Assembly: GCA_038230515.1 (NCBI GenBank) | Contig: JBBRND010000024.1 | Coordinates: forward strand, 845-64,844 | From: Bacteroidia bacterium | GTDB taxonomy: Bacteria; Bacteroidota; Bacteroidia; AKYH767-A; 2013-40CM-41-45 | Direction of reading: 5' to 3' | DNA length: 64,000 bases | In this document: piece by piece, positions 1-64,000 of the stretch | Layout: each line of letters opens with the position of its first letter | How positions within the stretch are numbered: the first letter of the stretch is position 1 | Program-made: the position numbers and the translations under genes | The notes under the pieces: generated by a model | What the model was told of the DNA's origin: nothing | What the model saw: the letters and a program-made list of their open reading frames with translations, nothing else | Database searches by the model: none

Positions 1-1
1 T

Positions 2-3000
2 ACTCCTGGTTCAAAAATAGAAATTAATAAGGGAGTTTTTCTTGAACTAGATAATTGCACCATAGAAGCAGTAAATTATGGTAACTGTTATGCGATGTGG
101 AAAGGAATTCAAATTGATGATAAGGCAAGTCTATATATTCACTTTTCAAACATTTATGATGCGGAAAATGCCTTGATAGCAATGGATGGTTCAATGTACT
201 ATATCAATGGAGGAATTTTTGATAGGAACTATAATTGTATCAAGATTCCTGTGCAACCTGCATTGGCTAACACATATTATGCTATAAGTAGTTTTGTCAG
301 CAATACTCATTTTAGTGGAGTTACTCCTTTAATTCCTGCATACCCGGGACAATTAGAATATGATTTTCATCCTAATGCAGGAATAGTTGCAAACAAAACC
401 ACCAGTTTATGGATTGGTAATAATGGGAACCAGCGGAATATTTTCTTTGACCATCTTAACTATGGTATTATTGCTGATAAGTCAACTGTTATAATAGACC
501 ATTCGGAATTTACAGATATTGCCAAAACAAATTTGCTGACATATTTAGGATTACCTAGAGCTGGAATAGGAGTTTATGGCGGCTCTGTGACTGGCAGCAC
601 AGGTTTGGTTACAATATATGGAAACAGCGTTGCTAATTCCTTTTTGCGCTGTGACTATGGCGTATTTATTAATCGCTGTTCCGCAAGCATAGATTACAAT
701 TTAATGGTTGACGTAGGAACAGGTATTCGCATTCAAAATAACTATCTTCATCCAACGGTTTTAATTCAAAACAATGCCATCTATGCAAACTTTCGAGGCG
801 TAGATTGCTGGAATAATCCACATGCACTTACAGAAATTTACTCTAATAAAATTTACATGGGAGATGTTACCCATTCCACAGCTACTTCATATCCATCACT
901 TGTCGGTATCGATTTAACAGAAGTCATTACTGTTTTTTCACAGTATAAAGTTGATAACGACAATTATATTTATCTTTATCATCCTATACCATCATCCGTT
1001 ACTGGCATTTTTCTTTACAATGTTTTACATGCTTTAGTAAGAACAAATAATATACAACTAAACGATGTTGGCCAGACAGGAATACGCCTTACAGGCGGTT
1101 CCCTAAATACCCTTCAGTGCAATACACTTCGCAGTAGTACTGCGGCAGGGCCAATATATGGCTTAAATAATGGAATAGCTCAATTTGGAAGTAGATTTAA
1201 TGAAATGACCTGCAATCATTTGGATTATACCTATAGAGGTTTCCGTTTTGGAGGTAATGACAATAATACTGCGTTACTTGGTAATGAAATCAATAACCAT
1301 CATTTTGGCCTGGAACTTTTTCAGGCAGCTATTATGGGTGTACAGGGAAATCCACTACCTATTATCAACTTCAGCAATGGAAATCAATGGCTCTTTAATC
1401 CCTATCTTGGAGGTAATTTAGGGGTTAACTTGGCCGCAGGTACCCTGCTGCCTCCTAACCAAATTTATTATCCAGATCCTACTTCTGGTTGTGGAACCCA
1501 ATACTTCACAAATAGCTATAATATATTCTTCTCTCTTGCTCCCAATACATCATGTACAAATATTTACTATTGCAATTCAGCGGGTTGTAGTGCACCCCAA
1601 CCTTTTCGTTTAATGGATAGCTTGGCGCTTGACCATGGTGATACTTTGACGATACTTGATTCACTTTCTTTCCCTGATGAGTATAGCGACCAAATGCAAT
1701 GGGCTACAAGGAAAAATCTTTATGAAAAATTAGAGTTGAATACTGCCCTTCTGAGTGATAGTGCATTTATTGACTTCCATGATTCTATGCAAAGTACTAC
1801 CATAGGCGACTTTAAGTCGTTGCAGGATTCCATGCTGGCACTTGTTGAATCACTTTCGATGTACGAACCTGATTTGGATGAAAATGATTCAATAAAAAAT
1901 GTATTACTTCAGTATGCACTTTACAATGATAGTGTGATCAGTTCCAGTCTCGATTCAGCAGATATTGATTCGCTTTTAGCAGTTAATTTTCTGATTGATT
2001 CTCTAATCAGTGTTTCCTCAGCTGCAAATGACAGTATTCTCGCATTGATTACTGAGCAAAATGAGATCAAAGTTGACGCATTGCAGGAGTTGAATTCCGG
2101 AATTAGCGCATCTGCCGATTACGAGAATAACCTACAAACAGTTTATGATATTTATTTCAGTACTTTAGCCAAAGGCCGGTATACACTTGACTCTTCCCAA
2201 CAAAGTCAGCTCTTTACAATAGCCAACACTTGTCCTAATATAGGAGGGGAAGCCGTGCCAATTGCACGGGCATTTTATTATATGATCAATGATGCACTTG
2301 ACTATAATGATGATACTCTTTGCATAAGCGATTACAACGCTACAGATACGTGTCATTTCCCTTCTAACGTTGGAGCTATATCAGGACCGGAAGTAGGTCA
2401 ATGTGGACAATCCGATGTGAGCTATTCCATTACTCCTGTTAGTGGAGCTACAAGCTATACCTGGTTTGTAAGTGATACAAATTATTGTTCAACTATAACG
2501 CCAATAAATTTGAGTTCCGTCTCCGTTGATTTTGCCGATTCTCTTTCCATTGCAGTTATTTATGTTGCCGCAAATAATGCCTGTGGAAGTAGTTCGCCAG
2601 CGCACATAATCGTGTCAGGAAAACCAAATGTACCTGATACTATTGAAGGTAAAGATGCTGCATGTTCAGGAGGGGTTGAATATTATACAACAGGCGGGTC
2701 AACCGGAGCAACTTCTTACAATTGGTCAGTTACCCCCGATGATGCCACATTGCTTTCATCAAATGGAAGCAGTTCAATGCTTGTGTTGTGGGGCTCAAAT
2801 AATGGTGCAATTAGCGTGACCGCTTCAAATGACTGTGGTGAATCAGTACCGTATTCAATTGATGTAACGATAATTTCCTGTCGTAAATCTAAAACATACA
2901 GCACGGAGGCCGGATTGCAGGCGTACCCGAATCCAACAAAAGGAACTGTAACAATTAAGTTCAACAGTTGTGAAAACTGTACCTATTCTTTAGAAATTTT

Positions 3001-3157
3001 AGATCTCACGGGAAGGATTTTAAAGACAACAGAAGAGAAGTCGGTAAAAGGAGTGACCTTGAAAGAATTCGATTTAAGTAGCTTTGCAAAAGGAATTTAC
3101 TTTGTCAAGCTGAACTCTTCAACTATGAACGAGATCATTCGGATTACAGTAGAATAA
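2..3157 (+). CDS. Large secreted surface protein, 5'-partial (reading frame is open back to the window start): right-handed beta-helix repeats, PKD/Ig-like repeats, T9SS C-terminal sorting domain
   Basis: No stop codon in frame between nt 2 and the first ATG at 95. Repeated beta-helix-like NxxIxxN segments. Repeated '..SGATSYTW..' Ig/PKD-like units. C-terminus 'YPNPTKGTVTIKF...GIYFVKL' is a typical Por/T9SS sorting tail. Confidence 0.7.
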   Translation, partial: TPGSKIEINKGVFLELDNCTIEAVNYGNCYAMWKGIQIDDKASLYIHFSNIYDAENALIAMDGSMYYINGGIFDRNYNCIKIPVQPALANTYYAISSFVSNTHFSGVTPLIPAYPGQLEYDFHPNAGIVANKTTSLWIGNNGNQRNIFFDHLNYGIIADKSTVIIDHSEFTDIAKTNLLTYLGLPRAGIGVYGGSVTGSTGLVTIYGNSVANSFLRCDYGVFINRCSASIDYNLMVDVGTGIRIQNNYLHPTVLIQNNAIYANFRGVDCWNNPHALTEIYSNKIYMGDVTHSTATSYPSLVGIDLTEVITVFSQYKVDNDNYIYLYHPIPSSVTGIFLYNVLHALVRTNNIQLNDVGQTGIRLTGGSLNTLQCNTLRSSTAAGPIYGLNNGIAQFGSRFNEMTCNHLDYTYRGFRFGGNDNNTALLGNEINNHHFGLELFQAAIMGVQGNPLPIINFSNGNQWLFNPYLGGNLGVNLAAGTLLPPNQIYYPDPTSGCGTQYFTNSYNIFFSLAPNTSCTNIYYCNSAGCSAPQPFRLMDSLALDHGDTLTILDSLSFPDEYSDQMQWATRKNLYEKLELNTALLSDSAFIDFHDSMQSTTIGDFKSLQDSMLALVESLSMYEPDLDENDSIKNVLLQYALYNDSVISSSLDSADIDSLLAVNFLIDSLISVSSAANDSILALITEQNEIKVDALQELNSGISASADYENNLQTVYDIYFSTLAKGRYTLDSSQQSQLFTIANTCPNIGGEAVPIARAFYYMINDALDYNDDTLCISDYNATDTCHFPSNVGAISGPEVGQCGQSDVSYSITPVSGATSYTWFVSDTNYCSTITPINLSSVSVDFADSLSIAVIYVAANNACGSSSPAHIIVSGKPNVPDTIEGKDAACSGGVEYYTTGGSTGATSYNWSVTPDDATLLSSNGSSSMLVLWGSNNGAISVTASNDCGESVPYSIDVTIISCRKSKTYSTEAGLQAYPNPTKGTVTIKFNSCENCTYSLEILDLTGRILKTTEEKSVKGVTLKEFDLSSFAKGIYFVKLNSSTMNEIIRITVE

Positions 3158-3175
3158 ACGAAAAAAAGACGGGAG

Positions 3176-4690
3176 TTGCTTTTAATCGGCAACTTCCGTA
3201 TCTTTACATTTGTGAAAAATATTTTTCTTCTCGCTTTAACATTGCTAAACTGTGGTCTCAGTCAAGCGCAAAAGGAAGATTATGTGTGGCATGTTGGCTA
3301 TTCTTCCTTTATGGATTTTAATAGTGGAGCCGCAACAACTTTTTTTGCTAATGGTCCGATTGCACTGGATTATACAAATGCTAGTATTTGTGATAGTGCA
3401 GGCAACCTAATTATTTATACAAATGGTGTGACCCTTTGCAATAATGTAAATGATACATTATTAAACGGTACTAATCTTAATCCATGCTCATTTACTTCAA
3501 CGTGGGCGGGAGCAGGATTACCAATATCGCAAGCTGATATTATCATTCAGAGACCCGATCATCCTAACTATTATTATTTATTTCATGAAACATGCGATAA
3601 TCCTTTTGGTGGATATTTTATGACTAATGTTCTTTATTTAAGTGTGATTGATATGAGTTTAGATAGTGGGCGAGGCGGTGTAACTAATATAAAAAATTTT
3701 CACCTTTATCAAAATGATACATTGCATATAGGGAATCTATCAGCAGTAAAACATGCCAATGGCAGAGATTGGTGGCTACTAACAAAAAAACTCATTTCAC
3801 CAATTTTTTACAAATGGTTAATAATGCCAGACACGATTATAGGGCCTATTATTCAATCGAATCAAATAGGTTCAGCCTATAACCCAGGACCGGGTTTTGG
3901 TCAATCAGTATTTTCACCCCAAGGAGACAAGTACGGAGTAATTTATAATAATAAAAATTTCTACCTCTATGATTTTAATCGATGTACTGGTGAATTAAAT
4001 TATTTATTCCAGGAGTACTACAATGACAGCTCATTATTCGGTAGTGGCTGTGCCTTTTCTGCTTCAGGAAGATATTTGTATGTGAGTACTGAGAAATTGA
4101 TTTATCAATATGATATGAATGCTGGAAACATTCAGGCTTCGAAAGTTGTTGTTGCTGTTTATGATGGATTTATGTTACCGGTAGCTACTCATTTCAATCA
4201 AATGCGACTTGCGCCAGATGAAAAAATATATATTAGCACAGACAATGGTGTATATGTATTTCACGTAATTGAATATCCCGACTCAGCGGGCTTGGCATGT
4301 AATGTGATGCAGCATTCGTTTTATTTGCCCGGACCACCAAGCGCATCAGTTCCTAACATTCCTGATTATAAACTTGGACCATTAAATGATAGTGGATGCG
4401 ATACAATACTCAATATTTGGTATCTTGAAAAAAATAATTTTTCAATTCTGGCTTATCCGAACCCCTCAAAAGGTGACTTTACACTTAAATTCAATTGTGC
4501 CAATGAAACTCACTATTCATTATCTGTAAAGGATATTTTAGGTCGCTTGCTTGTAAATGTCAATGACAAAGCTATTAAAGGAATAAACATTAAGACTATG
4601 GATTTAACTTTGGCAGAGGGTATTTACTTCATAAATGTGAAATCATTCAATATGAATGAGACCATTCGGATCGCAGTCGAGAATCATTAA
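3176..4690 (+). CDS. T9SS C-terminal-domain secreted protein (function unknown)
   Basis: N-terminal hydrophobic signal-like segment ending in '...SQAQ'. C-terminal 'AYPNPSKGDFTLKF...GIYFINV' T9SS sorting domain. Confidence 0.65.
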   Translation: MLLIGNFRIFTFVKNIFLLALTLLNCGLSQAQKEDYVWHVGYSSFMDFNSGAATTFFANGPIALDYTNASICDSAGNLIIYTNGVTLCNNVNDTLLNGTNLNPCSFTSTWAGAGLPISQADIIIQRPDHPNYYYLFHETCDNPFGGYFMTNVLYLSVIDMSLDSGRGGVTNIKNFHLYQNDTLHIGNLSAVKHANGRDWWLLTKKLISPIFYKWLIMPDTIIGPIIQSNQIGSAYNPGPGFGQSVFSPQGDKYGVIYNNKNFYLYDFNRCTGELNYLFQEYYNDSSLFGSGCAFSASGRYLYVSTEKLIYQYDMNAGNIQASKVVVAVYDGFMLPVATHFNQMRLAPDEKIYISTDNGVYVFHVIEYPDSAGLACNVMQHSFYLPGPPSASVPNIPDYKLGPLNDSGCDTILNIWYLEKNNFSILAYPNPSKGDFTLKFNCANETHYSLSVKDILGRLLVNVNDKAIKGINIKTMDLTLAEGIYFINVKSFNMNETIRIAVENH

Positions 4691-4712
4691 AGATATGTAT
4701 TTTCATAGGGGT

Positions 4713-4778
4713 TCGGGGAAATGTGTTCCCCGCAAGATAGCGTGTTGACGAGTATTTACCGTCAACACGCTATCTTGC
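4713..4778 (+). terminator. Two adjacent stem-loops after the T9SS gene (GGGGAA-atgtg-TTCCCC and 19-bp perfect stem GCAAGATAGCGTGTTGACG/CGTCAACACGCTATCTTGC)
   Basis: Perfect inverted repeats read directly in the sequence immediately after the stop codon at 4690. No obvious U-tract follows. Confidence 0.45.
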
Positions 4779-4846
4779 AGCAGCAGCACAACTTAATAAA
4801 AAAACTGCCTCAAATTGAAGCAGTCCATTCTAACATAGGATTAGTC

Positions 4847-4995
4847 CTTTAAATGTTTAAGGAAAAGGCAAAAAAAAGTCGTAGATGCCATTATTCCAAG
4901 ACCTGATGCAGCTTTGCCTGTTTGACTAAAAACAGCAAGTCCAATAGAAAGTGCACAGAGAATAATAGCTAGGTTAATTAAGTTGGGTGTCTTCA
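4847..4995 (-). CDS. Possible small hydrophobic protein (~49 aa, MKTPNLINLAIILCALSIGLAVFSQ...)
   Basis: Short minus-strand ORF with an ATG start and a TM-like segment. Below the length cut-off of the ORF track. Weak. Confidence 0.2.
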
Positions 4996-5116
4996 TTTTA
5001 AATAATTTAATTTAAAATAATTGTATCACAATAAACAAACCTGTCAAGTGTATCCTGACGAATTCTCATTTGAATTGCTGTTTTTTCTATATTTGTAATA
5101 AGTTTTAAGAAATAGA

Positions 5117-5599
5117 ATGGATCCCAGCCCTGGAAAGAAGCCCTTTAATTGGACCAAGAGCGCAACTATTGCCACTTGGCTATTTGGAATATTAGGAGTA
5201 ATCTCCTCTGTTGTTTCTTGGTTACAAACGAAGTCTGTTTCCGATAACGGTAATTTGAAGCATCCAGATGGAAACGAAGTGGTCCGTTATGCGGTACCAA
5301 AGGTCGAATCTCCTAAAGAGCAAACAGGAAAACCTGACGTAAAAAAACCGATTGAAGGAGCCAATTTAGAGCCGCCAAATTCATTAAAGCCAATTGTATT
5401 AATTGACGAATCTATTGATATTGGAGATTATGAAATAAAAGATATTGATAGCATTTTTACCTATGAAGGTACCAAGGTAAGAGTTTTGTATATTGTAAAA
5501 GGAATTCTTGATGTGGCTATTCCCAAAAAAACGAAAAAAATTTACATTAACTTTTTAGATGGAAAACAAATCACGCACGAAGTACGCGCTCAAAATTAG
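5117..5599 (+). CDS. Hypothetical membrane-anchored protein
   Basis: 160-aa ORF with an N-terminal TM helix (ATIATWLFGILGVISSVVSWL). Overlaps the next ORF by ~40 nt. Confidence 0.4.
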   Translation: MDPSPGKKPFNWTKSATIATWLFGILGVISSVVSWLQTKSVSDNGNLKHPDGNEVVRYAVPKVESPKEQTGKPDVKKPIEGANLEPPNSLKPIVLIDESIDIGDYEIKDIDSIFTYEGTKVRVLYIVKGILDVAIPKKTKKIYINFLDGKQITHEVRAQN

Positions 5600-7457
5600 C
5601 AATATTTTAATAGTACTACTGCTTTTACAAGTTACAAATTTAAAGTGTTATGCATTGAAGGAAAAATGGGTTTTGGTAGACCCTGTTATTGTTAAAAATC
5701 AAAACGATGATCAAAAATTATCTATTACGTTTTCAAAAGCATTTAAAAACTATACTGATTCCCTTCATATTTTAAGGTCACCAAATTCAATCACACTTGA
5801 TAGTTTGGCAATGCTCAAGCATATCGATCGTGAATTTTTGAGTAGTGCAGATGAATTGGGAACAGGAATTTTGGCTGCATTTCTAGTTGGCCCAAATGAA
5901 ATTGAGGCCAACCTTTTTAAATACTCTCTAGATTCCAACAAACTAATTGGTTATTCAAAAAATTATTTACCAAAGCAGAATCCTAATTCAGAGCACGAGT
6001 TATTGAAGAATGTGATTGTTGAAATAAAAAAAATGGATATTTCGTCTGAAATATCGTTTGAGGCAGAGAGTCAATTTGAAAGCCTGCTTGCTGAGTCCGA
6101 AAGCAGGATTATTGAAAATGAAAATAAGAAAAGGCAGAATGAAATTAAGTTCAAAGATTATGATAAAAATAAGATTCATAACTCCAATGAGTTAAAATTT
6201 GCAATAGAAAGAATTGACTATTATTTGACGACATTAGAAAAAGAGTATCCTTTCAAAAAATATCCTAACAATATTTCACTACCCCTTATAGATGACAAGG
6301 TTTATTTGAAAGGGTTACAGGAAGAATTTCCACATACTTATTCGCTCTTACTCGCCACGAATGCACTGAACGATTACCTCCACCTAAAGTATCAAAAAAC
6401 AAAGCCTTCGGATCTACAAATACGAAAAGATTCCTTGGATCGAATGGTGGAGAAACTGGATTCCATTTTTGACAATAAATTGGTCTCCGCAGCTGAGCAG
6501 AGTATATGGAAAGGATTAAATAAATCTATGATTGTTGAAGTATTTGCCTTGGTTAAAATTATAAAGAAAGAAGTGGAAGCATGCAATGATTTTATTATGC
6601 AGCAGGGACAAGTTTTGTTGAATTCTGATGTAACTCTAAGAATTAGGCATACTCTACGACTTTTACGAGAGCGGTGTGGTTCTTCATCAAGTAAGGATGT
6701 TGCAACGCAGATAAATGAAAAATATCATAATTGGTTCGCAGCAATGCTCAGATTAGATACTATAACTAAGTTTCGATTGGAATATCTAAAATTAGCCAAT
6801 GATAACCATATTGACTTGTGGATGTTAAAGCCTGATATAAAAAAAACAGAATTAGTAACGAAGGAAAGAATAGAAAAGTACCTATCCAATAATATTGAAA
6901 AGTATATGAAAAATGCAGAGAATGAACTCAGTATCATATATCATGTTTCAATTCAAGATAAAACGCTAGAGGTTAGTTTTGAGATAAAGAAAAATACAGG
7001 TAAATTTGCCTCTGCATTAAAATGCTTTCCCTTGGGAGAAAGTACATTTTTAGGTATTGAAAATTATTATGAATTTGTCTCTCAGTCTTTGATGGACCTA
7101 CAGCGCTTATTAAGAATCAAACTCGAGGCTGTCGCTATAATTGGGGGTTCCGATGCAGCCCCTTTTTCATCAAACTATGAATTAAAAATTGAAAGTGAAA
7201 TTATGTATCAAGAAAATTTTGAAGTGTTGCCACAAGCAAATTTAATAGATCTAAAAAAACTTGATCTAAAAAGGAATAGTGATGACAAAAACATCGCACT
7301 TGCATTTAAGAGAGGATTCTATCTGAAAGATTATCTAATAAAAAATGGGGTTTCAAAACACGCATTCGAACCAATCAAGGTCGCATTTTTTTCAGAAGGA
7401 GGCACTAACAGTTCATTTAGGAAGTGTGACATAAGAATTAGCTTTCATTTAAATTAA
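5559..7457 (+). CDS. Hypothetical signal/TM-anchored coiled-coil protein with a possible OmpA/MotB-like C-terminal domain
   Basis: N-terminal hydrophobic segment. Long charged coiled-coil-like middle. C-terminus 'IALAFKRGFYLKDYLIKNGV...FRKCDIRISF' weakly resembles the OmpA_C peptidoglycan-binding fold. Confidence 0.4.
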   Translation: MENKSRTKYALKISNILIVLLLLQVTNLKCYALKEKWVLVDPVIVKNQNDDQKLSITFSKAFKNYTDSLHILRSPNSITLDSLAMLKHIDREFLSSADELGTGILAAFLVGPNEIEANLFKYSLDSNKLIGYSKNYLPKQNPNSEHELLKNVIVEIKKMDISSEISFEAESQFESLLAESESRIIENENKKRQNEIKFKDYDKNKIHNSNELKFAIERIDYYLTTLEKEYPFKKYPNNISLPLIDDKVYLKGLQEEFPHTYSLLLATNALNDYLHLKYQKTKPSDLQIRKDSLDRMVEKLDSIFDNKLVSAAEQSIWKGLNKSMIVEVFALVKIIKKEVEACNDFIMQQGQVLLNSDVTLRIRHTLRLLRERCGSSSSKDVATQINEKYHNWFAAMLRLDTITKFRLEYLKLANDNHIDLWMLKPDIKKTELVTKERIEKYLSNNIEKYMKNAENELSIIYHVSIQDKTLEVSFEIKKNTGKFASALKCFPLGESTFLGIENYYEFVSQSLMDLQRLLRIKLEAVAIIGGSDAAPFSSNYELKIESEIMYQENFEVLPQANLIDLKKLDLKRNSDDKNIALAFKRGFYLKDYLIKNGVSKHAFEPIKVAFFSEGGTNSSFRKCDIRISFHLN

Positions 7458-7792
7458 AAAAATCTTTTGTTTTATCCAGAGGGACGACTCCTTTGAGTTA
7501 TTGTCGGTTAATGTAATCAATTTTATAGATTGAAGCTAAAAAAGCACAACTCACTTATTACTCACCCAATCCTATCGCCTCCTCAACCTTTTTTATTACA
7601 AAAAGCAGGGCTTTCAATTACTTCCACTTGCTTCTAAGTTGATCGTTAAATAATTTTCAGCAGTCTCATTCTTGCTTTTAAGCAGATTCTTCCATTTTGA
7701 TTCTCAGCTATCAATTCAACTATCAATTTCGTTTGGCTGTGCGTCAAACATTTTTGAAAGTATTTTATGTCTCACAATTTATTTTGATTTTA

Positions 7793-8740
7793 CTATTTCA
7801 GAAAATGACTTGCAAGAATAGACCCCCAAATGTGCCATATTTCAGTAGTGTGAGCAACAGCGGTTAAAATTTCTTGGCAAGAATTCAATATTGTTTTAAT
7901 TACAGGTTTAGCAGCTCTTTGTTCCAGTGGTTTCATAGCTTCTTGACTAAGAAAATTTATGTGTTCTAAATATTCTTGTTGTTGCTCCTGACTTATTACA
8001 ACGGAATCTTTCACAGCCTCAGCTAATTTCTCAAATGCCTTCGCAATATCATTCAGGCCCTCATTGTTAAGCGTCGCATTATTCTTTATAATATTATCTT
8101 GAATATTTCTCATGCTGAAAACATTGCCGTGACCTTGAATTGAAATGTTGTAATTATTTGTCGTAATTGAGTGCCCGCTGTAAGAATAAGAATCCTCTTC
8201 AACATATTCTATTCCCACCGTGGTTATGGATCCCATTGCATCATCGTGTTTCCCCAAAAATTGCACCATGCCATCTCCTTCTAATTTTTTCCCTAAAGAA
8301 AACACTTCATCAAAGTTTACTTCAACTCCATTGTTTTGAAGAATCCAAGTCAGTGAATAATACTTTCCGTCATGCTTGAATTCGTAAAGACCTTTTAGAA
8401 TCAGGTCAAGTTTTTCGGATTGTTTCATAGCTCTATTTGAATTTCCATTTCGTTCTTTTTGTTGCCGATATTTGTGTAATCCAATCTCTGCCGCCTTCCA
8501 ACCCTCTTGCGTAAGTTTAACCCTATACTTCTCATCTCCCCACCACGCTACAAGACCTTCATCAATTAGGTTATCTCTCATTAAAGTGTAATCAAACCAT
8601 TCATATTTTTTTTCTTCTGTAAAAAAATATGATTGCTGGTCTGTGTTCAAAGTGCCTTTATGTTCTGATAGAAGCATCAAAAGCAACTCTGCCATTTCGG
8701 TTTCAACTTCATTCATCTTTTTCCCTTCAGCTAAGTTCAT
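7793..8740 (-). CDS. Hypothetical protein, last gene of the DUF2188/AbiGi-like operon (possible AbiGii-like partner)
   Basis: 315-aa ORF 26 nt downstream of the AbiGi-like gene on the same strand. No recognisable motif. Confidence 0.4.
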   Translation of the reverse strand: MNLAEGKKMNEVETEMAELLLMLLSEHKGTLNTDQQSYFFTEEKKYEWFDYTLMRDNLIDEGLVAWWGDEKYRVKLTQEGWKAAEIGLHKYRQQKERNGNSNRAMKQSEKLDLILKGLYEFKHDGKYYSLTWILQNNGVEVNFDEVFSLGKKLEGDGMVQFLGKHDDAMGSITTVGIEYVEEDSYSYSGHSITTNNYNISIQGHGNVFSMRNIQDNIIKNNATLNNEGLNDIAKAFEKLAEAVKDSVVISQEQQQEYLEHINFLSQEAMKPLEQRAAKPVIKTILNSCQEILTAVAHTTEIWHIWGSILASHFLK

Positions 8741-8766
8741 TTTTTCCTTTTTGCAAATATCAAGAA

Positions 8767-9510
8767 TTACATGTCATCTCTGATTTGTTCAACGCTAATC
8801 AGTTTTGACACCAACAATTTTACTTCCGGTTTCGTAAAATTCTTCTTAAGATTCCTTTCAATAAAATCTACGAACTCTGGTATTTCTTCTTCGTCTTTTA
8901 CGATTATGTATTTAATATCCTTTGCCTTGAAAATAAGCTTCTCATTTTTTTGCATCAAGCCATTTTGCTTTTTCAAAAATTCATCGGTTACTTGTTTTTC
9001 CAAATACACACGAAATTTCTTTGGCGAATAACGCCATTCCCTTTCATCATAAAATGGCTTGAACTCCATTTTCTTACTTCGCTTATTTTGTCCAAGTCCT
9101 TCATATGCTTTAATGTATTTGTAAAAATCAGGGATTTGTTTTTCTAATACTTCCTTTTCACTTGAAGTTGTCAATGTTCTAAGTTGCATCCTGATTTCAT
9201 GAATCAAAGTAGCTGACATTGCATCTTTGGGAACATAGATGATTGGACTTATTCCATTCTGAATACCCCACCCTTTTTTACTCAAGCCAATTCCATAATC
9301 TCCATAAAAATCAATATGAGGAATAATTTGAGAAAATATCAAATCACAGAAACAAACCATTGGAACATGAGCAGTAAAATTTTTGTTGTCAGGAATAACA
9401 TTCCCCAAATCTTCCAAACTGTAACTTGGATAGAAATAGTTTTTCAGAACCCCTTTCAGGTTTTCTTTCCTGTCTGTAAAATGAAAAAGAGTATTTGCGC
9501 TTACGTTCAT
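8767..9510 (-). CDS. AbiGi-like abortive-infection protein (putative)
   Basis: 247 aa. N-terminal 'SANTLFHFT' motif and a length near the ~248-aa lactococcal AbiGi. Call is from recollection of the PF10899 family. Confidence 0.45.
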   Translation of the reverse strand: MNVSANTLFHFTDRKENLKGVLKNYFYPSYSLEDLGNVIPDNKNFTAHVPMVCFCDLIFSQIIPHIDFYGDYGIGLSKKGWGIQNGISPIIYVPKDAMSATLIHEIRMQLRTLTTSSEKEVLEKQIPDFYKYIKAYEGLGQNKRSKKMEFKPFYDEREWRYSPKKFRVYLEKQVTDEFLKKQNGLMQKNEKLIFKAKDIKYIIVKDEEEIPEFVDFIERNLKKNFTKPEVKLLVSKLISVEQIRDDM

Positions 9511-9512
9511 CG

Positions 9513-10052
9513 TTAAAAATTCTTGAAATAATTTAACAGGTGAACGACAGCTTCCTTGTATATTTTTTTTGCCTGCGACAACTTTCTTGATTCAATAGCT
9601 TCACAGGCAAGATTTATTTTCCTAAAAATTTCTTGAAATAATTTTTCTTTTCGCTTATCAACTTTCAAAAGTTCAACCAAACGAGGAGCTTTTGAATAAT
9701 ATTCTTGAATGAGGATTTTATTTTGAGCTGATTCGGACAAATATCCATCTCTGAACTTTCTTAGTGTTTGCAATTGGTAGCAATCATCTTTCAGTCCGTA
9801 ATATTTCACGCACGCAGTAGTCAGAAAGCAATTGCCATCTGGTTCACCTTCTTCGGGATTCCATGTTCTCTGAATCTTTCCATCTTTCCCATGAACAGCA
9901 ACGGTTAAGTTTTGATTTATTGCAATTGTTCGTGCAGCTTTCAATGCTTCAGCTTTTGTATTCTTAACCGCTGATGCCTTTTCATGACCATCTTTTTTTA
10001 CAACCCAAACATTCCCGTCCGGGTAAACCCTTATTGTTCTATATGCCATCAA
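9513..10052 (-). CDS. DUF2188-domain protein with a Cys-containing C-terminal extension
   Basis: N-terminal 'YRTIRVYPDGNVWVVKKDGHEKASAVKNTKAEALKAARTIAINQNLTVAVHGKDGKIQ' matches the DUF2188 pattern. Its start lies 3 nt from the AbiGi-like stop, so the two are likely an operon. Confidence 0.55.
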   Translation of the reverse strand: MMAYRTIRVYPDGNVWVVKKDGHEKASAVKNTKAEALKAARTIAINQNLTVAVHGKDGKIQRTWNPEEGEPDGNCFLTTACVKYYGLKDDCYQLQTLRKFRDGYLSESAQNKILIQEYYSKAPRLVELLKVDKRKEKLFQEIFRKINLACEAIESRKLSQAKKIYKEAVVHLLNYFKNF

Positions 10053-10445
10053 TCTTTTTTTTGTTCATACATTTTTACCAGTAGTAATCTGCTTCCAGAA
10101 ATTTCAAATGTAGCAGTATTAAATGACATGTAAAACGCACAACAGTAACATCACCAAGCGGATGCTCCACCTTTTGTCTCCGGAAATATTCTGATTTTCA
10201 TTTGGTTTTTTTAAATTCTTTTACTCCAGGAATAATGTATCGTCAACAAATTTATCCATCAATTGGAGATCGGGGGTATATTTTTTACTTAAAGTGAAAT
10301 TTTTAAAAACATCGAAAATCACCCGATTTCTTCTTTTATTAACTACTTCAACAATATTCAGAATATGAAGTGAAAATTTGCTTGACAAATAAATTCAGTT
10401 GGGATACACTGTTTCTGCTATAGCATTAACAATTTAATTACGAGA

Positions 10446-10620
10446 ACCGTTGCCCTTTAATGGGACATCCCGCCTTGCGGGATTGGAACGAACAACGGTC
10501 AGGCCAATCCTTTCATTGCTTTACTTTTTGATAAGCGTATGTTAGCTTAGCATTGGTTCTAATGCGATTTGATCAAATCTTTGCTTTTAGAACCATGTGT
10601 ACTACTCGCAAGAATAGTAC
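10446..10620. promoter_or_regulatory. Cluster of nested inverted repeats, including the perfect 14-bp palindrome GATTTGATCAAATC flanked by a 9-bp inverted repeat TGGTTCTAA/TTAGAACCA; candidate recombination or regulatory site upstream of the tyrosine recombinase
   Basis: Read directly in the sequence. The pairs are ACCGTTG/CAACGGT, ATCCCGC/GCGGGAT, TGGTTCTAA/TTAGAACCA, GATTTGA/TCAAATC and GTACTA/TAGTAC. Confidence 0.35.
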
Positions 10621-10665
10621 CGATTAGGCCCGCCCGGTTCGTTCCAGGCGGGTCTTATTCGTTGT

Positions 10666-11544
10666 ATGAATAAAATCATAAAAGAGTATTTAGAGTGGAA
10701 GGGGACTTACGCACCGAGAGCCAGTGTGAATTATAAAATTTGGCTTGACAGATTTGTAGAAGAGTGTGGTGAGAAACAACTTGACAGGTATGATGTATCT
10801 GACCTAGTAAAGTATCGCAATTGGGTGGAAGATCACTATAGTCCTTGCACAACTTCGCTGGCAATGGTTGTGATCAAAAATTTTCTTCAATTTTGTAAAA
10901 CACAAAATTACACCTGTCTCTCACCAACACTTGTCCGGCTGCCAAGAATAATTGCAAAATCTCATCGTGCTGTAACAGAGGACGAATTTCATAGAATCAT
11001 TTCTGTAATTCCTCAAAGTGAATTCATGTCGCTTCGAGATTTGCTCTTGATTCGCATGTTATGGGACACAGGAGTCCGTGTTTCGGAGCTTTGCGACCTA
11101 GATTTGTCTCAGATCAACGAAAATAAAAGATCAGCAGTTATTCAAACAAAAAAGACAGGAAAGAAACGAATTATTGTATGGTCTGAAGAGACACACAAAC
11201 TTCTTATGAAGTATGTACCAATGCGATTGGAGTTACACAAATTCAATCGTGCAAACGCACTCTTTATCGGATGGCGGAAGGGAAGGGGATGGAGTCTCCG
11301 GCTTACCACAAAAAGTGTACAAAGGACAATCAGATATTTTGTAGACCGAGCTGGCATCAAAGAAAAAATTACACCTCATAGTTTCAGGCATGGTTGGGCG
11401 CACAAGCGCAGAGATCAGAATGCTCCTCTTGCTTTTATTCAAAGGGGATTGGGTCACATAAATCCTATCTCAACTTTTGTCTACGAGCAATACAATGACT
11501 TGGAGTTTGAGAGAAATGCAAATACCTACTTAAAAGTAGCTTAA
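10666..11544 (+). CDS. Tyrosine site-specific recombinase (XerC/XerD-like small integrase)
   Basis: 292 aa. N-terminal SAM-like DNA-binding region. C-terminal catalytic motifs '...HSFRHGWAHKRRDQNAPLAFIQRGLGHINPISTFVYEQY' contain the R..H..R..Y residues. Confidence 0.8.
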   Translation: MNKIIKEYLEWKGTYAPRASVNYKIWLDRFVEECGEKQLDRYDVSDLVKYRNWVEDHYSPCTTSLAMVVIKNFLQFCKTQNYTCLSPTLVRLPRIIAKSHRAVTEDEFHRIISVIPQSEFMSLRDLLLIRMLWDTGVRVSELCDLDLSQINENKRSAVIQTKKTGKKRIIVWSEETHKLLMKYVPMRLELHKFNRANALFIGWRKGRGWSLRLTTKSVQRTIRYFVDRAGIKEKITPHSFRHGWAHKRRDQNAPLAFIQRGLGHINPISTFVYEQYNDLEFERNANTYLKVA

Positions 11545-11628
11545 TATTCCCAGCATATTCAATACTTTCGAACGGCATTTAAATAAAATGCCGTTTGCTT
11601 GTTTTTAATAACATAGGAACACTAGCCA

Positions 11629-14600
11629 TTATCGTGGTATTACTTTATACTTTGTGTCTCTTGTATCAAATGCTTCATAAGTTCCTTCCAAAATATCTAC
11701 CACTGTTTTATTGATAGTTGGATTTTCTAAGGCACCTGAATTGATTATTACTTTGTTCTTGTTGTGCTTCTCAATTTTAACATGAATGATTTGGTCTGCA
11801 TCACAAACAACGGCTAAGTTAGGGTTATGAGTCACAATAATGATTTGTCTTTTGTCCTTTGCTTTCTTGATAAACTGAGCAAGCAATTTGAAAACACTTT
11901 GGTTGTCCAAATTCTCTTCGGGTTGGTCAATCACTAGTGGAATATTGTTTTGGTCAAGTGCCAGATAAAAAATAAGAAGTAAAGCCCCTCGTTCTCCGGG
12001 GGACAATTCCGAAATATTTTTGTTGTTGAGTTTGAGTTTGTATGTCGGTTCTAAATATTCAAGCCCAAATAAAAAATCATAAAGTTCTTCCACTGAAAAA
12101 TCACTTTTCAACTGCTTTTCAATTTCTCTTTTTGGTCTGCCTAAACCTTCTCTCGTATCGTTTTTAAGATTATCAACTATGTCATCAAGCAAAGCAGTGA
12201 TTCCTTCTGCTGTTTTCCACTCATGCTGATTTAAAATTGAATTTAGTTTTTCTCTTCCCTCGGTAATTCCTATGAAACTGCCTTTTGCTCCTGCACTTAT
12301 TGGAGCAAAAAATCTATCTTCAAAAGCAGCCATTTTATTTTCAATGTCAAGTTTGATTTCATACTGTTCAAGAACTCCTCCGTAGCTTTCAATGAAGTCC
12401 GTTATCGGTTTGTAAAATGTTTTGTAAATATTCAGAATGTCATTTTTCTTTCCGAAAAGTTTTATCAGAATATCTTTTCTAAGAGTGGTTGCTTCTGAAA
12501 GGTCCGTCTTTAATTGTGTTTCAATGTATTTTAATTCTCCCTCGTAGTATTTCAAAGTTCCATATTGTTCTTCATCTCCTGTGATTGATTTTTCTATTGT
12601 TGTCCATTCAGCCAAATCATTTAAGTATTTCTGGAATTGCTTTGAAGGTTCATCTAATGTATTTTGAAGTATAGCTAACTGCTCTTTTAAAACCGATAAT
12701 TTTTTCGGCAAACTTTCTGTGTTGTTTAAATCTAAAAGTGTATTTATAGAAGTAAGTTCGCCTCTCAACTCTGTAATTTTTGAATTGATTTTATCACGGG
12801 TAATTTCAAACTTAATTACATCTTCAATATTTATTTCGTTTGCTGTTAGGGTTGGAGTAATTTCTCCTTTGATTTTTTGATACTGTGTTTCAAGTAAACT
12901 CAATGAACCTAAAATTTTTTCGAGCGAAGCGACAGAAACGTTAATCGCTTTCTGCTTGCCTGAACTTTCTGCAATTAATTTTTCTAAATCTGCCTGTTGT
13001 TTTCGTTTGGCTTCAATTTGAGCAGATACTTCTTTATTCTTCTCAACTATTTTAGGGTCACTTGGCGCTTCCTTTGCAGGAGTTTTGATTTGATTGTGTG
13101 CAAGCAAATCTTTTTTCTTCTGTTCCAAATTGCTTGCAAGTAGGTTCTTGTAAGAATCCGTATCTTTTTTTTCCAACTCAACAACTATTGCATTGGTCTG
13201 TTTTAAATCAAGCAATGTTTGGTCAATATCGTTCTGAATTGTATCTGTTCTGAACTTTGCTAACTCTTCTAAATTGTTCTTGCCAAATTTTTCTGCATCA
13301 GGAATGTGAGTGAAAATCACATTCCTTAATTCATCTTCAAAGTTCTCATGATTTTCATTGCACAATTTTTCAAGAAAACCTTGCGGAATGTATTTTACTT
13401 TTTCAATAGAAGTTGGATGAGGGTCGTTTGCTAAGTATTGTTCATCAGTTGTATTTGTTTCCCAAGTCAGATATGCATTGAAACTCTCTGCTCTGTTTGG
13501 TCTTGGTGCTCTGAATTTTGTTTTTCCCAGAAATGAAAAATCTCCACAATTTTGAGTGTTGCCAACTAAGCCAATGCAATCTGTCAATGCACTTTTTCCA
13601 TTTCCTTTGTTTCCGATTATTGCAACCAGTCCTGAATTGATTTCAACTTCTACATTTTCAAACCAAATTTCGTCAAGTCGTGAATCAGAAAGTTTTTGGA
13701 ACGAAAGTTTCTTGATGTATCGGTTGGGATTTTCATGCACTCGTTTTTTTAGTGGTGGCAAATCACCAACAAAAATTCTTGTGCTTTCATTTGCAACTTG
13801 TTTTAAGCCTTCAAAAGTTGTGTTTGCTTTTAGCCATGTAGAGCAATTACCAATTCTGTCTTTGTCTGCACTGTCAGAAAAATAATGTGCATCGCTGCAA
13901 TCAAGTAATTTATCATTTACATTTTGTTCGGTGAGTTTTTGTTTCTGCCTTTCATAACTGTCTGCACTTTCAAGTGCAGAGAAAACAAAATTTGCTTTGT
14001 TGATTACAGTTCGCTTTGTTCCTGGTGAACCGTCCCACCTCATTGTGTCCCACTCTGATTTTCCAACTGCTGTAAGAAACTTGTCCTTGAAAGTTGTTGC
14101 TTCTAGTTTTTGAAACAGAATTTCAAAATTGAAGGTTAAACTGTTGAAACCTGTTTTCAAATCTGAATCGCTGATTGACTTTGCAGATTTTTCTTTTACT
14201 TTTTTTCCAAGTTGAATAAGTGTGTCCGCTGTGACTATTTCATTAAAATCTTCTTCTGAACCATCAACATCAAACTTTAGTTTGTGTTGAACTGCATTCA
14301 AAAAATTTCTCTCAATTACATTTGCTGCAAGGGTGTCTGAAAAGATGATATGAAAATTTACTTTCTTCCAAGGGTCTTCTGAACCAAGTGAAGCAAATTT
14401 GTCAAGTCGTAATTCGATAACGGGAAGAATTAAATCAATGTTTTGCAATCTTCCTTTCAGTCTATACTCTAAAACTTTTCGATAGCCATCTAAAAATATA
14501 TAATCATTAATGCCAATCGCTTTAAATGTTGGCGGTAATTTTTCCAAATCAGTAATGAACTTTTCCCAAGCTGTTTCTGTGTCGCCACCATAACCTTGAA

Positions 14601-14676
14601 TAATCGAGCAAGGAGTATGAACATGCAAATCCCACTTACACCATTCTGACCCACGATGAAAATTTCTTTCGCTCAT
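11629..14676 (-). CDS. PHP-domain phosphoesterase fused to an SMC/ABC-type ATPase (Ppl-like single-gene defence candidate)
   Basis: N-terminal 'WDLHVHTPCS' and a later 'DCSDAHYF' His cluster, both PHP hallmarks. Walker A 'GNKGNGKS'. Long coiled-coil middle. ABC signature 'LSPGERGALL', Walker B 'LVIDQPEENLD' and His-switch 'VTHNP' at the C-terminus. Confidence 0.75.
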   Translation of the reverse strand: MSERNFHRGSEWCKWDLHVHTPCSIIQGYGGDTETAWEKFITDLEKLPPTFKAIGINDYIFLDGYRKVLEYRLKGRLQNIDLILPVIELRLDKFASLGSEDPWKKVNFHIIFSDTLAANVIERNFLNAVQHKLKFDVDGSEEDFNEIVTADTLIQLGKKVKEKSAKSISDSDLKTGFNSLTFNFEILFQKLEATTFKDKFLTAVGKSEWDTMRWDGSPGTKRTVINKANFVFSALESADSYERQKQKLTEQNVNDKLLDCSDAHYFSDSADKDRIGNCSTWLKANTTFEGLKQVANESTRIFVGDLPPLKKRVHENPNRYIKKLSFQKLSDSRLDEIWFENVEVEINSGLVAIIGNKGNGKSALTDCIGLVGNTQNCGDFSFLGKTKFRAPRPNRAESFNAYLTWETNTTDEQYLANDPHPTSIEKVKYIPQGFLEKLCNENHENFEDELRNVIFTHIPDAEKFGKNNLEELAKFRTDTIQNDIDQTLLDLKQTNAIVVELEKKDTDSYKNLLASNLEQKKKDLLAHNQIKTPAKEAPSDPKIVEKNKEVSAQIEAKRKQQADLEKLIAESSGKQKAINVSVASLEKILGSLSLLETQYQKIKGEITPTLTANEINIEDVIKFEITRDKINSKITELRGELTSINTLLDLNNTESLPKKLSVLKEQLAILQNTLDEPSKQFQKYLNDLAEWTTIEKSITGDEEQYGTLKYYEGELKYIETQLKTDLSEATTLRKDILIKLFGKKNDILNIYKTFYKPITDFIESYGGVLEQYEIKLDIENKMAAFEDRFFAPISAGAKGSFIGITEGREKLNSILNQHEWKTAEGITALLDDIVDNLKNDTREGLGRPKREIEKQLKSDFSVEELYDFLFGLEYLEPTYKLKLNNKNISELSPGERGALLLIFYLALDQNNIPLVIDQPEENLDNQSVFKLLAQFIKKAKDKRQIIIVTHNPNLAVVCDADQIIHVKIEKHNKNKVIINSGALENPTINKTVVDILEGTYEAFDTRDTKYKVIPR

Positions 14677-14769
14677 TTTGTACTGGTTTAAAATTAATTT
14701 CTTAAATTATTATTCGCACAATTTACACAAACTTAGATTTTAAAAATATATTTAGACTTTTATTTTAGC

Positions 14770-15114
14770 TTATAAAAGCTGAGAAATCTCTAGTCCATAT
14801 TTTCTGATCTCCGACATGAGAGGGGATTCAAGTTCAGCATATTCTGAAAGGGAAGCAGGGAAGGGCTCAATACGGGTATCAACTTTTCTTCGCTGCTTGA
14901 AAAGGTATTGCATTTCGTCAACGTTGTCGCTCCCGAACTTTGGTGAAACCACGCACACATCAATATCACTGGTTCCTGTTGCTTTATTTTTTGCATGAGA
15001 ACCAAAGACCACAAGCTTGCTGATAGGGATACCGCTGCGCTGTAAAAGCCTCCCGAATTGGAGAACCTTTTCCTGTACACCTTTATTCAATATGAACTCT
15101 GTTTTTTTATCCAT
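14770..15114 (-). CDS. Nucleotidyltransferase (MNT / MntA-like, Pol-beta superfamily)
   Basis: Motif 'VVFGSHAKNKATGTSDIDVCVV' (GS...D.D). Overlaps the HEPN gene by 28 nt. Confidence 0.75.
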   Translation of the reverse strand: MDKKTEFILNKGVQEKVLQFGRLLQRSGIPISKLVVFGSHAKNKATGTSDIDVCVVSPKFGSDNVDEMQYLFKQRRKVDTRIEPFPASLSEYAELESPLMSEIRKYGLEISQLL

Positions 15115-15479
15115 AAATATAAATTTGTTGTTTCACTGAAATATTTTTCAGTATAGGCCTCGGTTGCTTTCTTAAAAAACTTGAATTTGTAATCGTCATA
15201 CCGCGCTTTGATATTAAATGTATTGATCTCATCCATTAAATCAAGTTGCTCTTTTGAAAATGGAATTCCCGTCAACCCACTAAGCACAGATAAATTATGT
15301 TCATAGGGCGCCTGCTCTCCGGTTTTTTGCACTACTGCCGCTTTGAGAATTTTCTCAATCATCAGGTGGCAAAAGAAAAGAGAGTGTGAGAATCGTTTTG
15401 AAGAGAAAAGGGATTGAGCGGTTTTATAATCTTCTTCGGCACTTACGAGCCAATATTCAATTACATGACTTGCTTTCAC
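15087..15479 (-). CDS. HEPN-domain protein (HepT-like toxin partner of the MNT)
   Basis: 130-aa alpha-helical ORF with the 'AEEDYKTAQSL...HLMIEKILKAA' HEPN pattern, immediately upstream of and overlapping the nucleotidyltransferase gene. Confidence 0.65.
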   Translation of the reverse strand: MKASHVIEYWLVSAEEDYKTAQSLFSSKRFSHSLFFCHLMIEKILKAAVVQKTGEQAPYEHNLSVLSGLTGIPFSKEQLDLMDEINTFNIKARYDDYKFKFFKKATEAYTEKYFSETTNLYLWIKKQSSY

Positions 15480-16164
15480 ATGCTCATTGTAACACAGAGG
15501 ATAGGGGGAGGCAAGCGATCATTTCCACAGATGGGAATGCTTGCATCCGTTTTGGACTATGTTATACTCATGTCAGAAAGATTTTCTCAATGGGTTGAAA
15601 TATTGTGCAAATAGAAAGTATGCAATCCAATTTAATGTCGCACAATATATCTTAGGGAAAGTCAAGTTTGTTGAAAAATAAGGATGGAATCACTCGAAAT
15701 AGCCGTTGTGATTACATTTTCTTGTGTGTAGCGATCTGTGGAGTACAGGCAGCGATTTTCAGGATTCATTTAGGAAAGATTGGCATTGCCCGAAAGGGAC
15801 TCTCCGAGGCATCGGAGATGGAACGAACAATGCGAATTAAGTTAGACAACGGTTTGCGCAGCAGTGCAAGCCCGGCTCCATAGGTCGCTGTGCATAACAG
15901 CGGTCGTCATTATCAGCCAAACACACATTCAAGGAAACATGCAACTATTCAACATTTGCACAAAGAAGGACTATGAAAAAAACGGGGAACAAAAAACAAA
16001 GTGGTACAAAGTCGGAGTCATGAAGATAGCGGATAGCGGAAAAAAGTACATCAAACTTTTTCAGCAGCCGTCAACGGAATTCTTCGTCTTCGACAAAGAA
16101 GAAAATCCACAACAGGCAGAAGCGGGGAAGTAAAGCAACCCCTTATCAACCTAACAAAAACTGT

Positions 16165-16650
16165 ATGCAGCAATCGGGAACGACACCTGTACCCAATGTT
16201 CTTTTTGATTCCTGCCTGAAAGAATTAAAGTGCGCTGAACTCAAAGTGCTGCTTGTCATCATCCGGCAAACGCTTGGCTGGGCAGACAAACAAAGTGCTC
16301 TCGGTCGAAAGGAAATGGATTGGATTTCGGGGAGCCAGTTGAAAGTGAAAACCGGAAGTTCATCCCGCGCCATTTCAGCAGCAATCGAAGTGCTGATTAA
16401 AAAGGCACTCATTGAAGTTCTGGATGGACATGGAAATTTGCTTCATGATCCAACCATTCGTAAAGGAAGACAGCGCCTGTATTTCCGCCCTGCTTCAGTA
16501 CTTATCACACCTGTGGATAACGTGGGTATAAGCAGTGCATATCCCCTGCATTCAGAAAAAGCTTCTGCAAAAATTGCAGAGGGCTTCAGCAAAAAAATAA
16601 CTGGGCTTGCGCAAAAAATGCACATAACAAAAGAAACTCTACAAAAATAA
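16165..16650 (+). CDS. Phage/plasmid replication-initiator-like winged-helix protein (putative)
   Basis: 'LKELKCAELKVLLVIIRQTLGW...ISGSQLKVKTGSSSRAISAAIEVLIKKALI' resembles replisome-organiser / Rep N-terminal HTH domains. It sits directly upstream of a methylase/antirestriction module. Confidence 0.35.
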   Translation: MQQSGTTPVPNVLFDSCLKELKCAELKVLLVIIRQTLGWADKQSALGRKEMDWISGSQLKVKTGSSSRAISAAIEVLIKKALIEVLDGHGNLLHDPTIRKGRQRLYFRPASVLITPVDNVGISSAYPLHSEKASAKIAEGFSKKITGLAQKMHITKETLQK

Positions 16651-16762
16651 CTCTACAAAATTAGTAAGAATAAAAAAAAGAAAAATTCTTTTGCCTTTTG
16701 TCTTTGTCTTCATGAACACAAAAACTCGACACCTCTTTTTTCTTTTTGTTGTTTAACAATCC

Positions 16763-17107
16763 ATGAATTCAACTCGAAAATTATCAATCAACATGAAACA
16801 CAAAAACGCAACACCAAAAAATAATGATGACGAAACATTCCCCTTCACTTCCATCCACCTTGCAAAATTCAAGCGTGAATTGAAAGAAGCCGGAAGCTTC
16901 TTCAACCTCATGATTCAGAAAAAAGCACTCAGTAAAAAAATGGGAATGAAATACATTTCCCTGTACTACAATGCTGAAAAGTATAAACAGAAATTCCTGA
17001 CAAGAGAATATAAATCACTTCGTCCCATGTACGATACAGACATGCCGTACATCTTCTGGAGCGCGTTGCATGAAGCGCTCTTAAAAACCGAACCTGAAAG
17101 CGTATGA
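16763..17107 (+). CDS. Hypothetical protein translationally coupled (ATGA) to the Dam methylase; has a paralog fragment at 21490..21687
   Basis: The 4-nt overlap with the next start is read from the sequence. The C-terminal half aligns with the ORF at 21490. Confidence 0.45.
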   Translation: MNSTRKLSINMKHKNATPKNNDDETFPFTSIHLAKFKRELKEAGSFFNLMIQKKALSKKMGMKYISLYYNAEKYKQKFLTREYKSLRPMYDTDMPYIFWSALHEALLKTEPESV

Positions 17108-17889
17108 AGCCACCCCTGACCTACTACGGGGGAAAGCAAAAACTGTCGCAACTTATTCTGTCACTCATACCAAAGCACAACCTCTATTGTGAACCATTTT
17201 TTGGAGGCGGTGCAGTATTCTTTGCCAAAAGCCCTTCACAGATTGAGGTAATTAACGATACCAACGGAGACCTCATTACTTTTTACCGAGTAGTAAAAAA
17301 CAACTTCAAAAAACTACAGAAGGAAATACAGCCCACGCTGCACAGCAGGGAACACCACCAAGCGGCAAAGATTGTACTGGGCTATCCACGCCTCTTTGAT
17401 GAAATAAAGCGCGCCTGGGCGATCTGGACGCTTGCAAATGAAAGCTACGGCTCACGCCTTGATAACTCATGGGGCTATGACAGGAAGAAAAACACCTCGG
17501 CAAAACGGCTGCACCGCAAACGGGATAATTTCATTACGGATTACTCAAAACGATTAGAAGAAACAGAAATTGAAAATACCGATGCACTCAAAGTGATTGA
17601 GACTAGAGATAGCAAAGACAGTTTCTTCTACTGCGACCCACCGTACTTCAATTCTTCCAAAGGGCACTACCGGAATTACTCAGAAGAAGATTTTGAAAGT
17701 CTCCTGAAGTCGCTCTCCTCCATCAAAGGGAAATTTTTACTCAGCTCATATCCATCAGCTATTCTTCGCAAGTACATTCGAAAAAACCACTGGCATACCA
17801 AAGAAATTGAAATGTCGGTTGATATGACTGCGAAGTATCAATCGAACAAAAGAAAAACAGAAGTGCTGACTGCAAACTATCGGATGTGA
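17104..17889 (+). CDS. dam: DNA adenine methyltransferase (Dam-like N6-adenine MTase, D12 class; orphan)
   Basis: N-terminal 'YYGGKQKL...YCEPFFGGGAVFF...NDTNGDLITFY' and catalytic 'FFYCDPPY' motifs. Confidence 0.85.
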   Translation: MKPPLTYYGGKQKLSQLILSLIPKHNLYCEPFFGGGAVFFAKSPSQIEVINDTNGDLITFYRVVKNNFKKLQKEIQPTLHSREHHQAAKIVLGYPRLFDEIKRAWAIWTLANESYGSRLDNSWGYDRKKNTSAKRLHRKRDNFITDYSKRLEETEIENTDALKVIETRDSKDSFFYCDPPYFNSSKGHYRNYSEEDFESLLKSLSSIKGKFLLSSYPSAILRKYIRKNHWHTKEIEMSVDMTAKYQSNKRKTEVLTANYRM

Positions 17890-17981
17890 TAGTCGCAATC
17901 AAACGTTGATTTTTTTTACTGCAATTTTTTTCCGAAAAGATTTTTCATAACAGTTCTTTAAACAATTAAATCAAACTAAAT

Positions 17982-18881
17982 ATGGAAAATGCAAATCAAA
18001 CCGTTCAAACGCGTGATGTCTACGACATGGTCACTGAGCGCGTAATCACTCTTCTTGAAAAAGGAGTCGTGCCGTGGAAACAAACCTGGACTGAATCCGG
18101 TCTTCCGCAAAACCTCATTACCGGAAAGCCATACCGGGGAATCAATGTCTGGCTGCTCCTATCACTTGACTATCCGAAAAACTTCTTCCTCACATTTGCA
18201 CAAGCGAAAGAGTTAGGAGGGAATGTCAAGAAAAATGAGAAGGGACACCTGATTGTTTTCTGGAAGTGGATCGAGAAGGAAAACAAAGTCAGTCATGGGA
18301 TGGAGAAGATTCCTTTGCTGCGTTACTACAAAGTGTTTAACGTTGCGCAGTGTGAGGGTCTTCCTGAAAAAAAGATTCCCGAGACAACAAAACCCAATGA
18401 TCCGATTGGTGAATGTGAAAAGATCGTTGAACTCATGCCGAAGTGTCCTGAGATCAAGTTTACAGGCAGTCAGCCCTATTACAATCCAGTGCTTGACTTC
18501 ATCAACATGCCTAAGATAAAAGATTTCCAGAGTAGCGAAACCTACTACGAAACTCTTTTTCATGAGTTGGTACACAGTACCGGACATCAGAGCAGGTTGA
18601 ACCGAAAGGAGGTGACAGATTCCCGCTTTGGTAGCGCTCTGTATTCCATAGAGGAATTGACGGCTGAACTCGGTTGCTGCTACCTGAAGTCCTGTGCCGG
18701 TTTGAAAGAAGTTGTGCGGGATAACAACGTGGCATATTTGCAAGGGTGGCTGAAGAGACTACGTAGTGACAAGAAGTTCATTGTGTATGCAAGCGCACAG
18801 GCGCAACGTGCTGTTGATTTTATTCTGAATGTCATTCCTCGCAGCACTGATGAACCAATGGTAGAGGAGGTGTTATCATGA
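17982..18881 (+). CDS. ardC: ArdC-like antirestriction protein (ArdC-N ssDNA-binding domain + HExxH zincin domain)
   Basis: N-terminal 'VVPWKQTW...GKPYRGINVWLL' ArdC-N pattern. 'FHELVHSTGH' metallopeptidase motif. Confidence 0.75.
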   Translation: MENANQTVQTRDVYDMVTERVITLLEKGVVPWKQTWTESGLPQNLITGKPYRGINVWLLLSLDYPKNFFLTFAQAKELGGNVKKNEKGHLIVFWKWIEKENKVSHGMEKIPLLRYYKVFNVAQCEGLPEKKIPETTKPNDPIGECEKIVELMPKCPEIKFTGSQPYYNPVLDFINMPKIKDFQSSETYYETLFHELVHSTGHQSRLNRKEVTDSRFGSALYSIEELTAELGCCYLKSCAGLKEVVRDNNVAYLQGWLKRLRSDKKFIVYASAQAQRAVDFILNVIPRSTDEPMVEEVLS

Positions 18882-19099
18882 ATAATACATCAAGGAGTTC
18901 AACCGTATCAAAACGACTTTTGAAAGTGTATCGCGGACATTTCTGTTTGCGATTCGGTCACGTGTACAAATCGCATCCTGTAATTCGTCTCGGAGGAATT
19001 TATCTTTCCGCGCTTGATTTTCAGATTGGAGATGAGATTGAAGTTTATGCAGAGCGTGGCATGATTTTAATTACGAAGGTGGGTTCAGAAAGTGTTTGA
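18878..19099 (+). CDS. SymE-like (AbrB/SpoVT-fold) toxin family small protein
   Basis: 73 aa. 'PVIRLGGIYLSALDFQIGDEIEVYAERGMILITKV' matches the SymE/swapped-hairpin pattern. Overlaps the ardC stop (ATGA). Confidence 0.5.
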   Translation: MNNTSRSSTVSKRLLKVYRGHFCLRFGHVYKSHPVIRLGGIYLSALDFQIGDEIEVYAERGMILITKVGSESV

Positions 19100-19158
19100 A
19101 AAGTAAAGCCCGAGCAGTCGGGCTTTTTTAATACAATAAATCACAAAGGTCAAATACT

Positions 19159-19947
19159 CTAGTTTTTTTTCAGATTGAATTGGTAGTTGAGGTTTATATT
19201 GCAAATTTCCGTTGCGAGTATAACTAAGTAAAACCCGGGTACTGAATAGAAAATTGTTTTGTCACCATATCTATCTCTTATATCAGTACTATCATTAAAT
19301 TTTCGCCTAGTTACGTTTGATATGGATATTGATTCAAGAGTACCTTCCTTAAGAGCATATGATCTTAAAAATCCCCTATAGATAACATTCTCATTTTCTG
19401 ACTTTACCATTACATCAAGGAAAACAGCATCAATTTCAGGAATGTCCCTAAAGGTCACTTTTTTTTGAGTAAAATCTCTTCTATTCTCCTTAAAAAAAAC
19501 CGTTTGTCCGGTAAGTGTATAAAACCACGGATTTGCGAAACGAATTGACTTGAACTGTAAGTCTAAATTACATTCTCTAATCAGAACTCTAGAAAGCAAA
19601 CCACCGAATACTCCTACCAAACAAGTCAAGGAATTATACAGTATTATTTTTCCGAAACTTAATTTGATAGCATCCGAAATTTTATCATAGTTATTATTGC
19701 TCGGAGATGACCAAAGTAAGTTTATGACGTACTTAAAATTTATTTCACAAGAGGGGACGAGACTGTTTATGAAAAAAATAAATATTGAGTGTATAAAAAT
19801 TGAAACACCGACTATTTCACCAAGCTCTTGGAGTGCTGATTTCTTTAAGGATGAACGATCAAAATCTCCTGAGAAAAAAACAAAACTGAAAAGAAATCCA
19901 GGAAGGATTATTAAAAGGATTAGAAGAGTTGATGTTGCTAATGTCAT
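19159..19947 (-). CDS. Hypothetical multi-pass membrane protein
   Basis: 262 aa with several hydrophobic helices in the first ~120 aa. Coupled (ATGA) to the upstream 81-aa ORF. Confidence 0.45.
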   Translation of the reverse strand: MTLATSTLLILLIILPGFLFSFVFFSGDFDRSSLKKSALQELGEIVGVSIFIHSIFIFFINSLVPSCEINFKYVINLLWSSPSNNNYDKISDAIKLSFGKIILYNSLTCLVGVFGGLLSRVLIRECNLDLQFKSIRFANPWFYTLTGQTVFFKENRRDFTQKKVTFRDIPEIDAVFLDVMVKSENENVIYRGFLRSYALKEGTLESISISNVTRRKFNDSTDIRDRYGDKTIFYSVPGFYLVILATEICNINLNYQFNLKKN

Positions 19948-20189
19948 TGCGCGTGTTCAAGAACACGCGGGGGAGATTGCTTTTTTTTCCCTACTATTTT
20001 TTCTCCCTTTTCATTAATTGGAAAACCCTCCCTATCAACCTCATAGATGTCCATTGTATCATCGTCAATCTCCACAAGAAAAATGACATTATCCTTTTTC
20101 TCAGGATTAGACATATACTCAGTGAGCAGTTTTGCTTTGTAAGGATTGGATAACAACTTTACCACCCGATGACTGATAGGGTTCTTCAT
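19944..20189 (-). CDS. Hypothetical small acidic protein, first gene of a two-gene operon with the membrane protein
   Basis: 81-aa ORF with a 4-nt overlap with the downstream gene. Confidence 0.35.
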   Translation of the reverse strand: MKNPISHRVVKLLSNPYKAKLLTEYMSNPEKKDNVIFLVEIDDDTMDIYEVDREGFPINEKGEKIVGKKKQSPPRVLEHAQ

Positions 20190-20455
20190 ATTTTATACTA
20201 AAGAATAGAAAGCAAAATCTGGTCCAAATGAAATTTAAATCTCGGTTTAAAGGAGTAAGTTTTAGAAATAGACGTGTTGTTTTTTACAATTTCGGGTAAA
20301 TATAGTTTCGCAAAATCCAATTGTCAAGCCCTCAAATATCATGCAAATACAGAATTGATCCCAAATCATTGTAAATAAACGTAAAAACTTAATTTTTGTT
20401 TTAGAATTCTGGTAAGACCTTGAGAAATTACAGAATTCTGACTATTCAGGGTAGT

Positions 20456-20773
20456 TTACTTAGATTTCGATATTAAATATTTAGCCCTGACCAGAACCCA
20501 ATGATTCTGCCCAAATTTTTCTTTGATGTGCGACAATAATTTCTTTTGCAAAGTAAAGGCCAAGACCGGAGCCCCGGTATTAACTTTTCTTCCAGATCCC
20601 CGAGAAAATTTTTCGAATAGTTTAGGAATGTTCTCCTTGGAAATACCAATTCCGCTGTCGGAGATCGCGACCCAAATCTTCCCATTATTATAATGAGAAA
20701 GTTCAACTTTAATAAATCCTCTTTCTATGTACTTTATTGAATTGTCAATGAAGTTCAATAGGACCTGCCTCAT
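20456..20773 (-). pseudogene. Histidine-kinase HATPase_c fragment (gene remnant)
   Basis: 'ISDSGIGISKENIPKLFEKFSRG' G1/G2-box-like motifs with no upstream HisKA/sensor region. Only 105 aa. Confidence 0.45.
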
Positions 20774-20774
20774 T

Positions 20775-21218
20775 TTAACGGAGTCGGCACATTGATAAAA
20801 TAATGAACTCCTGATTTTTTGGAAGCAGAAAAAACTTCGTTATCCGGGGAAAGACATACCCGTAGAAATCCGCTCCTGCAAGTGCAGTATCCAAAAAATA
20901 AAACCGTGGTTTAGCAGGATCAGTCACGTCAAGTAGGAACGCTGACGGAGTAAACCCGTTCTCAAATAAAGATTCACTTTTCTTCGGCATCGGTATCAGG
21001 AATGTCTGCTGTCCGAAAAGAGTTCTGCAATTATCGAGTACCAGTTTCTCCATCTCCTTTGCTGATCGAAATTTCTCTTCGATAGGAGCATTGGAATGAG
21101 AATACTCTGTTGACAGTTGATGAAGTGTATTTCCTGAGAGGAGATACGATTGTCCTAAAATTACTTTCTCTGAAGAAAGCACTTGGCTGGTATCAGCCGT
21201 TGATTGCTCTTTTTTCAT
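20775..21218 (-). pseudogene. N-terminal fragment (147 aa) of a paralog of the 363-aa gene at 31688..32779, with the same conserved promoter region
   Basis: Protein aligns with residues 1-135 of the 31688..32779 product (MKKEQ...LDNCRTLFGQQT...RFYFLDT). The upstream DNA at 21219-21300 is homologous to 32780-32860. Confidence 0.5.
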
Positions 21219-21489
21219 AATAAATAGATTTTAAATTTTGAAGAAATTATCTTCAAAGATTTTATTCCATTTGTAAAAAATGCCAAGAGCAAAAATCAGT
21301 CTGAAGTATATTTAAAATTTTGTCCAGTGGAGGTGAAGGGAAGTGAACAAATAAAGCGATTGAAGCAAAAAAGTCGGATCATGTTAATCTGTGCCCAATA
21401 AAGTAGATTCGATTTAAATCTTACGGGCAATTAAACAATTCAGAAAACTACGATTTGAAATTACTGATGCAGGCAGCTTCCATAATCTC

Positions 21490-21687
21490 ATGATAAGCAA
21501 GCACGCTCTTGAAATGAAAAATGGCATGAAATATATCCTGCATTACTACGATACAAAAGGATACAAGAAAAAATATCTGGTCGGATTGTACACGCCGCTT
21601 CGTGATTTTTATAAGACTGACATTCTATTTCTCTTCTGGGATGAAATGCTGAGTGTCCTCGAAAAGATGGAAGCAGAACAAGTATGA
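21490..21687 (+). pseudogene. Fragment paralogous to the C-terminal half of the 16763..17107 ORF
   Basis: 'NLMISKHALEMKNGMKYILHYYDTKGYKKKYL...' aligns with 'NLMIQKKALSKKMGMKYISLYYNAEKYKQKFL...'. Confidence 0.4.
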
Positions 21688-22488
21688 AGCCACCCCTCAC
21701 GTACTACGGGGGAAAGCAAAAGCTAGCTAAATATATTTTACCACTCATATCTAAGCATAAGCTTTACTGCGAGCCGTTCTTTGGAGGAGGTGTTATCTTC
21801 TTCGCAAAGGAGCCATATGAAATTGAAGTTATCAATGACACCAATGGCGACCTGATCAATTTTTACAGTGTAGTCAAGAATCGTTTTAATGCCCTCAAGA
21901 AAGAAGTTAGGGTGACACTTCCGAGCAGAGAGCACCATCACACGGCAAAGCTTGTTATAGGTTATCCTACGCTCTTTAATGATGTGAAGCGCGCGTGGGG
22001 CAATCTGGACACTAGCGAATCAGAGCTATGCGTCTCGACTTGCTAACTCATCGGGCTTTGACCGGAAAAGAAATACTTCTGCAAAACGCCACTACCATAA
22101 GCATAAGAACTTCATTCGTGACTACTAAAAAAGGCTTGAACAGACCGAAATAGAAAACAGTGATGCAATACATGTCATCACCTCACGCGACAGCAAGAAC
22201 AGTTTTGTCTATTGTGATCCTCCCTACATCAATACGGACATGGGACATTATAAAAAGTATTCGAAACAGGATTTCGAAATCCTGCTACACACCTTGTCTT
22301 CAATCAAAGGAAAATTTTTGTTGAGTTCGTTTCATTCTCCATTACTCGCACGATTCACACAAAAAAATAAATGGAACACAAAGAAAATTGATATGCCTCT
22401 TAACGTGACAGCCAAATACAAAAGGCATAGCCGCAAGCAGGAAGTCATCACAACAAATTACCGACAGCCGGCTCGTTTGCAAAATTAA
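21684..22488 (+). pseudogene. Dam-like adenine methyltransferase pseudogene (frameshift near 22030 and TCA>TAA nonsense at 22127-22129)
   Basis: The first 120 aa are ~80% identical to the 17104 Dam. The reading frame is then lost. The downstream frame still encodes 'VYCDPPYINTDMGHYKK...', interrupted by 'DY*KRLE'. Confidence 0.7.
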
Positions 22489-23393
22489 CTGTAAAAGAGT
22501 TGTAGATTTCCTGATTTTCTCTTTGCAACATAGCAGGGAAAAGGATCAACATATCCAAAAGCAAACGTTTCCTTTGCTTCATCGCTACAATATGAATACA
22601 CTGTGACCTTTGAAACAGCAAACTGGAATTCCTGAATTTGCCCGTCAGTTAATTGAAAAGTGGAGTCCAGATGCAGTGTTAATTGTTCTTTTGGAATAGC
22701 ATCAGGACCCCCGACTGTGCGCACAGATAAATGTCCCGAGACTAATTGCCCGTCATACAGCTTCAGCCGCATATCATGCAAATTGCAATAAAAGCATAAT
22801 AAGATTTCATCACTATATTCTAATATTTTCGCACTATAGACGTCCTCAATATTTAGCTTTTTAGAGATTTCCCGCACTGTTAGAAAAAGGTCTGCAATAA
22901 GATTATCCTGCGTTAAGGCGGGTTTCGGGACTTTTGAAGTCATGGCCGCGATAAATAATTTTTCGAGCGTCAGTGCTTCGGCTAGATTCTGCAATTGGAA
23001 GATCGCGTCTGTTTGAGCGTATGCTGTCTTGATGAAGGCGATACCTTCATTCGAGGTCATACCGGTAACCATTTGAACTCGTAACGAATCAGATTCTGCA
23101 ACGGTGGACAACATAACCTCATAAACCTTTTTATTTATTTTATCTAAACTGATTACATTAAAAGCAACTTGTAATTGAATGTAAAACCTATCTATAAATT
23201 CCAATGAAATACCCCTATCCCTTTTATCTGGATGCGCCAGAAAGTTTGCGACTTCATAAAGTTCAATTCTGTGCCGACAGTATTGCCGAATATCAATCAG
23301 AAATAATCTTATATTTTCATCTTCGAATGTACGATCTCTGATTCGATTCAAGTTCCGAATAATCGACTCCGATAATTTTTTAGGGATATCCAT
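22485..23393 (-). CDS. Hypothetical protein (302 aa)
   Basis: Long clean ORF with no recognisable motif. It occupies the position where the first module copy carries ardC. Confidence 0.4.
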   Translation of the reverse strand: MDIPKKLSESIIRNLNRIRDRTFEDENIRLFLIDIRQYCRHRIELYEVANFLAHPDKRDRGISLEFIDRFYIQLQVAFNVISLDKINKKVYEVMLSTVAESDSLRVQMVTGMTSNEGIAFIKTAYAQTDAIFQLQNLAEALTLEKLFIAAMTSKVPKPALTQDNLIADLFLTVREISKKLNIEDVYSAKILEYSDEILLCFYCNLHDMRLKLYDGQLVSGHLSVRTVGGPDAIPKEQLTLHLDSTFQLTDGQIQEFQFAVSKVTVYSYCSDEAKETFAFGYVDPFPCYVAKRKSGNLQLFYS

Positions 23394-23478
23394 TTCATAA
23401 ATTTAAAAATTGCTCCAATGTAAGTCATTACTTTCTATTTCCATACTCAGTTCTTCAAACAATTAAATCAAACTCATT

Positions 23479-23694
23479 ATGGAAAATTCAAAACAGACTG
23501 CATCTCGCAGGCAGATGAAAGTGTATCGAGGACATTTCGTTTTAAAATACGGACGCGTATTCAAAGCGCATCCTGTCATTCGTTTGGGAGGCATCTATTT
23601 GTCTGCACTGGATTTTCAAATCTGAGATGAAATTGAAGTGAGTACATTGAGAGGAATAATTCTCATCACGAAAGTTCAGAGAAATTATGTCTGA
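23479..23694 (+). pseudogene. SymE-like gene remnant fused to the first codons of ardC (MENxxQT...) with an in-frame TGA at 23623-23625
   Basis: 'MENSKQTASRRQMKVYRGHFVLKYGRVFKAHPVIRLGGIYLSALDFQI*DEIEV' compared with the copy-1 'MENANQTVQ...' (ArdC start) and 'KVYRGHFCLRFGHVYKSHPVIRLGGIYLSALDFQIGDEIEV' (SymE). Confidence 0.5.
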
Positions 23695-23895
23695 TTTATA
23701 AAACAATGATATAGCTCGGTGAATCGTATTTATAAGTGGACATGTTATGTGTCCACTTTTTAGTTTTCCGTAGCTTTACTTATTAACATATCGAAAAATA
23801 ACGTAATGAACTTTAGATAGTTGGATTTGTTGATAAAAAAATTTGGTAAACGATAAATGATATTCGTACTTTTGTACACAAACAAACTAATGTAA

Positions 23896-24966
23896 ATGAG
23901 CAGTTTATTTTATAAAAAATTATCTACAGCAAGAAAGATGTCAGGACTTTCTCTGCAAGAATTAGCTGATAGAACTGGAGTATCAAAAAGCGCAATTTTC
24001 AAATATGAAAATAATGAAATGATGCCCGACAGCGCGTCCTTGATCCGGCTTTCTGAGATACTGGATGTAAACATGGGATATTTTTTTAACGATGAATTAT
24101 CTGGCAATATAGAATTAATCGATATTGAATACAGAGAAGAATTCAAGTTGGGTGATACCGAAATTGATACCATAAAAAAAAATGTGGAAAATTACCTTGA
24201 GCGTCTTTTCGAGTTAGAGAAAGTTGCGGATGTTGCTCCTGAAAGATTTAAAAATCCAGTCGAGGGAATACGAATAAAATCTGTGAGTGATGTGACAAAA
24301 GCAGTGAAGGTACTGAGAAGAAAATGGCAGATAGCAACCACAGCTATTTCTAATGTAATTGGTTTGATTGAAAGTAAAGGTATAAAAGTTTATCAAATTC
24401 TTCAGTCGGAAAAATTCGAAGGATTTTCTGCCTGGGCGGGTGAAGTGCCGGTAATTGTTGTCAATGGAAATATCCAAGAAGTAACTCGAGTGCGCTTCAC
24501 AGCACTTCATGAACTTGGGCATATTGTATTGTGCGTTGAAGATGATTTATCAGATGAGAAGATTGAAAGGATCTGTGATGCTTTTGCTGGTGCGATGTTA
24601 TTTCCAGATGACTTGGTTGTTGCTGAACTCGGGAGTAATAGAAAAAAAATTTCACTCGAAGAATTAAAGTTAGTAAAGGAGAAATACGGAATATCCATTC
24701 AGGCAATTATGGTAAGGGCAGCAAATGTTTCAATAATAAGCTGGGATACATACAATAAATGGAAACAATATTATTTATCGCTGACAGGAACTAATCAAGA
24801 TTTTGGAAAATTTAGTTCTGATGAATCCCCAAAAAGATTTAGTCAAATGTTGTTTAATTGTATTGCGGAGGAAAAAATTTCAATTGCCCGTGCTGCAGTG
24901 CTATCGGATAAAAAAATTAGCACTCTTAAAAAAGAAAAAATAATACATGAATGCTTCTACAATTAG
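23896..24966 (+). CDS. XRE-family HTH fused to an ImmA/IrrE-type zinc metallopeptidase (COG2856-like)
   Basis: N-terminal 'LSLQELADRTGVSKSAIFKYENNEMMP' HTH. 'ALHELGHIVL' HExxH motif in the C-terminal domain. Confidence 0.7.
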   Translation: MSSLFYKKLSTARKMSGLSLQELADRTGVSKSAIFKYENNEMMPDSASLIRLSEILDVNMGYFFNDELSGNIELIDIEYREEFKLGDTEIDTIKKNVENYLERLFELEKVADVAPERFKNPVEGIRIKSVSDVTKAVKVLRRKWQIATTAISNVIGLIESKGIKVYQILQSEKFEGFSAWAGEVPVIVVNGNIQEVTRVRFTALHELGHIVLCVEDDLSDEKIERICDAFAGAMLFPDDLVVAELGSNRKKISLEELKLVKEKYGISIQAIMVRAANVSIISWDTYNKWKQYYLSLTGTNQDFGKFSSDESPKRFSQMLFNCIAEEKISIARAAVLSDKKISTLKKEKIIHECFYN

Positions 24967-24972
24967 AAATAT

Positions 24973-25359
24973 ATGATTGCTATCTTTAATGACCCCGATG
25001 ACATAAGCCTTTTCCGCGCTTCCATCAGAAAAAATGATGGGAGTGAACTTGATTTTTTTGTTTCGGATTTGACACTACATGAACATGGGAAATCCTTTTT
25101 TCTCAACCTAAAAATTGAGTTCGTTAAGGAGGTTTCATTTAACGGAGGTGAGATGAAGAGCATCGTAAATTTGTACCATGAGAACAACAAAAATTATTCA
25201 ATCGGTAATTGCTCGAATTTATTTTTTGCCCAGCAACATCATGCCCTTATAATAACAAACGATGCGATAATTGTGGCTATTGCAAGAAAGTATCGTTTAG
25301 AAGCCATCTCCACAAAGTATCTCAAAAAAACTCTCAGATTAATTTCAATAAAACAATAA
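24973..25359 (+). CDS. Hypothetical protein downstream of ImmA/IrrE (possible PIN-like/DUF4411-type partner)
   Basis: 128 aa with 'HALIITNDAIIVAIARKYRLEAIS' near the C-terminus. Only weak resemblance to PIN-like folds. Confidence 0.3.
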   Translation: MIAIFNDPDDISLFRASIRKNDGSELDFFVSDLTLHEHGKSFFLNLKIEFVKEVSFNGGEMKSIVNLYHENNKNYSIGNCSNLFFAQQHHALIITNDAIIVAIARKYRLEAISTKYLKKTLRLISIKQ

Positions 25360-25663
25360 AAATAAAAAATATGAAATAAAAAACCGGCCCGAAGACCGGC
25401 TGTAATTTTGATCGTAAGTCTGAATTCAGAACTTTAGGAAGGTCACTGAATTCTGATGCAAAGAAAAGTATTCTTTCTTTACCAAACAAATCTTTTCAGC
25501 TTCATCGCCCGGGAAATCTCCCAAACCTGAATTCACCATTTGGCGTGAGCCAAATCTGTGGCTATAATTCATGTGCCCAAAATTATTTCTGTGAAAAGTT
25601 TCTGACGCTTGTAGCCTGCATTGAAATATTTCACTTTGTTTCAAATCAAAATTATTATTAAAA

Positions 25664-26107
25664 ATGAAAAATAATACAATTAAATTTATAATTAACGACA
25701 AGCATTTTGAATCCGATGAACAGTACATTCTAGGTGCTAAAGTTCGGGCAATAGGAAACATATCGAAGGATGATGAAATCTTCCTTGCTATCAAACGCCC
25801 GTGGGAAGACGAGTCAATTGCTGATGATACGAAAGTTGATTTAGCGCGTCCCGGTATTGAACATTTCTTCTCCAAAAAACATGGCGAAGAGAAGTTGGTT
25901 TCAATTTATGTTGACAACATCGAAAAGAAAATCTCACGTGGTAAACACTCCGTTGCTGAGATAAAAAAAATCGGTGGTGTTCCTGCTTCATATGAATTGG
26001 AAGAGGTAATTGATGGAAAGCTCACACCGCTTGATGACAACGCAGTAGTGCTAATTAAAGGGGGTGAAAAGTTTTTCGGTCATGTTCGCGATGGTTCCTC
26101 ATCTTAA
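25664..26107 (+). CDS. Multiubiquitin-domain protein (ubiquitin-like modifier of a Bil-like / 6E-type conjugation system)
   Basis: 147 aa, predicted beta-grasp-rich, ends in '...KGGEKFFGHVRDGSSS'. Directly followed by E2-like and JAB-E1 genes. Confidence 0.5.
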   Translation: MKNNTIKFIINDKHFESDEQYILGAKVRAIGNISKDDEIFLAIKRPWEDESIADDTKVDLARPGIEHFFSKKHGEEKLVSIYVDNIEKKISRGKHSVAEIKKIGGVPASYELEEVIDGKLTPLDDNAVVLIKGGEKFFGHVRDGSSS

Positions 26108-26115
26108 TTTCAGCT

Positions 26116-26451
26116 ATGAACTTTGACGAGAATCAAATTGCCGAGTTAAAGCAGATAACCCCTGACCTGAGTTGTGCTCAGGAAGGGGGTTATAACTACA
26201 TCTTAATAAAAGATCTTCGCTTGCCTGATAATTGCAAGCCCGAAGTGGTTGATGCATTGCTGTGTTCAACACCAAGAGATGGTTACGAGTCAAGATTATT
26301 TTTTTCTGCACTGATTACCGGATGCCACCAAAGGAATTGGAATGGAAACATTCGAGTGTTAGAAGGAAACTGGTATGCAGTTTCTTGGAAGGTTCCGGGC
26401 GGGCTGAAGCTTGCTGAGATATTAATGGTCCATCTTAAAGCATTACGATGA
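26116..26451 (+). CDS. Prokaryotic E2-like (UBC-fold) protein, putative
   Basis: 111-aa ORF with conserved Cys candidates ('LLCSTPRDGY', 'ITGCHQRNW'). Its stop overlaps the JAB-E1 start (ATGA). Confidence 0.45.
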   Translation: MNFDENQIAELKQITPDLSCAQEGGYNYILIKDLRLPDNCKPEVVDALLCSTPRDGYESRLFFSALITGCHQRNWNGNIRVLEGNWYAVSWKVPGGLKLAEILMVHLKALR

Positions 26452-27783
26452 ATGAGAAATAAATACAAAGTATGGTTCAAAATACCAAAGCAAATTCATT
26501 TGAAGATGCTTGGTGATTTAAGAAGATCTCATTCGTTCGCTTACGAAAGAGTGGGTTTTTTATTTACGACTTCGAAGTTACTTTCAGATAACACCATTCT
26601 TGTTTTGGCAAAAGATTATTCTCCAGTCGATGATAAAAATTACATTGATGACAATAAAGTTGGTGCAAAAATAAACTCAACTGCTATTCGGAACGCAATG
26701 CAAAGAGTCATGGAAAATAACGAGGGGTGTTTTCATGTTCATTTGCACAATCATACAGGTGCTACCTATCCAAGCCGCACTGACGAAGTAGGATTACCAC
26801 CAGTAGCAAAAAGTTTCGCTAACGTTTCTCCGAATCAGGCGAGCGGAATTTTAATATTAAGCGAAGATTCTTTTTACGCATCAGTAATTTGTCCAAACGA
26901 AAAAAAATTTATTACTCCTGAATTGATTTCAGTTGTCGGTTATCCTCTTAATCTATGTTTCCCGGGAGCAAAAATGAATGCAAGAAGAAAATCACTCGAC
27001 AGGCAATCATTCCTCGGAGTAAAGTCTCAGCATGTTTTTGAAAACATAAAAGTTGGAATTATTGGATATGGAGGAGGGGGTTCTCACATTGGTCAGCAAC
27101 TCGCACATCTGGGGGTAAAGAACATTTTAATTTTTGATGACGACAAAGTTGAAGAAACTAATCTTAACCGTTTAATAGGTGCATGGTTTAGTGATGTAAA
27201 AAAAGCTGTCTTAAAAATAAATGTAGCCAAGCGAATTATTAAAAAAATTCTTCCTTCAGTTCAGATAGTTTGTATAAATAAAAGATGGCAGGAAAAAGCT
27301 GAACTTTTACAACTCTGCGATGTAGTTTTCGGAAGTGCTGATACTTATGCAGAACGTCAGCAATTAGAAGCTGAGTGTAGACGCTATCTGATACCTTTAA
27401 TTGATATCGGAATGGATGTGCATATATTGGATAATGCGTATGAAATGTCTGGACAAATAATTCTCTCAATGCCGGGTTCACCGTGCATGAAATGTTTTGG
27501 TTTTCTAACCGACAAAAAGCTGGCGTTAGAAGCAGCAAAGTACGGAGATGTCGGGGGAAGACCACAAGTTGTCTGGGCAAACGGTGTGTTAGCGTCTACG
27601 GCTGTCGGAGCATTTGTGGATTTAGCCACTGGCTGGACAAAGACAGAGGACAAACTTATTTATCTGTCATATGGTGGAAATAAAGGAACACTGGGTAACC
27701 ACATTCGATTGGAATATGCTGAAAAAATTTGTACTCACTATACATTTGATCAGTTAGGGGTACCTGTTTTTAAAAAATTCTAA
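26452..27783 (+). CDS. JAB/MPN deubiquitinase-like domain fused to an E1-like (ThiF/MoeB) adenylyltransferase
   Basis: JAMM motif 'HVHLHNHTGATYPSRTDE' in the N-terminal half. Rossmann 'VGIIGYGGGGSHIGQQLAHLGVKNILIFDDDKVEETNLNRL' E1 motif in the C-terminal half. Confidence 0.75.
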   Translation: MRNKYKVWFKIPKQIHLKMLGDLRRSHSFAYERVGFLFTTSKLLSDNTILVLAKDYSPVDDKNYIDDNKVGAKINSTAIRNAMQRVMENNEGCFHVHLHNHTGATYPSRTDEVGLPPVAKSFANVSPNQASGILILSEDSFYASVICPNEKKFITPELISVVGYPLNLCFPGAKMNARRKSLDRQSFLGVKSQHVFENIKVGIIGYGGGGSHIGQQLAHLGVKNILIFDDDKVEETNLNRLIGAWFSDVKKAVLKINVAKRIIKKILPSVQIVCINKRWQEKAELLQLCDVVFGSADTYAERQQLEAECRRYLIPLIDIGMDVHILDNAYEMSGQIILSMPGSPCMKCFGFLTDKKLALEAAKYGDVGGRPQVVWANGVLASTAVGAFVDLATGWTKTEDKLIYLSYGGNKGTLGNHIRLEYAEKICTHYTFDQLGVPVFKKF

Positions 27784-27825
27784 AATTTATTATTATTATT
27801 ATTATTCCATCTTATACAATAAAAA

Positions 27826-27852
27826 AAGCCACCCTGTTACGGATGGCTCTCT
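27826..27852 (-). terminator. Hairpin + A/T tract terminator remnant at the 3' end of the truncated paralog
   Basis: 'aaaaaaagccaccctgttacggatggctc' is an imperfect version of the perfect hairpin at 31646-31676. Confidence 0.4.
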
Positions 27853-27862
27853 GTAGCATGAC

Positions 27863-28105
27863 TCACTTGTTCGCTATCATTTTCCTGAGCATGCCGATCA
27901 CTTCTTGTAAGTGAACAGAATTTTCAATAATCACCGAGCAACTTTCACCACCCCAGAATTTCTGAATGGACTCTTTCAAATTCTGCACTTTAAGATGCAT
28001 GATAATCTTTCGCGTGTCTTTTTCTGAGTGCATGATGACAAGATCAATTTTGCTCGTGCGCACAGGAAAGGAGGCATCATGGGAAGACAGAGGTGGCCAC
28101 AACAC
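27863..28105 (-). pseudogene. C-terminal fragment (80 aa) of a paralog of the 31688..32779 gene
   Basis: The last 37 aa are identical to the 363-aa protein ('KESIQKFWGGESCSVIIENSVHLQEVIGMLRKMIANK'). About 90 nt are 100% identical at the DNA level, with identity decaying upstream. Confidence 0.55.
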
Positions 28106-28216
28106 ATTTTTAGCTTGATGATGAATTAAACGGTAAGTGTTGAATTTTAATTTCTACATAAGTTTTCCGGACAGATTTCAATCGTAATTTGTGAACTCAA
28201 TCCGTCTAACATTCAA

Positions 28217-29167
28217 ATGAAAAAAATCATTTTTATCAGCTATTCGACATTGGATAATGACAAGGTGGAGATATTAATATCTGAATTAAGCGCAACTGAA
28301 AATTTAACTCCTCTAGTGATCGCAGCAAATCGAGAAGCATTGAAGCCCCTGGCAAATAAAGTTGCTGAAGGAATTAATGGCTCTTGGGTCATCGTTCCTG
28401 TAATTACAAAAAAATCAATGTCAACTCAATGGCTCAATCAGGAAATTGGGTATGCTCAAGCGCGCGGAGTAAAAATTATGCCTATTGTTGAGAAGGGAGT
28501 GATCAACGACTTAAAAGGATTTATACATAAACAAATTGATCTCCCTTACACCTTCCTTTTATCTGATTCCGATCATAATAATGACAACTTTCGGGCTGCG
28601 ATAAAAACATTGATTAATGATCTGGAAAAACATTTGCCTATAGTACCTAAAGTTGAACCTGTCAAAACTCCATTTGAAAAAAGTCTTGACTTGGCGGACA
28701 TCGTAGAAAAGGAACAGAGTTATAAAAAGGAGAAAGAAAAATTTCTTGGTTCTCACACCGCATTTGAAATGGCCCAGCAGGAGGTTCTCACAAATATGTT
28801 CAAAGAAATAAGAGAAAAGATCAACGCGCTTCATACTAGGAAAATGTTTTGCGGTACCGAGGAAGATAATCTGCAGTTTTTGTTTATGGTCAACTGTGAG
28901 GGCTTCAACTTGGTTATTCAATTCTATTTACCTTATTTTAATTCCCTCCAGGAGTCCATACTTTACGTAAAATACATGAGTTCTTACGCTCAACCAAAAG
29001 AGGTTAAAAACATGCAATTCATTTTCGATAAAAACGAAGCGGGGCAAATAGGCTGGTTAAATCTAAAGCAGCGCAAACTTTATCTCTCGCAGCAAATCGT
29101 TGATGATGGCTTCGCCTGGATAGTCGAACAAGTCTCATTGAAAAGAAAGGGAATAACGGAACTTTAA
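28217..29167 (+). CDS. TIR-domain protein (N-terminal TIR/TIR-like ~140 aa + C-terminal domain of unknown function)
   Basis: 'KIIFISYSTLDNDKVEILISEL' first strand and 'VIVPVITKKSMSTQWLNQEIGYAQ' (S..W...E, putative catalytic Glu) match TIR/DUF1863 patterns. Confidence 0.6.
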   Translation: MKKIIFISYSTLDNDKVEILISELSATENLTPLVIAANREALKPLANKVAEGINGSWVIVPVITKKSMSTQWLNQEIGYAQARGVKIMPIVEKGVINDLKGFIHKQIDLPYTFLLSDSDHNNDNFRAAIKTLINDLEKHLPIVPKVEPVKTPFEKSLDLADIVEKEQSYKKEKEKFLGSHTAFEMAQQEVLTNMFKEIREKINALHTRKMFCGTEEDNLQFLFMVNCEGFNLVIQFYLPYFNSLQESILYVKYMSSYAQPKEVKNMQFIFDKNEAGQIGWLNLKQRKLYLSQQIVDDGFAWIVEQVSLKRKGITEL

Positions 29168-29185
29168 CAATATTGATCTGAAAAA

Positions 29186-30586
29186 ATGGAGGCCACCTTC
29201 TTTTTAAAAATAAAGATTAAACCCGAGTTTAGTTCAATTCAGGAAATTTGGAATGTGCTTTTTGATGCAATTTTATATGTCACAAAAACAGACATTCGAT
29301 TTACGCTAAGGATAAATACGCCAAAACGAATTTTTGGTCCCCAGGAATCTTTCCAGACTTCGTACAGGTTATTTTTTGATGTCATTTCTTTCACTCCCGA
29401 TGCAAATTATACGATAGTCAAAAAAATTATTTTCAGTGAGGAAAGTATCAGAGGACACTCAACCACTGATTCAGGTAGTTCCATCGACATCAAATTCAAT
29501 TCGATAGAATTTGAAATCGAAAATCAGTATTCAACTGAAGATGAAATTTTCTGCATGTATTACGGTAACGTAATTTCCTATAATGATTTTTACAAAGAGT
29601 ATCATCTTGATCCAACGCTTAAACCAACTTTTAAATTAGAGCGCAGAACTGAACCCTTTCATGTCCTCAATTCAAAAATTTCCATCAGACCCGAAATATA
29701 TGTGAACATAAAGGATAAAACGAAAGAGACCGTTTTCGGAAAAGAATCATTTATTAATATCAAGTGCGACTTGGATGTAGACGCAACCATTCACTGTGTA
29801 AACGTACTTGATTTAATTTTCTCATTCTATTACCGAAAAATGATTCAGTGCAATTTCATTAAATACCTAGTAAACAGAAAAGGCAAGATAGTTTACAAAA
29901 TATCTGACAACGTAGAAAATGAGCGATGCCCGACATATCATTTGGGAATGCAAAATAAGTTCATGCTTTTGTACAATATCAACTTTGAGATCATACAGAG
30001 TAATTATGAAACATTTTTTGACATTATAAACCTATACATCAACGCTTCCTACTCAAAAGATAACAAATCAAAATTTATTCTCCATTTTTTGGCGCTTGAA
30101 TTGTTGAAAGCAAAATTCGGGAACGAAGAGCGAAGCAATTTTATTTTCAAAAATATTAACTTGAAAAATCGAATCAGAACGTTTCTTATTGACTTGGCTA
30201 ATTATCTATCATTACAAGAAAAAGAAAGTAAAACACTTAATGAAAAACAGAGAGAAGATAATTTGACAACTGAAAAGGAAATGCTAACATGCCCCTCTAA
30301 AGTGGGCTATCTTGAGGACACAATAATTTTAAAGGCTATGAGCCATCAGTTTAAGCGATTGATGGATATCTATCCTATGGATCTGTCCAAATATGGGGTT
30401 GATTTACGGATATTAACAAAATTGCGTGGGAAAATATTTCATGGAAGCACATTAAAACCCATAGACGAAACAAATTTAAAAGAAATATGCGTTCGTGAAC
30501 GTCTTCCAAAGTTCATTACGGAATTGATTGTAAGGGTTATGGGTGGAAATCCTGAAAATTACAATCGAAATATTTATGACGGATAA
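29186..30586 (+). CDS. Hypothetical protein (466 aa), middle gene of the TIR / AlbA_2 cassette
   Basis: Clean ORF, 18 nt after the TIR gene stop. No recognisable motif. Confidence 0.5.
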   Translation: MEATFFLKIKIKPEFSSIQEIWNVLFDAILYVTKTDIRFTLRINTPKRIFGPQESFQTSYRLFFDVISFTPDANYTIVKKIIFSEESIRGHSTTDSGSSIDIKFNSIEFEIENQYSTEDEIFCMYYGNVISYNDFYKEYHLDPTLKPTFKLERRTEPFHVLNSKISIRPEIYVNIKDKTKETVFGKESFINIKCDLDVDATIHCVNVLDLIFSFYYRKMIQCNFIKYLVNRKGKIVYKISDNVENERCPTYHLGMQNKFMLLYNINFEIIQSNYETFFDIINLYINASYSKDNKSKFILHFLALELLKAKFGNEERSNFIFKNINLKNRIRTFLIDLANYLSLQEKESKTLNEKQREDNLTTEKEMLTCPSKVGYLEDTIILKAMSHQFKRLMDIYPMDLSKYGVDLRILTKLRGKIFHGSTLKPIDETNLKEICVRERLPKFITELIVRVMGGNPENYNRNIYDG

Positions 30587-30655
30587 GTTATTTAAGTTAA
30601 CATATCGATATATGAATAAATGATTTTAACTAAACCTCGCTGAAAATAATTTATC

Positions 30656-31618
30656 ATGGAAGATTACACCTCACGGATCTATACTCTTAAGGACATTCAG
30701 AATTTTATTGCGACTAAAGCTGAGGAAACTACTTACCTCGAATTCAAGGCGGCAGGAGGATTAAGTACTATGCCTTCGGTTAAGGACGAAATTACAAGAG
30801 ATGTTTCCTCGTTCGCAAATTCGGACGGTGGTCTTATTATATATGGTTTAATGGAAGCGAATCATATAGCTGATAGTCTTGACTTCGTGGACGGAAAGGT
30901 TTACACAAAGGAATGGTTGGAACAGATCATTGGGCGAATTCAAAGAAAAATACAGGGTGTTGCGATATACCCGATACGAGTCAACAATAATTTTAAAAAA
31001 TCAATTTACGTTGTAGAAATTCCACGAAGTGTTGATGCACCGCACAGAGCAGCTGACGGTAAATTCTATAGAAGAAGCAACTTTGTACGTACCATAATGG
31101 AGGAATACGAGATTCGAGACATGTATAGTCGGACAATTAAAACGGAGTTGGAAATTCTTGAACCAAAGGTAAATTCAAGAGGTGAAAGTTACTCTCAGGG
31201 GACGCTTGATAAATATCAAGTAAGTATGGACATTGAAATACAAAATATCGGTAAAGCGATAGAAAAAATGTATAAAGTAGAGGTTATAGTTCCAACCCAT
31301 CTTGTGAATACAACAGGCCTAATTTACACAACCCCCTTTTTTTCAAAGTTCTCTCGTACAGAAGGGGATTATGGAATTTATACTTTCCCTCACCAATCTG
31401 AGCTTTACCAAAGTGAGATATTCGCTGTGCCTAGTGCAAACTTTTTTATGACTCAACAGACATTTAATTTGTTGCAAACGCTGCCTATAATAATCAAACT
31501 CTATTTTTCTGGTGGGCAAAGAGAAAAAAATCTGTATCTCACAGAAAACCTGAAGCATAAGCCAAAGAGTGGTGGTATCGAGCACGATTTAAAAGAAGAA
31601 TGTTTCATGAAAGAATGA
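30656..31618 (+). CDS. AlbA_2 (Schlafen-like, 'divergent AAA') DNA/RNA-binding domain protein
   Basis: 'TYLEFKAAGG...VSSFANSDGGLIIYGL' and 'IYVVEIPRSVDAPHRAADGKFYRRSNFVRTIMEEYEIRDMY' closely match the AlbA_2 consensus. Confidence 0.7.
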   Translation: MEDYTSRIYTLKDIQNFIATKAEETTYLEFKAAGGLSTMPSVKDEITRDVSSFANSDGGLIIYGLMEANHIADSLDFVDGKVYTKEWLEQIIGRIQRKIQGVAIYPIRVNNNFKKSIYVVEIPRSVDAPHRAADGKFYRRSNFVRTIMEEYEIRDMYSRTIKTELEILEPKVNSRGESYSQGTLDKYQVSMDIEIQNIGKAIEKMYKVEVIVPTHLVNTTGLIYTTPFFSKFSRTEGDYGIYTFPHQSELYQSEIFAVPSANFFMTQQTFNLLQTLPIIIKLYFSGGQREKNLYLTENLKHKPKSGGIEHDLKEECFMKE

Positions 31619-31645
31619 GGCAGATCATAAAATCAGATTGGCACT

Positions 31646-31676
31646 AAAAAAAGCCACCCTGTGATGGGTGGCTCTC
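31646..31676 (-). terminator. Rho-independent terminator of the 31688..32779 gene (perfect hairpin AGCCACCC-tgtgat-GGGTGGCT followed by an A7 / U-tract on the minus strand)
   Basis: Perfect 8-bp stem read in the sequence. The T-run lies on the transcribed strand. Confidence 0.6.
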
Positions 31677-31687
31677 TGTAGCATGAC

Positions 31688-32779
31688 TCACTTGTTCGCT
31701 ATCATTTTCCTGAGCATGCCGATCACTTCTTGTAAGTGAACAGAATTTTCAATAATCACTGAACAGCTTTCGCCTCCCCAGAATTTCTGAATGCTCTCCT
31801 TCAGGGTTTTCACTACATGATGCTTCAGCAGCTTGCGAGAGTCCTTTTCGGGATGTTTAACCACAAGATCAATTTTGTTTTTCCTGAAATGAAAGAAGGC
31901 AAGGTTCCTATCTTTCTTTAGTGCGATGTAATACCGCTGTGGATTAAACTGAAGATGGCTATCGAACTTCAAAAGATCATCCTTAATGATTCGATACACA
32001 TTTTTAATTTCATCCGATACGCCCTCAAAGTGGGATGCCTCAGTTGCCGGTATTTTTTCTTTGACAACTTTTTCTTTGACCACCTTTTCCTTTTGATGGA
32101 GTTCAGTGTACGCAGGGGACAGAGTGCAAAAAGTATCTCCGTTACTGGAGTACCTTTTCAACGTAAGAGAATGCACGACCCGCCACGGTTGCGGATACAA
32201 CTGCTTAATACCATTTAGTTCTGGAAGTTCACTTTCAGAAAGCACCAGAATTGAGGTGTTGCTGACAATGATTTGTTTGATGAATTCAAAAATGTCAACA
32301 CCTTGGAGTCTTGCTTCCAACTCTTTCTTCGCTTCCTTGCAAATATATTTAGACAGTTCTTCGAGACTTTCCATCTCAATCAGGAAAAGGAAGAACCGTG
32401 TGAAGCGAGGAAAGATGTCCTTAAAAAAATCTTGGTCTGGCGTAACTGTATCTAAAAAATAAAACCTTGGTGTGTCCTCCATGTCGAGCATTACATTGTC
32501 CGGCAGGAAGTTGTTCTTGAATAAATTCTTACTCTTAGTCGGCAATGGAATAAGAATAGTCTGTTGACCGAAAAGAGTTCTGCAATTGTCCAGTACCAGT
32601 TTCTCGATCTCCTTTACTGATCGAAATTTCTTTTCGACAGGAGGGGTTGAGTAGCGATAATCTGTGGACAATGGGTGCAATGTGTTTCCCTTAAGTAAAT
32701 AGGAATTGCGTAAGTGATTTGTTTCTTTCTCAAAGGAAAGCTGCTGGCTGGTTTCAGCCAATGGTTGTTCTTTTTTCAT
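31688..32779 (-). CDS. Hypothetical protein (363 aa); the intact member of a locally repeated gene family
   Basis: Full-length ORF. The fragments at 20775..21218 (N-terminal part) and 27863..28105 (C-terminal part) are paralogous. Contains a 'KEKVVKEKVVKE' internal repeat. Confidence 0.55.
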   Translation of the reverse strand: MKKEQPLAETSQQLSFEKETNHLRNSYLLKGNTLHPLSTDYRYSTPPVEKKFRSVKEIEKLVLDNCRTLFGQQTILIPLPTKSKNLFKNNFLPDNVMLDMEDTPRFYFLDTVTPDQDFFKDIFPRFTRFFLFLIEMESLEELSKYICKEAKKELEARLQGVDIFEFIKQIIVSNTSILVLSESELPELNGIKQLYPQPWRVVHSLTLKRYSSNGDTFCTLSPAYTELHQKEKVVKEKVVKEKIPATEASHFEGVSDEIKNVYRIIKDDLLKFDSHLQFNPQRYYIALKKDRNLAFFHFRKNKIDLVVKHPEKDSRKLLKHHVVKTLKESIQKFWGGESCSVIIENSVHLQEVIGMLRKMIANK

Positions 32780-32965
32780 AATAAATGGATTTTAAATTTT
32801 TGAAGAAATTATCTTCAAAGATTTTATCCAACAATGAAAAAATTGTCAAGAGTAAATTGTAATATAATATGTAAAATGATATTTGTCCATTCCTTCTGAG
32901 AAAAGGCCTCTAAATAAAAAATGCCTGTGCTTGTCGCACGGGCATTTCATTGCTATGTTTCTCTA

Positions 32966-33421
32966 TTAGAATGGCGGTTTGGGAACCGCCATAAGTTCTT
33001 TGAGGTAAATAAGATATGTTCTTGCAATCTTAGCATAACTTCCACTCATTTCTTTTCGATTACTCGCGAACTGCTTTCGATATTTTACGACTGAATGATT
33101 ATTGCTCAAGAAAGAAAGGGATGCACGATTGTTTACCGATAATATTAGGCATCCTTCATCATTGTAATTCTGATCTGTCTTGAAATACAATCCAGTTACA
33201 GTTGATGGAAAATCTATGCGTACCAAGTTTCCGTAATCAAGTGATAGTAATTCTTCCGTTCCTTTATGGAAGACGCTGGCGAGGTTATAGGGGTTTTCTA
33301 CGAACATTTTGTTTTTGAATGGAGCAGTTAAAAGTTTTATCCATTCTTTCAGGTTCTCAGCATTGTCCTGGCTATTCAGCAATAGCTGAATCTCCTTTGA
33401 TGGTTTATTGATTTTTTTCAT
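32966..33421 (-). CDS. Hypothetical protein (151 aa)
   Basis: ORF only. Confidence 0.35.
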   Translation of the reverse strand: MKKINKPSKEIQLLLNSQDNAENLKEWIKLLTAPFKNKMFVENPYNLASVFHKGTEELLSLDYGNLVRIDFPSTVTGLYFKTDQNYNDEGCLILSVNNRASLSFLSNNHSVVKYRKQFASNRKEMSGSYAKIARTYLIYLKELMAVPKPPF

Positions 33422-33701
33422 TTTGTATAAATTTAGGGTAGAACGTTAGTGAACTATCTTAACCCTCAAAAAAGGCTTAGAAAGTCCACCAACACCTAAG
33501 ATACAAAGCTTAAAAACAATCTACCCTAAGTATAGCTTACATATAACTGATTGTCAAGCATTTAATTATTTTTCATTCTGAAGCAAAAGGTTGAAGCAAA
33601 CACTTAAATGACTCTAATGAACGTTAGAGATTACTTCAGATTACTCAATGGCACGCGATCTTTGCATTGCTTTGTTTCTTAAACGTAAAAACGTAATTAC
33701 A

Positions 33702-34499
33702 ATGAAATTGTTTTTGGATGATTTGGAAATAGGAAAATCAAATTTAACAGAGAGTATAAGAAAAGTAACTCTTGAATTGCAAAATCACCCTCTTTATAGA
33801 TCAGTCAAGACACTGGAAGATGTCAAAACCTATATGGAGTACCAAGTATGGTGTGTCTGGGATTTCATGGCGCTGCTTAAGTCGTTGCAAAGAGGATTAC
33901 TCAATAATGATATTGAATGGCTTCCACCGTTTGACGGGAGTATTGGAGCTTTCATTTATGAGATTCTTTTAACTGAAGAGACAGACATAACAGATGTTGG
34001 ACGGGGACATGCAAGTCATTTTGAAACCTATGTAAAAGCTATGCGGCAAGCAGAGGCAAACACAAAGCCGATTGACATTTTTATTGAAAATCTTCAATCA
34101 GGTAAAAAGTTCGATAAAGCTATTGAGGGAACTGAAATTCCGTCTCCTGCACTTGAGTTTGTGCAAAACACTTTGAAATATGCTCATTCAGAATTGCATA
34201 AGGCGGTGTCTGTTTTTTGCTTAAGCAGGGAAGGTATAATTCCAGGAATGTTTAAAACATTCTTGGAAAATTTCAAATTAGAAAATAATCTTTCAACCTT
34301 TCTTTGGTATTTAGAACGTCATATTGACGTTGATTCAGAAAGTCATGGACCTTTAAGTGTAAAATTGTTCTCTAAAGTCGTAGGTACTGAAAAACATAAA
34401 CTCGATGCAGCACTAGAGGCTGCTTTGGACGCCCTTCATGCACGATTGAAATTTCTTGATTCCATTCTTTATAATATAGAGCAAAATAAAAATAAATAA
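33702..34499 (+). CDS. DUF3050-like (heme-oxygenase-like fold, MgoB-like) protein
   Basis: 'YQVWCVWDFMALLKSLQ' and overall all-helical composition. Start placed at the internal Met (MKLFLDD) rather than at the ORF-track start 33648. Confidence 0.4.
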   Translation: MKLFLDDLEIGKSNLTESIRKVTLELQNHPLYRSVKTLEDVKTYMEYQVWCVWDFMALLKSLQRGLLNNDIEWLPPFDGSIGAFIYEILLTEETDITDVGRGHASHFETYVKAMRQAEANTKPIDIFIENLQSGKKFDKAIEGTEIPSPALEFVQNTLKYAHSELHKAVSVFCLSREGIIPGMFKTFLENFKLENNLSTFLWYLERHIDVDSESHGPLSVKLFSKVVGTEKHKLDAALEAALDALHARLKFLDSILYNIEQNKNK

Positions 34500-34500
34500 A

Positions 34501-35373
34501 ATGAAAAAAATAAAATTAATATCGTTAGGCATTGTTATACTTATAAGTTATCTTTTCGCAGGATGCAGGGATGGAAATGAGCCACTGGTTAAGACGCAGA
34601 GCAATCTTTCAGTTTATGATCGAGTTTTAAAAGATTCTGTCATCCGATGTGGCTATACGATCTATCCTCCTGGCTGCTTGAAGGACTCTTCTGGTAAATT
34701 AGCAGGTGTGTTTGTTGAAACACTTGAAAAAGCCGCAGCTGATTTAGGATTAAAAGTGCGGTGGGCAGAGGAGGTTGGATGGGAAACGCAAATTCAGGGA
34801 CTTGAAAATGATCGATACGATATGATCGGCAGTTCAGTTTGGGCAAATCCGAAAAGAGCGAAACTCACAACTCTGACAATTCCACTCTATTTTAGTCCCA
34901 TTGACATTTATGTTCGTAGTGATGATAACCGTTTCAATGATGTGAGGGATTGGAGTATTTTGAATAATGAGCAATATAAGATTTCTGTTGTTGACGGTGG
35001 TACAGGTAATGTAATTCGCAAAAACCGTTTTCCTAAAGCAACGGCAGTTTCACTGCCAGAAAATACTGACTTCGGAACTTCTTTTCTTGATGTGGTGAAT
35101 AAGAAAGCCGACTTTCTTTTAATGGAACCCTTTCAAGCAAGCAAGTTTATCCAGAACAATGGTTATAAAGTAAAAAATGTATCGGAAAGAAAACCTCTCT
35201 ACATTTTCGGCAACAGCTATATGCTCAAACGGAATCAATCCGAATTTGAACATATGTTGAATACGGAATTACAAAACCTGATTAACAATGGTTTTGTAGA
35301 CGATTTGCTTGCTAAGTACGAAAAATTTCCAAATAGTTTTTTGCGTTCGCAAAAACCTTACGCTATAAAATAG
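34501..35373 (+). CDS. Polar amino-acid ABC transporter substrate-binding lipoprotein (SBP family 3)
   Basis: Lipoprotein signal 'LISYLFAGC'. SBP_bac_3-like length and composition. Followed by permease and ATPase genes. Confidence 0.65.
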   Translation: MKKIKLISLGIVILISYLFAGCRDGNEPLVKTQSNLSVYDRVLKDSVIRCGYTIYPPGCLKDSSGKLAGVFVETLEKAAADLGLKVRWAEEVGWETQIQGLENDRYDMIGSSVWANPKRAKLTTLTIPLYFSPIDIYVRSDDNRFNDVRDWSILNNEQYKISVVDGGTGNVIRKNRFPKATAVSLPENTDFGTSFLDVVNKKADFLLMEPFQASKFIQNNGYKVKNVSERKPLYIFGNSYMLKRNQSEFEHMLNTELQNLINNGFVDDLLAKYEKFPNSFLRSQKPYAIK

Positions 35374-35377
35374 ATAC

Positions 35378-36043
35378 ATGAGTGTATTTGAAATACTTTC
35401 CAATCACCACAAAGAGCTCTGGTCAGGGCTGAAGGTTACCCTTCTCCTTTGTGGTTTTGTATATCCTATTGGAATTATCTTAGGTGCGCTTATTGGAATA
35501 GCAAGGTATAAGTGGAAAATATTTGTCGGCATTCCCGGTTTTATTTTTTCGCTCATTATGTCATCAACTCCAATTTTGGTTTTACTTTTTTGGTTGCATT
35601 ACCCGTTGCAATTCATGTTGCAGATTGTAGTTGACCCGTTCATCACTTCGGTTGTTGCGTTGAGTGTGATAATGACTGTGATTGTATCGGATCAGGTAAA
35701 AAATGCACTTAATGATTTTCCAGTACAATACTTGCTTTCTGCAAGAGCATGCGGTCTATCGAATAAGCAAATCGTAAATAAAATTCAATTGCCGATGATA
35801 TTTCGACAAATGCTTCCGAATTTATTATTTGCGATGATTACGGTATTGCAGGCAACACTTTTCACGAGCATGATAGGAGTGAATGAAATTTTCAGAGTTG
35901 CTCAGCAAATCAACAGCGACATTTATCAGCCAGTTCAAATTTACACGGCACTTGCAATATTTTTTATCGGTGTGTGCGTAGTGCTGAATATTTTGGCATT
36001 CTGGTTAAAGTCACAATTAAGATGGAGTTTTTCCGAAGTATGA
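35378..36043 (+). CDS. Amino-acid ABC transporter permease
   Basis: Multiple TM segments. EAA-like loop 'SARACGLSNKQIVNKIQLPMIFRQMLPN'. Confidence 0.7.
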   Translation: MSVFEILSNHHKELWSGLKVTLLLCGFVYPIGIILGALIGIARYKWKIFVGIPGFIFSLIMSSTPILVLLFWLHYPLQFMLQIVVDPFITSVVALSVIMTVIVSDQVKNALNDFPVQYLLSARACGLSNKQIVNKIQLPMIFRQMLPNLLFAMITVLQATLFTSMIGVNEIFRVAQQINSDIYQPVQIYTALAIFFIGVCVVLNILAFWLKSQLRWSFSEV

Positions 36044-36049
36044 TAACGG

Positions 36050-36778
36050 ATGTTAATGGGTAAAAACATATCAAAATCTATTGCAGGAAGAAAAATTCTT
36101 TTATCAATTGACGTTGACTTAATCCCGGGAGAGGTAGTTGCTCTTGTAGGTTCCAGTGGAGGAGGCAAAAGCACATTAATACGCAATCTTGCTTTGCTTG
36201 AGAAACCAGATGCTGGTAAAATCATGATTGATGAAATGCAGTTTGATTTTCCGATGACCGGAAGGCCATTGCCCAACCACATTCACCCATTAGTTTCTGT
36301 AGTATTTCAACAATTTCATTTGTGGCCACACTTAAAAATCATTGATAACTTACTGATGCCATTAAAGCAGCAGCACATATTTATTAATCAGATCGAATTT
36401 GATGAACTTACAAATTACTTCGAAATAGATCATTTGCTCAATCGATACCCGCACCAAGTAAGCATGGGACAGAAGCAACGTATTGCATTTATCCGTGCAG
36501 TTTTATTGAAGCCAAAATATCTTTTACTTGATGAAATTACCAGCGCTCTTGACATCCAACATATCGGTAAAATGATGAGATTCATAAAGCGGCTTGCTGA
36601 AAAAAATACAGGAATTCTCATTGCTACCCACCTAATAGGGTTCGCTGCGAACATAGCTGATGAAATTATTTTTTTAAACGATGGAAAAATTGTTGAGCGC
36701 GGTGATAAAGTAATTTTAAGACAGCCGCGAACAGAGTTGTTTGCTAAATTTTTAAATTATCTTGAATATGAAAGCTAA
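36050..36778 (+). CDS. ABC transporter ATP-binding protein
   Basis: Walker A 'GSSGGGKST'. Q-loop. ABC signature-like 'MGQKQR'. Walker B 'LLLDEITSALD'. Confidence 0.85.
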   Translation: MLMGKNISKSIAGRKILLSIDVDLIPGEVVALVGSSGGGKSTLIRNLALLEKPDAGKIMIDEMQFDFPMTGRPLPNHIHPLVSVVFQQFHLWPHLKIIDNLLMPLKQQHIFINQIEFDELTNYFEIDHLLNRYPHQVSMGQKQRIAFIRAVLLKPKYLLLDEITSALDIQHIGKMMRFIKRLAEKNTGILIATHLIGFAANIADEIIFLNDGKIVERGDKVILRQPRTELFAKFLNYLEYES

Positions 36779-38678
36779 AGGTTATCACTTACCAAGATTA
36801 GATGCCAAAGTGGAAGAACAAATATTAGGAATTCTTCACGAAGGTTCTGAAAAGGTTATTGAAATTCTGCATGAGCATTCAAGAGATTATATTGAAGAAG
36901 ATAACGAAAAATATTTTGAAAAAGCGCTTGTTCAAATTGGAAAAACAGTTAGCAAAGTTGCCTCCTTACCTGAATTTAATTATGACCACACCAAGAAAAG
37001 AAGAATAGCCTTTCTACCTGGGTACACTACTAAAAAAAATAATCGCATTACCCATAAAATAAAATACAAAAAATGGCGAATTCCTTCTGATATCTCTTAT
37101 GACATTATAGGCAAAAACGATGTAGAACCTGTTAAAGAAGCCTACACTAACCAAGCATTGCTTTACTATTATCTCTTAGAGAATCATAAAGACAATTTTA
37201 GAAATGGCGGGACTCATCAGTTCCTTTTGGCAAATGCAATGACCTTAAAAGTCAATGGTGGATATAATTTAGACCTCCTTCAGGTTTATACAGGAAAGAA
37301 AAAATCAGATCACTTTGAGGAGCTTACTTTTTTAACTATCCAGGTTGACTTCGAAAAAATGGATACGGTTGAAAAGCTCTTTAACCATTTTAATAAAGTC
37401 TTGAATGAGGGCAGTCCAGTGGAACGTTGGCCACTGAGTGCAGAAGATAAAAAGGGAGACTTCACAAGAAATGCTGCTACATACAAAATGCGAGGTTATC
37501 TTATTTCGCTTTGGTATAAATTACTTCATGATACAAAGAAAGACAATATTGATAAGTGGTTTGAGGATTGTGGTGGACTGGCACAGGAATTGAAATTTGC
37601 AAAATTAAAGGAACGATTAGAGAAATTACAAAAGGAAATAAAACGGGATAATGGAGAGCATTATTCTTTTTGGTATAGTTTGGTATTTGAAGCATTGCCC
37701 GATTTTACGGTACCCGACAAGAGACGTATTGAAAGTTTGGGATCAGCAATGCTTATGACTGATTTCGAGCTGAAACCATATTTTTTCTGTTGGATACAAC
37801 CTTGGGTAAATCGAATGTATCGGCATGTAAGGGATTTTGAAAATATAGGAAAGGCAATTGCGGATACTCAGGCTAAGTTGCGTAATGTCTACACGGGCGA
37901 TGAGAAATATTTACCTAAAAAGGTCATGGGTGATCGGCTTTACAGTGTTAAATCTGGAAACAAGCATGTGCTAGAACTTATTTTTTATTATCAGGAATTG
38001 TTTGGAAAACATCAAGATGAATATTTAGAGAAAATTGCTCCTGTTGCAAATGACATACTAAACTCAATCAACACTTTACATCTTATTCAAAGAACTTTAC
38101 CTAAGAGCATTGAGAAAAATAAAAAGTCTCTTGCAAAGAAAACTATTGAAATTATTGAATGCTCTGACTTTGCTACAGTAGCTCCAAATGCCATAGAGAG
38201 GATTGAATCAATCGAAGAAGTGATTATTAGGAATCTCCCTAACCCAAAGTTTGGATTTAACTCTGACTTACTAAATTGCGAAAATCGCTTAACCTTACCA
38301 CGTTTTTATTTTAGGATGGTAGGACGACTGGTAGCATTAACACTGTACACAAAATGCAATTACACAATTAATCAAATCCAATCTTTTTTGACTAGAAAAG
38401 TTTTGATTTATAAGAATTCAGACTCCTCCAATGATAGCGATTTTCGCGTTTGCCGAATAAATTTTTTTATCGAAGGTTTGGTGAGTTCTGATGATGAACA
38501 TAGTAGAAGGATAGCCATAAGCGAAATTCAAAAACATTTATCTGAATTTGAAAAGGAATTTTTAGAAATGTGGTATAAAGATTTTTCCGCAAACACGCTA
38601 AATGAAGAAGTCCTTGCAATCTGTAAAAATGATCGACTAAAGGAAATCTTGAGGAACGATTACAAGTTCCGATTCTAA
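36762..38678 (+). CDS. Hypothetical protein (638 aa), overlaps the ABC ATPase stop by 17 nt
   Basis: Long clean ORF with no recognisable motif. Confidence 0.45.
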   Translation: MNMKAKGYHLPRLDAKVEEQILGILHEGSEKVIEILHEHSRDYIEEDNEKYFEKALVQIGKTVSKVASLPEFNYDHTKKRRIAFLPGYTTKKNNRITHKIKYKKWRIPSDISYDIIGKNDVEPVKEAYTNQALLYYYLLENHKDNFRNGGTHQFLLANAMTLKVNGGYNLDLLQVYTGKKKSDHFEELTFLTIQVDFEKMDTVEKLFNHFNKVLNEGSPVERWPLSAEDKKGDFTRNAATYKMRGYLISLWYKLLHDTKKDNIDKWFEDCGGLAQELKFAKLKERLEKLQKEIKRDNGEHYSFWYSLVFEALPDFTVPDKRRIESLGSAMLMTDFELKPYFFCWIQPWVNRMYRHVRDFENIGKAIADTQAKLRNVYTGDEKYLPKKVMGDRLYSVKSGNKHVLELIFYYQELFGKHQDEYLEKIAPVANDILNSINTLHLIQRTLPKSIEKNKKSLAKKTIEIIECSDFATVAPNAIERIESIEEVIIRNLPNPKFGFNSDLLNCENRLTLPRFYFRMVGRLVALTLYTKCNYTINQIQSFLTRKVLIYKNSDSSNDSDFRVCRINFFIEGLVSSDDEHSRRIAISEIQKHLSEFEKEFLEMWYKDFSANTLNEEVLAICKNDRLKEILRNDYKFRF

Positions 38679-38817
38679 ACTCTGAGAGTTATTATTTTAA
38701 TAAAATTACGACAGGTTACTGAAAAACTTACAGGGGAGATGTATCCTAAAATTAACCCCACTTGCATCAACTAACTACCACCAGTTGTAGTTTTCATGCC
38801 ATGTAGATAGGCGTTTT

Positions 38818-39108
38818 TTGTTCCATCAAAATATAGATCTGATGGACGCCAACAAAAATCAACTTTCCACTTCACAGTTTTTACAAATCGCAGAGCAACG
38901 CTTGCCCATGCTCACTGAACTCTTAGTACGTCAAGACGATCCGTATAGAATAAATTGGGTTGGCGGTTTGCTCTCTGTTTCAATTAAAAGAATGGAAATG
39001 GAATTAAAGAAAAATAATTTTTCACAAGGACAAACTCAACAGGCGACTAACACACTTGAAGGATACCGTTCCGCGCTTTTATCATTTAAGAAAAACAATC
39101 AATACTAA
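38818..39108 (+). CDS. Hypothetical small protein (96 aa)
   Basis: ORF only. Confidence 0.3.
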   Translation: MFHQNIDLMDANKNQLSTSQFLQIAEQRLPMLTELLVRQDDPYRINWVGGLLSVSIKRMEMELKKNNFSQGQTQQATNTLEGYRSALLSFKKNNQY

Positions 39109-39119
39109 AAACAAAAATC

Positions 39120-39695
39120 ATGATTACACTTTATAGCTCCGTTACAACTGCTGAGTTTTCCAATATCATGTTCCAACAAAAAAGTGCTGGAACGTCATAT
39201 AATATTTCTCTAGTTAAGGGAAATTGGGCATTTATTGATATGCAAAATCTATATAAAGGAGTGAGGGAGAGAGGATGGAAAATCAACTGGAAGCGTTTTA
39301 GGGAGTATCTCGCGACACATTATAATATTACTCGTGCAATTGTATTCATGGGATACATTAGAAAATATGAATGTTTGTATTCTGTTATTAGGAGCGCCGG
39401 TTTTGAAATAGAATTTCGTGAGGTAAATGAATTATGTGACGGAACGATTGATGGCGGAAACGTGGATGCGGATCTAGCCTATTACGTGATGGACAATAAG
39501 GCGCATTACAATCGTGCGCTCGTAGTTGCAGATGATGGAGATTACAGCAAAATGCTTCAAAGTCTCCTCAGACAGGATAAGTTGGAACTTGTGATCAGTT
39601 CTCATTCCATAAAACAGACATCAGAATTCATTAAAGCTGTACTGCCCAGGCATTTGCTTCTCAGTATAAATAGTATAAGGAATATCATAGAATAA
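39120..39695 (+). CDS. NYN-domain (PIN-like, LabA/NYN) putative nuclease
   Basis: 'GNWAFIDMQNLYKG' near the N-terminus and 'VDADLAYYVMD...ALVVADDGDY' later match NYN-domain acidic motifs. Confidence 0.6.
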   Translation: MITLYSSVTTAEFSNIMFQQKSAGTSYNISLVKGNWAFIDMQNLYKGVRERGWKINWKRFREYLATHYNITRAIVFMGYIRKYECLYSVIRSAGFEIEFREVNELCDGTIDGGNVDADLAYYVMDNKAHYNRALVVADDGDYSKMLQSLLRQDKLELVISSHSIKQTSEFIKAVLPRHLLLSINSIRNIIE

Positions 39696-39708
39696 AATAC
39701 AAATAAAT

Positions 39709-40056
39709 ATGGGACCAATAATTACAATGAGCGAAGCCGCTAAACTACTTTCAAGAAAAGATGCTCGAAGCGTTCAACGGTGGTGCGATAAAAATAACGT
39801 AAAAATATTTTCAGAGGATGGAACTAATCATAAGTACTTATTACGGTTTGAATTTGACCATGCGCGACTGAAAAAAATTATAGAATATCTTAAAGAGAAA
39901 TATAAAGAGAATTGGCTACAAGCATTTGCTGTGTACAAGAGCATGAATATTCCTGATGTTGCAGAAATGGAAGAGGTGGGTAAACGATTTATCTCACCAC
40001 AAAAGGAGAAACTTTCAGAAAATGAAAAACAAATACTGTCAAGATTGACTTCATAA
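39709..40056 (+). CDS. Small HTH DNA-binding protein (excisionase/Xis-like) adjacent to the integrase
   Basis: 115 aa. 'TMSEAAKLLSRKDARSVQRWCDKN' HTH-like segment. Position immediately 5' of the integrase. Confidence 0.4.
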   Translation: MGPIITMSEAAKLLSRKDARSVQRWCDKNNVKIFSEDGTNHKYLLRFEFDHARLKKIIEYLKEKYKENWLQAFAVYKSMNIPDVAEMEEVGKRFISPQKEKLSENEKQILSRLTS

Positions 40057-40069
40057 AAACCACTGAGTT

Positions 40070-41485
40070 ATGATACGCCCTGCGATGGAAAAAGTACTGT
40101 TCATACCGCCCTCTAAAAAAGTGACTGGATTAAAAGTTTACTGTCGAGTCTGTAGCACAAATGTTGGAGCAACATGTAAGAAAAATGGAAAAATCATTCA
40201 GAAGTGTCCTCACCCTGAAGCACTACATTTTAAAATTTATGCACATGAACCAGGAACTAAGAATGTCAGAAGGACGAAAAATTTAGGAACGAGAGCGCTT
40301 GAGGAGGCGCGATTCGAGGCACTGCAATTTCGAAAAGAAGTTAAGTCAATTGGCAATAAGGATAAAACTGTTATAGAGTCATCGAATGAAAAACCGCAAA
40401 CAGCAAACTCTTCATTTCTACTTTCGCATGCTTTGGCAAAACATGTATCGTGGCTTGGTGGGAACAATGTGCCGGCACACCGTAAAAAGTTCAGAAGCCA
40501 ATCACATTTGAATGACATCGAAAGGGCTTACCGCGTATTCATAAAGTGTTTAGATGAAAATGGGCGAGACACAACCAAGCTAACTGTACATGAGCTAAAC
40601 GATGACGCGGTCGGGGAAGTCTATGATTATTTATTAAAGAATAAGAAGTTTTCAAACAGGAGTTTTAATAAGTACATCGGGTATTTCACATCCTTCATAA
40701 AATGGTATTCAGAGGAGTTTGATATTCCGATAAAGAACTGGTTCGAAAAAGTGGAGCGAAAAAAAGTTGTGTACAACCCTGAGGCAATCACAAAAAAAGA
40801 ATTTGATGATCTTCTTGAACAGCTATCAAAAGCGAATGGCAAATTAAAATATCCCCATGAAGATGACGCGCGGTATTTATATCGTTCATATTTACGCCCT
40901 GCTTTTCTTTTCGCGTTGCATAGCGGCAGAAGACGTGAGGAAGTCATTCAGGCAAAGTTCTCGGACATTATTGAGGAGAGTGATGGGAGTGCCTGCATAA
41001 AGATCGCTGACATTAAAGTGAACAGAATAAAGGGTTCATCATCCGAAGCGGAAAAGAAATACATCTACGTTCCAGTAACAAGAGCGCTGAGAGAATTATT
41101 GAATGAAACGGGATATGAAAAGTATAAGGGAACGGATCGATTCCTAATAGGGCCAGAAATTGAAAGAGACAGGAATAGGGTAATGAGTGATAATCTTTCC
41201 CGAGCGTTTAGTCATTACTTTAATCAGGTTTCAGATAGAAAACTGACTTTTAAAAGTTTGAGAAAAACGTATGTCACCGCTGCTCATATTTTTACAGGAG
41301 GAAATGCAAAAGCTCTGTCGGGCCATAGTGGAAATGCGGTCGTGGAGAAAAATTATCTGGCGCAAAAAGTTTTGGCACAAGCAGCGGTGAATTTCGAAGT
41401 CTTTCCTGCGGAAATGGAACGTAAGGATGAACTTGAAAAATTAAGAGAAGATTCAAAACAAAATAAAATAGAAATAGAAAAATGA
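40070..41485 (+). CDS. int: Tyrosine integrase (Bacteroidota phage-integrase family)
   Basis: 471 aa. C-terminal catalytic region '...ALHSGRRREEV...LRKTYVTAAH...GHSGNAVVEKNY'. Lies 170 bp from the 3' end of tRNA-Leu. Confidence 0.8.
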   Translation: MIRPAMEKVLFIPPSKKVTGLKVYCRVCSTNVGATCKKNGKIIQKCPHPEALHFKIYAHEPGTKNVRRTKNLGTRALEEARFEALQFRKEVKSIGNKDKTVIESSNEKPQTANSSFLLSHALAKHVSWLGGNNVPAHRKKFRSQSHLNDIERAYRVFIKCLDENGRDTTKLTVHELNDDAVGEVYDYLLKNKKFSNRSFNKYIGYFTSFIKWYSEEFDIPIKNWFEKVERKKVVYNPEAITKKEFDDLLEQLSKANGKLKYPHEDDARYLYRSYLRPAFLFALHSGRRREEVIQAKFSDIIEESDGSACIKIADIKVNRIKGSSSEAEKKYIYVPVTRALRELLNETGYEKYKGTDRFLIGPEIERDRNRVMSDNLSRAFSHYFNQVSDRKLTFKSLRKTYVTAAHIFTGGNAKALSGHSGNAVVEKNYLAQKVLAQAAVNFEVFPAEMERKDELEKLREDSKQNKIEIEK

Positions 41486-41540
41486 AAACAACTATTCGGG
41501 GTATTTATTCCGGTATCGTGGGGAACGCAAAGAAAAATTT

Positions 41541-41570
41541 CCGCACTCTGTTCCGCACTTTAGCCGCACT
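41541..41570 (+). repeat. Three direct CCGCACT repeats (11-12 bp spacing) between the integrase and tRNA-Leu; candidate arm-type integrase binding sites
   Basis: 'ttCCGCACTctg ttCCGCACTtta gCCGCACTttt' read in the sequence. Confidence 0.35.
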
Positions 41571-41656
41571 TTTTGAAGTATCGCTTCTGTTATTCTGGCT
41601 ACGGAATGAAATAAAAAAAGCCTCAATAGGGCTGCTATCAAGGCTTCCATCGTTTG

Positions 41657-41740
41657 TACCCGGGACGGGAATTGAACCCGTACGGCCTCGCGGCCACAGG
41701 ATTTTAAGTCCTGCGTGTCTACCAATTCCACCACCCAGGC
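41657..41740 (-). tRNA. tRNA-Leu (anticodon TAA), type II with a long variable arm
   Basis: Reverse complement folds as acceptor GCCTGGG, D-arm, anticodon loop CTTAAAA and a long extra arm. T-loop GGTTCAATTCC. Confidence 0.8.
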
Positions 41741-41812
41741 AGAAAAAAATTAATCGTTAATCGTTAATGGCAATTCCTATTAACTATTAACGATTAACAC
41801 TTTACTTTCAAA

Positions 41813-41886
41813 GAGCGGATGACCGGGCTCGAACCGGCCACCTCGACCTTGGCAAGGTCGCGCTCTACCAAATGAGCTACATCCGC
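41813..41886 (-). tRNA. tRNA-Gly (anticodon GCC)
   Basis: Reverse complement GCGGATGTAGCTCATTTGGTAGAGCGCGACCTTGCCAAGGTCGAGGTGGCCGGTTCGAGCCCGGTCATCCGCT is a canonical cloverleaf. Confidence 0.85.
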
Positions 41887-41952
41887 TTGTTTTTTGGGAC
41901 GGCAAATGTATGTAAAAATACAGATCAACAAAATCAGGTTTTTTGCCTGAAA

Positions 41953-44589
41953 TTATTTCCCGCCAATGATTTTTTTGATTTCGTTTAACTTTTGAAGTGC
42001 CTGGAGCGGAGTTAGATTATTGACATCCACTTTCAGAATTTCCTCTCGTATTTGCTCAAGCACGGGATCGTTCAATTGAAAAAAACTTAACTGCATTTCA
42101 TCTTTTGAAATCTTCTTTGCTGATCGCTCACGATGTGTGTTGCGGATTTGTTCCAATTGTTTCAGAATGTCATCAGCGCGATGAACAACTTTTGAAGGTA
42201 TGCCCGCCATCTTCGCCACATGAATACCAAAGCTGTGTTCACTGCCTCCCTTTGCAAGTTTGCGTAGAAATAAAACTTTATTCTCAATCTCTTTGATGGT
42301 AACGTGATAATTTTTTATGCGCTGCATCGTTTCTTCCATCTCATTCAATTCATGATAATGCGTAGCAAAAAGTGTTTTTGCCCGAAGTGAATGTTCGTGG
42401 ATGAATTCAGCAATAGCCCATGCAATGCTTATTCCATCGTACGTGCTGGTTCCTCTTCCGATTTCATCAAGAAGAATCAAACTGCGATCAGAAAGATTAT
42501 GCAAGATGCTTGCCGTTTCATTCATCTCCACCATGAAGGTTGATTCGCCCGAAGAAATATTATCAGATGCTCCAACGCGTGAAAATATTTTATCTGTAAT
42601 TCCAATTTGTGCAGCACCTGCAGGAACGAAGCAACCTGTTTGTGCAAGCAACACGATCAATGCTGTTTGCCGCAGCATCGCGGACTTCCCCGACATGTTC
42701 GGTCCTGTGATCATGAGTATCTGCTGTGTTTCGTTGTCGAGATAAATATCGTTGGCAATGTATTTTTCTCCGAGCTGCAATCGCTTTTCAATTACAGGAT
42801 GTCTTCCGTTTTTTATGTCAATCACAAAACTGTCGTTCACATGCGGCCGCACATATTCGTTCTCTGACGCAACCTGGGCAAAAGAAGAAAGGCAATCTAA
42901 TTTTGCCAGCAACGCTGCATTGTGCTGAACGGGTTTGATGTATTCGAAACATGACTGCACAAGTTCATTAAAGAGTTTTGTTTCGAGTGCAAGAATTTTT
43001 TCTTCGGAACCAAGAATCTTTTCTTCGTAATGTTTTAATTCTTCTGTAATGTATCGTTCAGCATTTGTTAGCGTTTGTTTACGTATCCATTCAGAAGGAA
43101 CTTTGTTCTTGTGAACATTCGTAACTTCAATATAATATCCATACACATTATTGAAGCCAACTTTCAATGAAGTAATTCCTGTAAGTTCTGACTCGCGTTT
43201 TTGTATCTGTAACAAATAATCTTTTCCGTGATATGCGATCTCGCGCAACTCGTCAAGTTCAGGAGACACACCCGCATTCATCGCCATTCCTTTCATGACC
43301 GTTGCAGGCGGATCGGGATGAATTTCTTTCAGAATTTTATCGCGAAGGATGGTACATGGATTCAATTGATCGGCAATAATTCGGACGGAAGAATTATCAC
43401 ATTCTCCGCATTCTGTTTTTAATTTTGAAATAACATCGAGGGAACGCTGCAATTGCTGAATATCCCGCGGACCGGCTTTGCCGAGTGCAACTCTTGAAAT
43501 CAACCGTTCAAGATCGCCAACCTGTTTGAGATTGTTTGAAATAGTTGTTCTAGTTTCCTGGTGATGCAAAAAATAATTTACTGTTTCTTGTCTCTCTTCA
43601 ATCGCATGAATGTCTTTCAACGGAAGCAACAGCCAGCGTTTCATTAACCGGCTTCCCATTGGAGTAACTGTTTTATCAATTACATCAAGAAGTGTTACTG
43701 CATTTTCATTTGCAGAAGAAACCAACTCCAGATTACGAATAGTGAAACGATCGAGCCACACATAATTTTCTTCCGCAATTCTTGAAATGGCGGTGATGTG
43801 TTTCAGTTGACCTTGTCTCGTATCACTTACATAGTGAAGCGCTGCACCCGCAGCAATGACGGCCGCATCGAGTTCGTCAATTCCAAATCCTTTTAAAGAA
43901 GAAACTTCAAAATGTTTGCACAGTTGTTCGCGGGCATAATCATTTTGAAATATCCATTCGTCAAGTGCGAAGTTGTAATAGGTACTTCCAAACTGTTCGT
44001 TGAATTCTTTCTTCCTGTTTTTCTGAAAAACAATTTCGTTGGGCTGAAAATTCTGTATGAGTTTATCTGCATGTTCTTTTGTTCCCTGCGAAACAAAAAA
44101 TTCTCCGGTGGAAATATCAATGAAAGCAACGCCACACTTTTTTCCGTCATCATAAAGGGAACATAGAAAATTATTTTTTCTATGTTCGAGAATTTTATCG
44201 TTGGATGAAACTCCGGGGGTTACCAATTCCGTAACTCCCCGTTTCACAATCTTCTTTGTCAGCTTTGGATCTTCCAACTGGTCGCAGATTGCAACTCGAT
44301 GTCCCGCTCGAACTAACTTTGGTAAATAAGTATCGAGTGAATGATACGGAAAGCCCGCCAGCTCAATGAAGGTTCCTTTCCCGTTTGCTCTTCGTGTAAG
44401 AACAATTCCCAAAACTTTTGAAGCGCGCACTGCATCTTCGCCAAACGTTTCATAAAAATCGCCCACGCGAAGCAGCAATAATGCATCAGGATATTTTTGC
44501 TTGATGCCATAGTACTGTTTCATCAAAGGAGTTTCTACTTCTTTTGCCTGAGTTATTTTTTCTTCTAATATTTCTATTTCCGATCCCAT
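41953..44589 (-). CDS. mutS: DNA mismatch repair protein MutS
   Basis: 878 aa. N-terminal '[34 protein letters not shown]' and Walker A 'GPNMSGKS' in the ATPase domain. Confidence 0.9.
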
Positions 44590-44654
44590 CGAATAACGAA
44601 TAATTTACGAAAGTACGAATTACGAATCGTCTCTATTGCTTTCTTTGCAAGATC

Positions 44655-45185
44655 ATGAAAAAAATTTCAAACGCTGATCTCGGCAGGAAGAATGTTGAGG
44701 AATTTAAGTCATCATCCAAAACTTCCGTCATTATTGTGCTTGACAATGTGCGGAGCTTGCACAATGTGGGCAGCGTATTTCGAACAGCTGATGCTTTTCT
44801 GTGCGAGGCAATTTATTTGTGCGCCATCACCGCCACACCGCCACACCGCGAAATTGAAAAGACAGCATTGGGTGCAACAGAATCTGTTCGGTGGAAATAT
44901 TTTAAAACTACTCTTGAAGCGATTAATGAATTATTATCAATGAAATATGAATTGATTGCTGTCGAGCAGGTAGAAGGAGGAATTGTAATCGAAAATTTTT
45001 TTCCGGGGAAAGAAAAAAAATACGCGATTATTTTCGGGCATGAGATGAATGGAGTGAGTGACGAGGTGATGGAAAAAGTAAAAACTGCAATCGAAATTCC
45101 TCAATACGGAATCAAACACTCGCTTAATATTTCAGTCTGTGTCGGAATTGTGATTCATGATTTCTTCGTTAAACTCAATAAATAA
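44655..45185 (+). CDS. SpoU/TrmH-family RNA 2'-O-methyltransferase
   Basis: 'VIIVLDNVRSLHNVGSVFRTADAF' SPOUT motif 1. 176 aa. Confidence 0.75.
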   Translation: MKKISNADLGRKNVEEFKSSSKTSVIIVLDNVRSLHNVGSVFRTADAFLCEAIYLCAITATPPHREIEKTALGATESVRWKYFKTTLEAINELLSMKYELIAVEQVEGGIVIENFFPGKEKKYAIIFGHEMNGVSDEVMEKVKTAIEIPQYGIKHSLNISVCVGIVIHDFFVKLNK

Positions 45186-45239
45186 ACCTCAGCCCCCCGA
45201 AGTTAGATTCGCGGCTGAGGTTTATGGGTGTGAATAAAA

Positions 45240-46709
45240 CTATTGAGTTACTTTAAAATCAACTCTGCGGTTCATCGAATGGTCCTGAGTTATCGGATCT
45301 TCCTTTCCTTTAGTTACTACATTCAGACGGGAAGCATCAATGTTGTATCGTTTTGTCAGGTGCTCTTTCACAGATTCTGCCCTCTTTTCCCCTAATGTCT
45401 TGTTATAATTTTCCGTTGCGCGAGTATCACAATTTCCAATTACATCGAACTTTATACTTGGATTGTTTTTCAAAACCAATGCGATGTCAGCAAGCTGTTC
45501 ATAAAATTTCGGAGTTACAACCGCACTATTCACATCAAAGAAAACCGAAGGAATATAACCCGTAACTACAGTCGAAGCAATGGCCCCCGGACCGGTAGTT
45601 GGAATGGTAATGCCAGTTCCGGTAACCAAAGTTCCCTTCGGAGTGTTTGGCTCCATATCACGGCTGTCAGGAATGCCATCACCATCAGCATCTAGTTCGC
45701 GACCTTGAGCGTCAACTTTTGCTCCCTTTGCAGAGAACGGCTCAGCGTCTAGATAATCTGGTACCCCATCACCGTCAGTATCAACGGCAGTTCCATCACC
45801 ATAAACTTTTACACCCTCTGGAGTTGAAGAATCTTTATCAAACATATCTGCAACCCCGTCTTTATCTTTATCACCACTCATCATGTCAACCTTGTCCTTA
45901 GTATCATACAAGTCTGTATAAATTGTTTGAAGCGGATTTACCCACTCAATGGTTTTTTCTTTCTTGCCGATGTGATATGTAACACCAAGGTTTATATAGC
46001 TGTAATCATCATCATTGGAAAGAATTCTCGTATATCCGTCTAATTTATCTGACCGAGTTGTTCGAAAAGAATATTCGAGACTCGCAGAAAATTTCTTTGC
46101 AAAGCGGTAGCGTACTCCGACTCCAAATGGAACGATCAATTCTGTTGCAGGAGTAAAATAGTGGGAGGTGTCAATACCCGAAGTTTGAACAAGAATATTA
46201 TAATTAAGAGATCTATCACCATTGCCTATCGTGTTCTTAGCAGTAAAATTTATAAGCCCAATTCCTACGTAGGCATAAAGACCAAAATTGGGTGAACGTT
46301 TTAAAAAACCGATATTACCGATGTGTGCAACTGCATTAATAGTAAAATCATAATTAACATCAGTTGTATAACCAAAATAAGGATTTATATTAGATTGACC
46401 TTTGAGCGTGGCGTGTATAAACTGAGCCTGAAGAGCAAAGTTGTGAGAAAAAAATTTAGAAACGTTCAATCCAAATCCTAGCTGGCTTTTGTACGTAGAA
46501 GAGTTTATATCGCTAGCCGCAATATCCGTATTTGGATAAGTCACTCCCAAATGCAAACCAACTTCCCAAGTATTGTAGTCTTTTGCTTTAGGAAGGCGGT
46601 CAACGCCAGAAACAGTAGTGGTTGTTTGGGTTGCGGTCTCTGTTTGTGCCAGCAAGTCGGCAGAAGAAGCGCTAAGAAGGAATGCAAATGCGACAGTAGA
46701 TAATCTCAT
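45240..46709 (-). CDS. OmpA-family outer-membrane protein with thrombospondin type-3 (Ca-binding) repeats
   Basis: Signal peptide. Beta-rich N-terminal region. 'DKDGVADMFDKD / DTDGDGVPDYLD / DADGDGIPDSRD' repeats. C-terminal OmpA_C domain '...NRRVDFKV'. Confidence 0.8.
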   Translation of the reverse strand: MRLSTVAFAFLLSASSADLLAQTETATQTTTTVSGVDRLPKAKDYNTWEVGLHLGVTYPNTDIAASDINSSTYKSQLGFGLNVSKFFSHNFALQAQFIHATLKGQSNINPYFGYTTDVNYDFTINAVAHIGNIGFLKRSPNFGLYAYVGIGLINFTAKNTIGNGDRSLNYNILVQTSGIDTSHYFTPATELIVPFGVGVRYRFAKKFSASLEYSFRTTRSDKLDGYTRILSNDDDYSYINLGVTYHIGKKEKTIEWVNPLQTIYTDLYDTKDKVDMMSGDKDKDGVADMFDKDSSTPEGVKVYGDGTAVDTDGDGVPDYLDAEPFSAKGAKVDAQGRELDADGDGIPDSRDMEPNTPKGTLVTGTGITIPTTGPGAIASTVVTGYIPSVFFDVNSAVVTPKFYEQLADIALVLKNNPSIKFDVIGNCDTRATENYNKTLGEKRAESVKEHLTKRYNIDASRLNVVTKGKEDPITQDHSMNRRVDFKVTQ

Positions 46710-46834
46710 AGGTTTCAGTTTTTATTCAGAGTTAGTTGAGTTTATTCGTTGGCAAAATTAGTAATCTAATAACATGATGCAAATCAAAATTCAATTTTGG
46801 AGGCAAACTGAATTTTAAATAAACGCTTAGGAAA

Positions 46835-47479
46835 TTATTTCAAGTCAAAACGGTGCAATCCATTTGAGAAATCGCTTCTCATTAACTCAATAATTTTCAC
46901 ATAATCATTTTCATTTGAAACAAAATCAAGATAATTAGAATCAACGACTACAATTTTCATGGCGGGTTGTGTTTTAAAAAATTCCCAGTATCCCTGCTCC
47001 AACTTTTCGAGATACTCGTCTTTGATATTTGCTTCATATTCGCGTCCGCGCTTTCGAATGTTTTGTTTCAACAAAGGAATATCTTTATGAAGATAAACGA
47101 GCAAATCTGGTTTTGGTAAGGTTGGATTAATAATGCTGAAAAGTTTCTGATACAAATCAAGTTCATCATCTTTGAGAGTAATACTTGCAAAGATGACAGA
47201 TTTGCTTAAGAGGTAATCCGAAACCGTTTGTTGGTGGAAGAGTTCCAGATTCGATAAATCATTTTTCAGTTGTGAATACCTGTCGGCAAGAAAAGAGAGC
47301 TCAAGAGGAAAAGCATAGCGTGGTTGATTTTCATAAAACTTCGGCAGGAATGGATTATCGGCAAATCGCTCGAGGATAAGGCGAGTGTTGTAATCACGCG
47401 CAATACGAGAAGCAAGAGAAGTTTTTCCGGTGCCGATGTTTCCTTCAATTACAATGTAATCGTACTTTAATTTATTCAT
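46835..47479 (-). CDS. Deoxynucleoside kinase
   Basis: 'YIVIEGNIGTGKTSLA' P-loop and 'ERFADNPFLPKFY' dNK-family motifs. Confidence 0.75.
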   Translation of the reverse strand: MNKLKYDYIVIEGNIGTGKTSLASRIARDYNTRLILERFADNPFLPKFYENQPRYAFPLELSFLADRYSQLKNDLSNLELFHQQTVSDYLLSKSVIFASITLKDDELDLYQKLFSIINPTLPKPDLLVYLHKDIPLLKQNIRKRGREYEANIKDEYLEKLEQGYWEFFKTQPAMKIVVVDSNYLDFVSNENDYVKIIELMRSDFSNGLHRFDLK

Positions 47480-47973
47480 TCGCGCGAAATTGTTCTTAGT
47501 TTTTCTACGGAAGATTGATCAATTACAAAGGAAAGGAGTTCAGCAACTTTTTTCTGAAATACAGGATGAACTTTTTGCGGAAGAATTTCTGCAAGAGGGA
47601 CAAGAACAAATTTTCTCTCGTGCAGATGCAGATGCGGAATGATTAAGTTTTCATCTTCAATTATTTCAGCATTAAAAAAAAGAATGTCAATGTCGATTAT
47701 GCGCGGCTCCCATTTTTGTTTTCGTTCGCGTCCCATTTTTTTTTCGATAGAAAGAATTTCATTCATCATTTTATCAGAAGGGAAATCCGTTGCCACTTCA
47801 ATTACCTGATTGTAAAAAGCAGGTTGATTTGCGTTTCCCCACGGTTCTGTTAGGTAAACGGATGATCGCTGAAGTATCACGCAGCCGATTGATTGCAATT
47901 CTTCCAGTACACGATTCAGGTTTTCTTCGCATTTTCCAATGTTACTTCCCAATGACAAGACAATTGTATTCAT
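47476..47973 (-). CDS. folK: 2-amino-4-hydroxy-6-hydroxymethyldihydropteridine pyrophosphokinase (HPPK)
   Basis: 'IVLSLGSNIG...LTEPWGNANQPAFYNQV...EPRIIDIDILFF'. Confidence 0.85.
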   Translation of the reverse strand: MNTIVLSLGSNIGKCEENLNRVLEELQSIGCVILQRSSVYLTEPWGNANQPAFYNQVIEVATDFPSDKMMNEILSIEKKMGRERKQKWEPRIIDIDILFFNAEIIEDENLIIPHLHLHERKFVLVPLAEILPQKVHPVFQKKVAELLSFVIDQSSVEKLRTISRE

Positions 47974-48114
47974 CTAAATATTTCTTTCAAATTGAGGACA
48001 AAGAAATAAAAATTAAAGACGCAATACTTGAAACAGACAACACTTTCCAATTTGTATATTCGCGCCTCAATTACGAGGTGAATTTTCAACCCAAACCTCA
48101 AACCGAAAACCTCA

Positions 48115-49878
48115 ATGAAACAATTCTTCAAATTTATGTTTGCCTCCATGTTAGGAATGATTCTCGCATGGGTACTTGTTTTTTTTCTTGGCATCTTTAT
48201 TATTTCCGGAATCATTTCTTCGGCAAGCGATAAAGAAGTGATAGTTGCCGATCATTCAGTGCTGGAAATCTCTCTTGAAAATCCACTGAAGGAACGCACG
48301 TCTAAAAATCCGTTTGATGATTTGAATTTCAATTTTTCTAAAAAGCGCGATCTCGGTTTGAACGACATTCTGAAAAATATTGACAAAGCGAAATCAGATA
48401 ATCACATCAAAGGAATTTTTCTAAATCTTTCTTCCGTTTCTGCCGGCTTGGCGCAGTTGGAAGAAATACATAATGCGTTAAATGACTTTAAATCTTCAAA
48501 GAAATTTATTTACGCTTACAGTGAAGATTACAATCAGGCAAGTTATTACCTCGCTTCAGTCGCAGATTCAATATATCTGAATCCGCAGGGAAGCTTCGAC
48601 TGGCATGGATTGCGTTCCGAAGTGATGTTTCTAAAAGGGGCGTTAGAGAAATTGGAAATAGAACCCGAAGTAATCCGGCATGGAAAATTTAAAAGCGCTG
48701 TTGAGCCATTCATTAATGATAAAATGAGTCCGGAGAATCGCGCCCAGATTTCTCAACTCATTCACGCCATCTGGAATTATTACGTGGCGCAGGTTGCGGA
48801 AAGCCGTCATCTTGATGAACAAACTATTCAGGATGCGGCTTTCAATATGATCGTTCGTACTCCTGAAAAAGCAGTTGAATTAAAATTGGTTGACAAACTT
48901 GCGTACGATGATGAAGTACAAAGTGCACTGAAGAAAGCAAGTGGAATAGGGGAGAAGGACAAAGTAAAATTTATGGCACTCAAGAAATATGACAAAGCAT
49001 TTGGAGCATCAAAACCTTTTTCAAATAAAAAGATTGCGGTCATTTATGCAATAGGAGAAATTCACGGAGGTGATGGCGATGAAAACACAATTGGTTCAGA
49101 TAAAATTTCTGCAACTATACGCAAAGCACGACTTGATACAAGCATTAAAGCCATTGTGCTCCGCGTAAATTCTCCTGGCGGTAGCGCGCTTGCATCAGAT
49201 GTTATCTGGCGCGAAATGTTGTTGGCGAAAAAAGCCAAACCTGTTATTGTTTCCATGAGTGATGTTGCAGCTTCAGGCGGATATTACATTTCATGCGCTG
49301 CTGATACTATCGTGTGTGAACCAAATACAATTACAGGAAGCATTGGCGTTTTTGGTTTGATGTTCAATGCGGAGAAATTATTGAACAACAAACTCGGAAT
49401 TACTTTTGATACGGTAAAAACCGGACGTTTTGGAGGAATTGGTTCTATTACGCACCCGCTTACTGCCGAAGAGCGCGACATTGTTCAGCAGGAAGTAGAA
49501 CGGATTTATGACACGTTCATCACTCACGTTTCTGAAGGAAGAAATATTTCCAAAGCAGAAGTTGACAGCATTGGTCAAGGCAGAGTGTGGAGCGGTGTGG
49601 ATGCAAAACGCCTTGGGCTTGTTGATGTACTCGGAGGAATAAACACTGCGATTGAAATTGCAGCGAAGAAAGCGCATCTCGATAACTACCGGACTGTTTC
49701 CTTACCGGAACCTGAAGATGTTTTTAAAAAACTTTTGGAGGATTTTTCTGACGATGCAAGTATTAAATCAGCAAAGAAAAATTTTGGTGAGATTTATTCT
49801 TACTACGAGCAGGTACATTCTCTTCTTGGTCAGCAGGGAGTTTTGGCAAGGATGCCTTTTGAAATAAGTGTTCATTGA
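48115..49878 (+). CDS. sppA: Signal peptide peptidase SppA (protease IV, 67K type)
   Basis: 587 aa. Tandem S49 domains with 'SMSDVAASGGYYISCAAD' and 'GGSALASD'. Confidence 0.85.
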   Translation: MKQFFKFMFASMLGMILAWVLVFFLGIFIISGIISSASDKEVIVADHSVLEISLENPLKERTSKNPFDDLNFNFSKKRDLGLNDILKNIDKAKSDNHIKGIFLNLSSVSAGLAQLEEIHNALNDFKSSKKFIYAYSEDYNQASYYLASVADSIYLNPQGSFDWHGLRSEVMFLKGALEKLEIEPEVIRHGKFKSAVEPFINDKMSPENRAQISQLIHAIWNYYVAQVAESRHLDEQTIQDAAFNMIVRTPEKAVELKLVDKLAYDDEVQSALKKASGIGEKDKVKFMALKKYDKAFGASKPFSNKKIAVIYAIGEIHGGDGDENTIGSDKISATIRKARLDTSIKAIVLRVNSPGGSALASDVIWREMLLAKKAKPVIVSMSDVAASGGYYISCAADTIVCEPNTITGSIGVFGLMFNAEKLLNNKLGITFDTVKTGRFGGIGSITHPLTAEERDIVQQEVERIYDTFITHVSEGRNISKAEVDSIGQGRVWSGVDAKRLGLVDVLGGINTAIEIAAKKAHLDNYRTVSLPEPEDVFKKLLEDFSDDASIKSAKKNFGEIYSYYEQVHSLLGQQGVLARMPFEISVH

Positions 49879-49896
49879 TTAACATCAATACTTGCG

Positions 49897-50802
49897 ATGA
49901 ATTCTGAAGTTGAAAATACGTTACCACAAAATGCGAGAGCTGGAAATGCTTCTGTAAGTATTCTTGATGAATCTCTTTTTACTGGTGAGAAGAAGCAATA
50001 CAATCTTTTTTGTTCCGTTGATGCAGAGTTTATCAGCATTGCAGCGGTTGATGCTGCTCAGATGAAGTTCGTGGGCTTTGAAGGTTTTCATTTTCCGAAA
50101 GGATTGAGTGATGAGCAACTCTCTGCTAAAATAACTTCGCTTGCCGAGCAAAGCTCCATTCTAAAGAAAGTTGACTTCAGAAATGTATCTGTTCAGGTTT
50201 CTAATTCACTTTTTACTTTTATTCCGAAAGCATTATTTAAAAAGGAAGACGCAGAGCAATATTATTATTTCAATCATCAATCTGTTGATGGAATTCAGAT
50301 TCATCATGAATTGATTCGCGCGTATGATATGGTGAATATTTTTTCGGTTCCAGAAAAAATAAATGTAGGAGTGAAAAAATTATTTGAGCAGTTTACTTTT
50401 CACCATCATCTTTCCTCCTTACTTGAGGCAGCAAAGTTTCATACGCAAAAGCAAGTGGGAAAAGTGTTGTTTGTTCACATCCATTCTTCAAGTATTGATG
50501 TTGTTGTGACTGAAGAGCGAAAACTCCTTTTAGCTAATTCATTTTCTTTTAAGAGTGTGGAAGACGCATTGTATTTTGTGTTGATGGTGTGCGAGCACCT
50601 AGCTCTCAATCCTGAGAAAATTCCTGTTGTTCTTTCGGGAGAAATCGAAAAAGCTTCTGCGTTGAGTAATCTCCTGCACAAATACATTCGCAACATTGAG
50701 TTGAGCGAGCGAATCAAGACGGTGGAATTCACGTATGGTTTTGATCAACTGCCCGCGCATTTTTATCATTCAGCATTCAGTCACATTCTGTGCGAATTAT
50801 AA
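49897..50802 (+). CDS. Hypothetical protein (DUF3822-like, conserved upstream of rsmD in Bacteroidota)
   Basis: 301-aa ORF overlapping the rsmD start. Confidence 0.4.
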   Translation: MNSEVENTLPQNARAGNASVSILDESLFTGEKKQYNLFCSVDAEFISIAAVDAAQMKFVGFEGFHFPKGLSDEQLSAKITSLAEQSSILKKVDFRNVSVQVSNSLFTFIPKALFKKEDAEQYYYFNHQSVDGIQIHHELIRAYDMVNIFSVPEKINVGVKKLFEQFTFHHHLSSLLEAAKFHTQKQVGKVLFVHIHSSSIDVVVTEERKLLLANSFSFKSVEDALYFVLMVCEHLALNPEKIPVVLSGEIEKASALSNLLHKYIRNIELSERIKTVEFTYGFDQLPAHFYHSAFSHILCEL

Positions 50803-51320
50803 GCGGCATCTTTGGCGGAAGGAATATTTCAACTCCGGAAAATCTTCCGGTTCGTCCGACAACTGATTTTGCAAAATCCGGATTATTCAACATTCTTAAT
50901 AACTACATTGATTTTGAAAGCATCTCAGTTCTCGATTTGTTTTGCGGAACAGGAAATATCAGCTTTGAATTTGCTTCACGCGGAGCGAAAGAAATTATTT
51001 GCGTGGATGAGCATGCAGGATGTTTGAAATTCATCAAAGAATTTTCGGAGAAATTATCCATCTCAGGAATTTCGACAATGAAGTCAGATGCATTCAAATT
51101 TGTGGAGCATTGCGAGCGGAAGTTCGATCTCATCTTTGCCGACCCTCCGTTTGATTCAACAGAAACAGATCGTCTTCTGGAGATGATTCTTGAAAAGAAA
51201 ATGTTGAATGAAGACGGATGGCTGATTGTGGAGCATCAATCAAAACGTATACTGAAAGCTGAAGTGCATCCGTGGCAGATCAGGAAATATGGAAATTGTT
51301 CATTCAGTATCTACAAATAG
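50790..51320 (+). CDS. rsmD: 16S rRNA (guanine966-N2)-methyltransferase RsmD
   Basis: 'RIISGIFGGRNI...LDLFCGTGNISFE...IFADPPF'. Confidence 0.8.
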   Translation: MRIISGIFGGRNISTPENLPVRPTTDFAKSGLFNILNNYIDFESISVLDLFCGTGNISFEFASRGAKEIICVDEHAGCLKFIKEFSEKLSISGISTMKSDAFKFVEHCERKFDLIFADPPFDSTETDRLLEMILEKKMLNEDGWLIVEHQSKRILKAEVHPWQIRKYGNCSFSIYK

Positions 51321-51401
51321 TTTGTACTAATCTCACAATTCGTATATTCGTAAAAGATTAGTTATTCGATGGGGTAATTCCTCCGTCATAAATAAATTCA
51401 C

Positions 51402-51860
51402 ATGAGCAACATTGCGGTATTCCCCGGCTCTTTCGATCCCATTACCAAAGGGCATGAAAGCATTGTAAGGCGTGCGCTTCCTATCTTCGATGAAATTGTA
51501 ATCGGCATCGGTTACAACACAAACAAAAATTATTTTTTTTCGCAAGAGCGCAGAGAACATTTCATCAAAAAAACTTTTGCTGACGAAAAGAAAATAAAAG
51601 TAGCCCTCTATAGTGGACTTACAGTAAACTACTGCAAAGAGATCGGAGCGCGCTATATCCTTCGCGGACTGCGCACGTCAGCGGACTATGAATTTGAACG
51701 GGCAATCGCTCAAATGAACAAAGCAATGAATCCTGATGTGGAAACAATTTTCCTGGTTTCTGATCCTGCACTCAGTCACATATCTTCCACGATTGTGCGC
51801 GACATCCTTTTGTATCAGGGAGATATTTCTCCGTTTGTACCGGAGGGAGTTACGATTTAA
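51402..51860 (+). CDS. coaD: Phosphopantetheine adenylyltransferase
   Basis: 'IAVFPGSFDPITKGHESIV...GLRTSADYEFE...ISSTIVRDI'. Confidence 0.9.
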   Translation: MSNIAVFPGSFDPITKGHESIVRRALPIFDEIVIGIGYNTNKNYFFSQERREHFIKKTFADEKKIKVALYSGLTVNYCKEIGARYILRGLRTSADYEFERAIAQMNKAMNPDVETIFLVSDPALSHISSTIVRDILLYQGDISPFVPEGVTI

Positions 51861-52473
51861 GCTTCAAAATGTTCTGAAGGAGTTCTCCGATAGAAGAATA
51901 TGTATTCTTCACTACCACATTTTTTATTTGCTGTTCAGTCATCCATTCTGCTTTCGTAATGTCTTCTTCCATTTGAGGGATTAGCTTCTGAGATTTTGTT
52001 TTCATCAAATACCAATGTGTCTTTTTTAAAATTCGTTTTCCTTTTTCTGAATAGGTATGAAAAGTTTTATTGAGTGGTTTACTGATTTCTAGATTACTTA
52101 TTCCACATTCTTCTTCCACTTCGCGTATGCCCGCCTGTTCCGGAGTTTCATCATAGTCGAGTTTGCCTTTTGGTAAATCCCATTTTCCTTTTCTGAAGAT
52201 GAGTAGGTATTCATTCTTTTCATTCATCACCAATCCGCCTGATGCTTCTATCAACGTGCAGTAGGAAATAAAAAGCTGCCATGATACATCGGGACTTGCG
52301 GTGAGATAAATAAATCCCGGATGGTTTTTTGTTTCTTCCAATTCGATTATGGCATCTTTCACACTCATTTCTTTTTCAGCGATGAAAATACTTTGAGTGT
52401 TTCCTTTCCATTCATCTGCTTCATAAGCATTAACGAATCGGAAGGGTTTATCTTTTACAAAAACGAAATGCAT
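51850..52473 (-). CDS. NUDIX hydrolase
   Basis: Nudix box 'GKLDYDETPEQAGIREVEEECGI'. Confidence 0.75.
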   Translation of the reverse strand: MHFVFVKDKPFRFVNAYEADEWKGNTQSIFIAEKEMSVKDAIIELEETKNHPGFIYLTASPDVSWQLFISYCTLIEASGGLVMNEKNEYLLIFRKGKWDLPKGKLDYDETPEQAGIREVEEECGISNLEISKPLNKTFHTYSEKGKRILKKTHWYLMKTKSQKLIPQMEEDITKAEWMTEQQIKNVVVKNTYSSIGELLQNILKLKS

Positions 52474-52577
52474 AGAAGTTTGAGATTTTAGTTTTTGGTT
52501 ACAATGGGCAACAAAGTTACTTCGACTTTTTTATTCCCTATTACTTCTTCCTTATTACTTCTTCTTACTTTCGCCTC

Positions 52578-53222
52578 ATGCCGATACGAAACGACACAGC
52601 CGATAAAATTGCCGAAAGACTTTTAGAAATTAAAGCCATCAAACTTCAGCCAAACAAACCTTTCACGTGGGCTTCGGGTTGGAAGAGTCCTATTTATTGT
52701 GACAACCGGATTTCTCTTTCGCATCCGAAAGTGAGAACATACATTCGTCAATCACTTGTAGAAGCTATTGAAGATAAATTCGGAAAGCCCGATGCAATTG
52801 CAGGCGTTGCTACTGCTGCAATTGCGCAGGGAGCATTGGTTGCGGAAGCTATGGGTTTACCGTTTGTGTATGTGCGTTCTTCTCCGAAAGATCACGGGAG
52901 AGAAAACTTAATTGAAGGGGAAGTAAGAAAAGGACAAAGCATTGTGGTGATTGAAGATTTGATTTCTACAGGAGGAAGTTCTCTCAAAGCAGTGAAGGCA
53001 CTACGCGATGCGGGCTGTAAAGTAAACGGAATGATTTCAGTTTTTACTTACGGATTTAAAGTAGCGGAAGATAATTTCAAAAAAGAGAAGTGCCGGGTTA
53101 TTTCTCTTTGCGATTATGATACGTTGATTGCAAAAGCAGTTGATTCAAAATACGTCAGAGCTTCTGATCTTGAAACGCTGAAGGCGTGGAAAGAAAAACC
53201 GGAAGCATGGAGCGGAAAATAA
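52578..53222 (+). CDS. pyrE: Orotate phosphoribosyltransferase
   Basis: 'FTWASGWKSPIYCDNR' and PRPP-binding 'IVVIEDLISTGGS'. Confidence 0.85.
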   Translation: MPIRNDTADKIAERLLEIKAIKLQPNKPFTWASGWKSPIYCDNRISLSHPKVRTYIRQSLVEAIEDKFGKPDAIAGVATAAIAQGALVAEAMGLPFVYVRSSPKDHGRENLIEGEVRKGQSIVVIEDLISTGGSSLKAVKALRDAGCKVNGMISVFTYGFKVAEDNFKKEKCRVISLCDYDTLIAKAVDSKYVRASDLETLKAWKEKPEAWSGK

Positions 53223-53309
53223 ATTTGAAAATTTGAAAAGGTGATGACTTGAAAATGAAACAGCCGGTTGCAAGTGATACAGAACAAGAAACAAAAAACA
53301 ATTTAAGAT

Positions 53310-53702
53310 ATGACACGATTAGAAAGCGATAAAGTAACCGTAAACAAAACATCAAAGGAAGTTTTTGATTTTCTTTCTGACTTCAATAACTATGAACGTT
53401 TGATGCCGGAGCAGGTGACTGATTGGAAAAGTACTGTTGATGAATGTAGCTTCACCATTAAGGGAATGGCATCACTCGGAATGAAGATGAAAGAAAAAAC
53501 TCCGAACTCTTCCATTGTAATTGAGAAAAATGGAAAAGCGCCTTTTGATTTTTTTCTATTGTGCAACATCGAAGACAAACAAGCTCAAAGCGAAGTGCAA
53601 TTAATTTTTGATGCCGATCTTAATGTTATGCTAAAGATGATGGCAAGTAAGCCGCTTACCAATTTTTTAAATTTATTGGCTTCTAAGTTGAAGGAAATTT
53701 AG
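53310..53702 (+). CDS. SRPBCC-family (START/polyketide-cyclase-like) protein
   Basis: 130 aa. 'VTVNKTSKEVFDFLSDFNNYERLMPE' typical N-terminus. Confidence 0.45.
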   Translation: MTRLESDKVTVNKTSKEVFDFLSDFNNYERLMPEQVTDWKSTVDECSFTIKGMASLGMKMKEKTPNSSIVIEKNGKAPFDFFLLCNIEDKQAQSEVQLIFDADLNVMLKMMASKPLTNFLNLLASKLKEI

Positions 53703-53727
53703 AGAACAGAAAATAATAAGAAGTAAG

Positions 53728-53979
53728 TTATTTGAAAAAGTGCAATGTGTGACCAAAATGAAATTTGCTTGCAACAATAAGAATAACTGCTACAAGTAAC
53801 ATCATTGCAAGAATAGATTTCGGATTTGCAAAATTTATTGTCCATCCAAGGTATGTCCTCTTTGGAGGAAAGATGCGCTTGTCTTTTTTGTTATAATAAA
53901 AAACTCCGAGCTTCCAATTAGCTGGATCATCATGCCATTGGCGGTAGGTTTCTTTGTTTGGTTCGGTTTCCATCCTCAA
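53728..53979 (-). CDS. Small membrane protein (83 aa)
   Basis: C-terminal TM helix. 'WHDDPANWKLGVFYYNKKD' conserved-looking N-terminus. Confidence 0.4.
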   Translation of the reverse strand: MRMETEPNKETYRQWHDDPANWKLGVFYYNKKDKRIFPPKRTYLGWTINFANPKSILAMMLLVAVILIVASKFHFGHTLHFFK

Positions 53980-54134
53980 ATGATTCAGTAAAGATTGTAC
54001 TTAATCCTGTAGTTGCAAAATCAACCCTCGGACTTTTTAAATTTATTTGCTTCGAGCCCAAAAGAAATATAGTTTCGGCTTGTGGAAATGAGATGACTTA
54101 ATCATCATCTCTTTGAACTTAAACCATCACCACC

Positions 54135-56354
54135 ATGAGGAGGTTCATAACAACAAGCACGATTGCCGAAATTCTTTTAGTTATTCTTTTCATTTCTCTT
54201 TCTTCTTTGAAAGCGAAGGCCGAAAACCGCTATGCCCTTTTAATCGGTATCAATAAATACATTAAGCCGGATGCCGATGTGCCGAAGAATCTATTGTCAC
54301 GGGCGGAAATGTTTAAAGATCTGAATGGCTGCATCAACGATGTGGATGCAATTTCTGATGTGCTGAAACTTCGCTTTGGCTTTTCTGAGGGAAATATTTC
54401 CACTCTTTTTGACGGACAAGCAACTCGCGAGGGAATTCTTTCATCGCTTGAAGCGCTGAGGAATAAATGTAACAAAGGCGATGTGGCTTTTATTTTTTAT
54501 TCGGGACATGGCTCGCAGTATCCGAACAGACTATCTCCGGAAGCGGATAAATTAGATGAAACCATCGTTCCTGCTGACGGAATTTTTATCGGGAAGGATA
54601 TTCGCGATAAAGAGATTGCTTCCGTATTTCAAAAGTTTATTGACAAAGGAATTATTCTTACTGCCGTGATGGATGCCTGCCACAGCGGAAGCATTGCGCG
54701 TGGGTTGGACATTGAATACAAAATGGTGAAGCCATCAACCGATACTATCAGCGATGGAAAAAATTATCCGCAGCCGGAAAAAAACGGTGCGTTAATATTG
54801 AGCGCTTCGCAAGATTTTCAAACGGAGAGTGCACGCACGTATGCTGATAATAAATGGATGAGCAATCTCACCAAAGCATTTATTGATGTATTGAAATTAA
54901 ACAAAGCCGATCTTCCAGCTTCTGAATTCAAGGATGCAATTGAAGCGCGGATGCGCTGCCTTGGATTTCCGCAGGTGCCGGTGCTTGCAGCAAATGATTT
55001 GCGCAGAAAACAAAATCTTCTCGGCACGGCTTCTTTTAAGGATGAAGGAATGATGGCAATGCTCGAAAAAGTTTTGCCCGATCAATCTCTGCTGATGGAA
55101 GGCGGCATGGCTTCTGGCATTGAAGAAGGAAGTGAACTTGTTGACAAAACCGGAAAATTTAAAATAGAAATTACAGAAACCACCGGACTCAATCAGTCAA
55201 AGGCAAAAATTATTTCAGGAAATGTTGCTGAATTGAAAGCCGGAATTCCTTTCAAGGTAAAAAAATTTGCGTACGCTCCTAAGCATAAGTTGCAGGTTGC
55301 ATTGCCCGTCATCAATCTTAACCGTGTGCAGTATTTTTCTTTGTTGAATGATCTTTCAAAAATTATTCAGCAGAAAAATATTCAAATTATTTCTGACATC
55401 AAACAAAAACCTTTTTATACTCTTTACTTCAATAAAGAAAAATGGTATTTGCATTTCAATGACAGCGATGTGGCAATGGATGCCCCGTTGAAAGAATTGT
55501 CTTCGCATCTCCTGGAAAATAAATCCATTCTTCTTCAACTTCCTTTTTACAAAGAGATGTATGCATCGGTAAGTAAACTGATTGCCGATCAATATTCCTG
55601 CGTGGCGCAAACCGATTACGGCAATGCCGATTATTTTGTAAGTGGAACTTTTGATCAGAACAAATTGAGTTATTCTGTAGTGAAAACATTGGCCGATGTT
55701 TCCGGTGAATCCGATTATCCTTTGCGAAGTGATCCGTTCGAGGTGGATACTGCATCAGAAAAAAATACTTCTGTAAAACTTTGCGATGTTTTTTACAAAC
55801 TCGGAAAAATAAAAACATGGCTCACGCTGGAGAGTGCAGTTGGAAATACAAATTTCCCTTATCATCTTTCCTTGAAAAACAAATCCACCAACGAAATAAT
55901 GCAGAACGGAACGGTAACTGACGGAGAAAAATTTCAACTCATCCTGGTGAAAGATAAATCGGCTTTTACAACAGATTCAATTTCCAAAAGATGGGTGTAT
56001 GTTTTTTACATTAGCGAAAAAGGAGACATTGATGTTTTATTTCCCATATCAAATGACAACATTGAAAACAGATACCCCATGAAAGAGTCGGCTGCCGAAG
56101 AACTGTTATCGGGTTCTGAAATAACTGTAGGCGCGCCATTCGGCATTGACCACATACTTATGCTTACTACTGAAGAACCGCTGGCCGATTTCAATAAACT
56201 GAAACAAGAAGGAATTGCCACCCGCGCCATTTCTTCTAACCCGCTTGATGATTTAATAAACCAAAGCAACTGCCGCACCCGCGGAATAAATACAGTGAAA
56301 ACACCCGACACCTGGAGCTTGCAAAAAATTAGGTTTAAAAGTGTGCCTAAATAA
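54135..56354 (+). CDS. Caspase-family (peptidase C14) protein with a large C-terminal extension
   Basis: Signal peptide. 'YALLIGINKY...FIFYSGHGSQ...AVMDACHSGS' His/Cys catalytic dyad motifs. Confidence 0.75.
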   Translation: MRRFITTSTIAEILLVILFISLSSLKAKAENRYALLIGINKYIKPDADVPKNLLSRAEMFKDLNGCINDVDAISDVLKLRFGFSEGNISTLFDGQATREGILSSLEALRNKCNKGDVAFIFYSGHGSQYPNRLSPEADKLDETIVPADGIFIGKDIRDKEIASVFQKFIDKGIILTAVMDACHSGSIARGLDIEYKMVKPSTDTISDGKNYPQPEKNGALILSASQDFQTESARTYADNKWMSNLTKAFIDVLKLNKADLPASEFKDAIEARMRCLGFPQVPVLAANDLRRKQNLLGTASFKDEGMMAMLEKVLPDQSLLMEGGMASGIEEGSELVDKTGKFKIEITETTGLNQSKAKIISGNVAELKAGIPFKVKKFAYAPKHKLQVALPVINLNRVQYFSLLNDLSKIIQQKNIQIISDIKQKPFYTLYFNKEKWYLHFNDSDVAMDAPLKELSSHLLENKSILLQLPFYKEMYASVSKLIADQYSCVAQTDYGNADYFVSGTFDQNKLSYSVVKTLADVSGESDYPLRSDPFEVDTASEKNTSVKLCDVFYKLGKIKTWLTLESAVGNTNFPYHLSLKNKSTNEIMQNGTVTDGEKFQLILVKDKSAFTTDSISKRWVYVFYISEKGDIDVLFPISNDNIENRYPMKESAAEELLSGSEITVGAPFGIDHILMLTTEEPLADFNKLKQEGIATRAISSNPLDDLINQSNCRTRGINTVKTPDTWSLQKIRFKSVPK

Positions 56355-56360
56355 GCCAAA

Positions 56361-58784
56361 ATGAATAAAAACATGCTTTTCAACGAAATTTCTTCTAAAG
56401 CGAACGCTTCTTTTAAAGAAGTGAACCATTTTTCAGCTAAAGTGAATGCTTCTTTAAAAGAAGGAAACACTTCTTTATCTAAAGTGAATGCTTCTTTTAA
56501 AGAAGTGAGCCCTTTTTCCACTAAAGTGAACGCTTCTTCCACTAAAGCGAACCCTTCATATGGAGAAGTGAACACTTCATATGGAAAAGCGAACACTTTA
56601 TATGGAGAAGTGAACCCTTCATATGGAAAAGCGAACCCTTCATATGGAAAAGTGAACACTTCATATGGAAAAGCGAACACTTCATATGGAATAACGAAGG
56701 AATGTTTGGCAAAAAACGACAGAATTCGCATAAATAAGCTCGAAATCATCAAACTCTTTCTTTTTCTCTTTCTTTTTTGCACTCTCTGCCTGAAAACTCC
56801 TTATGCCCAAACTCCCAAAGGGTTCTCTGTTATAAAACAGGAAGAGAAAAAAGTAGAAGGGAAAACGTATGCGTTGATAATAGGAATCTCCACTTACAAA
56901 AACCCAGCAATACCTGCTCTGCAATTTGCAGATAAAGATGCCATTGCTTTCTCTAATTATTTAGTTGCAACAGGAGTTGATTCAAACAACATCACACTTC
57001 TTATTAATGAGAAAGCAACTAACGGAGAATTTTGGGCAAGCATAAATTACCTTACTGATATTACAAAACAGGGCGATAAAGTTTTTATTTATTTCAGCGG
57101 ACATGGTGATGTAGAAAATAAAACCGTTGTGAAAGATGCTTACCTGCTTCCATACGATGCACCCAAATGTGTGTATCCTTCGGGAGCCATCGGAATTTAT
57201 TATCTGAAGAACTGGATTGCCACACTTTCATCAAAAGGAATTCAGGTTGTATTTATTGCAGACGCCTGCCGGAGTGGAAACCTTGCCGGTGGAAGAGAAG
57301 GAATGGAAGCGGCAGCGGAAGTTTTAAAAGATAAATGGGTGGATGAAATAAAAATTCTCAGTTGTCAGCCGGGCGAACTTTCTGTTGAAGGAAAGCAGTG
57401 GGGCAACGGCAGAGGATTGTTTTCTTTCGAGCTTGTGAACGGCATTTCGGGACTTGCTGATAAAAACAAGGACGGGAAAGTTTCACTGCGCGAGCTAAAC
57501 CTTTATCTCATGGAAAAAGTTCCGGAGGAAAATCCTCTCCCGCAAAACCCAATGGTGGAGGGAAACATGGAAGCAACGATAGCAACGATAAACCCGAAAC
57601 TTCTTGCTGAAATTTCTTTGCGACAAAGCACTTCTTCATTTGCTTCTATTGATACAAGGGGCTTTGACGAAACGCTATTGAAAAACCTGCATGACAGTAT
57701 AAAAGTAAATTATCATTTGTTCAAAACGTATTTAGACAGCGGTATTCTCATCCGCAAAGATCCAAGTCCCTCTGCCAATCTTTATTATAACAGGGTTCCT
57801 GATAATAACTCAACAAAACTTCTTCGTGCGTTGATGAAAAGAAATTTTTCGGCAGCACTACTCGAAAGATTAAATGAAGTTAAATCCCTTTTGATGAACA
57901 GTAATAGCAGCCAGGTATTCTATGTGGATGAAATTGAAAAAACAGGAAAATTAGTGAGAGAGATTTTAGGAGATGTAAAATTAAAATCAATGGGTGCTCT
58001 TCCCGGAATACTTGCGGCTGAAGCTTCATCTGCATCTGCCACAAAGGATCCTGAAAACATAAAAGAGGGATTAAGCAAACTTGACAGCAGCATTATGCTG
58101 GAATCACATTCGGCTATGCTTTATTTTCTAAGGGCTTTAGCCAAGTTGAATGCCAGTGATATGACAGCTGTTGCCGATCTGAATAAGGCCATCGAACTTT
58201 CTCCGAAATTCTTTTTTGCCTATCAGGTTTTAGTATCTCTTTATGATCGCATGTCCCAATTTCATCCGGCAGTTGAAATGGGCTACAGGATGTTAAAAGC
58301 AGACTCCAGTTTCACTTACACATTCCTTGCTTACAAAGTATTGGCCCGGGCTTATTTTAATCTTGGTAAAATAGATTCTGCAGGGTATTACGTTAATAAA
58401 ACAGTGGGCATGATTAATAGTGATCCTCAGAATAAAGGAATTATGGCCGAAGATTTGGGTGCGATTGGAGGTTATTATTCCGACACTAAAAACTATCCTA
58501 AAGCGATTGAATTTTATTTAAAAGGAATGAACTATGTTTCGGAGAATAAAGAATTCCATGATTTGGTTGCGGACAGTGCGTTTGCTTACTACAACATTTC
58601 ATGCTGCTATTCTCTTATGACTGATAAATCCAATGCTTTAAAATATTTTGAACTTTCTCTTCAAAATGGATTTAAGGATTTTAGACATATCGGTGAAGAC
58701 ACAGATTTGGATAACATCCGCTCAAGTGCGGAATTCACCGCCATCATGAAAAAATACTTCCCCGATCAAACCAAACAAAAATGA
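56361..58784 (+). CDS. Caspase-family (peptidase C14) protein with an N-terminal 8-aa tandem-repeat extension, internal hydrophobic anchor and C-terminal TPR region
   Basis: 'YALIIGISTYKN...IYFSGHGD...FIADACRSGN' dyad. ~13 copies of (K/E)(A/V)N(T/P/A)S(Y/F)G(K/E). TPR-like helices in the last ~250 aa. Confidence 0.7.
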   Translation: MNKNMLFNEISSKANASFKEVNHFSAKVNASLKEGNTSLSKVNASFKEVSPFSTKVNASSTKANPSYGEVNTSYGKANTLYGEVNPSYGKANPSYGKVNTSYGKANTSYGITKECLAKNDRIRINKLEIIKLFLFLFLFCTLCLKTPYAQTPKGFSVIKQEEKKVEGKTYALIIGISTYKNPAIPALQFADKDAIAFSNYLVATGVDSNNITLLINEKATNGEFWASINYLTDITKQGDKVFIYFSGHGDVENKTVVKDAYLLPYDAPKCVYPSGAIGIYYLKNWIATLSSKGIQVVFIADACRSGNLAGGREGMEAAAEVLKDKWVDEIKILSCQPGELSVEGKQWGNGRGLFSFELVNGISGLADKNKDGKVSLRELNLYLMEKVPEENPLPQNPMVEGNMEATIATINPKLLAEISLRQSTSSFASIDTRGFDETLLKNLHDSIKVNYHLFKTYLDSGILIRKDPSPSANLYYNRVPDNNSTKLLRALMKRNFSAALLERLNEVKSLLMNSNSSQVFYVDEIEKTGKLVREILGDVKLKSMGALPGILAAEASSASATKDPENIKEGLSKLDSSIMLESHSAMLYFLRALAKLNASDMTAVADLNKAIELSPKFFFAYQVLVSLYDRMSQFHPAVEMGYRMLKADSSFTYTFLAYKVLARAYFNLGKIDSAGYYVNKTVGMINSDPQNKGIMAEDLGAIGGYYSDTKNYPKAIEFYLKGMNYVSENKEFHDLVADSAFAYYNISCCYSLMTDKSNALKYFELSLQNGFKDFRHIGEDTDLDNIRSSAEFTAIMKKYFPDQTKQK
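56395..56700 (+). repeat. Tandem 24-bp repeat array (~13 units, e.g. gtgaacacttcatatggaaaagcg), in frame inside the 5' end of the caspase ORF
   Basis: Read directly in the sequence. 3'-proximal units are nearly identical and 5'-proximal ones more diverged. Confidence 0.8.
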
Positions 58785-58912
58785 AACACAAATGTTATTG
58801 CCGCCTGTTTACATACGCAATCTGTAGAATGATTTTCCGCTCTCAGATTAAGTTACTATTTTTGGAGTGAAGATTTATCCATTCGTTTTTGAGAACCTAA
58901 TTCCTTACCACA

Positions 58913-59581
58913 ATGGCACAACTTACTGAAGACGCTGCAAAACGCATGACAATGGGATATGAGAATTACATTGATCATCTTTATCTTGATGGAGAAGGGC
59001 ATCTTACTGTTGGTTATGGAACCAAATTTGAGCGGGGAGAAGAAGATTCGGTTGCTTACACCGTGCGGTTTTTTAAGGATGAAGACAAAAAATCCATTGC
59101 ATCTATTGAGGATGTAGTTCATGAAATAAGCCATCTCAGAAATAAATATGCCGGAAATGTTCAGGCAAGTTATTACAGCAGAAATAAGATTGTAAAACTT
59201 CGTGCTGAAGATTACACTCTTCAACGTCTGTTTCAGGATAGGTATGCCAATGCAAAGCGGCTGGCTGCTGAATGGTACAATGAGCGTGCTGATGGCGAAC
59301 AGGTGGTGGGGGGAGCAAAAATTGTGAACCCTGATTTTAATTCGTTGCATCCTAACATAAGATATGCTCTTACTGATATGGCATACCAGATGAATGGCGG
59401 TAGAAAGGTGAATCCAAGAAAAGGGCTGATAAAATTTAAAAGTCTAAAGAAGGCATTGAAGATTGGCGATTATGAAACCGCTGCAAGAGAATCCATTCGC
59501 CCACAGGCACAAGGGGACCGAAACTTAATGACACACGAACTTATTTTATCACCAAAGCATGATTCGGTCAAGATAAGGTGA
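58913..59581 (+). CDS. T4-lysozyme-like (GH24) muramidase, putative
   Basis: 'MGYENYIDHLYLDGEGHLTVGYGT' reproduces the T4L E-9-D-6-T catalytic spacing (E17, D26, T32). Confidence 0.5.
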   Translation: MAQLTEDAAKRMTMGYENYIDHLYLDGEGHLTVGYGTKFERGEEDSVAYTVRFFKDEDKKSIASIEDVVHEISHLRNKYAGNVQASYYSRNKIVKLRAEDYTLQRLFQDRYANAKRLAAEWYNERADGEQVVGGAKIVNPDFNSLHPNIRYALTDMAYQMNGGRKVNPRKGLIKFKSLKKALKIGDYETAARESIRPQAQGDRNLMTHELILSPKHDSVKIR

Positions 59582-59604
59582 AAAAAAATTAGTTGAAATT
59601 TAAG

Positions 59605-59676
59605 TACCCCCACCAGGAATCGAACCTGGATTTAAAGTTTAGGAAACTTCCGTTCTATCCATTGAACTACAGGGGC
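59605..59676 (-). tRNA. tRNA-Arg (anticodon CCT)
   Basis: Reverse complement GCCCCTGTAGTTCAATGGATAGAACGGAAGTTTCCTAAACTTTAAATCCAGGTTCGATTCCTGGTGGGGGTA folds as a cloverleaf with three G-U pairs in the acceptor stem. Confidence 0.65.
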
Positions 59677-59694
59677 AGGAATTTAGCCGCGAAG

Positions 59695-61338
59695 CTACTC
59701 TTTCACAAATTTCCTGAAAAAGATTTTTTCTCCGGAGGTTATTTTCAGGAAATAAATTCCACTCAGAAGGTTCGAGGCGGACAGTTCACAGTTGACAGAA
59801 GAAAATTCTTTCGCGAAAATTTCCCTTCCCATTGTGTCGAACAATTTCAGTTGACAGCGATTTCCTTGGAATTGTGAATCGTGAATAATGAGCTTATCTT
59901 TTACAGGATTTGGAAATACTTCAAACTCTCCTCCTTCAATTTCATTGACATTGCTGAACACCGAGTCGTTTACATAAACAGGAACCGAAACAGAAGAGTG
60001 CGAAGGGTCATCAGTGTTGAAATTTAGAAAGGCATGAATGGAATCATTGTTCTGCGCGAGTAACTTTAGGTCAAGTGTAAGCGCTTCGCCTGCTGCAAGG
60101 GTACTATTTGCTCCTCCTGATTGAAAACTTAACTCGGGTTGCGACAAGGTGAAATTGGAAAACTGCACATCTGTATTTCCATTGTTCACGATTACAAAAT
60201 GAAAAACGGCTGGAGTGCCTTGCTGAACGAAACCATAAATTATTGTATCCTGTGTTAAATCAATTGACTTAATAGTGGGAGCAACAGAAGTTGAAGAAAT
60301 CGAGTTGATACGTTCAATAAACTGCGGGTAATCCACAAACGGATTTCTATTATGCTGAACAAGACCAATATCATTATTCCTTTTTTGTTCAATCGTATCA
60401 GGAGGAAAATCGTGATGCCATGTGCGAAGAATACTTTCCTGCGGAGTAAAGAAGTTGCTGTAGTTCTGATAGCGTAAAACAAAATACATTAATGCACGTG
60501 CAGCTTTTCCTTTCTGTTCATCACGAGGTTCGAACAAAGTAGTAGTTGCTTTAGAGCCACCAACTGACCATGTGGGAGAAGTAACTATTCCAAAAGGATT
60601 ATCAGCGCGGTAATTGTTCGCTGCATCATCTGTAGGAAAGAGATGATGCAGATCAGATTTCATCGGCTCAGCAGACGCAAAAAAAGATTGCGGGAAAGTA
60701 TGTTCCGTATTAAAAGAAAAATTTGTCTGGCAATCTGTTCGGTCAATGTAGCCAACTGCTTCTCTTCCCGTGTAAATACACTCTATTGTATTTACAGTAT
60801 CTCCTTGTCCGTTTACTTTTTTATTGTCAATGGACATAAACATGCTGTCGCGCCCGGGGTTGTACGTGAGAGAAACATAACCAGTGCCGGTGATGTTATG
60901 CAAAACTGTTTTCAGATTTTCTTCAGAAAGATTTTCAGTAGAGTCATAATACGAATTTGAATACACTCCCTGTCCGTTCAAATCTACATTCGTGTATCCA
61001 CGTAAGCCATCATTCATAATCACCATTTCCGAATTGTGAAAAATATTATGACGAGGAGAAAATTTAACCCAGATGTTGTAAGAGGAAGAAGAAGTAATTA
61101 TAAAGTTTTGTTCACTTGCAGAGAATGCAGGAACTCCATATGTATCATAAAATCTAATTTCATTTACGCTTACATCCCTGTTCAGAGAATTTGAAATAGT
61201 AAGTTGTAAACTGTCGGGTGCGTTTTCAAAAGCAGTTCCAAAGTTCAGTTGAGGAGAGCTAACTGTAAGTGCCTGCGAAAAGATTTGAGCAACATGAAAA
61301 ACTAATATTGCAGATAAAAAGATGAATTTGTTTTTCAA
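59695..61338 (-). CDS. Extracellular endonuclease I-family nuclease with T9SS C-terminal sorting domain
   Basis: Signal peptide. 'NFSFNTEHTFPQS...HHLFPTDDAANNYRADNPFG...NPFVDYPQFIERI' Endonuclease_1-like motifs. C-terminal 'FEVFPNPVKDKLII...GIYFLKI'. Confidence 0.7.
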   Translation of the reverse strand: MKNKFIFLSAILVFHVAQIFSQALTVSSPQLNFGTAFENAPDSLQLTISNSLNRDVSVNEIRFYDTYGVPAFSASEQNFIITSSSSYNIWVKFSPRHNIFHNSEMVIMNDGLRGYTNVDLNGQGVYSNSYYDSTENLSEENLKTVLHNITGTGYVSLTYNPGRDSMFMSIDNKKVNGQGDTVNTIECIYTGREAVGYIDRTDCQTNFSFNTEHTFPQSFFASAEPMKSDLHHLFPTDDAANNYRADNPFGIVTSPTWSVGGSKATTTLFEPRDEQKGKAARALMYFVLRYQNYSNFFTPQESILRTWHHDFPPDTIEQKRNNDIGLVQHNRNPFVDYPQFIERINSISSTSVAPTIKSIDLTQDTIIYGFVQQGTPAVFHFVIVNNGNTDVQFSNFTLSQPELSFQSGGANSTLAAGEALTLDLKLLAQNNDSIHAFLNFNTDDPSHSSVSVPVYVNDSVFSNVNEIEGGEFEVFPNPVKDKLIIHDSQFQGNRCQLKLFDTMGREIFAKEFSSVNCELSASNLLSGIYFLKITSGEKIFFRKFVKE

Positions 61339-61355
61339 TTAGTACTTATTAAATA

Positions 61356-63467
61356 TTACTTCACGTTGCTTCCGTTGTTTGTTTTTTCCGATGGCATTAC
61401 GAACTTCAATTTGCCTTCTGAATCTTCAGCCATTAAAATCATTCCTCTCGATTCAATACCTTTTATTTTTCGCGGAGCGAGGTTGGCAATTATGGTTACC
61501 TGCTGACCAATAATTTTTTCCGGCTCGTAGCAATGCGCAATGCCGCTTACAATGGTGCGTTGCTCATAGCCAAGATCAATTTTCAGTTTCAGAAGTTTGT
61601 CTGTCTTTGGTACGCGCTCTGCTTCCAGAATGGTGGCAATGCGTAAATCCATTTGGGCAAATCCTTCATAACTGACTTCTGCTTTTGCAATTTCTGATTT
61701 GGGATTAGTGATTGCGGATTGAACAGCCGATCCGTCTGTAGATTGCTGATTCATCTTTGTAGATTGCAATTTCTGAATTTGTTTTTCAATCACATCATCT
61801 TCAATTTTATCAAACAATAATTCTGCTGTGCCGAGTTGATGTCCGGGTTTCAGAATTTGTCCGGTTGCCTTTTTCCAATCTACTTTTTCAAGATTCAGCA
61901 TCTTGTAAAGTTTTGAAGAAGTGTTTGGAAGAAACGGCTCCATCAGCAGAGCAAGATAAGTTGTTACTTCAAGAGCGATGTAAAGAATGGTTGCAGTTTG
62001 CGCTTCATCGGTCTTGATTGTTTTCCATGGTTCTGTATCTGCAAGATATTTATTTCCTGCACGGGCTAGATCCATTAATGCAGTTTGCGCTTCGCGGAAT
62101 TTATACTTTTCAATATTTTCCGAGATCAGCTTTTTTGCATGCTGCATGGAAGCGATACAAACTTTGTCACGGTCATTCGGCTTTCCGTGTTGCGGAACTT
62201 TTCCTTCAAAATAATTTTGAGTGAGAACCAACGTTCTGTTTACAAAGTTCCCGAGTATCGCAACCAACTCACTGTTGTTCCGCGCCTGGAAATCTTTCCA
62301 TGTAAAATCATTATCTTTATTTTCCGGAAACGTAGAACACAAAACATAACGAAGCACATCCTGCTTGTCAGGAAATTCTTCGAGGTATTCATTCAGCCAC
62401 ACCGCCCAGTTGCGCGAAGTGGAAATTTTTTCTCCTTCTAAATTCAGAAATTCATTTGCCGGAACATTTTCAGGAAGAATAAATTCGCCATGTGCTTTCA
62501 GCATTGCCGGAAAAATGATGCAATGAAAAACAATGTTGTCTTTGCCAATGAAGTGAATAAGCTTTGAATCTTTATCGCACCAGTAATCTTTCCACGACCC
62601 GGATTTCGGCTCTTGACTGCCAACTTGTTCAAAGTATGCTTTCGTAGATGAGATGTAACCAATCGGTGCATCGAACCATACGTACAAAACTTTTCCTTCC
62701 GTGTTTGGCAACGGAACTTTCACGCCCCAATCCAAATCTCTTGTAACAGCGCGCGGCTGCAAACCCTGATCGAGCCACGACTTGCACTGACCGAATACGT
62801 TTGATTTCCATTCATCTTTCCTGGAGAGAATCCATTGCTCCAGCCATTCCTTCTGCATCTTATCAAGAGGAAGATACCAGTGCTTTGTTCTTTTCATCAC
62901 CGGTGGTTTGCCGCTGAGTTGAGAATGTGGATTGATCAGTTCGCGAGGAGATAAACTCTTTCCGCATTTCTCGCACTGATCTCCGTAGGCATTCGGGTTT
63001 GCACAATTCGGGCATGTGCCGGTGATGTAACGATCGGCAAGAAACATGTTTGCTTCTTCATCGAAATACTGTTCGCTCTCTTCTTCAACAAAAACCTTTT
63101 TATCGTAAAGTGTTTTGAAAAAATCAGAAGCAGTTTTATGATGAAGCGGGTCGCTGGTGCGGTGATAGAAATCAAAAGAGATGCCGAACTTTTCAAAACT
63201 TTTCTTCACAATCGTATGATACTTGTTTACCAACTGCTGCGGAGTAATTCCTTCTTTGCGTGCGCGCAATGTAATCGGAACACCATGTTCATCAGAGCCG
63301 CAAATGAAAAGTATGTCTTCACCTTTTGCTCTCATGTAGCGCACGAAAATATCGGCAGGCAGATACGCACCTGCAAGATGTCCGATGTGTACAGGACCAT
63401 TTACGTAAGGCAAAGCGGAAGTAACAAGGTATCGCATATCTCTTAAAAGGGACGCAAAAATAGACAA
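61356..63467 (-). CDS. metG: Methionyl-tRNA synthetase
   Basis: '[20 protein letters not shown]' HIGH motif, Zn knuckle 'CPNC...CEKCG', 'KMSKS'-like region and C-terminal EMAP-like tRNA-binding domain. Confidence 0.9.
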
Positions 63468-63494
63468 ATAAAGTTGGGGCGGGAAGCGAAAGTG

Positions 63495-64000
63495 TTACCT
63501 GATGATGGTGAATTTCAGAGAGGAAAAATGTTCTCTCTCATCATTAATCCTCAGGAAGTAAATTCCTTCCGGAAGTTTAGAAACGTTTAAAGGTAATTCA
63601 TTAATACTGTTTGTTTGAAGTGACAAAATTTTTTCTCCAATCACATTATTAATTTCAATTGAGGCTCTTGAATTTGATAAACCGGAAATCATTAAAATTT
63701 CTTTGGTTGGGTTCGGATAAATTCTGAATCGACTTGTAGAAAATTCTTCGGTTCCAGAATATGGGAAGACAATATTATTGGCAAGGAAAAATGAATCCGT
63801 GTCACATTGATTATACACGATGTGATACACCGGAAAATAGTGACTGTATGTATACTGATGCACAGGATTAGGATCAGAAGAAGTGGTTGAATCGCCAAAG
63901 TTCCAGATGTGAGTAAAAGTAGAATTGCTAAACTGACTGAAGTAAACCGGTCCTGCTCCTCCAATTTGATGCCATCTAAATTCAGCCCATGGTTCGTTAA
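63495..64000 (-). CDS. T9SS C-terminal-domain protein, 5' end beyond the window (possible frame discontinuity near 63860)
   Basis: C-terminal 'RIYPNPTKEILMI...GIYFLRI' sorting domain. Two overlapping minus-strand ORFs (63495..63863 and 63692..63964) suggest one longer gene. Confidence 0.45.
   Translation of the reverse strand, partial: NEPWAEFRWHQIGGAGPVYFSQFSNSTFTHIWNFGDSTTSSDPNPVHQYTYSHYFPVYHIVYNQCDTDSFFLANNIVFPYSGTEEFSTSRFRIYPNPTKEILMISGLSNSRASIEINNVIGEKILSLQTNSINELPLNVSKLPEGIYFLRINDEREHFSSLKFTIIR

Follow-up and report, generated by a model that had tools for sequence, protein, structure and literature searches.

Ppl was reportedly described by Gao et al. in 2020 as a single-gene anti-phage system. 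According to the summary of its mechanism in PMC12904381, Ppl is a 3'-5' exonuclease of ssDNA; NTPs bound to its PHP and NTPase domains inhibit it, and depletion of NTP together with 3'-OH ends activates it. PMC13434339 cites Xu et al., Mol Cell 2026, as the primary reference. Ppl was grouped by Payne et al. with the defence systems that combine an ABC ATPase and a nuclease. TrlF is the sister family of Ppl in a superfamily of single-chain proteins, i.e., a PHP nuclease and a Rad50/SMC-like ABC ATPase in one polypeptide. The TrlF family is named after a gene of the temperature restriction locus trlR-trlF-trlG of Photorhabdus laumondii, in which TrlF's own function was not established (PMC7554251). 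In this paper, the only experimental one, no phenotype was attributable to trlF, which carried none of the suppressor mutations. No phage-defence test of any TrlF-family protein was found in the literature searched.

The window, i.e., the whole stretch of DNA analysed, is 64,000 nucleotides long. Its ORF list contains three minus-strand ORFs at 11629..15479, exactly as an earlier note had given them: a gene of 1015 aa (11629..14676), a minimal nucleotidyltransferase (MNT) gene of 114 aa (14770..15114) and a HEPN gene of 130 aa with a GTG start (15087..15479). All six motifs quoted in that note are present in the 1015-aa translation at the residues given below, and their residues are invariant in an alignment of 24 sequences. 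The ORF and motif features are far beyond chance.

The 1015-aa protein scores 637.6 bits against NCBIfam NF045780 (TrlF-family AAA-like ATPase, cutoff 350), and the match spans residues 8-1011 and the full length of the profile (positions 1-944 of 944). The scores are 131 bits against Spaf_1101 (cutoff 475) and 83 bits against Ppl (cutoff 1000), the latter match being made of two stretches of which the better-scoring is C-terminal only. Membership in the Ppl family was considered and rejected on the comparison of the Ppl and TrlF scores with their cutoffs. Its profile scores place the protein, as a stand-alone member, in the TrlF family, which had already been catalogued. At least 2478 homologues of the large ORF are found at E<=1e-10, and the AF2 model has a mean pLDDT of 80.8. 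It is a solid yet fairly ordinary defence-island gene of known family. The favoured reading (probability about 0.6) is that it encodes a single-gene, nucleotide-gated nuclease defence candidate of the TrlF family, acting independently of the HEPN-MNT pair.

The architecture claimed earlier, i.e., a PHP-like N-terminus and then an ABC ATPase with a coiled coil inserted into it, is borne out by Foldseek, hhalign and phmmer (all features of the protein are on the minus strand). The N-terminal lobe of the ABC head (residues ~321-440, 13357..13716), recognised by invariant motifs, phmmer and Foldseek, contains Walker A GNKGNGKS (residues 355-362, 13591-13614) and the Q-loop Gln, Q432. The coiled-coil insert of ~330 residues (~441-770, 12367..13356) is seen as long AF2 helices at 469-504, 507-529, 541-612, 628-648 and 656-754. 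The C-terminal lobe (~771-997, 11686..12366) contains the signature LSPGERG (891-897, 11986-12006), the Walker B/D-loop LVIDQPEENLD (914-924, 11905-11937) and the H-loop THNP (949-952, 11821-11832). Walker A, Q-loop, signature, Walker B Asp, D-loop and H-loop residues are all invariant. In phmmer, the N-terminal lobe matches the Walker A regions of SMC and LolD, and the C-terminal lobe matches SMC and Rad50 heads (E 5.5e-9 to 1e-4). The best Foldseek matches of the head are Rad50, MukB, JetC, SMC and RecN. These matches show that the protein ends in an ABC head of the Rad50/SMC/JetC type, which the coiled coil interrupts. A Gln (Q918) occupies the position of the catalytic Glu of Walker B; this DQPE is found in 120/120 word-index homologues, in 3/3 independent tblastn homologues and also in a true Ppl.

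In Mre11-Rad50 / SbcCD, too, a metal-dependent phosphoesterase nuclease works with an ABC head that is interrupted by an antiparallel coiled coil, and Rad50 ranks with the best fold matches of the protein. However, the PHP-type domain is fused here whereas Mre11 is separate and calcineurin-like; the arms are shorter and have no zinc hook (no Cys occurs in the insert, residues ~441-770 of the translation); and Gln replaces the catalytic Glu. The coupling of an ABC ATPase sensor to a nuclease effector is also that of OLD, Gabija GajA, PARIS AriA/AriB, Wadjet JetC/JetD and Lamassu LmuB/LmuA, and weak profile and fold matches are obtained with AriA, GajA, JetC and LmuB. Unlike in those systems, the effector is a PHP domain and not a Toprim or other nuclease, and it is fused in cis, no partner gene being needed.

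The defence-island or mobile-element setting proposed in the earlier note holds: AbiGi, a DUF2188/PDC-S16 protein, Dam, ArdC and a recombinase are encoded close to trlF. The recombinase gene (10666..11544, plus strand, 292 aa; Pfam Phage_integrase, 8.1e-27) is convergent to trlF, and trlF itself is part of the accessory region of an integrative or conjugative element from Bacteroidota. Comparison was made with 77 other TrlF loci; having been retrieved by peptide patterns, these do not sample the family at random. No neighbour gene of trlF is conserved across these 77 loci; a close same-strand partner is absent at 23 of them, and the commonest partners, type I R-M subunits, account for 9 of 110 partner genes. 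The relative at 80% identity adjoins ArdC and a T4SS coupling protein, and others adjoin IS110 or an MmeI-type R-M gene. A TrlF or Ppl relative occurs in 1148 plasmid records (825 conjugative), among Abi, TA and effector genes. Moreover, a P2-like Yersinia phage has a TrlF-family gene (464.8 bits) between gpA and gpQ, a region of P2-like phages said by Rousset et al. in 2022 to be a defence hotspot. Relatives thus occupy conjugative elements, plasmids, a P2-like phage and type I R-M operons, and their surroundings are those of mobile DNA and of defence genes. Some sources label relatives "DNA repair protein" or "Smc".

A role in the element itself or in DNA repair, i.e., SbcCD/Rad50-like end processing for conjugative transfer, element maintenance or plasmid competition, is rather unlikely. 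It is favoured by the proportion of conjugative plasmids among the carriers, by the repair-type annotations and by the Rad50-like fold; moreover, ArdC, an anti-restriction factor associated with conjugation, is encoded nearby both in the window and in the closest relative. On the other hand, the position of the gene on the elements is not conserved, it is surrounded by Abi, TA, R-M and effector genes and not by transfer genes, an anti-phage role has been validated for its homologue Ppl, and the phage copy lies in the variable gpA-gpQ region.

Residues ~9-300 (13777..14652) form a divergent PHP-like phosphoesterase domain according to AF2, Foldseek and hhalign. Its AF2 model has a pLDDT of 82 and a pTM of 0.86. 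The Foldseek matches in the PDB are RNase AM (9etk, E 1.1e-4), Taq Pol III alpha (2hpi, 7.5e-4) and the PHP domain of RNase AM (7ug9, 1.5e-3), with modest TM-scores (0.34-0.50); the top matches in the viral library are phage Pol III alpha. By hhalign the domain matches the canonical-PHP N-termini of family members at 99.8%; these members and a phage TrlF pass or approach the Pfam PHP model. The Pfam PHP model does not match the domain of the 1015-aa protein, even at E<=10, and a PDB sequence search with this domain gave no match. The N-terminal domain noted earlier as PHP is thus found in the predicted model, which shows a PHP-like fold, and not by its Pfam profile, so that the label relates to fold and family evidence. 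The PHP domains of RNase AM (YciV) and of PolX / Pol III alpha, which are metal-dependent exonucleases, are the best structural matches; unlike them the window domain has lost two His ligands, and sequence similarity between them is undetectable. It has about 30 residues more than canonical-PHP family members.

The conserved residues of this domain are D16, H18, H20, D58, E88, H109, E208, D262 and H264. Motif I, WDLHVHT (residues 15-21, 14614..14634), carries D16, H18 and H20, invariant in the 24 sequences and present in 74/75, 66/75 and 72/75 genome homologues, respectively. The last motif, DCSDAHY (residues 259-265, 13882..13902), carries D262-x-H264, also invariant in that alignment (75/75 and 72/75), and aligns with SDAH of the canonical-PHP members and with GSDAHH of Ppl. 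The site keeps HxH, E, H and DxH; the two lost ligands correspond to motif II, where DH is replaced by DY, and to the His of "VHAGS", whose position falls in AVGKSEW. Since two His ligands are lost, the Pfam PHP model does not match and TM-scores are modest, the nuclease activity is putative. The remaining ligand positions and the new E208 are 88-100% conserved across phyla, which argues for a metal site that would be remodelled but functional. That the domain is a dead relic, like the PHP of E. coli Pol III alpha, and the protein only a nucleotide- or DNA-sensing scaffold or a means of target sequestration, is consistent with the ligand losses and the negative Pfam search; it is nevertheless improbable with respect to this conservation, and no conserved partner effector gene would supply the killing activity.

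In the favoured reading of a nucleotide-gated nuclease, the action would be Ppl-like, against phage or other invading DNA. Two chains would pair via their ABC heads, with NTP bound between them. The family-wide Gln of DQPE would slow hydrolysis, and the head would therefore be a sensor of the NTP level rather than a motor. The coiled-coil arms, together with the head, may engage DNA ends or other DNA structures. A drop of NTP during infection, combined with a suitable DNA end, would then lead the PHP-like domain to degrade DNA. It must be kept in mind that the Ppl mechanism may not transfer to this protein because the identity is low (31%, best 120 residues).

The HEPN/MNT pair noted upstream is real. 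The HEPN protein matches Pfam PF05168 (8.1e-18) and the MNT matches NTP_transf_2 (PF01909, 1.6e-11), their ORFs overlapping by 28 nt. The invariant residues of the HEPN family are E42, K46, H61, R93 and Y94, and its profile matches TT1696, 1wol and TM0613. The Rx4-6H motif, proposed as a check, is absent from the HEPN, as in its subfamily (only 2 of 66 relatives have it at the aligned Arg). On the contrary, the GSx10DxD motif of the MNT is present (G38-S39-x10-D50-x-D52). The MNT also matches PADLOC PDC-S09 (6.8e-11). The label "type VII TA-like" holds for the organisation, i.e., a two-gene overlapping HEPN + MNT module with GSx10DxD in the MNT. It is only an analogy with HepT/MntA because the HEPN is of the classical PF05168 type (TT1696/TM0613-like, with E...K...H...RY conserved) and not HepT/DUF86, lacks Rx4-6H(xY), and the MNT scores 30.8 against the NCBIfam MntA cutoff of 60; the gene order, HEPN first, also differs.

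A link between this pair and the large gene was also considered. A single three-gene system, in which the pair would be e.g. a sensor, a regulator or a second effector, agrees with the common strand and with the gap of 93 nt between the MNT gene and trlF, inside which there is no terminator-like hairpin. It is nevertheless very improbable, and largely refuted because HEPN/MNT and TrlF do not co-occur: neither blastp nor phmmer (E<=1) finds a homologue of this HEPN or MNT in the 77 other TrlF loci, the partner families that recur do not include HEPN or NTP_transf_2, the pair is missing beside the relatives of 80%, 67% and 64% identity, and an overlapping HEPN->MNT pair stands alone elsewhere (locus L089). 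The gap also contains a possible promoter motif. TAnnTTTG is the -7 promoter consensus of Bacteroidota (Bacteroides promoters), and TAAGTTTG (14728..14735, minus strand), 52 nt upstream of the trlF ATG, fits it. As the window shows no enrichment of TAnnTTTG (60 matches vs. 76.6 expected), this weak hint of a trlF promoter is suggestive only. The HEPN-MNT pair is an independent two-gene PF05168/PF01909 module and not part of the TrlF system.

The earlier note had matched the protein to Ppl. Homology stands: BLASTP with E. coli Ppl WP_000233113 gives three collinear segments, and hhalign a probability of 97% over 625 columns. Both proteins begin with a PHP-type domain carrying HxH...DxH and reach Walker A after about 290-360 residues; then come a long helical insert, the signature, a DQPE Walker B, the H-loop and a C-terminal EGxxxAFxxRxxxY motif. 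Both are single genes on mobile DNA. Family membership does not stand: the 1015-aa protein belongs to another curated family, is 124 residues longer, and has DY for DH and AVGKSEW for LAHID. A bona fide Ppl system, with the family and mechanism of E. coli Ppl, is consequently highly doubtful in spite of this common architecture and of Ppl being the top-scoring PADLOC model (70.5 bits), since the best stretch of that match covers 117 of 894 profile positions, identity to true Ppl is 31% over 122 residues and 24% over 152 (about 24-31% in alignable segments), and Ppl retains the SDH and LAH ligands. The curated model scores given above point to a protein outside the Ppl clade. Equally doubtful is a TRL-type operon (TrlR-TrlF-TrlG) restricting growth under stress as in Photorhabdus, from which the family takes its name: no AlbA_2/HATPase_c_4 (TrlG-like) gene or small TrlR-like regulator flanks trlF in the window, most sampled members also being without TrlG and TrlR, AlbA_2 is not among the partner families recurring in at least 2 of the 110 partners, and the suppressor mutations in Photorhabdus spared trlF.

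On the other side of trlF, a terminator-like site search finds a hairpin with a 12-bp stem (11569..11597) between the convergent recombinase and trlF genes. It lies 32 nt past the trlF stop codon and 25 nt past that of the recombinase, and is likely a bidirectional terminator for both.

The three minus-strand genes described in the earlier note are all present in the ORF list at the same positions: a large ORF of 1015 aa (11629..14676, −; hereafter trlF), an MNT ORF of 114 aa (14770..15114, −; Pfam NTP_transf_2, 1.6e-11) and a HEPN ORF of 130 aa with a GTG start (15087..15479, −; Pfam PF05168, 8.1e-18). The HEPN and MNT ORFs overlap by 28 nt. A tyrosine recombinase of 292 aa (10666..11544, +; Pfam Phage_integrase, 8.1e-27) is convergent with trlF. 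The HEPN, nucleotidyltransferase and recombinase calls are thus confirmed by Pfam, and all the peptide motifs that had been quoted are found in the translation (residues 15-21, 259-265, 355-362, 891-897, 914-924 and 949-952). The observation is confirmed as real, and the architecture proposed, i.e., a PHP-type N-terminus with a split ABC ATPase, is judged good. The result for the window is mostly a correction of labels: the large gene is a TrlF and not a Ppl, and the HEPN/MNT pair is a bystander.

The 1015-aa protein had been called Ppl-like. The NCBIfam model NF045780 ('TrlF family AAA-like ATPase') gives 637.6 bits (cutoff 350), and its alignment is full-length, i.e., residues 8-1011 for profile positions 1-944 of 944. 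The Spaf_1101 model of NCBIfam gives 131 bits (cutoff 475). The NCBIfam Ppl model NF042955 gives 83 bits (cutoff 1000) in two stretches, the better one being C-terminal (residues 878-1006, about 130 residues). The top PADLOC model is Ppl (PDLC02208, 70.5 bits), its best stretch covering profile positions 772-888, i.e., 117 out of 894. Since the Ppl scores are far below the cutoff and the best stretches are C-terminal or partial, the protein is not a Ppl by membership; judged on these profiles, the correct label for the gene is 'TrlF family'. It is a new member of a known and catalogued family, the sister family of which, Ppl, has a published mechanism. In PADLOC v2, Ppl is the sole relevant model and matches TrlF partially.

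The relationship between the two families was described with a Ppl that RefSeq annotates on an IncF plasmid of E. coli (WP_000233113, 891 aa). Aligned by BLASTP, it matches the window protein in three collinear segments: (i) the N-terminal HxH region; (ii) residues 223-371, which span SDAH and Walker A (24% identity, E 5e-8); (iii) residues 886-1006 (31% identity, E 4e-14). The hhalign probability of the TrlF family alignment against Ppl is 97% over 625 columns. From these segments and the profile alignment it follows that TrlF and Ppl are homologous along their length, with their parts in the same order. They have in common a C-terminal EGxxxAFxxRxxxY motif, and both carry a PHP-type (in the window protein, PHP-like) domain and an NTPase domain in one polypeptide without an obligatory partner gene. 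The full-length family profile retrieved ABC heads only, and no Ppl chain, from the PDB sequences.

The ATPase motifs are of the ABC type, as had been read from the sequence: GNKGNGKS, Q432, LSPGERG, VIDQPEENLD and H950 make up a Rad50/SMC-class set, and a coiled-coil insert separates the two lobes. Walker A, the Q-loop Gln, the signature, the Walker B Asp, the D-loop and the H-loop His are invariant in the homologues. The AF2 model of the protein (24-sequence alignment) has a mean pLDDT of 80.8, and its best PDB structure matches are the heads of Rad50, MukB, JetC, SMC, RecN and RecF; phmmer matches are SMC and Rad50 heads and AriA. In this model residues ~441-770 form long helices folding back on themselves, the apex being a short break at about 613-627. 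No cysteine is present in the sequence of residues 441-770, therefore there is no zinc hook. Rad50/SMC-class ABC ATPases have a zinc hook (CxxC) or a hinge at the apex, whereas the window protein has neither.

A second difference concerns the catalytic residue. In Rad50/SMC-class ABC ATPases the Walker B Asp is immediately followed by a catalytic Glu, whereas the window protein has Q918 at this place, with E920 and E921 two and three residues further. This DQPE Walker B (11905-11937, − in the window; within L090:1697-4369 and L086:1757-4372 in two comparison loci) is found in 120 of 120 TrlF homologues from the word index and in all three homologues found independently by tblastn (a Vibrio plasmid, a Staphylococcus plasmid and a Yersinia phage). 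It is also found in 75 of 75 genome homologues, a count that is biased because these sequences were partly retrieved by the motif itself. DQPE is present in true Ppl too (LLLDQPEDDLD). An E-to-Q change at the catalytic Glu is the one engineered to trap SMC heads with ATP bound; the native Gln of DQPE is a natural counterpart of this 'ATP-trap' mutation of SMC and Rad50 heads. Among the phmmer matches, two SMC head entries agree apart from this residue: 5xg3 reads VLDQVE and 3zgx reads VLDEVE. The Gln of 5xg3 is presumably an engineered E-to-Q substitution, going by known constructs.

The N-terminal domain is divergent. The Pfam PHP model has no match at E<=10 in either the whole protein or residues 1-325, and the profile of the closest, divergent N-termini has no match among the PDB sequences. 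The earlier note would have given up its PHP call for want of a PHP-family hit; on a strict reading such a hit is absent at the level of sequence profiles, whereas the fold, the homology within the family and the conservation of its residues speak for a domain of PHP type. Residues 1-325 were modelled with AF2 (pLDDT 82, pTM 0.86). The top PDB fold matches of this model are PHP nucleases, namely RNase AM (9etk, E 1.1e-4; 7ug9, 1.5e-3) and, through its PHP domain, Taq Pol III alpha (2hpi, 7.5e-4), with modest TM-scores (0.34-0.50). The top matches in the viral library are phage Pol III alpha subunits.

Two N-terminal variants exist in the TrlF family. The minority variant (7/120) has a shorter canonical PHP with TDHH, GIEFR, VHAGS and SDAH and with precomputed PF02811 matches; a phage TrlF also passes Pfam PHP with 33.4 bits. 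The window-type N-terminus aligns to the canonical variants across the whole domain (hhalign 99.8%). Members with the canonical PHP (P0080, P0085, P0090, P0093, P0095, P0103 and P0112) share ~59% identity with the window protein across the C-terminal 75%, the shorter PHP replacing the divergent domain. Going by these alignments, N-terminal modules are swapped within the family. Residues D16, H18, H20, D58, E88, H109, D262 and H264 are 88-100% conserved across phyla. Compared with canonical PHP, the motif II His is replaced by Tyr (NDY), and the His of VHAGS gives way to AVGKSEW, which bears the conserved E208. Two His ligands are thus lost and an invariant Glu is gained; the metal site appears remodelled and is probably still catalytic.

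The primary source of the Ppl mechanism is reportedly Xu et al., Mol Cell 2026. In a passage of a 2026 review (PMC12904381), E. coli Ppl is described as an ssDNA 3'-5' exonuclease, inhibited by NTPs on both the PHP and the NTPase domains; it becomes active when the phage depletes the nucleotides and 3'-OH ends from phage homing endonucleases are present. An earlier study (PMC11482910), in which Ppl was termed uncharacterised, identified a phage counter-defence gene directed at it. The anatomy of the window protein and its homology to Ppl are established. Because the two are collinearly homologous and share the DQPE head, and because the gene stands alone on mobile DNA, the likeliest mode of action of the window protein would be that of a Ppl-like, nucleotide-gated nuclease (probability of roughly 0.6). 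The DQ (not DE) ABC head, presumably impaired in hydrolysis by nature, would sense the NTP level, and the protein would, like Ppl, recognise DNA ends, act as a nuclease and serve in defence. If TrlF works like Ppl, (i) defence annotation misses a common single-gene nuclease system, and (ii) the family-wide Gln represents a natural ABC head used as a nucleotide sensor, not as a motor.

A more tentative reading concerns the 'NDY/GKSEW' type, the commonest among close relatives (112/120). These TrlF might constitute a defence family distinct from Ppl, in which the remodelled PHP leads to another substrate or chemistry behind an NTP-sensing DQ head. Conjugative elements, clinical enterobacterial plasmids and P2-like phages could then carry in them a major immune gene that has gone unrecognised. 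TrlF is of interest for its spread, for the Gln that natively occupies the catalytic position and for the apparent remodelling of its PHP site.

TrlF genes are very widespread, i.e., in at least 588 species genomes, on more than 1100 plasmid records (TrlF or Ppl relatives) and in a P2-like phage. The scan of one genome per species matched at least 588 loci; 80 were fetched and 77 homologues were used for the neighbour analysis. The fetched loci come from Bacteroidota, Pseudomonadota, Acidobacteriota, Bacillota, Actinomycetota, Planctomycetota and Cyanobacteria, plus one MAG labelled Acidilobaceae, archaeal by name. ORFs were called around the 77 homologues and the neighbours clustered at BLAST level: the most frequent cluster is found in 10 loci at most, and at 23 loci trlF lacks any close partner on its strand. 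The putative operon partners (110 genes from 54 loci) are most often type I R-M subunits (Pfam: Methylase_S 9, ResIII 8, N6_Mtase 7, HSDR_N 5; PADLOC: MTase_I 9, Specificity_I 9). None of HEPN, NTP_transf_2 and AlbA_2 recurs in two or more of the 110 partners. The nearest relatives differ in their surroundings: P0002 (80% identity) has ArdC, a DNA methylase and a T4SS coupling protein as neighbours, P0007 (67%) an MmeI-type R-M gene and P0012 (64%) an IS110 transposase.

By tblastn, TrlF or Ppl relatives are found on 1148 plasmid records, of which 825 are conjugative; the match covers at least 80% of the query in 207 of the 1148. Among the plasmid matches listed, RefSeq names most as TrlF family and some as Ppl. 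Klebsiella and E. coli account for many of the carriers. In plasmids of Klebsiella and of Yersinia, trlF stands alone amid CcdAB, GNAT/DUF1778, an S-4TM effector, an Abi protein and a PLD protein. In the P2-like Yersinia phage vB_YenM_42.18 (L086:1757-4375), the variable region between gpA and gpQ holds an 872-aa gene that scores 464.8 bits as TrlF family and is annotated 'chromosome partition protein Smc'. This region is reportedly a defence hotspot in P2-like phages (Rousset et al. 2022). In the window, trlF is surrounded by AbiGi, a DUF2188/PDC-S16 protein, the recombinase, a phage-O-like replication protein, Dam and ArdC; such surroundings fit an integrative or conjugative element, of which this would be the accessory region, in a Bacteroidota with a T9SS.

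The name TrlF originates from trlR-trlF-trlG, the 'temperature restriction locus' of Photorhabdus laumondii, where the suppressor mutations were located in trlG (AlbA_2 + HATPase_c_4) and trlF had none (PMC7554251). This paper is the sole one found in a literature search on the family, and no functional test of any TrlF-family member was found in the searchable literature. The window trlF does not share the operon arrangement of the Photorhabdus type locus, which the family model does not demand: neither an AlbA_2/HATPase_c_4 gene (as in TrlG) nor a small regulator (as TrlR) is found near it, and this arrangement is rare among the 110 partners.

The recombinase and trlF genes converge on a hairpin with a 12-bp stem (11569-11597). 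Between the MNT gene and trlF, no site resembling a terminator was found. At 52 nt upstream of the trlF ATG, TAAGTTTG matches the Bacteroidota -7 consensus; this is a weak hint of a promoter because the motif is not enriched in the window. Co-transcription of trlF with the HEPN/MNT pair may occur and need not be assumed. The sigma-70 scan, with fewer sites than the shuffles and for a Bacteroidota host, is uninformative. Around trlF, inverted repeats (as for an invertible promoter controlled by the recombinase) and direct repeats marking element ends were sought, and short repeats at chance level only were found. Rfam has no match over 9-17 kb of the window.

By its Pfam scores, the pair upstream of trlF is a classical two-gene module of HEPN (PF05168, 65.1 bits, cutoff 22) and MNT (PF01909, 44.9 bits, cutoff 21). 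The earlier note had compared it to type VII toxin-antitoxin systems. The MNT has the GSx10DxD motif (G38-S39-x10-D50-x-D52) but scores 30.8 against NCBIfam MntA (NF047752), below the cutoff of 60, and the Rx4-6H motif of the HEPN is missing, since R93-Y-D-D-Y-K has no His at +4 to +6. The HepT toxin of type VII HepT/MntA has this RNase motif (RX4HXY), whereas the window HEPN lacks it. In an alignment of the window HEPN with 65 relatives drawn from 1903 matches, E42, K46, H61, R93 and Y94 are invariant, and a His occurs 4-6 residues past the conserved Arg in just 2 of the 66. The family profile matches the structural-genomics HEPNs TT1696, 1wol and TM0613. Lacking Rx4-6H and with these matches, the HEPN is thus a classical PF05168 protein and not a HepT/DUF86 toxin. 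The pair is at most a candidate for a toxin-antitoxin or defence module. A shorter, 91-aa HEPN (Logan gene call) was rejected since residues 8-39 are within the Pfam match and conserved in the family.

The locus L089, fetched for comparison, has a 57%-identical HEPN followed by an overlapping MNT of the same kind, so that the HEPN-MNT pair is a conserved unit of its own. No homologue of either gene was found in any of the 77 other TrlF loci (blastp or phmmer, E<=1). The pair is an independent neighbour of trlF and does not pass as a type VII system.

Several other features of the window must be noticed. An AbiGi homologue (8767..9510, −; PADLOC 161.7 bits) has a 315-aa partner downstream (7793..8740, −) that is not recognisable as AbiGii: it has a weak PDC-M14B match (27 bits) and none in NCBIfam. 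A 179-aa protein encoded at 9513-10052 (−) has DUF2188 (a defence candidate in PADLOC, PDC-S16, 58 bits) and CFI-box-CTERM (NCBIfam 48.1 bits, cutoff 40). The region 23896-31618 (+) may contain a second conflict system: an RmrA-like HTH + Peptidase_M78 regulator (23896..24966, +; PADLOC RmrA 153 bits; also capP/capH-like), a multiubiquitin-domain protein (25664..26107, +; PF14452) followed by a 111-aa ORF, a ThiF/E1-like protein (26452..27783, +) and a TIR_2 protein (28217..29167, +), then two unknown proteins of 466 and 320 aa.

A partial duplication repeats the start of ardC (17951-18001 vs 23448-23498, 88%) and the region of a SymE/AbrB-like small ORF at 18878..19099 (18921-19080 vs 23516-23675, 75%); the copies lie 4.6-5.5 kb downstream, without the body of ardC. 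Gene decay is suggested by two fragments close by, one of Dam (120 aa, 21684..22046) and one of HATPase_c (105 aa, 20456..20773). Finally, the window can be assigned to a Bacteroidota genome by two large proteins encoded at 95-4690 (+): they have a Por_Secre_tail (T9SS C-terminal sorting), and one of them has PKD-like repeats.

Follow-up and report, generated by a model that had tools for sequence, protein, structure and literature searches.

The Dam-ArdC module of a Bacteroidia contig as the probable core of a small integrative element with anti-phage defence genes

For the ArdC protein of R388, PMC7213743 describes binding of ssDNA and activity, in the recipient cell, against a type I restriction system. 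Tycheposons have been described to integrate in tandem and to leave degenerated remnants (bioRxiv 10.1101/2020.12.28.424599). Here we analysed a stretch of 64,000 nucleotides from a Bacteroidia contig (the window), in which a first-pass annotation had recognised an anti-restriction module with a decayed second copy. All the ORFs that it listed are present where it placed them. The account that we consider probable is that copy 1 forms the core of an intact-looking, small site-specific integrative element with anti-phage defence cargo (element 1, ~10385 to ~21300), and that copy 2 is what remains of a relative acquired independently of it. The family recurs in Bacteroidota. Element 1 runs from a tyrosine integrase through TrlF and HEPN/MNT cargo, a structured leader-like element, orf64 and an O-like wHTH protein to two coupled gene pairs (small ORF-Dam and ArdC-SymE/AbrB-like), followed by more cargo and a reverse-oriented DUF5655 gene:

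10385-10665, plus strand: conserved non-coding left end; structured motif at 10442-10505, terminator-like hairpin at ~10629-10655
10666-11544, plus: tyrosine integrase Int292, first gene of the element (Pfam Phage_integrase, E 8e-27)
11629-15479, minus: defence cargo between the integrase and the orf64 leader, namely the next three genes
11629-14676, minus: TrlF-family PHP/AAA ATPase (NCBIfam TrlF_fam_ATP, E 6e-191)
14770-15114, minus: MNT nucleotidyltransferase (Pfam NTP_transf_2)
15087-15479, minus: HEPN (Pfam HEPN)
15728-15892, plus: structured element of 165 nt, which may be an RNA leader, an ncRNA or an ssDNA structure; its end lies 46 nt 5' of orf64
15939-16133, plus: orf64, conserved backbone protein (61-76 aa across the family), function unassigned
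16165-16650, plus: RepO-like wHTH protein, 161 aa (Pfam Phage_rep_O N-terminal domain, 30.7 bits against a cut-off of 28.7)
16763-17107, plus: small ORF, 114 aa as listed (104 aa as called by NCBI), translationally coupled to Dam by an ATGA overlap
17104-17889, plus: intact orphan D12-class (Dam-family) N6-adenine DNA methyltransferase (Pfam MethyltransfD12, E 7e-29)
17982-18881, plus: intact ArdC, ssDNA-binding N-terminal domain and zincin metalloprotease domain (Pfam ArdcN, E 3e-29; MPTase-PolyVal, E 1e-32)
18878-19099, plus: SymE/AbrB-like protein, 73 aa (Pfam SymE_toxin, 18.4 bits, below the cut-off of 29; MazE, 16.5 bits)
19159-21293, minus: right-hand cargo and proposed end of the element, with 262-aa and 81-aa genes (no family match for either) and the next two fragments
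20456-20773, minus: 105-aa HATPase_c fragment (E 1e-14), which matches the C-terminal end of a cargo protein of 800 aa from sister locus L009
20775-21218, minus: DUF5655/PDC-S18 N-terminal fragment, 147 aa (r147), its upstream region running to 21293

The order tyrosine integrase, structured RNA-like element, orf64, RepO-like protein, small ORF and Dam is found in more than 20 Bacteroidota loci, with variable defence cargo; ArdC-SymE before the cargo and a reverse DUF5655 gene after it are sometimes present. Members occur in genomes as well as metagenomes. The order from integrase to Dam is kept in L001-L005, L008, L009, L012 and L033, and the complete arrangement, including ArdC, SymE, cargo and the reverse DUF5655 gene, in L049 and L051; Dam-ArdC-SymE is also seen in L001 and L052, and L045 is a Dam-less variant with ArdC directly 3' of the small ORF. 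The mobile-element origin proposed in the first-pass annotation is supported. The cargo 3' of the backbone differs from locus to locus and is largely defensive: Gabija in L004, VCH_CASS14 and a HATPase protein in L002, and PAPS_reduct/DndB (Dnd-like) in L051. HEPN/MNT is also carried as cargo, placed before orf64. Since the same backbone carries defence genes as cargo in these sister loci, the direction of capture is likely the reverse of the one suggested earlier, in which a defence island had captured the module.

From ~10385-10400 onwards the left end shares 72% DNA identity with the stretches that precede the integrase in L045, L049 and L051. In its predicted RNA fold (-86.5 kcal/mol, z -4.6) GGAACGAAC (10485-10493) is paired with GTTCGTTCC (10637-10645), and its terminator-like hairpin lies directly 5' of the integrase start. 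Full-length orthologues of Int292 (58-82% identity) are likewise located 5' of orf64 in L045, L049, L051, L055, L058 and L059. In the window the integrase is followed by a strong terminator-like hairpin (11569-11597) and then by the left cargo; in most sister loci the distance from integrase to orf64 is just ~300-700 bp. The MNT/HEPN pair is found at the identical place, before orf64, in L051 (75% and 69% identity). A second copy of the GGAACGAACAA motif lies at 15778-15840, inside the 165-nt element, and a conserved covarying structured motif sits 5' of both int and orf64. The 165-nt element folds with a minimum free energy of -64.9 kcal/mol (z -5.1) on the plus strand and -49.6 kcal/mol (z -3.4) on the minus strand. 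Across 16 sequences 94% of cells are paired, versus 30-41% in slid controls, and compensatory changes occur at 14 pairs, a number reached by none of 500 shuffles. Neither element nor motif matched Rfam. The element is located directly 5' of orf64 in every case.

The 64-aa gene orf64, absent from the earlier description, opens the module, and its orthologues (40-89% identity) are in every case the first gene after the structured element; it has no match in Pfam, NCBIfam or PHROG. The next gene had been called Rep-like, a name that holds for the N-terminal wHTH of O-like initiators, the rest of such an initiator being absent. It matches PHROG 678 ('replication initiation O-like', E 7e-14) and is 38.6% identical over residues 9-91 to an O-like protein of Pasteurella phages; no plasmid match was found. 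Since only the wHTH domain is present and a search for iterons found none, the protein may be a regulator instead of an initiator. These phage matches, and that of ArdC to PHROG 7245 ('anti-restriction protein', E 3e-76), would also fit a reading of both copies as early regions of temperate phages (int, O-like initiator, Dam, ArdC) in which other DNA took the place of deleted structural genes. So would the relatives of Dam (51-58% identity) in IMG/VR, where seven viral contigs (6-43 kb) carry them. However, orf64, RepO, the small ORF, ArdC and SymE are all missing from these contigs, IMG/VR gave neither a RepO relative nor a match to the structured-element pattern, and the more than 20 loci share one compact order with no structural, lysis or packaging gene, which is not expected from independent prophage decay. 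We therefore regard a decayed-prophage origin as very improbable.

The small ORF is retained directly 5' of Dam in the sister loci and 5' of ArdC in L045. Only 12 relatives, all unnamed, were found among 5.8 billion proteins, and its AF2 model is helical and of low confidence (pLDDT 60). The assignment of the methyltransferase as an orphan Dam-class enzyme is borne out: it carries the FGGG and DPPY motifs, its best solved relative is M.DpnIIA (2DPM, E 3e-16), and no endonuclease partner is adjacent. The TIGR00571 dam score is under its cut-off. The upstream sequence and N-terminus of ardC are common to copy 1, L001, L049 and L051. For the last gene, the label SymE-like toxin stands for a Pfam-level resemblance only, with a precomputed PF08845 match in 11 of 15 close relatives. 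The ATGA linkage reported for the last four genes applies to small ORF/Dam (17104-17107) and ArdC/SymE (18878-18881) and to no other pair, as a 92-bp spacer separates the end of Dam (17889) from the start of ardC (17982). The ArdC-SymE overlap is kept in L001, L049, L050 and L051; in L052 SymE follows after a short gap. Dam would pre-methylate the DNA of the element and ArdC would shield it on entering a restricting host, and we therefore propose that both serve the establishment of the element, not host defence.

Copy 2 comprises the following features:

21418-21687, plus strand: 5'-truncated small ORF, its frame open from 21418 and its first start codon at 21490
21684-22488, plus: Dam pseudogene with two lesions, a +1 frameshift (one extra G, in a GGGG run whose last base is 21999) and, at 22126-22128, a change of TCA to TAA
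22485-23393, minus: insertion in the Dam-ardC spacer, 5' of the retained ardC 5' remnant, of a 302-aa gene whose family is uncharacterised
23438-23694, plus: SymE-like gene (23479-23694) joined in frame to the 5' region and first ~7 codons of ardC, with a GGA to TGA change at 23623-23625

The frameshift and both nonsense codons recorded in the first-pass annotation recur unchanged in the Logan assemblies of SRR19962015 and SRR24807096, which are independent of each other and 100% identical to the window over 20485-25393. The small ORF is recognisable (homology from ~21418-21445; 47.5% identity by tblastn to residues 35-114 of its copy-1 counterpart), but its original start and N-terminus are lost. 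Its ATGA overlap with Dam is still there (21684-21687), and the FGGG and DPPY motifs of the latter remain readable. The 61 nt at 23438-23498 correspond to 17942-18001, the ardC upstream region and first seven codons, with 85-88% identity, and it is this remnant that upholds the proposed deletion of ardC and fusion of its start to symE. A terminator-like hairpin (23734-23758) lies 3' of the SymE-like gene. The 302-aa gene had been assigned to the vacated ardC position; it sits instead on the minus strand inside the Dam-ardC spacer. A word-indexed search matched it to itself alone, and its family comprises 118 representative clusters (E<1e-3, 22-34% identity, ~300 aa), with no Pfam family across 51 members. 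Its AF2 model is confident (pLDDT 92.7, pTM 0.89) and has no fold match in PDB or BFVD. The nearest relative is found in L045, behind a CBASS operon just beyond the left end of the sister element. Copy 2 has probably been shaped by a deletion ending inside the small ORF, which removed the part from integrase to RepO, by an in-frame deletion of ardC that joined its 5' end to the SymE-like gene, and by gain of the unrelated 302-aa gene, with the frameshift and two nonsense mutations coming more recently. No further fragments of integrase, RepO or orf64 were found in the window.

The two copies were earlier read as a tandem duplicate, that is, one anti-restriction module duplicated within this genome, of which the second copy decayed. 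They are indeed homologous at the DNA level (17102-17837 to 21682-22418, 68%, E 1e-69; 18921-19080 to 23516-23675, 75%) and lie 4.6 kb apart on the same strand in like gene order, and the 85-88% identity of the 61-nt stretch would also suit duplication in place. However, all three shared genes of copy 1 are closer to genes of other genomes than to copy 2. For Dam the identity is 78.5% to L001, 75% to L002, 73% to L003, 72% to L051 and 71% to L049 versus 67% to copy 2; for the small ORF it is 66% to a relative from another genome versus 44%, and for SymE 74.6% versus 68.6%. Between the Dam copies synonymous sites are saturated (pS 0.90) and pN is 0.19 (pN/pS ~0.2), therefore most of the divergence arose while both genes were under purifying selection, and the presence of just three lesions in copy 2 indicates recent inactivation. 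In a simple neighbour-joining tree, built without support values, Dam2 falls outside the group of Dam1, L001 and L002, on a long branch that accelerated decay could exaggerate. Moreover, no sister locus contains two Dam copies, and the cargo flanking the two copies is unrelated. Duplication in place thus appears highly unlikely, and the sequence comparisons favour copy 2 as the probable remnant of a separately acquired family member, about one third diverged.

Beyond the two copies, three copies of DUF5655 are present in the window: the N-terminal fragment r147, a 3' remnant and an intact gene. The features to the right of copy 2 are:

23896-28076, plus strand: probable cargo and right end of element 2, with the next three features and a 128-aa ORF
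within it: HTH and ImmA/IrrE (RmrA/CapH-CapP-like) regulator (Pfam HTH_3 and Peptidase_M78; PADLOC RmrA, E 2e-45)
within it: Multi_ubiq / 111-aa / ThiF(E1) ubiquitin-like system (Pfam Multi_ubiq, ThiF; PADLOC E1-E2)
27817-28076, minus: 260-bp DUF5655 3' remnant, 82% identical to 31642-31901, the first ~115 nt identical
28217-32893: possible cargo end of element 3, with a TIR protein, a 466-aa ORF, a Schlafen/AlbA_2 protein and a DUF5655 gene (Pfam TIR_2, SLFN_AlbA_2, DUF5655)
31688-32779, minus: intact DUF5655/PDC-S18 gene, 363 aa (PADLOC PDC-S18, E 1e-14)

r147 corresponds to residues 1-131 of the intact gene at 62% identity, the DNA at 20958-21293 repeats that at 32513-32856, and the region upstream of the intact gene matches 10926-11036 of L049. 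A reverse-oriented DUF5655 gene is found downstream of cargo in L004, L005, L049 and L051. From the gene order of L049 and L051 and from these repeats we infer that 23896-28076 belongs to an element 2, of which the defence cargo looks intact, and 28217-32893 to an element 3; the third DUF5655-terminated block, with its TIR and Schlafen-like genes, suggests another round of the same process. The island resembles an array of related elements, only the first of them intact, a reading that draws on the backbone order shared by the Bacteroidota loci, three of them at one tRNA site. We infer that elements of the same family integrate side by side, that redundant mobility and establishment genes then decay, and that retention of the defence cargo would build the island.

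The site in question, tRNA-Leu(taa)/tRNA-Gly(gcc), is common to the window, L033 and L049, and is followed by mutS in the window and L049. The boundaries proposed here showed neither att direct repeats nor tRNA fragments, so that the right end of element 1 and the integration site of Int292-type enzymes can be given only tentatively. A second, unrelated integrase (Int471-type, 40070-41485) adjoins tRNA-Leu in the window and L033 and may be the enzyme actually targeting the tRNA; L053 and the right edge of L051 also have a homologous Int471-type integrase, with no tRNA detected within the DNA fetched there. Neither relaxase nor oriT, of which remnants had been envisaged nearby, nor packaging or capsid genes were seen among the ORFs scanned.

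A further reading holds the elements to be phage satellites (PICI-/PICMI-like) or conjugatively mobilised islands; their backbone would detect a helper and replicate once excised, and ArdC and Dam would aid entry into new hosts. No terS, capsid, relaxase or oriT-like nick region was identified, and the elements were not found among IMG/VR viral contigs (searched for RepO and the structured-element pattern). Both results weigh against this reading, and we consider it a possibility on the doubtful side. It would refine the mobility step of our preferred account without contradicting it. In its favour, ArdC is typical of DNA entering single-stranded via conjugation (PMC7213743), and the structured element on the coding strand could serve as a ssDNA origin or regulatory RNA. 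The compact layout of int, O-like protein and defence cargo resembles that of satellites and tycheposons. With phage O-type initiators the RepO-like protein shares the N-terminal wHTH domain only; the ArdC identification stands, residues 11-281 aligning to R388 ArdC (PDB 6I89/6SNA, E 4e-51) as a full-length homologue in which HExxH is kept as HELVH.

The open reading frames (ORFs) of copy 1 were all found where the first-pass annotation had placed them as part of an anti-restriction module with a decayed tandem duplicate, captured in a defence island. In addition, the module is opened by orf64, a conserved 64-aa gene missing from that annotation. The features of the putative element core are as follows:

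10442-10505, + strand: 60-nt inner motif upstream of the integrase gene, paralogous to the inner part of the structured element
10666-11544: Int292, tyrosine integrase (PF00589, E 8e-27)
15728-15892, + strand: 165-nt structured element between int and orf64, directly upstream of orf64
15939-16133: orf64
16165-16650, + strand: RepO-like wHTH protein (Pfam PF04492, 30.7 bits against a cut-off of 28.7; PHROG 678, E 7e-14)
17104-17889, + strand: Dam-class D12 methyltransferase (PF02086, E 7.4e-29, residues 7-234)
17982-18881, + strand: ArdC (ArdcN PF08401, E 2.9e-29, residues 12-119; zincin metalloprotease PF18818, E 1.2e-32)
18878-19099, + strand: SymE/AbrB-like protein (sub-threshold SymE_toxin/MazE match; PF08845, 18.4 bits against 29)

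Most of the family assignments stood (RepO-like, D12 Dam and ArdC), whereas SymE was reached only below threshold. The 161-aa RepO-like protein carries the N-terminal origin-binding wHTH domain of O-type initiators, the match being confined to residues 4-85, and the C-terminal helicase-loader-recruiting domain of such initiators is absent. No convincing iterons were seen in 15480-17110 around its gene, only weak two-copy repeats. In copy-1 Dam the AdoMet motif EPFFGGG and the catalytic CDPPY are present, and both are still readable in copy 2; its TIGR00571 score of 97.9 lies under the cut-off of 114.85, and among solved structures its closest relative is that of the GATC enzyme M.DpnIIA (2DPM; E 3e-16). 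Dam is an orphan, as its neighbours are a small helical ORF and ArdC, and no nuclease family match adjoins it. GATC avoidance was considered as a clue to its specificity and discarded as uninformative, since GATC is under-represented to a similar extent within the island and beyond it (O/E 0.5-0.7). Copy-1 ArdC contains both the ssDNA-binding ArdcN domain and the HExxH zincin domain and aligns over its full length with R388 ArdC (residues 11-281 against 7-284, E 4e-51), with HELVH opposite the HEATH of 6I89; the exact protein is not on record in the assembly index. The SymE-like protein falls short of the PF08845 gathering score, and is placed at the edge of this family because 11 of 15 close relatives carry a precomputed PF08845 match. 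The AF2 model of the small ORF (pLDDT 60) was too weak for a fold search. A sigma-70 promoter scan gave fewer matches than in shuffled sequence, as expected for Bacteroidota, and was set aside.

Alignment at the DNA level bears out the proposed homology of the two regions, as 17102-17837 matches 21682-22418 at 68%, 18921-19080 matches 23516-23675 at 75%, and 17942-18001 matches 23438-23498 at 85-88%. The lesions ascribed to copy 2 are likewise present, namely an extra G at 21999 and a TAA codon at 22126-22128 in Dam, and a TGA codon at 23623-23625 in the SymE-like gene; moreover, the copy-2 small ORF lacks its start and N-terminus. The stretch 20485-25393 is 100% identical in two independent Logan assemblies from different sequencing runs (SRR19962015 and SRR24807096), which rules out an error of a single assembly as the source of the lesions. 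Two details of the annotation required correction. The ATGA overlaps exist between the small ORF and Dam and between ArdC and SymE, but Dam and ardC are separated by 92 bp. Similarly, the 302-aa gene r302 is present in copy 2, but lies on the opposite strand inside the Dam-ardC spacer rather than at the ardC position.

The deletion of ardC from copy 2, also claimed earlier, was confirmed: the 61 nt that lead into and span the start of the SymE-like gene in copy 2 correspond to the ardC upstream region and first codons. In three sister loci, i.e. loci with related genes in other genomes or metagenomes (L001, L049 and L051), ardC has this upstream sequence as well, together with an M-(E/N)-x-x-N-Q-T start, and the 61-nt sequence therefore belongs to ardC, not symE. 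An ardC/symE ATGA overlap occurs in L001, L049, L050 and L051, and a short gap separates the two genes in L052; the ancestral order is therefore Dam, spacer, ardC-symE. Read against this order, ardC is lost from copy 2 through an in-frame deletion.

A tandem duplication in place, as first proposed, is not supported by the relationships of the two copies. The scan of one genome per species for Dam relatives returned 33 loci, and copy-1 Dam is 78.5% identical to that of L001, 75.1% to L002, 72.8% to L003 and about 71.5% to L049 and L051, against 67.3% to copy 2. The same holds for the small ORF (66% for the best relative elsewhere, 44% for copy 2) and the SymE-like protein (74.6% and 68.6%), so that all three copy-1 genes are closer to genes of other genomes than to copy 2. 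In a simple NJ tree of Dam, copy 2 falls, on a long branch, outside the group of copy 1, L001 and L002. Synonymous sites are saturated between the two Dam genes (pS 0.90) at a pN of 0.19; most of the divergence therefore arose under purifying selection, and the three inactivating lesions came late. Allowing for the simple tree method and the long branch of copy 2, these comparisons show that the two copies are of independent ancestry. The mobile-element origin and the decay of copy 2, as originally read, are upheld.

Searches by tblastn and ORF clustering revealed a fixed order in related loci: a tyrosine integrase, about 300-700 bp of non-coding DNA, orf64, the RepO-like gene, the small ORF, Dam and variable genes. 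The complete series Int-orf64-RepO-small-Dam-ArdC-SymE-cargo-DUF5655 (the last in reverse) is found in L049 and L051, and Dam-ArdC-SymE is present in L001 and L052; L045 lacks Dam and has ArdC immediately 3' of the small ORF, and an extra N6_N4 methyltransferase precedes the small ORF in L002 and L051. The cargo differs in every locus, as in integrative elements, and is mostly related to defence, e.g. Gabija in L004, an integron-cassette protein with a HATPase protein in L002, and PAPS-reductase/DndB in L051. A HEPN/MNT pair sits between int and orf64 in L051 and the window alike, and the DUF5655 gene matches the PADLOC candidate PDC-S18. Thus, the supposed capture of the module into a defence island probably has the direction wrong, as in the sister loci it is the backbone that carries mainly defence genes as its variable cargo.

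The conserved left end begins about 270 bp upstream of the integrase gene (window about 10385-10400). Its left flank differs between loci, with ribH in L051, a CBASS operon and island with an r302-like gene in L045, and other genes in L049. Int292 holds one end of the element, a position conserved in sister loci. In combination, the conserved backbone order and left end identify copy 1 as the core of an intact-looking element of ~11 kb, extending from about 10385 to about 21300. On the right, the window, L033 and L049 have tRNA-Leu(taa) and tRNA-Gly(gcc) as common neighbours; mutS comes next in two of them, L049 and the window. L008 adjoins a tRNA-Asn. Att sites or a partial tRNA were sought through whole-window direct repeats and through k-mers shared by the island with the tRNA-Leu region or by the proposed junctions with one another (at 10.0-10.7 kb, 21.2-21.5 kb and 32.9-33.7 kb). 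None of these comparisons gave anything beyond chance, and neither a tRNA-Leu 3'-end repeat nor a junction repeat of at least 12 nt was found, in a search that short or degenerate att sites could escape. Among the ORFs covered by the scan, from about 5 to 41.5 kb, there is no relaxase or MOB family, a mark of an IME, and no packaging or capsid gene was seen in this set.

Viral and plasmid origins were also considered and rejected. The RepO-like protein has no relative in IMG/VR, where the closing-stem pattern of the structured element also finds no match in viral contigs, and Dam relatives on viral contigs are without the partner genes; RepO has no match in PLSDB either.

The 165-nt structured element folds on the + strand with -64.9 kcal/mol (z -5.1), compared with -49.6 (z -3.4) for the opposite strand. 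A search with the closing-stem pattern returned 11 more copies in metagenomes, of which 10 lie directly 5' of an orf64 homologue and the eleventh at the very end of its contig; the element is present in about 20 sister loci. Pairing is seen in 94% of cells over 16 sequences, compared with 30-41% in slid controls, and compensatory changes occur in 14 pairs, a level reached by 0 of 500 shuffles. Because the search pattern itself included the closing stem, independent support comes from the inner helices alone; in helix 2, 8 of 11 pairs covary. One invariant G·U pair is compatible with the + strand only. The paralogous inner motif upstream of the integrase gene also occurs in L045, L049, L051, L055 and L058, and consists of a CRTTG/CAAYG stem, a CCC/GGG hairpin, a covarying (variable) hairpin and the invariant unpaired GGAACGAACAA. 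In the copy near int, GGAACGAAC is complementary to GTTCGTTCC (10637-10645), which lies in a terminator-like hairpin ending 11 nt short of the int start codon. Rfam, searched with the whole window at the gathering threshold and with the two structured regions at E up to 10, returned tRNAs and noise only. The motif may be a protein-binding site or an ssDNA structure; the most economical guess is a leader or attenuator that int and the orf64 operon have in common. Such a riboswitch- or attenuator-like switch would couple excision and replication of the element to one signal, and the unpaired GGAACGAACAA upstream of int could pair with the terminator-like hairpin.

The gene r302 (22485-23393, - strand) has no close relatives among 5.8 billion proteins, and is a member of a family without a Pfam entry, comprising about 118 representative clusters (22-34% identity). 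Its AF2 model is confident (pLDDT 92.7), and the fold has no match in PDB or BFVD. The nearest relative lies in L045, between the CBASS operon and the left end of the sister element. Thus r302 is a real gene, uncharacterised as yet, that is associated with these islands.

The DUF5655 end occurs three times in the window: an N-terminal fragment with its upstream region (20775-21293), a 3' remnant (27817-28076) and an intact gene (31688-32779) whose upstream region reaches about 32893. There are no other fragments of an integrase, orf64 or RepO in the window. Read against the canonical order, this arrangement suggests three elements in a row. Element 1 would be intact apart from its DUF5655 gene. 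Element 2 would have lost everything from int through the start of the small ORF, keeping Dam', r302, the ardC-deleted symE', an ImmA-type regulator and Multi_ubiq/ThiF. Element 3 would be reduced to cargo (TIR, a 466-aa ORF and a Schlafen-like gene) and its DUF5655 gene. Over about its first 115 nt, the 260-bp 3' remnant shows no difference from the intact gene (31642-32893 copy), pointing to recent recombination or gene conversion among the modules of the island.

Several further features were recorded in the island. More defence genes are found on both sides of the integrase: AbiGi and a 315-aa partner occupy 7793-9510 (- strand), left of the element, and a TrlF-family PHP/AAA ATPase with the MNT/HEPN pair lies between int and the orf64 leader (11629-15479, - strand). 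The truncated DUF5655 gene adjoins a 105-aa HATPase_c fragment (20456-20773, - strand), another decayed cargo gene, since its counterpart is the C-terminus of a sensor-kinase-like cargo protein of 800 aa 3' of Dam in L009. The region 23896-27783 encodes an HTH + ImmA/IrrE regulator (PADLOC RmrA/CapH-CapP-like), a 128-aa ORF and a Multi_ubiq/111-aa/ThiF(E1) operon; a similar Multi_ubiq/ThiF/BubE system is located between the element and tRNA-Leu in L049. A second tyrosine integrase, Int471 (471 aa, 40070-41485), is unrelated to Int292 and adjoins tRNA-Leu (41656-41740), with a conserved 115-aa partner upstream (39709-40056). Homologues of Int471 and its partner are found in L033, next to tRNA-Leu, and in L053; at the right edge of L051 the integrase homologue is accompanied by a partly matched partner, and no tRNA was detected in the fetched L051 DNA. 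Finally, a tandem array of 21-nt (7-codon) units at 56389-56690, within an 807-aa ORF (56361-58784), is unrelated to the element.

Taken together, the results can tentatively be read as an undescribed family of compact Bacteroidota integrative elements that stack defence genes at tRNA-linked hotspots, with int and orf64-RepO sharing one RNA switch, a joint reading that we regard as possible rather than probable. The family backbone would comprise an Int292-type integrase, orf64, the O-like wHTH protein, the small ORF and Dam, with or without ArdC-SymE. Literature searches for a Bacteroidota element with this backbone gave nothing specific. Gene identities, conserved order, variable defence cargo, the common chromosomal hotspot and the lesions are observed directly, and the most likely working of the element can be sketched from them. 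The integrase would insert the element site-specifically, and the O-like wHTH protein, with orf64, would bind element DNA for post-excision replication or regulation. Dam would methylate element DNA, and ArdC would protect incoming DNA against restriction in the new host, a role demonstrated for R388 ArdC, which functions in the recipient (PMC7213743). Dam would have the small ORF, and ArdC the SymE/AbrB-like protein, as a translationally coupled partner. Once elements are stacked, mobility and establishment genes that have become redundant would decay and the defence cargo would be kept.

Individually, an orphan Dam, ArdC, a SymE-like protein and pseudogenes are ordinary mobile-element content, and their value lies in the context. 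The locus shows a possible assembly of a Bacteroidota defence island, in which related small elements accumulate at a single hotspot and lose their mobility and anti-restriction genes to decay while the cargo persists, in a phylum with poorly charted mobile-element and defence biology. The combination of orf64, the small ORF and the structured element could serve as a marker set in searches for further islands of this kind and for new defence cargo. The paired structured motif 5' of int and of the replication-type operon is a candidate new cis-regulatory RNA on a mobile element. Worth following are the recurrent backbone, the defence stacking at a tRNA/mutS hotspot in Bacteroidota, and this paired motif.

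Among known systems, E. coli SymE (a type I toxin with AbrB-like fold, PF08845) resembles the window protein in small size and through the weak PF08845/MazE match, whereas the latter is below the Pfam cut-off, is encoded distally in an ardC operon and has a putative toxin role. Like the Bacteroidota IMEs NBU1 and Tn4555 (class: PMC5704250), the element is small, chromosomal and integrase-bearing, without conjugation machinery of its own; unlike these, no relaxase or oriT was detected in it among the scanned ORFs, and its backbone genes are unrelated by name and family. Window ArdC shares full-length homology, both domains and HExxH with R388 ArdC (IncW plasmid; PDB 6I89/6SNA), but its gene is part of a small integrative element in the chromosome and lacks neighbouring conjugation genes. 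Furthermore, it is translationally coupled to a SymE/AbrB-like gene, a coupling that R388 ardC is not known to have. With the orphan phage and mobile-element Dams (M.DpnIIA 2DPM, E. coli and T4 Dam), window Dam has in common D12 over the whole protein, FGGG, DPPY and no adjoining endonuclease; it differs in scoring under the TIGR00571 cut-off and in the family-specific small ORF that always precedes it, joined by ATGA. In tycheposons, side-by-side elements and degenerated remnants occur in one island (bioRxiv 10.1101/2020.12.28.424599). The present island belongs to another phylum, and its hallmark genes are set apart by name and family (an O-like wHTH instead of primase/helicase; Dam; ArdC); furthermore, partial tRNA repeats were looked for and not found, of the elements the intact one is farthest from the tRNA, and mobility is putative here. 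Still, it shares with Prochlorococcus tycheposons and PICI-like islands a terminal tyrosine integrase, a small replication-type module, variable cargo, a tRNA-side location and stacked remnants.

Follow-up and report, generated by a model that had tools for sequence, protein, structure and literature searches.

Three adjoining genes in the window, i.e. the whole 64,000-nucleotide stretch of a Bacteroidia bacterium analysed here, most resemble the '6e' or Type I Bub-like kind of ubiquitin-like protein (Ubl) conjugation systems, not Bil, and seem to be a side branch of it, a variant devoid of BubE. With a probability of roughly 0.72, these genes would constitute a self-contained conjugation cassette of the Bub kind, acting by analogy through the mechanism of the Citrobacter system. 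In fact, each of the three proteins finds its closest solved structure among the components of one system, the Type I Bub operon (6E.1; BubAB, BubCD and BubE) of Citrobacter sp. RHBSTW-00271, for which the structures 9ea4, 9ea5, 9eae and 9eav are available in the PDB (Ye, Gong, Chambers & Corbett, bioRxiv 10.1101/2024.11.21.623953). In that system, proteins are conjugated through a tyrosine of the E1 crossover loop (Y370 in Citrobacter) and a serine of the E2 (bioRxiv 10.1101/2024.11.21.623953). Moreover, the cassette goes far beyond a chance arrangement, since the order Ubl-E2-JAB::E1 is repeated in 27 of 29 related loci belonging to at least five phyla. The elements of the transcription unit are as follows.

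25664-26107, + strand: gene of a BubA-like Ubl ('Ubl2') with two beta-grasp domains, 147 aa
26116-26451, + strand: gene of a BubB-like E2 (UBC fold), 111 aa
26452-27783, + strand: JAB::E1 fusion gene, 443 aa
26452-26961, + strand: JAB/JAMM metallopeptidase domain, approximately residues 1-170, placed by the phmmer alignment with BubCD over the JAMM motif
26995-27783, + strand: ThiF-type E1 adenylation domain, approximately residues 182-443, placed by Pfam ThiF
27823-27852, no strand assigned: 12-bp hairpin, scored on the minus strand in the terminator scan, likely 3' boundary of the transcription unit

The three co-oriented reading frames given in a preliminary description of this DNA are all present with the lengths claimed. 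As to their spacing, the gap of 8 nt between the Ubl and E2 genes stands, but the ATGA overlap attributed to the second junction does not exist: the E2 stop codon (TGA, 26449-26451) abuts the ATG of the JAB::E1 gene at 26452 with a gap of 0 nt, and the ATG within the ATGA string at 26448 lies in the wrong frame. The downstream hairpin sits 40 nt past the stop codon of the operon. A search of the window with Rfam gave three tRNAs only, with no match in the 304-nt leader of the operon.

The JAB::E1 protein is connected with Bub by its sequence. Of the PDB sequences, BubCD matches it best (9ea4; phmmer, E 6.7e-14), the alignment spanning both JAB and E1, and it is 27-32% identical to BubCD proteins of DUF6527-containing operons. 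Residues 186-411 match Pfam ThiF (E 1.3e-30) as a single domain, while the JAB domain gives a weak Prok-JAB match (E 0.053). Nevertheless, the JAMM set is intact: E32 and H97-x-H99-x8-S108-x2-D111, the latter within the motif HVHLHNHTGATYPSRTDE at residues 95-112, are all five invariant in the family alignment, which bears out the proposal of an N-terminal JAMM and a C-terminal ThiF/E1 within one polypeptide. That this order of domains is less characterised does not hold, as it is the order of BubCD, known from the crystal structures 9ea4, 9ea5 and 9eav (bioRxiv 10.1101/2024.11.21.623953). In the E1 domain, the GxGGxGS loop at 205-211 is accompanied by R240 and D318/D322, with the nucleotide-binding residues and R240 invariant in the family, and the CxxC 345/348 together with C427/H429 are likely to form a structural Zn site. 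Apart from this CxxC, the crossover loop contains no Cys; it carries instead Tyr364 (nt 27541-27543), invariant in 29 family sequences and aligned with the loop Tyr of the Mesorhizobium BubCD. It had been anticipated that an E1-like domain without the region of the catalytic Cys would refute a conjugation system; this expectation is invalid, since the Bub E1 uses Tyr and its E2 Ser. As for other models, Type II CBASS (Cap2/Cap3), with its E2-E1 fusion beside a CD-NTase and an effector, does not fit: the PADLOC E1-E2 models cover just the Rossmann part of JAB::E1 (residues ~190-300, E>=4e-10), and no cyclase is found nearby.

The Ubl protein matches Pfam Multi_ubiq at residues 7-71 (E 6e-10), and its AF2 model contains two beta-grasp units, in agreement with the multiubiquitin-like beta-grasp protein described previously. 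Its C-terminus reads HVRDG144-S-S-S147, and throughout the clade the Ubl ends in G-x-S-[S/A]-stop with Gly144 invariant, the x-S-[S/A] tail being constant in length in 148 sequences and constrained at the protein level. It was suggested earlier that a C-terminal Gly would be exposed after JAB cleavage; such an exposure is questionable, given that neither the length nor the composition of the tail changes within the clade. Furthermore, that the Ubl terminates in Ser and not in Gly, the residue to be adenylated in Bub, counts against the Bub-kind reading.

The E2-like protein carries the annotation 'hypothetical protein'. No match was obtained in Pfam, NCBIfam or PADLOC, even though Pfam was searched to E<=10 and PF14462 (Prok-E2_E) was included, so that the Prok-E2 match expected in the preliminary description was not found. 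The UBC/BubB fold is nevertheless present, as had been proposed for a small UBC-like protein. The similarity with BubB exists at the profile level only, none being found pairwise, and the E2-family profile gave just chance-level matches against PDB sequences, BubB not being recovered by sequence. The family comprises ~330 representatives at 50% identity, without any PF14462 match. Within it, Ser90 (nt 26383-26385) is invariant in all 199 sequences compared and is the candidate nucleophile, no catalytic Cys apparently being required; Cys50, in turn, is substituted in 39 of 204 members, by Val in the Methylovirgula protein. In a profile alignment of 121 sequences Ser90 lies opposite the catalytic Ser of BubB, at a position outside the confidently aligned region, and the two-sequence template gave a different register, so the equivalence of both serines is weakly supported. 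Type I BubB proteins belong to Pfam Prok-E2_E and combine the Ser with an invariant His (S-x-H) and an Asp, whereas in the window protein and its relatives position 92 is K/Q/R/N, with no His, and BubB Asp63 (numbered as in the DUF6527-containing operon L030) faces a gap. Another possibility, originally put forward by Iyer et al., is that the protein serves as an RWD-like adaptor with no catalytic activity.

The 29 related loci were found with an alignment of 13 closer sequences and were inspected with flanks of up to 7 kb per side. They belong to Bacteroidota, Verrucomicrobiota, Planctomycetota, Binatota and Kiritimatiellota, the nearest relative being a Ferruginibacter MAG, and the gene order occurs on alphaproteobacterial plasmids too. 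JAB and E1 are separate genes, in a four-gene layout, in Opitutaceae, Planctomycetota and alphaproteobacterial relatives, and rare Ubl-E2 fusions occur within the clade (P0193, P0198). Clustering of all neighbouring reading frames brought out regulators but no fourth gene conserved throughout; the Bub-associated phosphotransferase, sought as such a gene, was absent, and an AAA+/S8 pair lies near the cassette only in two loci (L002 and L031). Relatives of JAB::E1 and E2 were found neither in phage genomes nor in IMG/VR contigs, and the cassette is thus not phage-borne.

Compared with Type I Bub, the cassette shares a multi-ubiquitin-type Ubl of Multi_ubiq type, an E2 of BubB fold without a required Cys, a JAB with an intact JAMM site, N-terminally attached to one ThiF-type E1 (presumably of the homodimer type) whose Cys-less loop carries an invariant Tyr, and frequent CapH/CapP-type regulators; both are located in mobile or defence loci. 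The 6e class of Iyer, Burroughs & Aravind (2006), consisting of a polyUbl, an inactive E2/RWD-like protein, a JAB-E1 fusion and a metal-binding protein Y (PMC1779556), equally has in common with the window the JAB-E1 fusion, an E2-like protein of the Cys-less kind and a polyUbl made of 2-3 beta-grasp repeats, the polyUbl being fused to the E2 in some cases only. In this context, of the assignment 'Bil-like / 6E-type' made beforehand, the 6e part agrees with the class of 2006 (PMC1779556), whereas the Bil-like part fails in view of the single ThiF domain fused to JAB. Nevertheless, the metal-binding protein of 6e, now DUF6527/BubE, is absent from the window cassette, and the taxa differ: Proteobacteria, Actinobacteria and Cyanobacteria in 2006, mainly Bacteroidota and Verrucomicrobiota in the present clade. 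The bubE gene has been reported in 'all Bub operons' (bioRxiv 10.1101/2024.11.21.623953), whereas neither the window nor the 29 loci gave a tblastn match with two DUF6527 proteins at an E-value under 0.03, no DUF6527 match of Pfam appeared among neighbouring genes, and L031 carries no annotated one within 4 kb; this absence had been passed over in the preliminary description. Further differences are that JAB::E1 shows 26-32% identity only, and that the Type I Bub Ubl is fused to the E2 and is cleaved by JAB after a conserved Gly, where it terminates with its reactive C-terminus exposed, whereas here Ubl and E2 are separate reading frames, as in some DUF6527-containing operons (L030, L033), and the Ubl ends in G-x-S-[S/A].

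According to the mechanism proposed for the cassette, the E1 domain of JAB::E1 would bind the second beta-grasp domain of the Ubl and adenylate its C-terminal carboxylate, the Ubl would then be taken as an oxyester by the crossover-loop Tyr364 and handed to a serine of the BubB-like E2, most likely Ser90, and it would finally end up on lysine residues of the targets. For the JAB domain, an active Zn peptidase is predicted. In the described Bub operons, deconjugation of targets is the task of BubE (bioRxiv 10.1101/2024.11.21.623953); since the present clade lacks BubE and usually encodes its Ubl in a gene apart, JAB would most likely either trim the x-S-S tail or, a slightly favoured option, strip the Ubl off its targets. 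A bolder version of this scheme, which is possible and which we put forward only tentatively, is an undescribed third Bub type in which an unprocessed Ubl would be conjugated via its C-terminal Ser, a lone E2 Ser would act without His and Asp, and JAB would deconjugate instead of BubE.

An ordinary Type I Bub, with BubE encoded elsewhere or missed and with JAB cutting the Ubl after Gly144, just like the cleavage of BubAB behind G229 in Citrobacter (bioRxiv 10.1101/2024.11.21.623953), is an unlikely explanation, even if all three proteins are Bub-like, the Ubl and E2 genes are also split in the operons L030 and L033 mentioned above, the L033 Ubl has a disposable tail after its Gly (FG-HGNH) and Gly144 is invariant in the clade. 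It is opposed by the DUF6527 searches, by the constant length of the x-S-[S/A] tail and by the E2 forming its own family outside PF14462. Considerably less probable is a module for sulfur carriage or small-molecule biosynthesis, comparable to CysO/Mec+ or QbsE/QbsD, in which JAB would trim the Ubl, the E1 would make an acyl-adenylate or thiocarboxylate without any conjugation, and the E2-like protein would be an inactive RWD-like adaptor. Trios of JAB, ThiF and Ubl do act in cofactor and cysteine pathways, and the best NCBIfam scores are to ThiF/MoeB, all of them far under the cut-off. Moreover, the E2-like domain of 6e was termed inactive by Iyer et al. (PMC1779556). However, no rhodanese, sulfurtransferase or biosynthetic gene adjoins the cassette in any locus, Ser is invariant in the conserved partner of E2 fold, BubCD, a protein-conjugating enzyme, has the loop Tyr as well, and the cassette is set in a mobile defence island where regulators of the CapH/CapP type occur. 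The least tenable reading is Bil (BilABCD), where a eukaryote-like E1 and E2 acting through Cys thioesters place the Ubl on phage tail proteins and JAB is the deubiquitinase: the cassette shares with it the Ubl, E2, JAB and E1 activities, conjugation as the effector logic and the defence-island setting, and the split JAB/E1 of some relatives resembles the bilABCD layout, but this reading is largely refuted by the E1 domain architecture, a single ThiF domain of ~260 aa fused to JAB in place of an IAD-AAD-CYS E1 and a separate JAB, with no loop Cys, as well as by the unconserved Cys50 of the E2 and by the Bub structures being closest for all three proteins.

The favoured Bub-kind cassette is preceded by a regulatory region with the following elements.

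23896-24966, + strand: fused XRE-HTH::Peptidase_M78 protein, 356 aa (Pfam HTH_3 6e-15, Peptidase_M78 1.4e-13)
24973-25359, + strand: 128-aa reading frame, possibly degenerate PIN-like, with positional equivalents in L001 and L027
25382-25402, no strand assigned: GC-rich, terminator-like hairpin with T-runs, found on both strands in the terminator scan
25420-25535, no strand assigned: CTGAATTC(A/T)G, a motif that includes a palindrome, present three times, from a repeat search

The first two genes had been placed immediately upstream of the operon on the same strand; position and strand are correct, but the hairpin and a 304-nt spacer intervene between this pair and the conjugation operon. The 356-aa protein, whose homologues are likewise placed in L001 and L027, is a candidate stress- or DNA-damage-responsive regulator of the CapH+CapP type. 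It has in common with CapH+CapP the XRE HTH and the M78 peptidase directly upstream of the operon, with PADLOC matches to capP (2e-19, residues 150-278) and capH (3e-9, residues 2-98), although CapH+CapP are usually two genes and here one polypeptide, co-directional with the operon, is found. It also matches the RmrA antitoxin models of RosmerTA (up to 2e-45), whereas the adjoining 128-aa reading frame matched no PADLOC model, RmrT included, and no family at E<=0.01. The equivalents of the latter in L001 and L027, with which it is 21% identical, give sub-threshold PIN matches (E 0.0076 and 0.0005), and it would rather partner the XRE-M78 gene than belong to the conjugation operon, possibly as a PIN-like protein. 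Next to the cassette, M78/HTH genes were found in 19 of the 29 related loci besides the window, and CapH+CapP accompany 31% of the described Bub operons (bioRxiv 10.1101/2024.11.21.623953). The CTGAATTC(A/T)G copies start at 25420, 25446 and 25527, and these 115 nt contain four of the nine strand matches that CTGAATTC has in the 64-kb window; the repeats are a candidate operator for the HTH regulator. The XRE-M78 protein probably represses the cassette, which would be released upon DNA damage or infection.

The cassette is part of what looks like an integrative defence island in the Bacteroidota genome, its neighbours in the window being TIR, Schlafen/AlbA_2, AbiGi, ArdC, an integrase and Dam methyltransferases, and the defence-gene setting advanced previously is thus confirmed. 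Its designation as an established antiphage system is true of Bil only, as phage protection has not been shown for Bub operons, and from its context the output of the cassette may be antiphage defence or a stress response.

Bub is the sole known Ubl cascade working wholly on oxyesters (Tyr, Ser) and not thioesters. The present sister clade, which is widespread, retains the Tyr of E1 and a Ser of E2 but has neither BubE nor the helper residues His and Asp nor a Gly at the end of its Ubl, and therefore offers a natural comparison for the features that this chemistry needs, for conjugation through a C-terminus other than Gly and for the purpose of BubE. As its E2 is 'hypothetical' and has no Pfam, NCBIfam or PADLOC model, the cassette is overlooked by current defence-system finders. 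Finally, these results extend Bub-type systems into the Bacteroidota, a phylum whose native hosts could be used for genetic studies of phage defence.

The operon consists of three co-oriented ORFs, all found at 25664-27783 as the preliminary description had placed them, and the XRE-ImmA gene and 128-aa ORF that it reported upstream on the same strand were also recovered. The features are:

23896-24966, + strand: XRE-HTH::Peptidase_M78 gene, 356 aa, upstream of the operon
24973-25359, + strand: 128-aa ORF, directly after the fused XRE-M78 gene
25382-25402: hairpin terminator, lying with a 304-nt spacer between the upstream gene pair and the operon
25403-25535 region: TAATTTTG box, Bacteroidetes -7-like, right after the terminator
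25420, 25446 and 25527: three palindromic CTGAATTC(A/T)G motifs in the 304-nt leader, 3' of the TAATTTTG box
25664-26107, + strand: gene 1, Ubl, ORF of 147 aa
26116-26451, + strand: gene 2, E2-like, ORF of 111 aa
26452-27783, + strand: gene 3, JAB::E1, ORF of 443 aa
27823-27852: hairpin, 3' of gene 3

Genes 1 and 2 are separated by 8 nt. The ATGA overlap claimed for genes 2 and 3 does not exist, since the ATG of that string is in the wrong frame; the stop (TGA, 26449-26451) and the start (ATG at 26452) simply abut, with a gap of 0.

The JAB::E1 protein contains a ThiF domain (residues 186-411, E 1.3e-30). Of all PDB sequences, Citrobacter BubCD (9ea4, E 6.7e-14) matches the protein best, in an alignment that covers the JAMM motif and extends into E1. 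Conservation was assessed across the JAB::E1 proteins from the window and from 26 related loci; the comparison also took in a Mesorhizobium BubCD and a homologue from a Methylovirgula plasmid. The JAMM set (E32, H97-x-H99-x8-S108-x2-D111), the nucleotide loop (G205-S211), D318, D322, N237, N239 and R240 are invariant, R240 belonging to an NLNRL motif which phmmer matches to the NLNR of BubCD, taken here as the motif with the adenylation Arg R227 described by Ye et al. Also invariant are C345/C348 and C427/H429, probably a structural zinc site as in ThiF/MoeB-type enzymes. The crossover loop (AAKY-G..G..PQVVW) carries an invariant Y364, aligned with the loop Tyr of Mesorhizobium BubCD, and no Cys besides C345/C348. 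BubCD lacks a catalytic Cys and requires Y370, while BubB uses S333, helped by H335 and D299, so that the Bub cascade proceeds via oxyesters (Ye et al., bioRxiv 10.1101/2024.11.21.623953). A loop Tyr with no catalytic Cys is the Bub signature. The earlier label 'Bil-like' is wrong and '6E-type' correct, as the JAB::E1 and E2-like proteins best match Citrobacter BubCD and BubB. The JAB-then-E1 order, regarded as little characterised, is that of the BubCD fusion with structure 9ea4, and a missing E1 catalytic Cys, proposed as grounds for refutation, is no valid objection, since BubCD works without it via Y370.

No Pfam, NCBIfam or PADLOC model matches the E2-like protein, in Pfam not even at E<=10. 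Its predicted model (pLDDT 87) resembles Citrobacter BubB best by far, this being the sole Foldseek match at probability 1.00 (TM 0.73). In profile-profile comparison, its family (204 members) matched Prok-E2_E (PF14462)/BubB (121 proteins) with 95.6% probability (E 1e-8), the confident part covering residues 1-58 only. Ser90 is the sole invariant nucleophile, present in all 199 non-gap sequences. Of the 204 sequences, 39 have another residue in place of Cys50; the Methylovirgula member has Val there. When the alignment to the 121-sequence BubB profile is extended, beyond its confident zone, S90-W91 falls on the S-W of the BubB S-W-H, and a two-sequence template shifts the Ser register five residues from this placement. 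Position 92 is K/Q/R/N, so that the BubB His is not conserved, and nothing corresponds to the BubB Asp. Further near-invariant polar residues are Y57, S/T59, R60, N74 and H106. The family comprises 68 clusters at 90% identity (word-indexed search) and 330 representatives at 50% identity among 1.84 billion proteins, nearly all stand-alone and of about 111 aa.

The Ubl of this clade is about 150 or 225 aa long, with two or three beta-grasp domains, and ends in [D/E]-G-x-S-[S/A]-stop in 28/28 loci, in all 120 database homologues and on the Methylovirgula plasmid; two rare Ubl-E2 fusions retain the tail at the junction. Since the tail Ser codons vary synonymously and the distance to the next gene differs between loci, the constraint acts on the peptide. 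A disposable pro-peptide should vary in length; the fixed tail therefore tips the balance slightly towards Ser147 as the mature C-terminus.

Type I Bub has been described as BubAB (a Ubl-E2 fusion), BubCD and BubE (DUF6527) (Ye et al., bioRxiv 10.1101/2024.11.21.623953), and Type II as BubA, BubBD and BubE, bubE being stated in the Bub literature to be present in all operons. However, tblastn with two DUF6527 proteins gave no match in the window and 29 related loci (best E 0.03), and ORF clustering of the related loci revealed no universally conserved fourth gene. Genuine DUF6527-containing operons were recovered from Mesorhizobium and Bradyrhizobium plasmids (L030, L033). These are Type I Bub operons, with separate Ubl and E2 genes as in the window, so the split alone does not distinguish the window clade; their Ubls end ...NFG-stop and ...TFG-HGNH-stop. 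Both also carry a 'phosphotransferase' gene of ~500 aa between bubCD and bubE (L030 5214-6698, L033 4546-6150), a component which the published scheme lacks. The window clade differs from described Bub in having no BubE, in its fixed Ubl tail and in its E2, a separate family outside PF14462 without the His/Asp helpers. The kind of system is known and structurally characterised; this locus represents a variant of it that lacks BubE and has diverged in sequence.

Scanning a single genome for each species yielded 29 related loci, 27 of them with Ubl-E2-JAB/E1 in the same order; one of the other two stops just before the E2 gene, so any Ubl gene would lie beyond its end. The nearest relative of the cassette is in a Ferruginibacter MAG, and the taxa include Chitinophagaceae, Sphingobacteriaceae, Cytophagales, Opitutaceae, Planctomycetota, Binatia and Kiritimatiellae, as well as plasmids of Spirosoma and several Alphaproteobacteria. 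Two overlapping genes encode JAB and E1 separately in Opitutaceae, Planctomycetota and Alphaproteobacteria (L017-L020, L022, L024-L026, L031), so the fusion is not fixed within the clade. None of 50,697 phage genomes and no IMG/VR contig contained a relative. In two distant hosts the cassette is accompanied by an AAA+ ATPase and S8 peptidase pair, perhaps an accessory module, perhaps a defence system in its own right; the pair lies downstream on the Methylovirgula plasmid (L031 5562-8929) and upstream in a Bacteroidetes MAG (L002 2561-6036). A more distant JAB::E1 (26% identity) on Nostoc plasmid pNPM1 (L034 2625-4847) is preceded by 73-aa and 161-aa hypothetical proteins and adjoins NYN-domain and CRISPR-associated genes; with no DUF6527 annotated there, it may be another BubE-less arrangement.

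M78 peptidase genes, some accompanied by an HTH gene, adjoin the cassette in the window and 19/29 related loci: 7 loci have a divergent HTH + M78 pair, 10 a different M78 gene, and 2, like the window, a fused XRE-M78. The CapH+CapP association of 31% reported for Bub agrees with this (Ye et al., bioRxiv 10.1101/2024.11.21.623953). Four Bacteroidota loci (L009, L010, L013, L015) have, beside a divergent CapP/CapH-like pair, a Ser/Thr protein kinase (353 aa) and a TPR protein (513 aa) at about 2300-4950, unlike the published CapK (GHKL)/CapS pair. In PADLOC, the 356-aa protein matched capH (3e-9), capP (2e-19) and RmrA (2e-45). An ORF of 128-138 aa always lies 3' of the fused gene (24973-25359 in the window, 5846-6262 in L001, 5745-6143 in L027), and the L001 and L027 equivalents give sub-threshold PIN-domain matches (E 0.0076 and 0.0005). 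Because of the strong RmrA score and these weak matches, the pair may act as a RosmerTA-like toxin-antitoxin, instead of or besides regulating the Ubl operon. The position of the TAATTTTG box would imply a leader of ~250 nt before the Ubl gene; Rfam returned no known RNA family for 25403-25535. The CTGAATTC(A/T)G repeats are a candidate operator, 4 of the 9 strand matches in the whole window falling within a 115-nt stretch of the leader.

The cassette is located inside an island at roughly 7.8-33 kb, which also includes a DUF5655 protein and the following genes:

8767-9510, - strand: AbiGi-like gene, with a 315-aa partner
10666-11544: tyrosine integrase
11629-14676, - strand: SMC-like ATPase (SMC_N/AAA_21), 1015 aa
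16165-16650: Rep_O-like protein
17104-17889: intact Dam-type methylase gene
17982-18881: ArdC-like protein (ArdC-N + MPTase-PolyVal), anti-restriction-like
21684-22046 and 22240-22488, + strand: second D12-class adenine methyltransferase, split into two ORFs
within 28217-31618, + strand: TIR_2-domain protein (316 aa), directly downstream of the operon
within 28217-31618, + strand: 466-aa ORF with no family match
within 28217-31618, + strand: Schlafen/AlbA_2 protein, 320 aa

Apart from the Dam-type methylase, the genes listed within 7793-19947 are the upstream mobile-element hallmarks, and the split methyltransferase (21684-22488) resembles a copy of the Dam-type gene that has been frameshifted or has decayed. 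The three genes at 28217-31618 may make up one or two additional defence systems; in other loci none of them is kept beside the cassette. Elsewhere in the window, tRNA-Leu and tRNA-Gly lie at 41656-41886, and T9SS C-terminal sorting domains at 95-4690 point to a Bacteroidota-like host.

By analogy with Citrobacter Bub biochemistry, the Ubl would be held as an oxyester on Tyr364 of the E1 and then on a Ser of the E2, probably Ser90, before forming a Lys isopeptide on targets. The JAB domain may either trim the Ubl tail or carry out deconjugation in place of BubE. The context suggests a defence or stress role, with the operon presumably de-repressed upon DNA damage or infection; since phage protection by Bub has not been demonstrated (Bub literature), 'antiphage system' is only a hypothesis for the cassette as well. 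The interest of the locus comes mainly from a Ubl terminus that is invariant and is not glycine, and from the loss of both BubE and the E2 helper residues.
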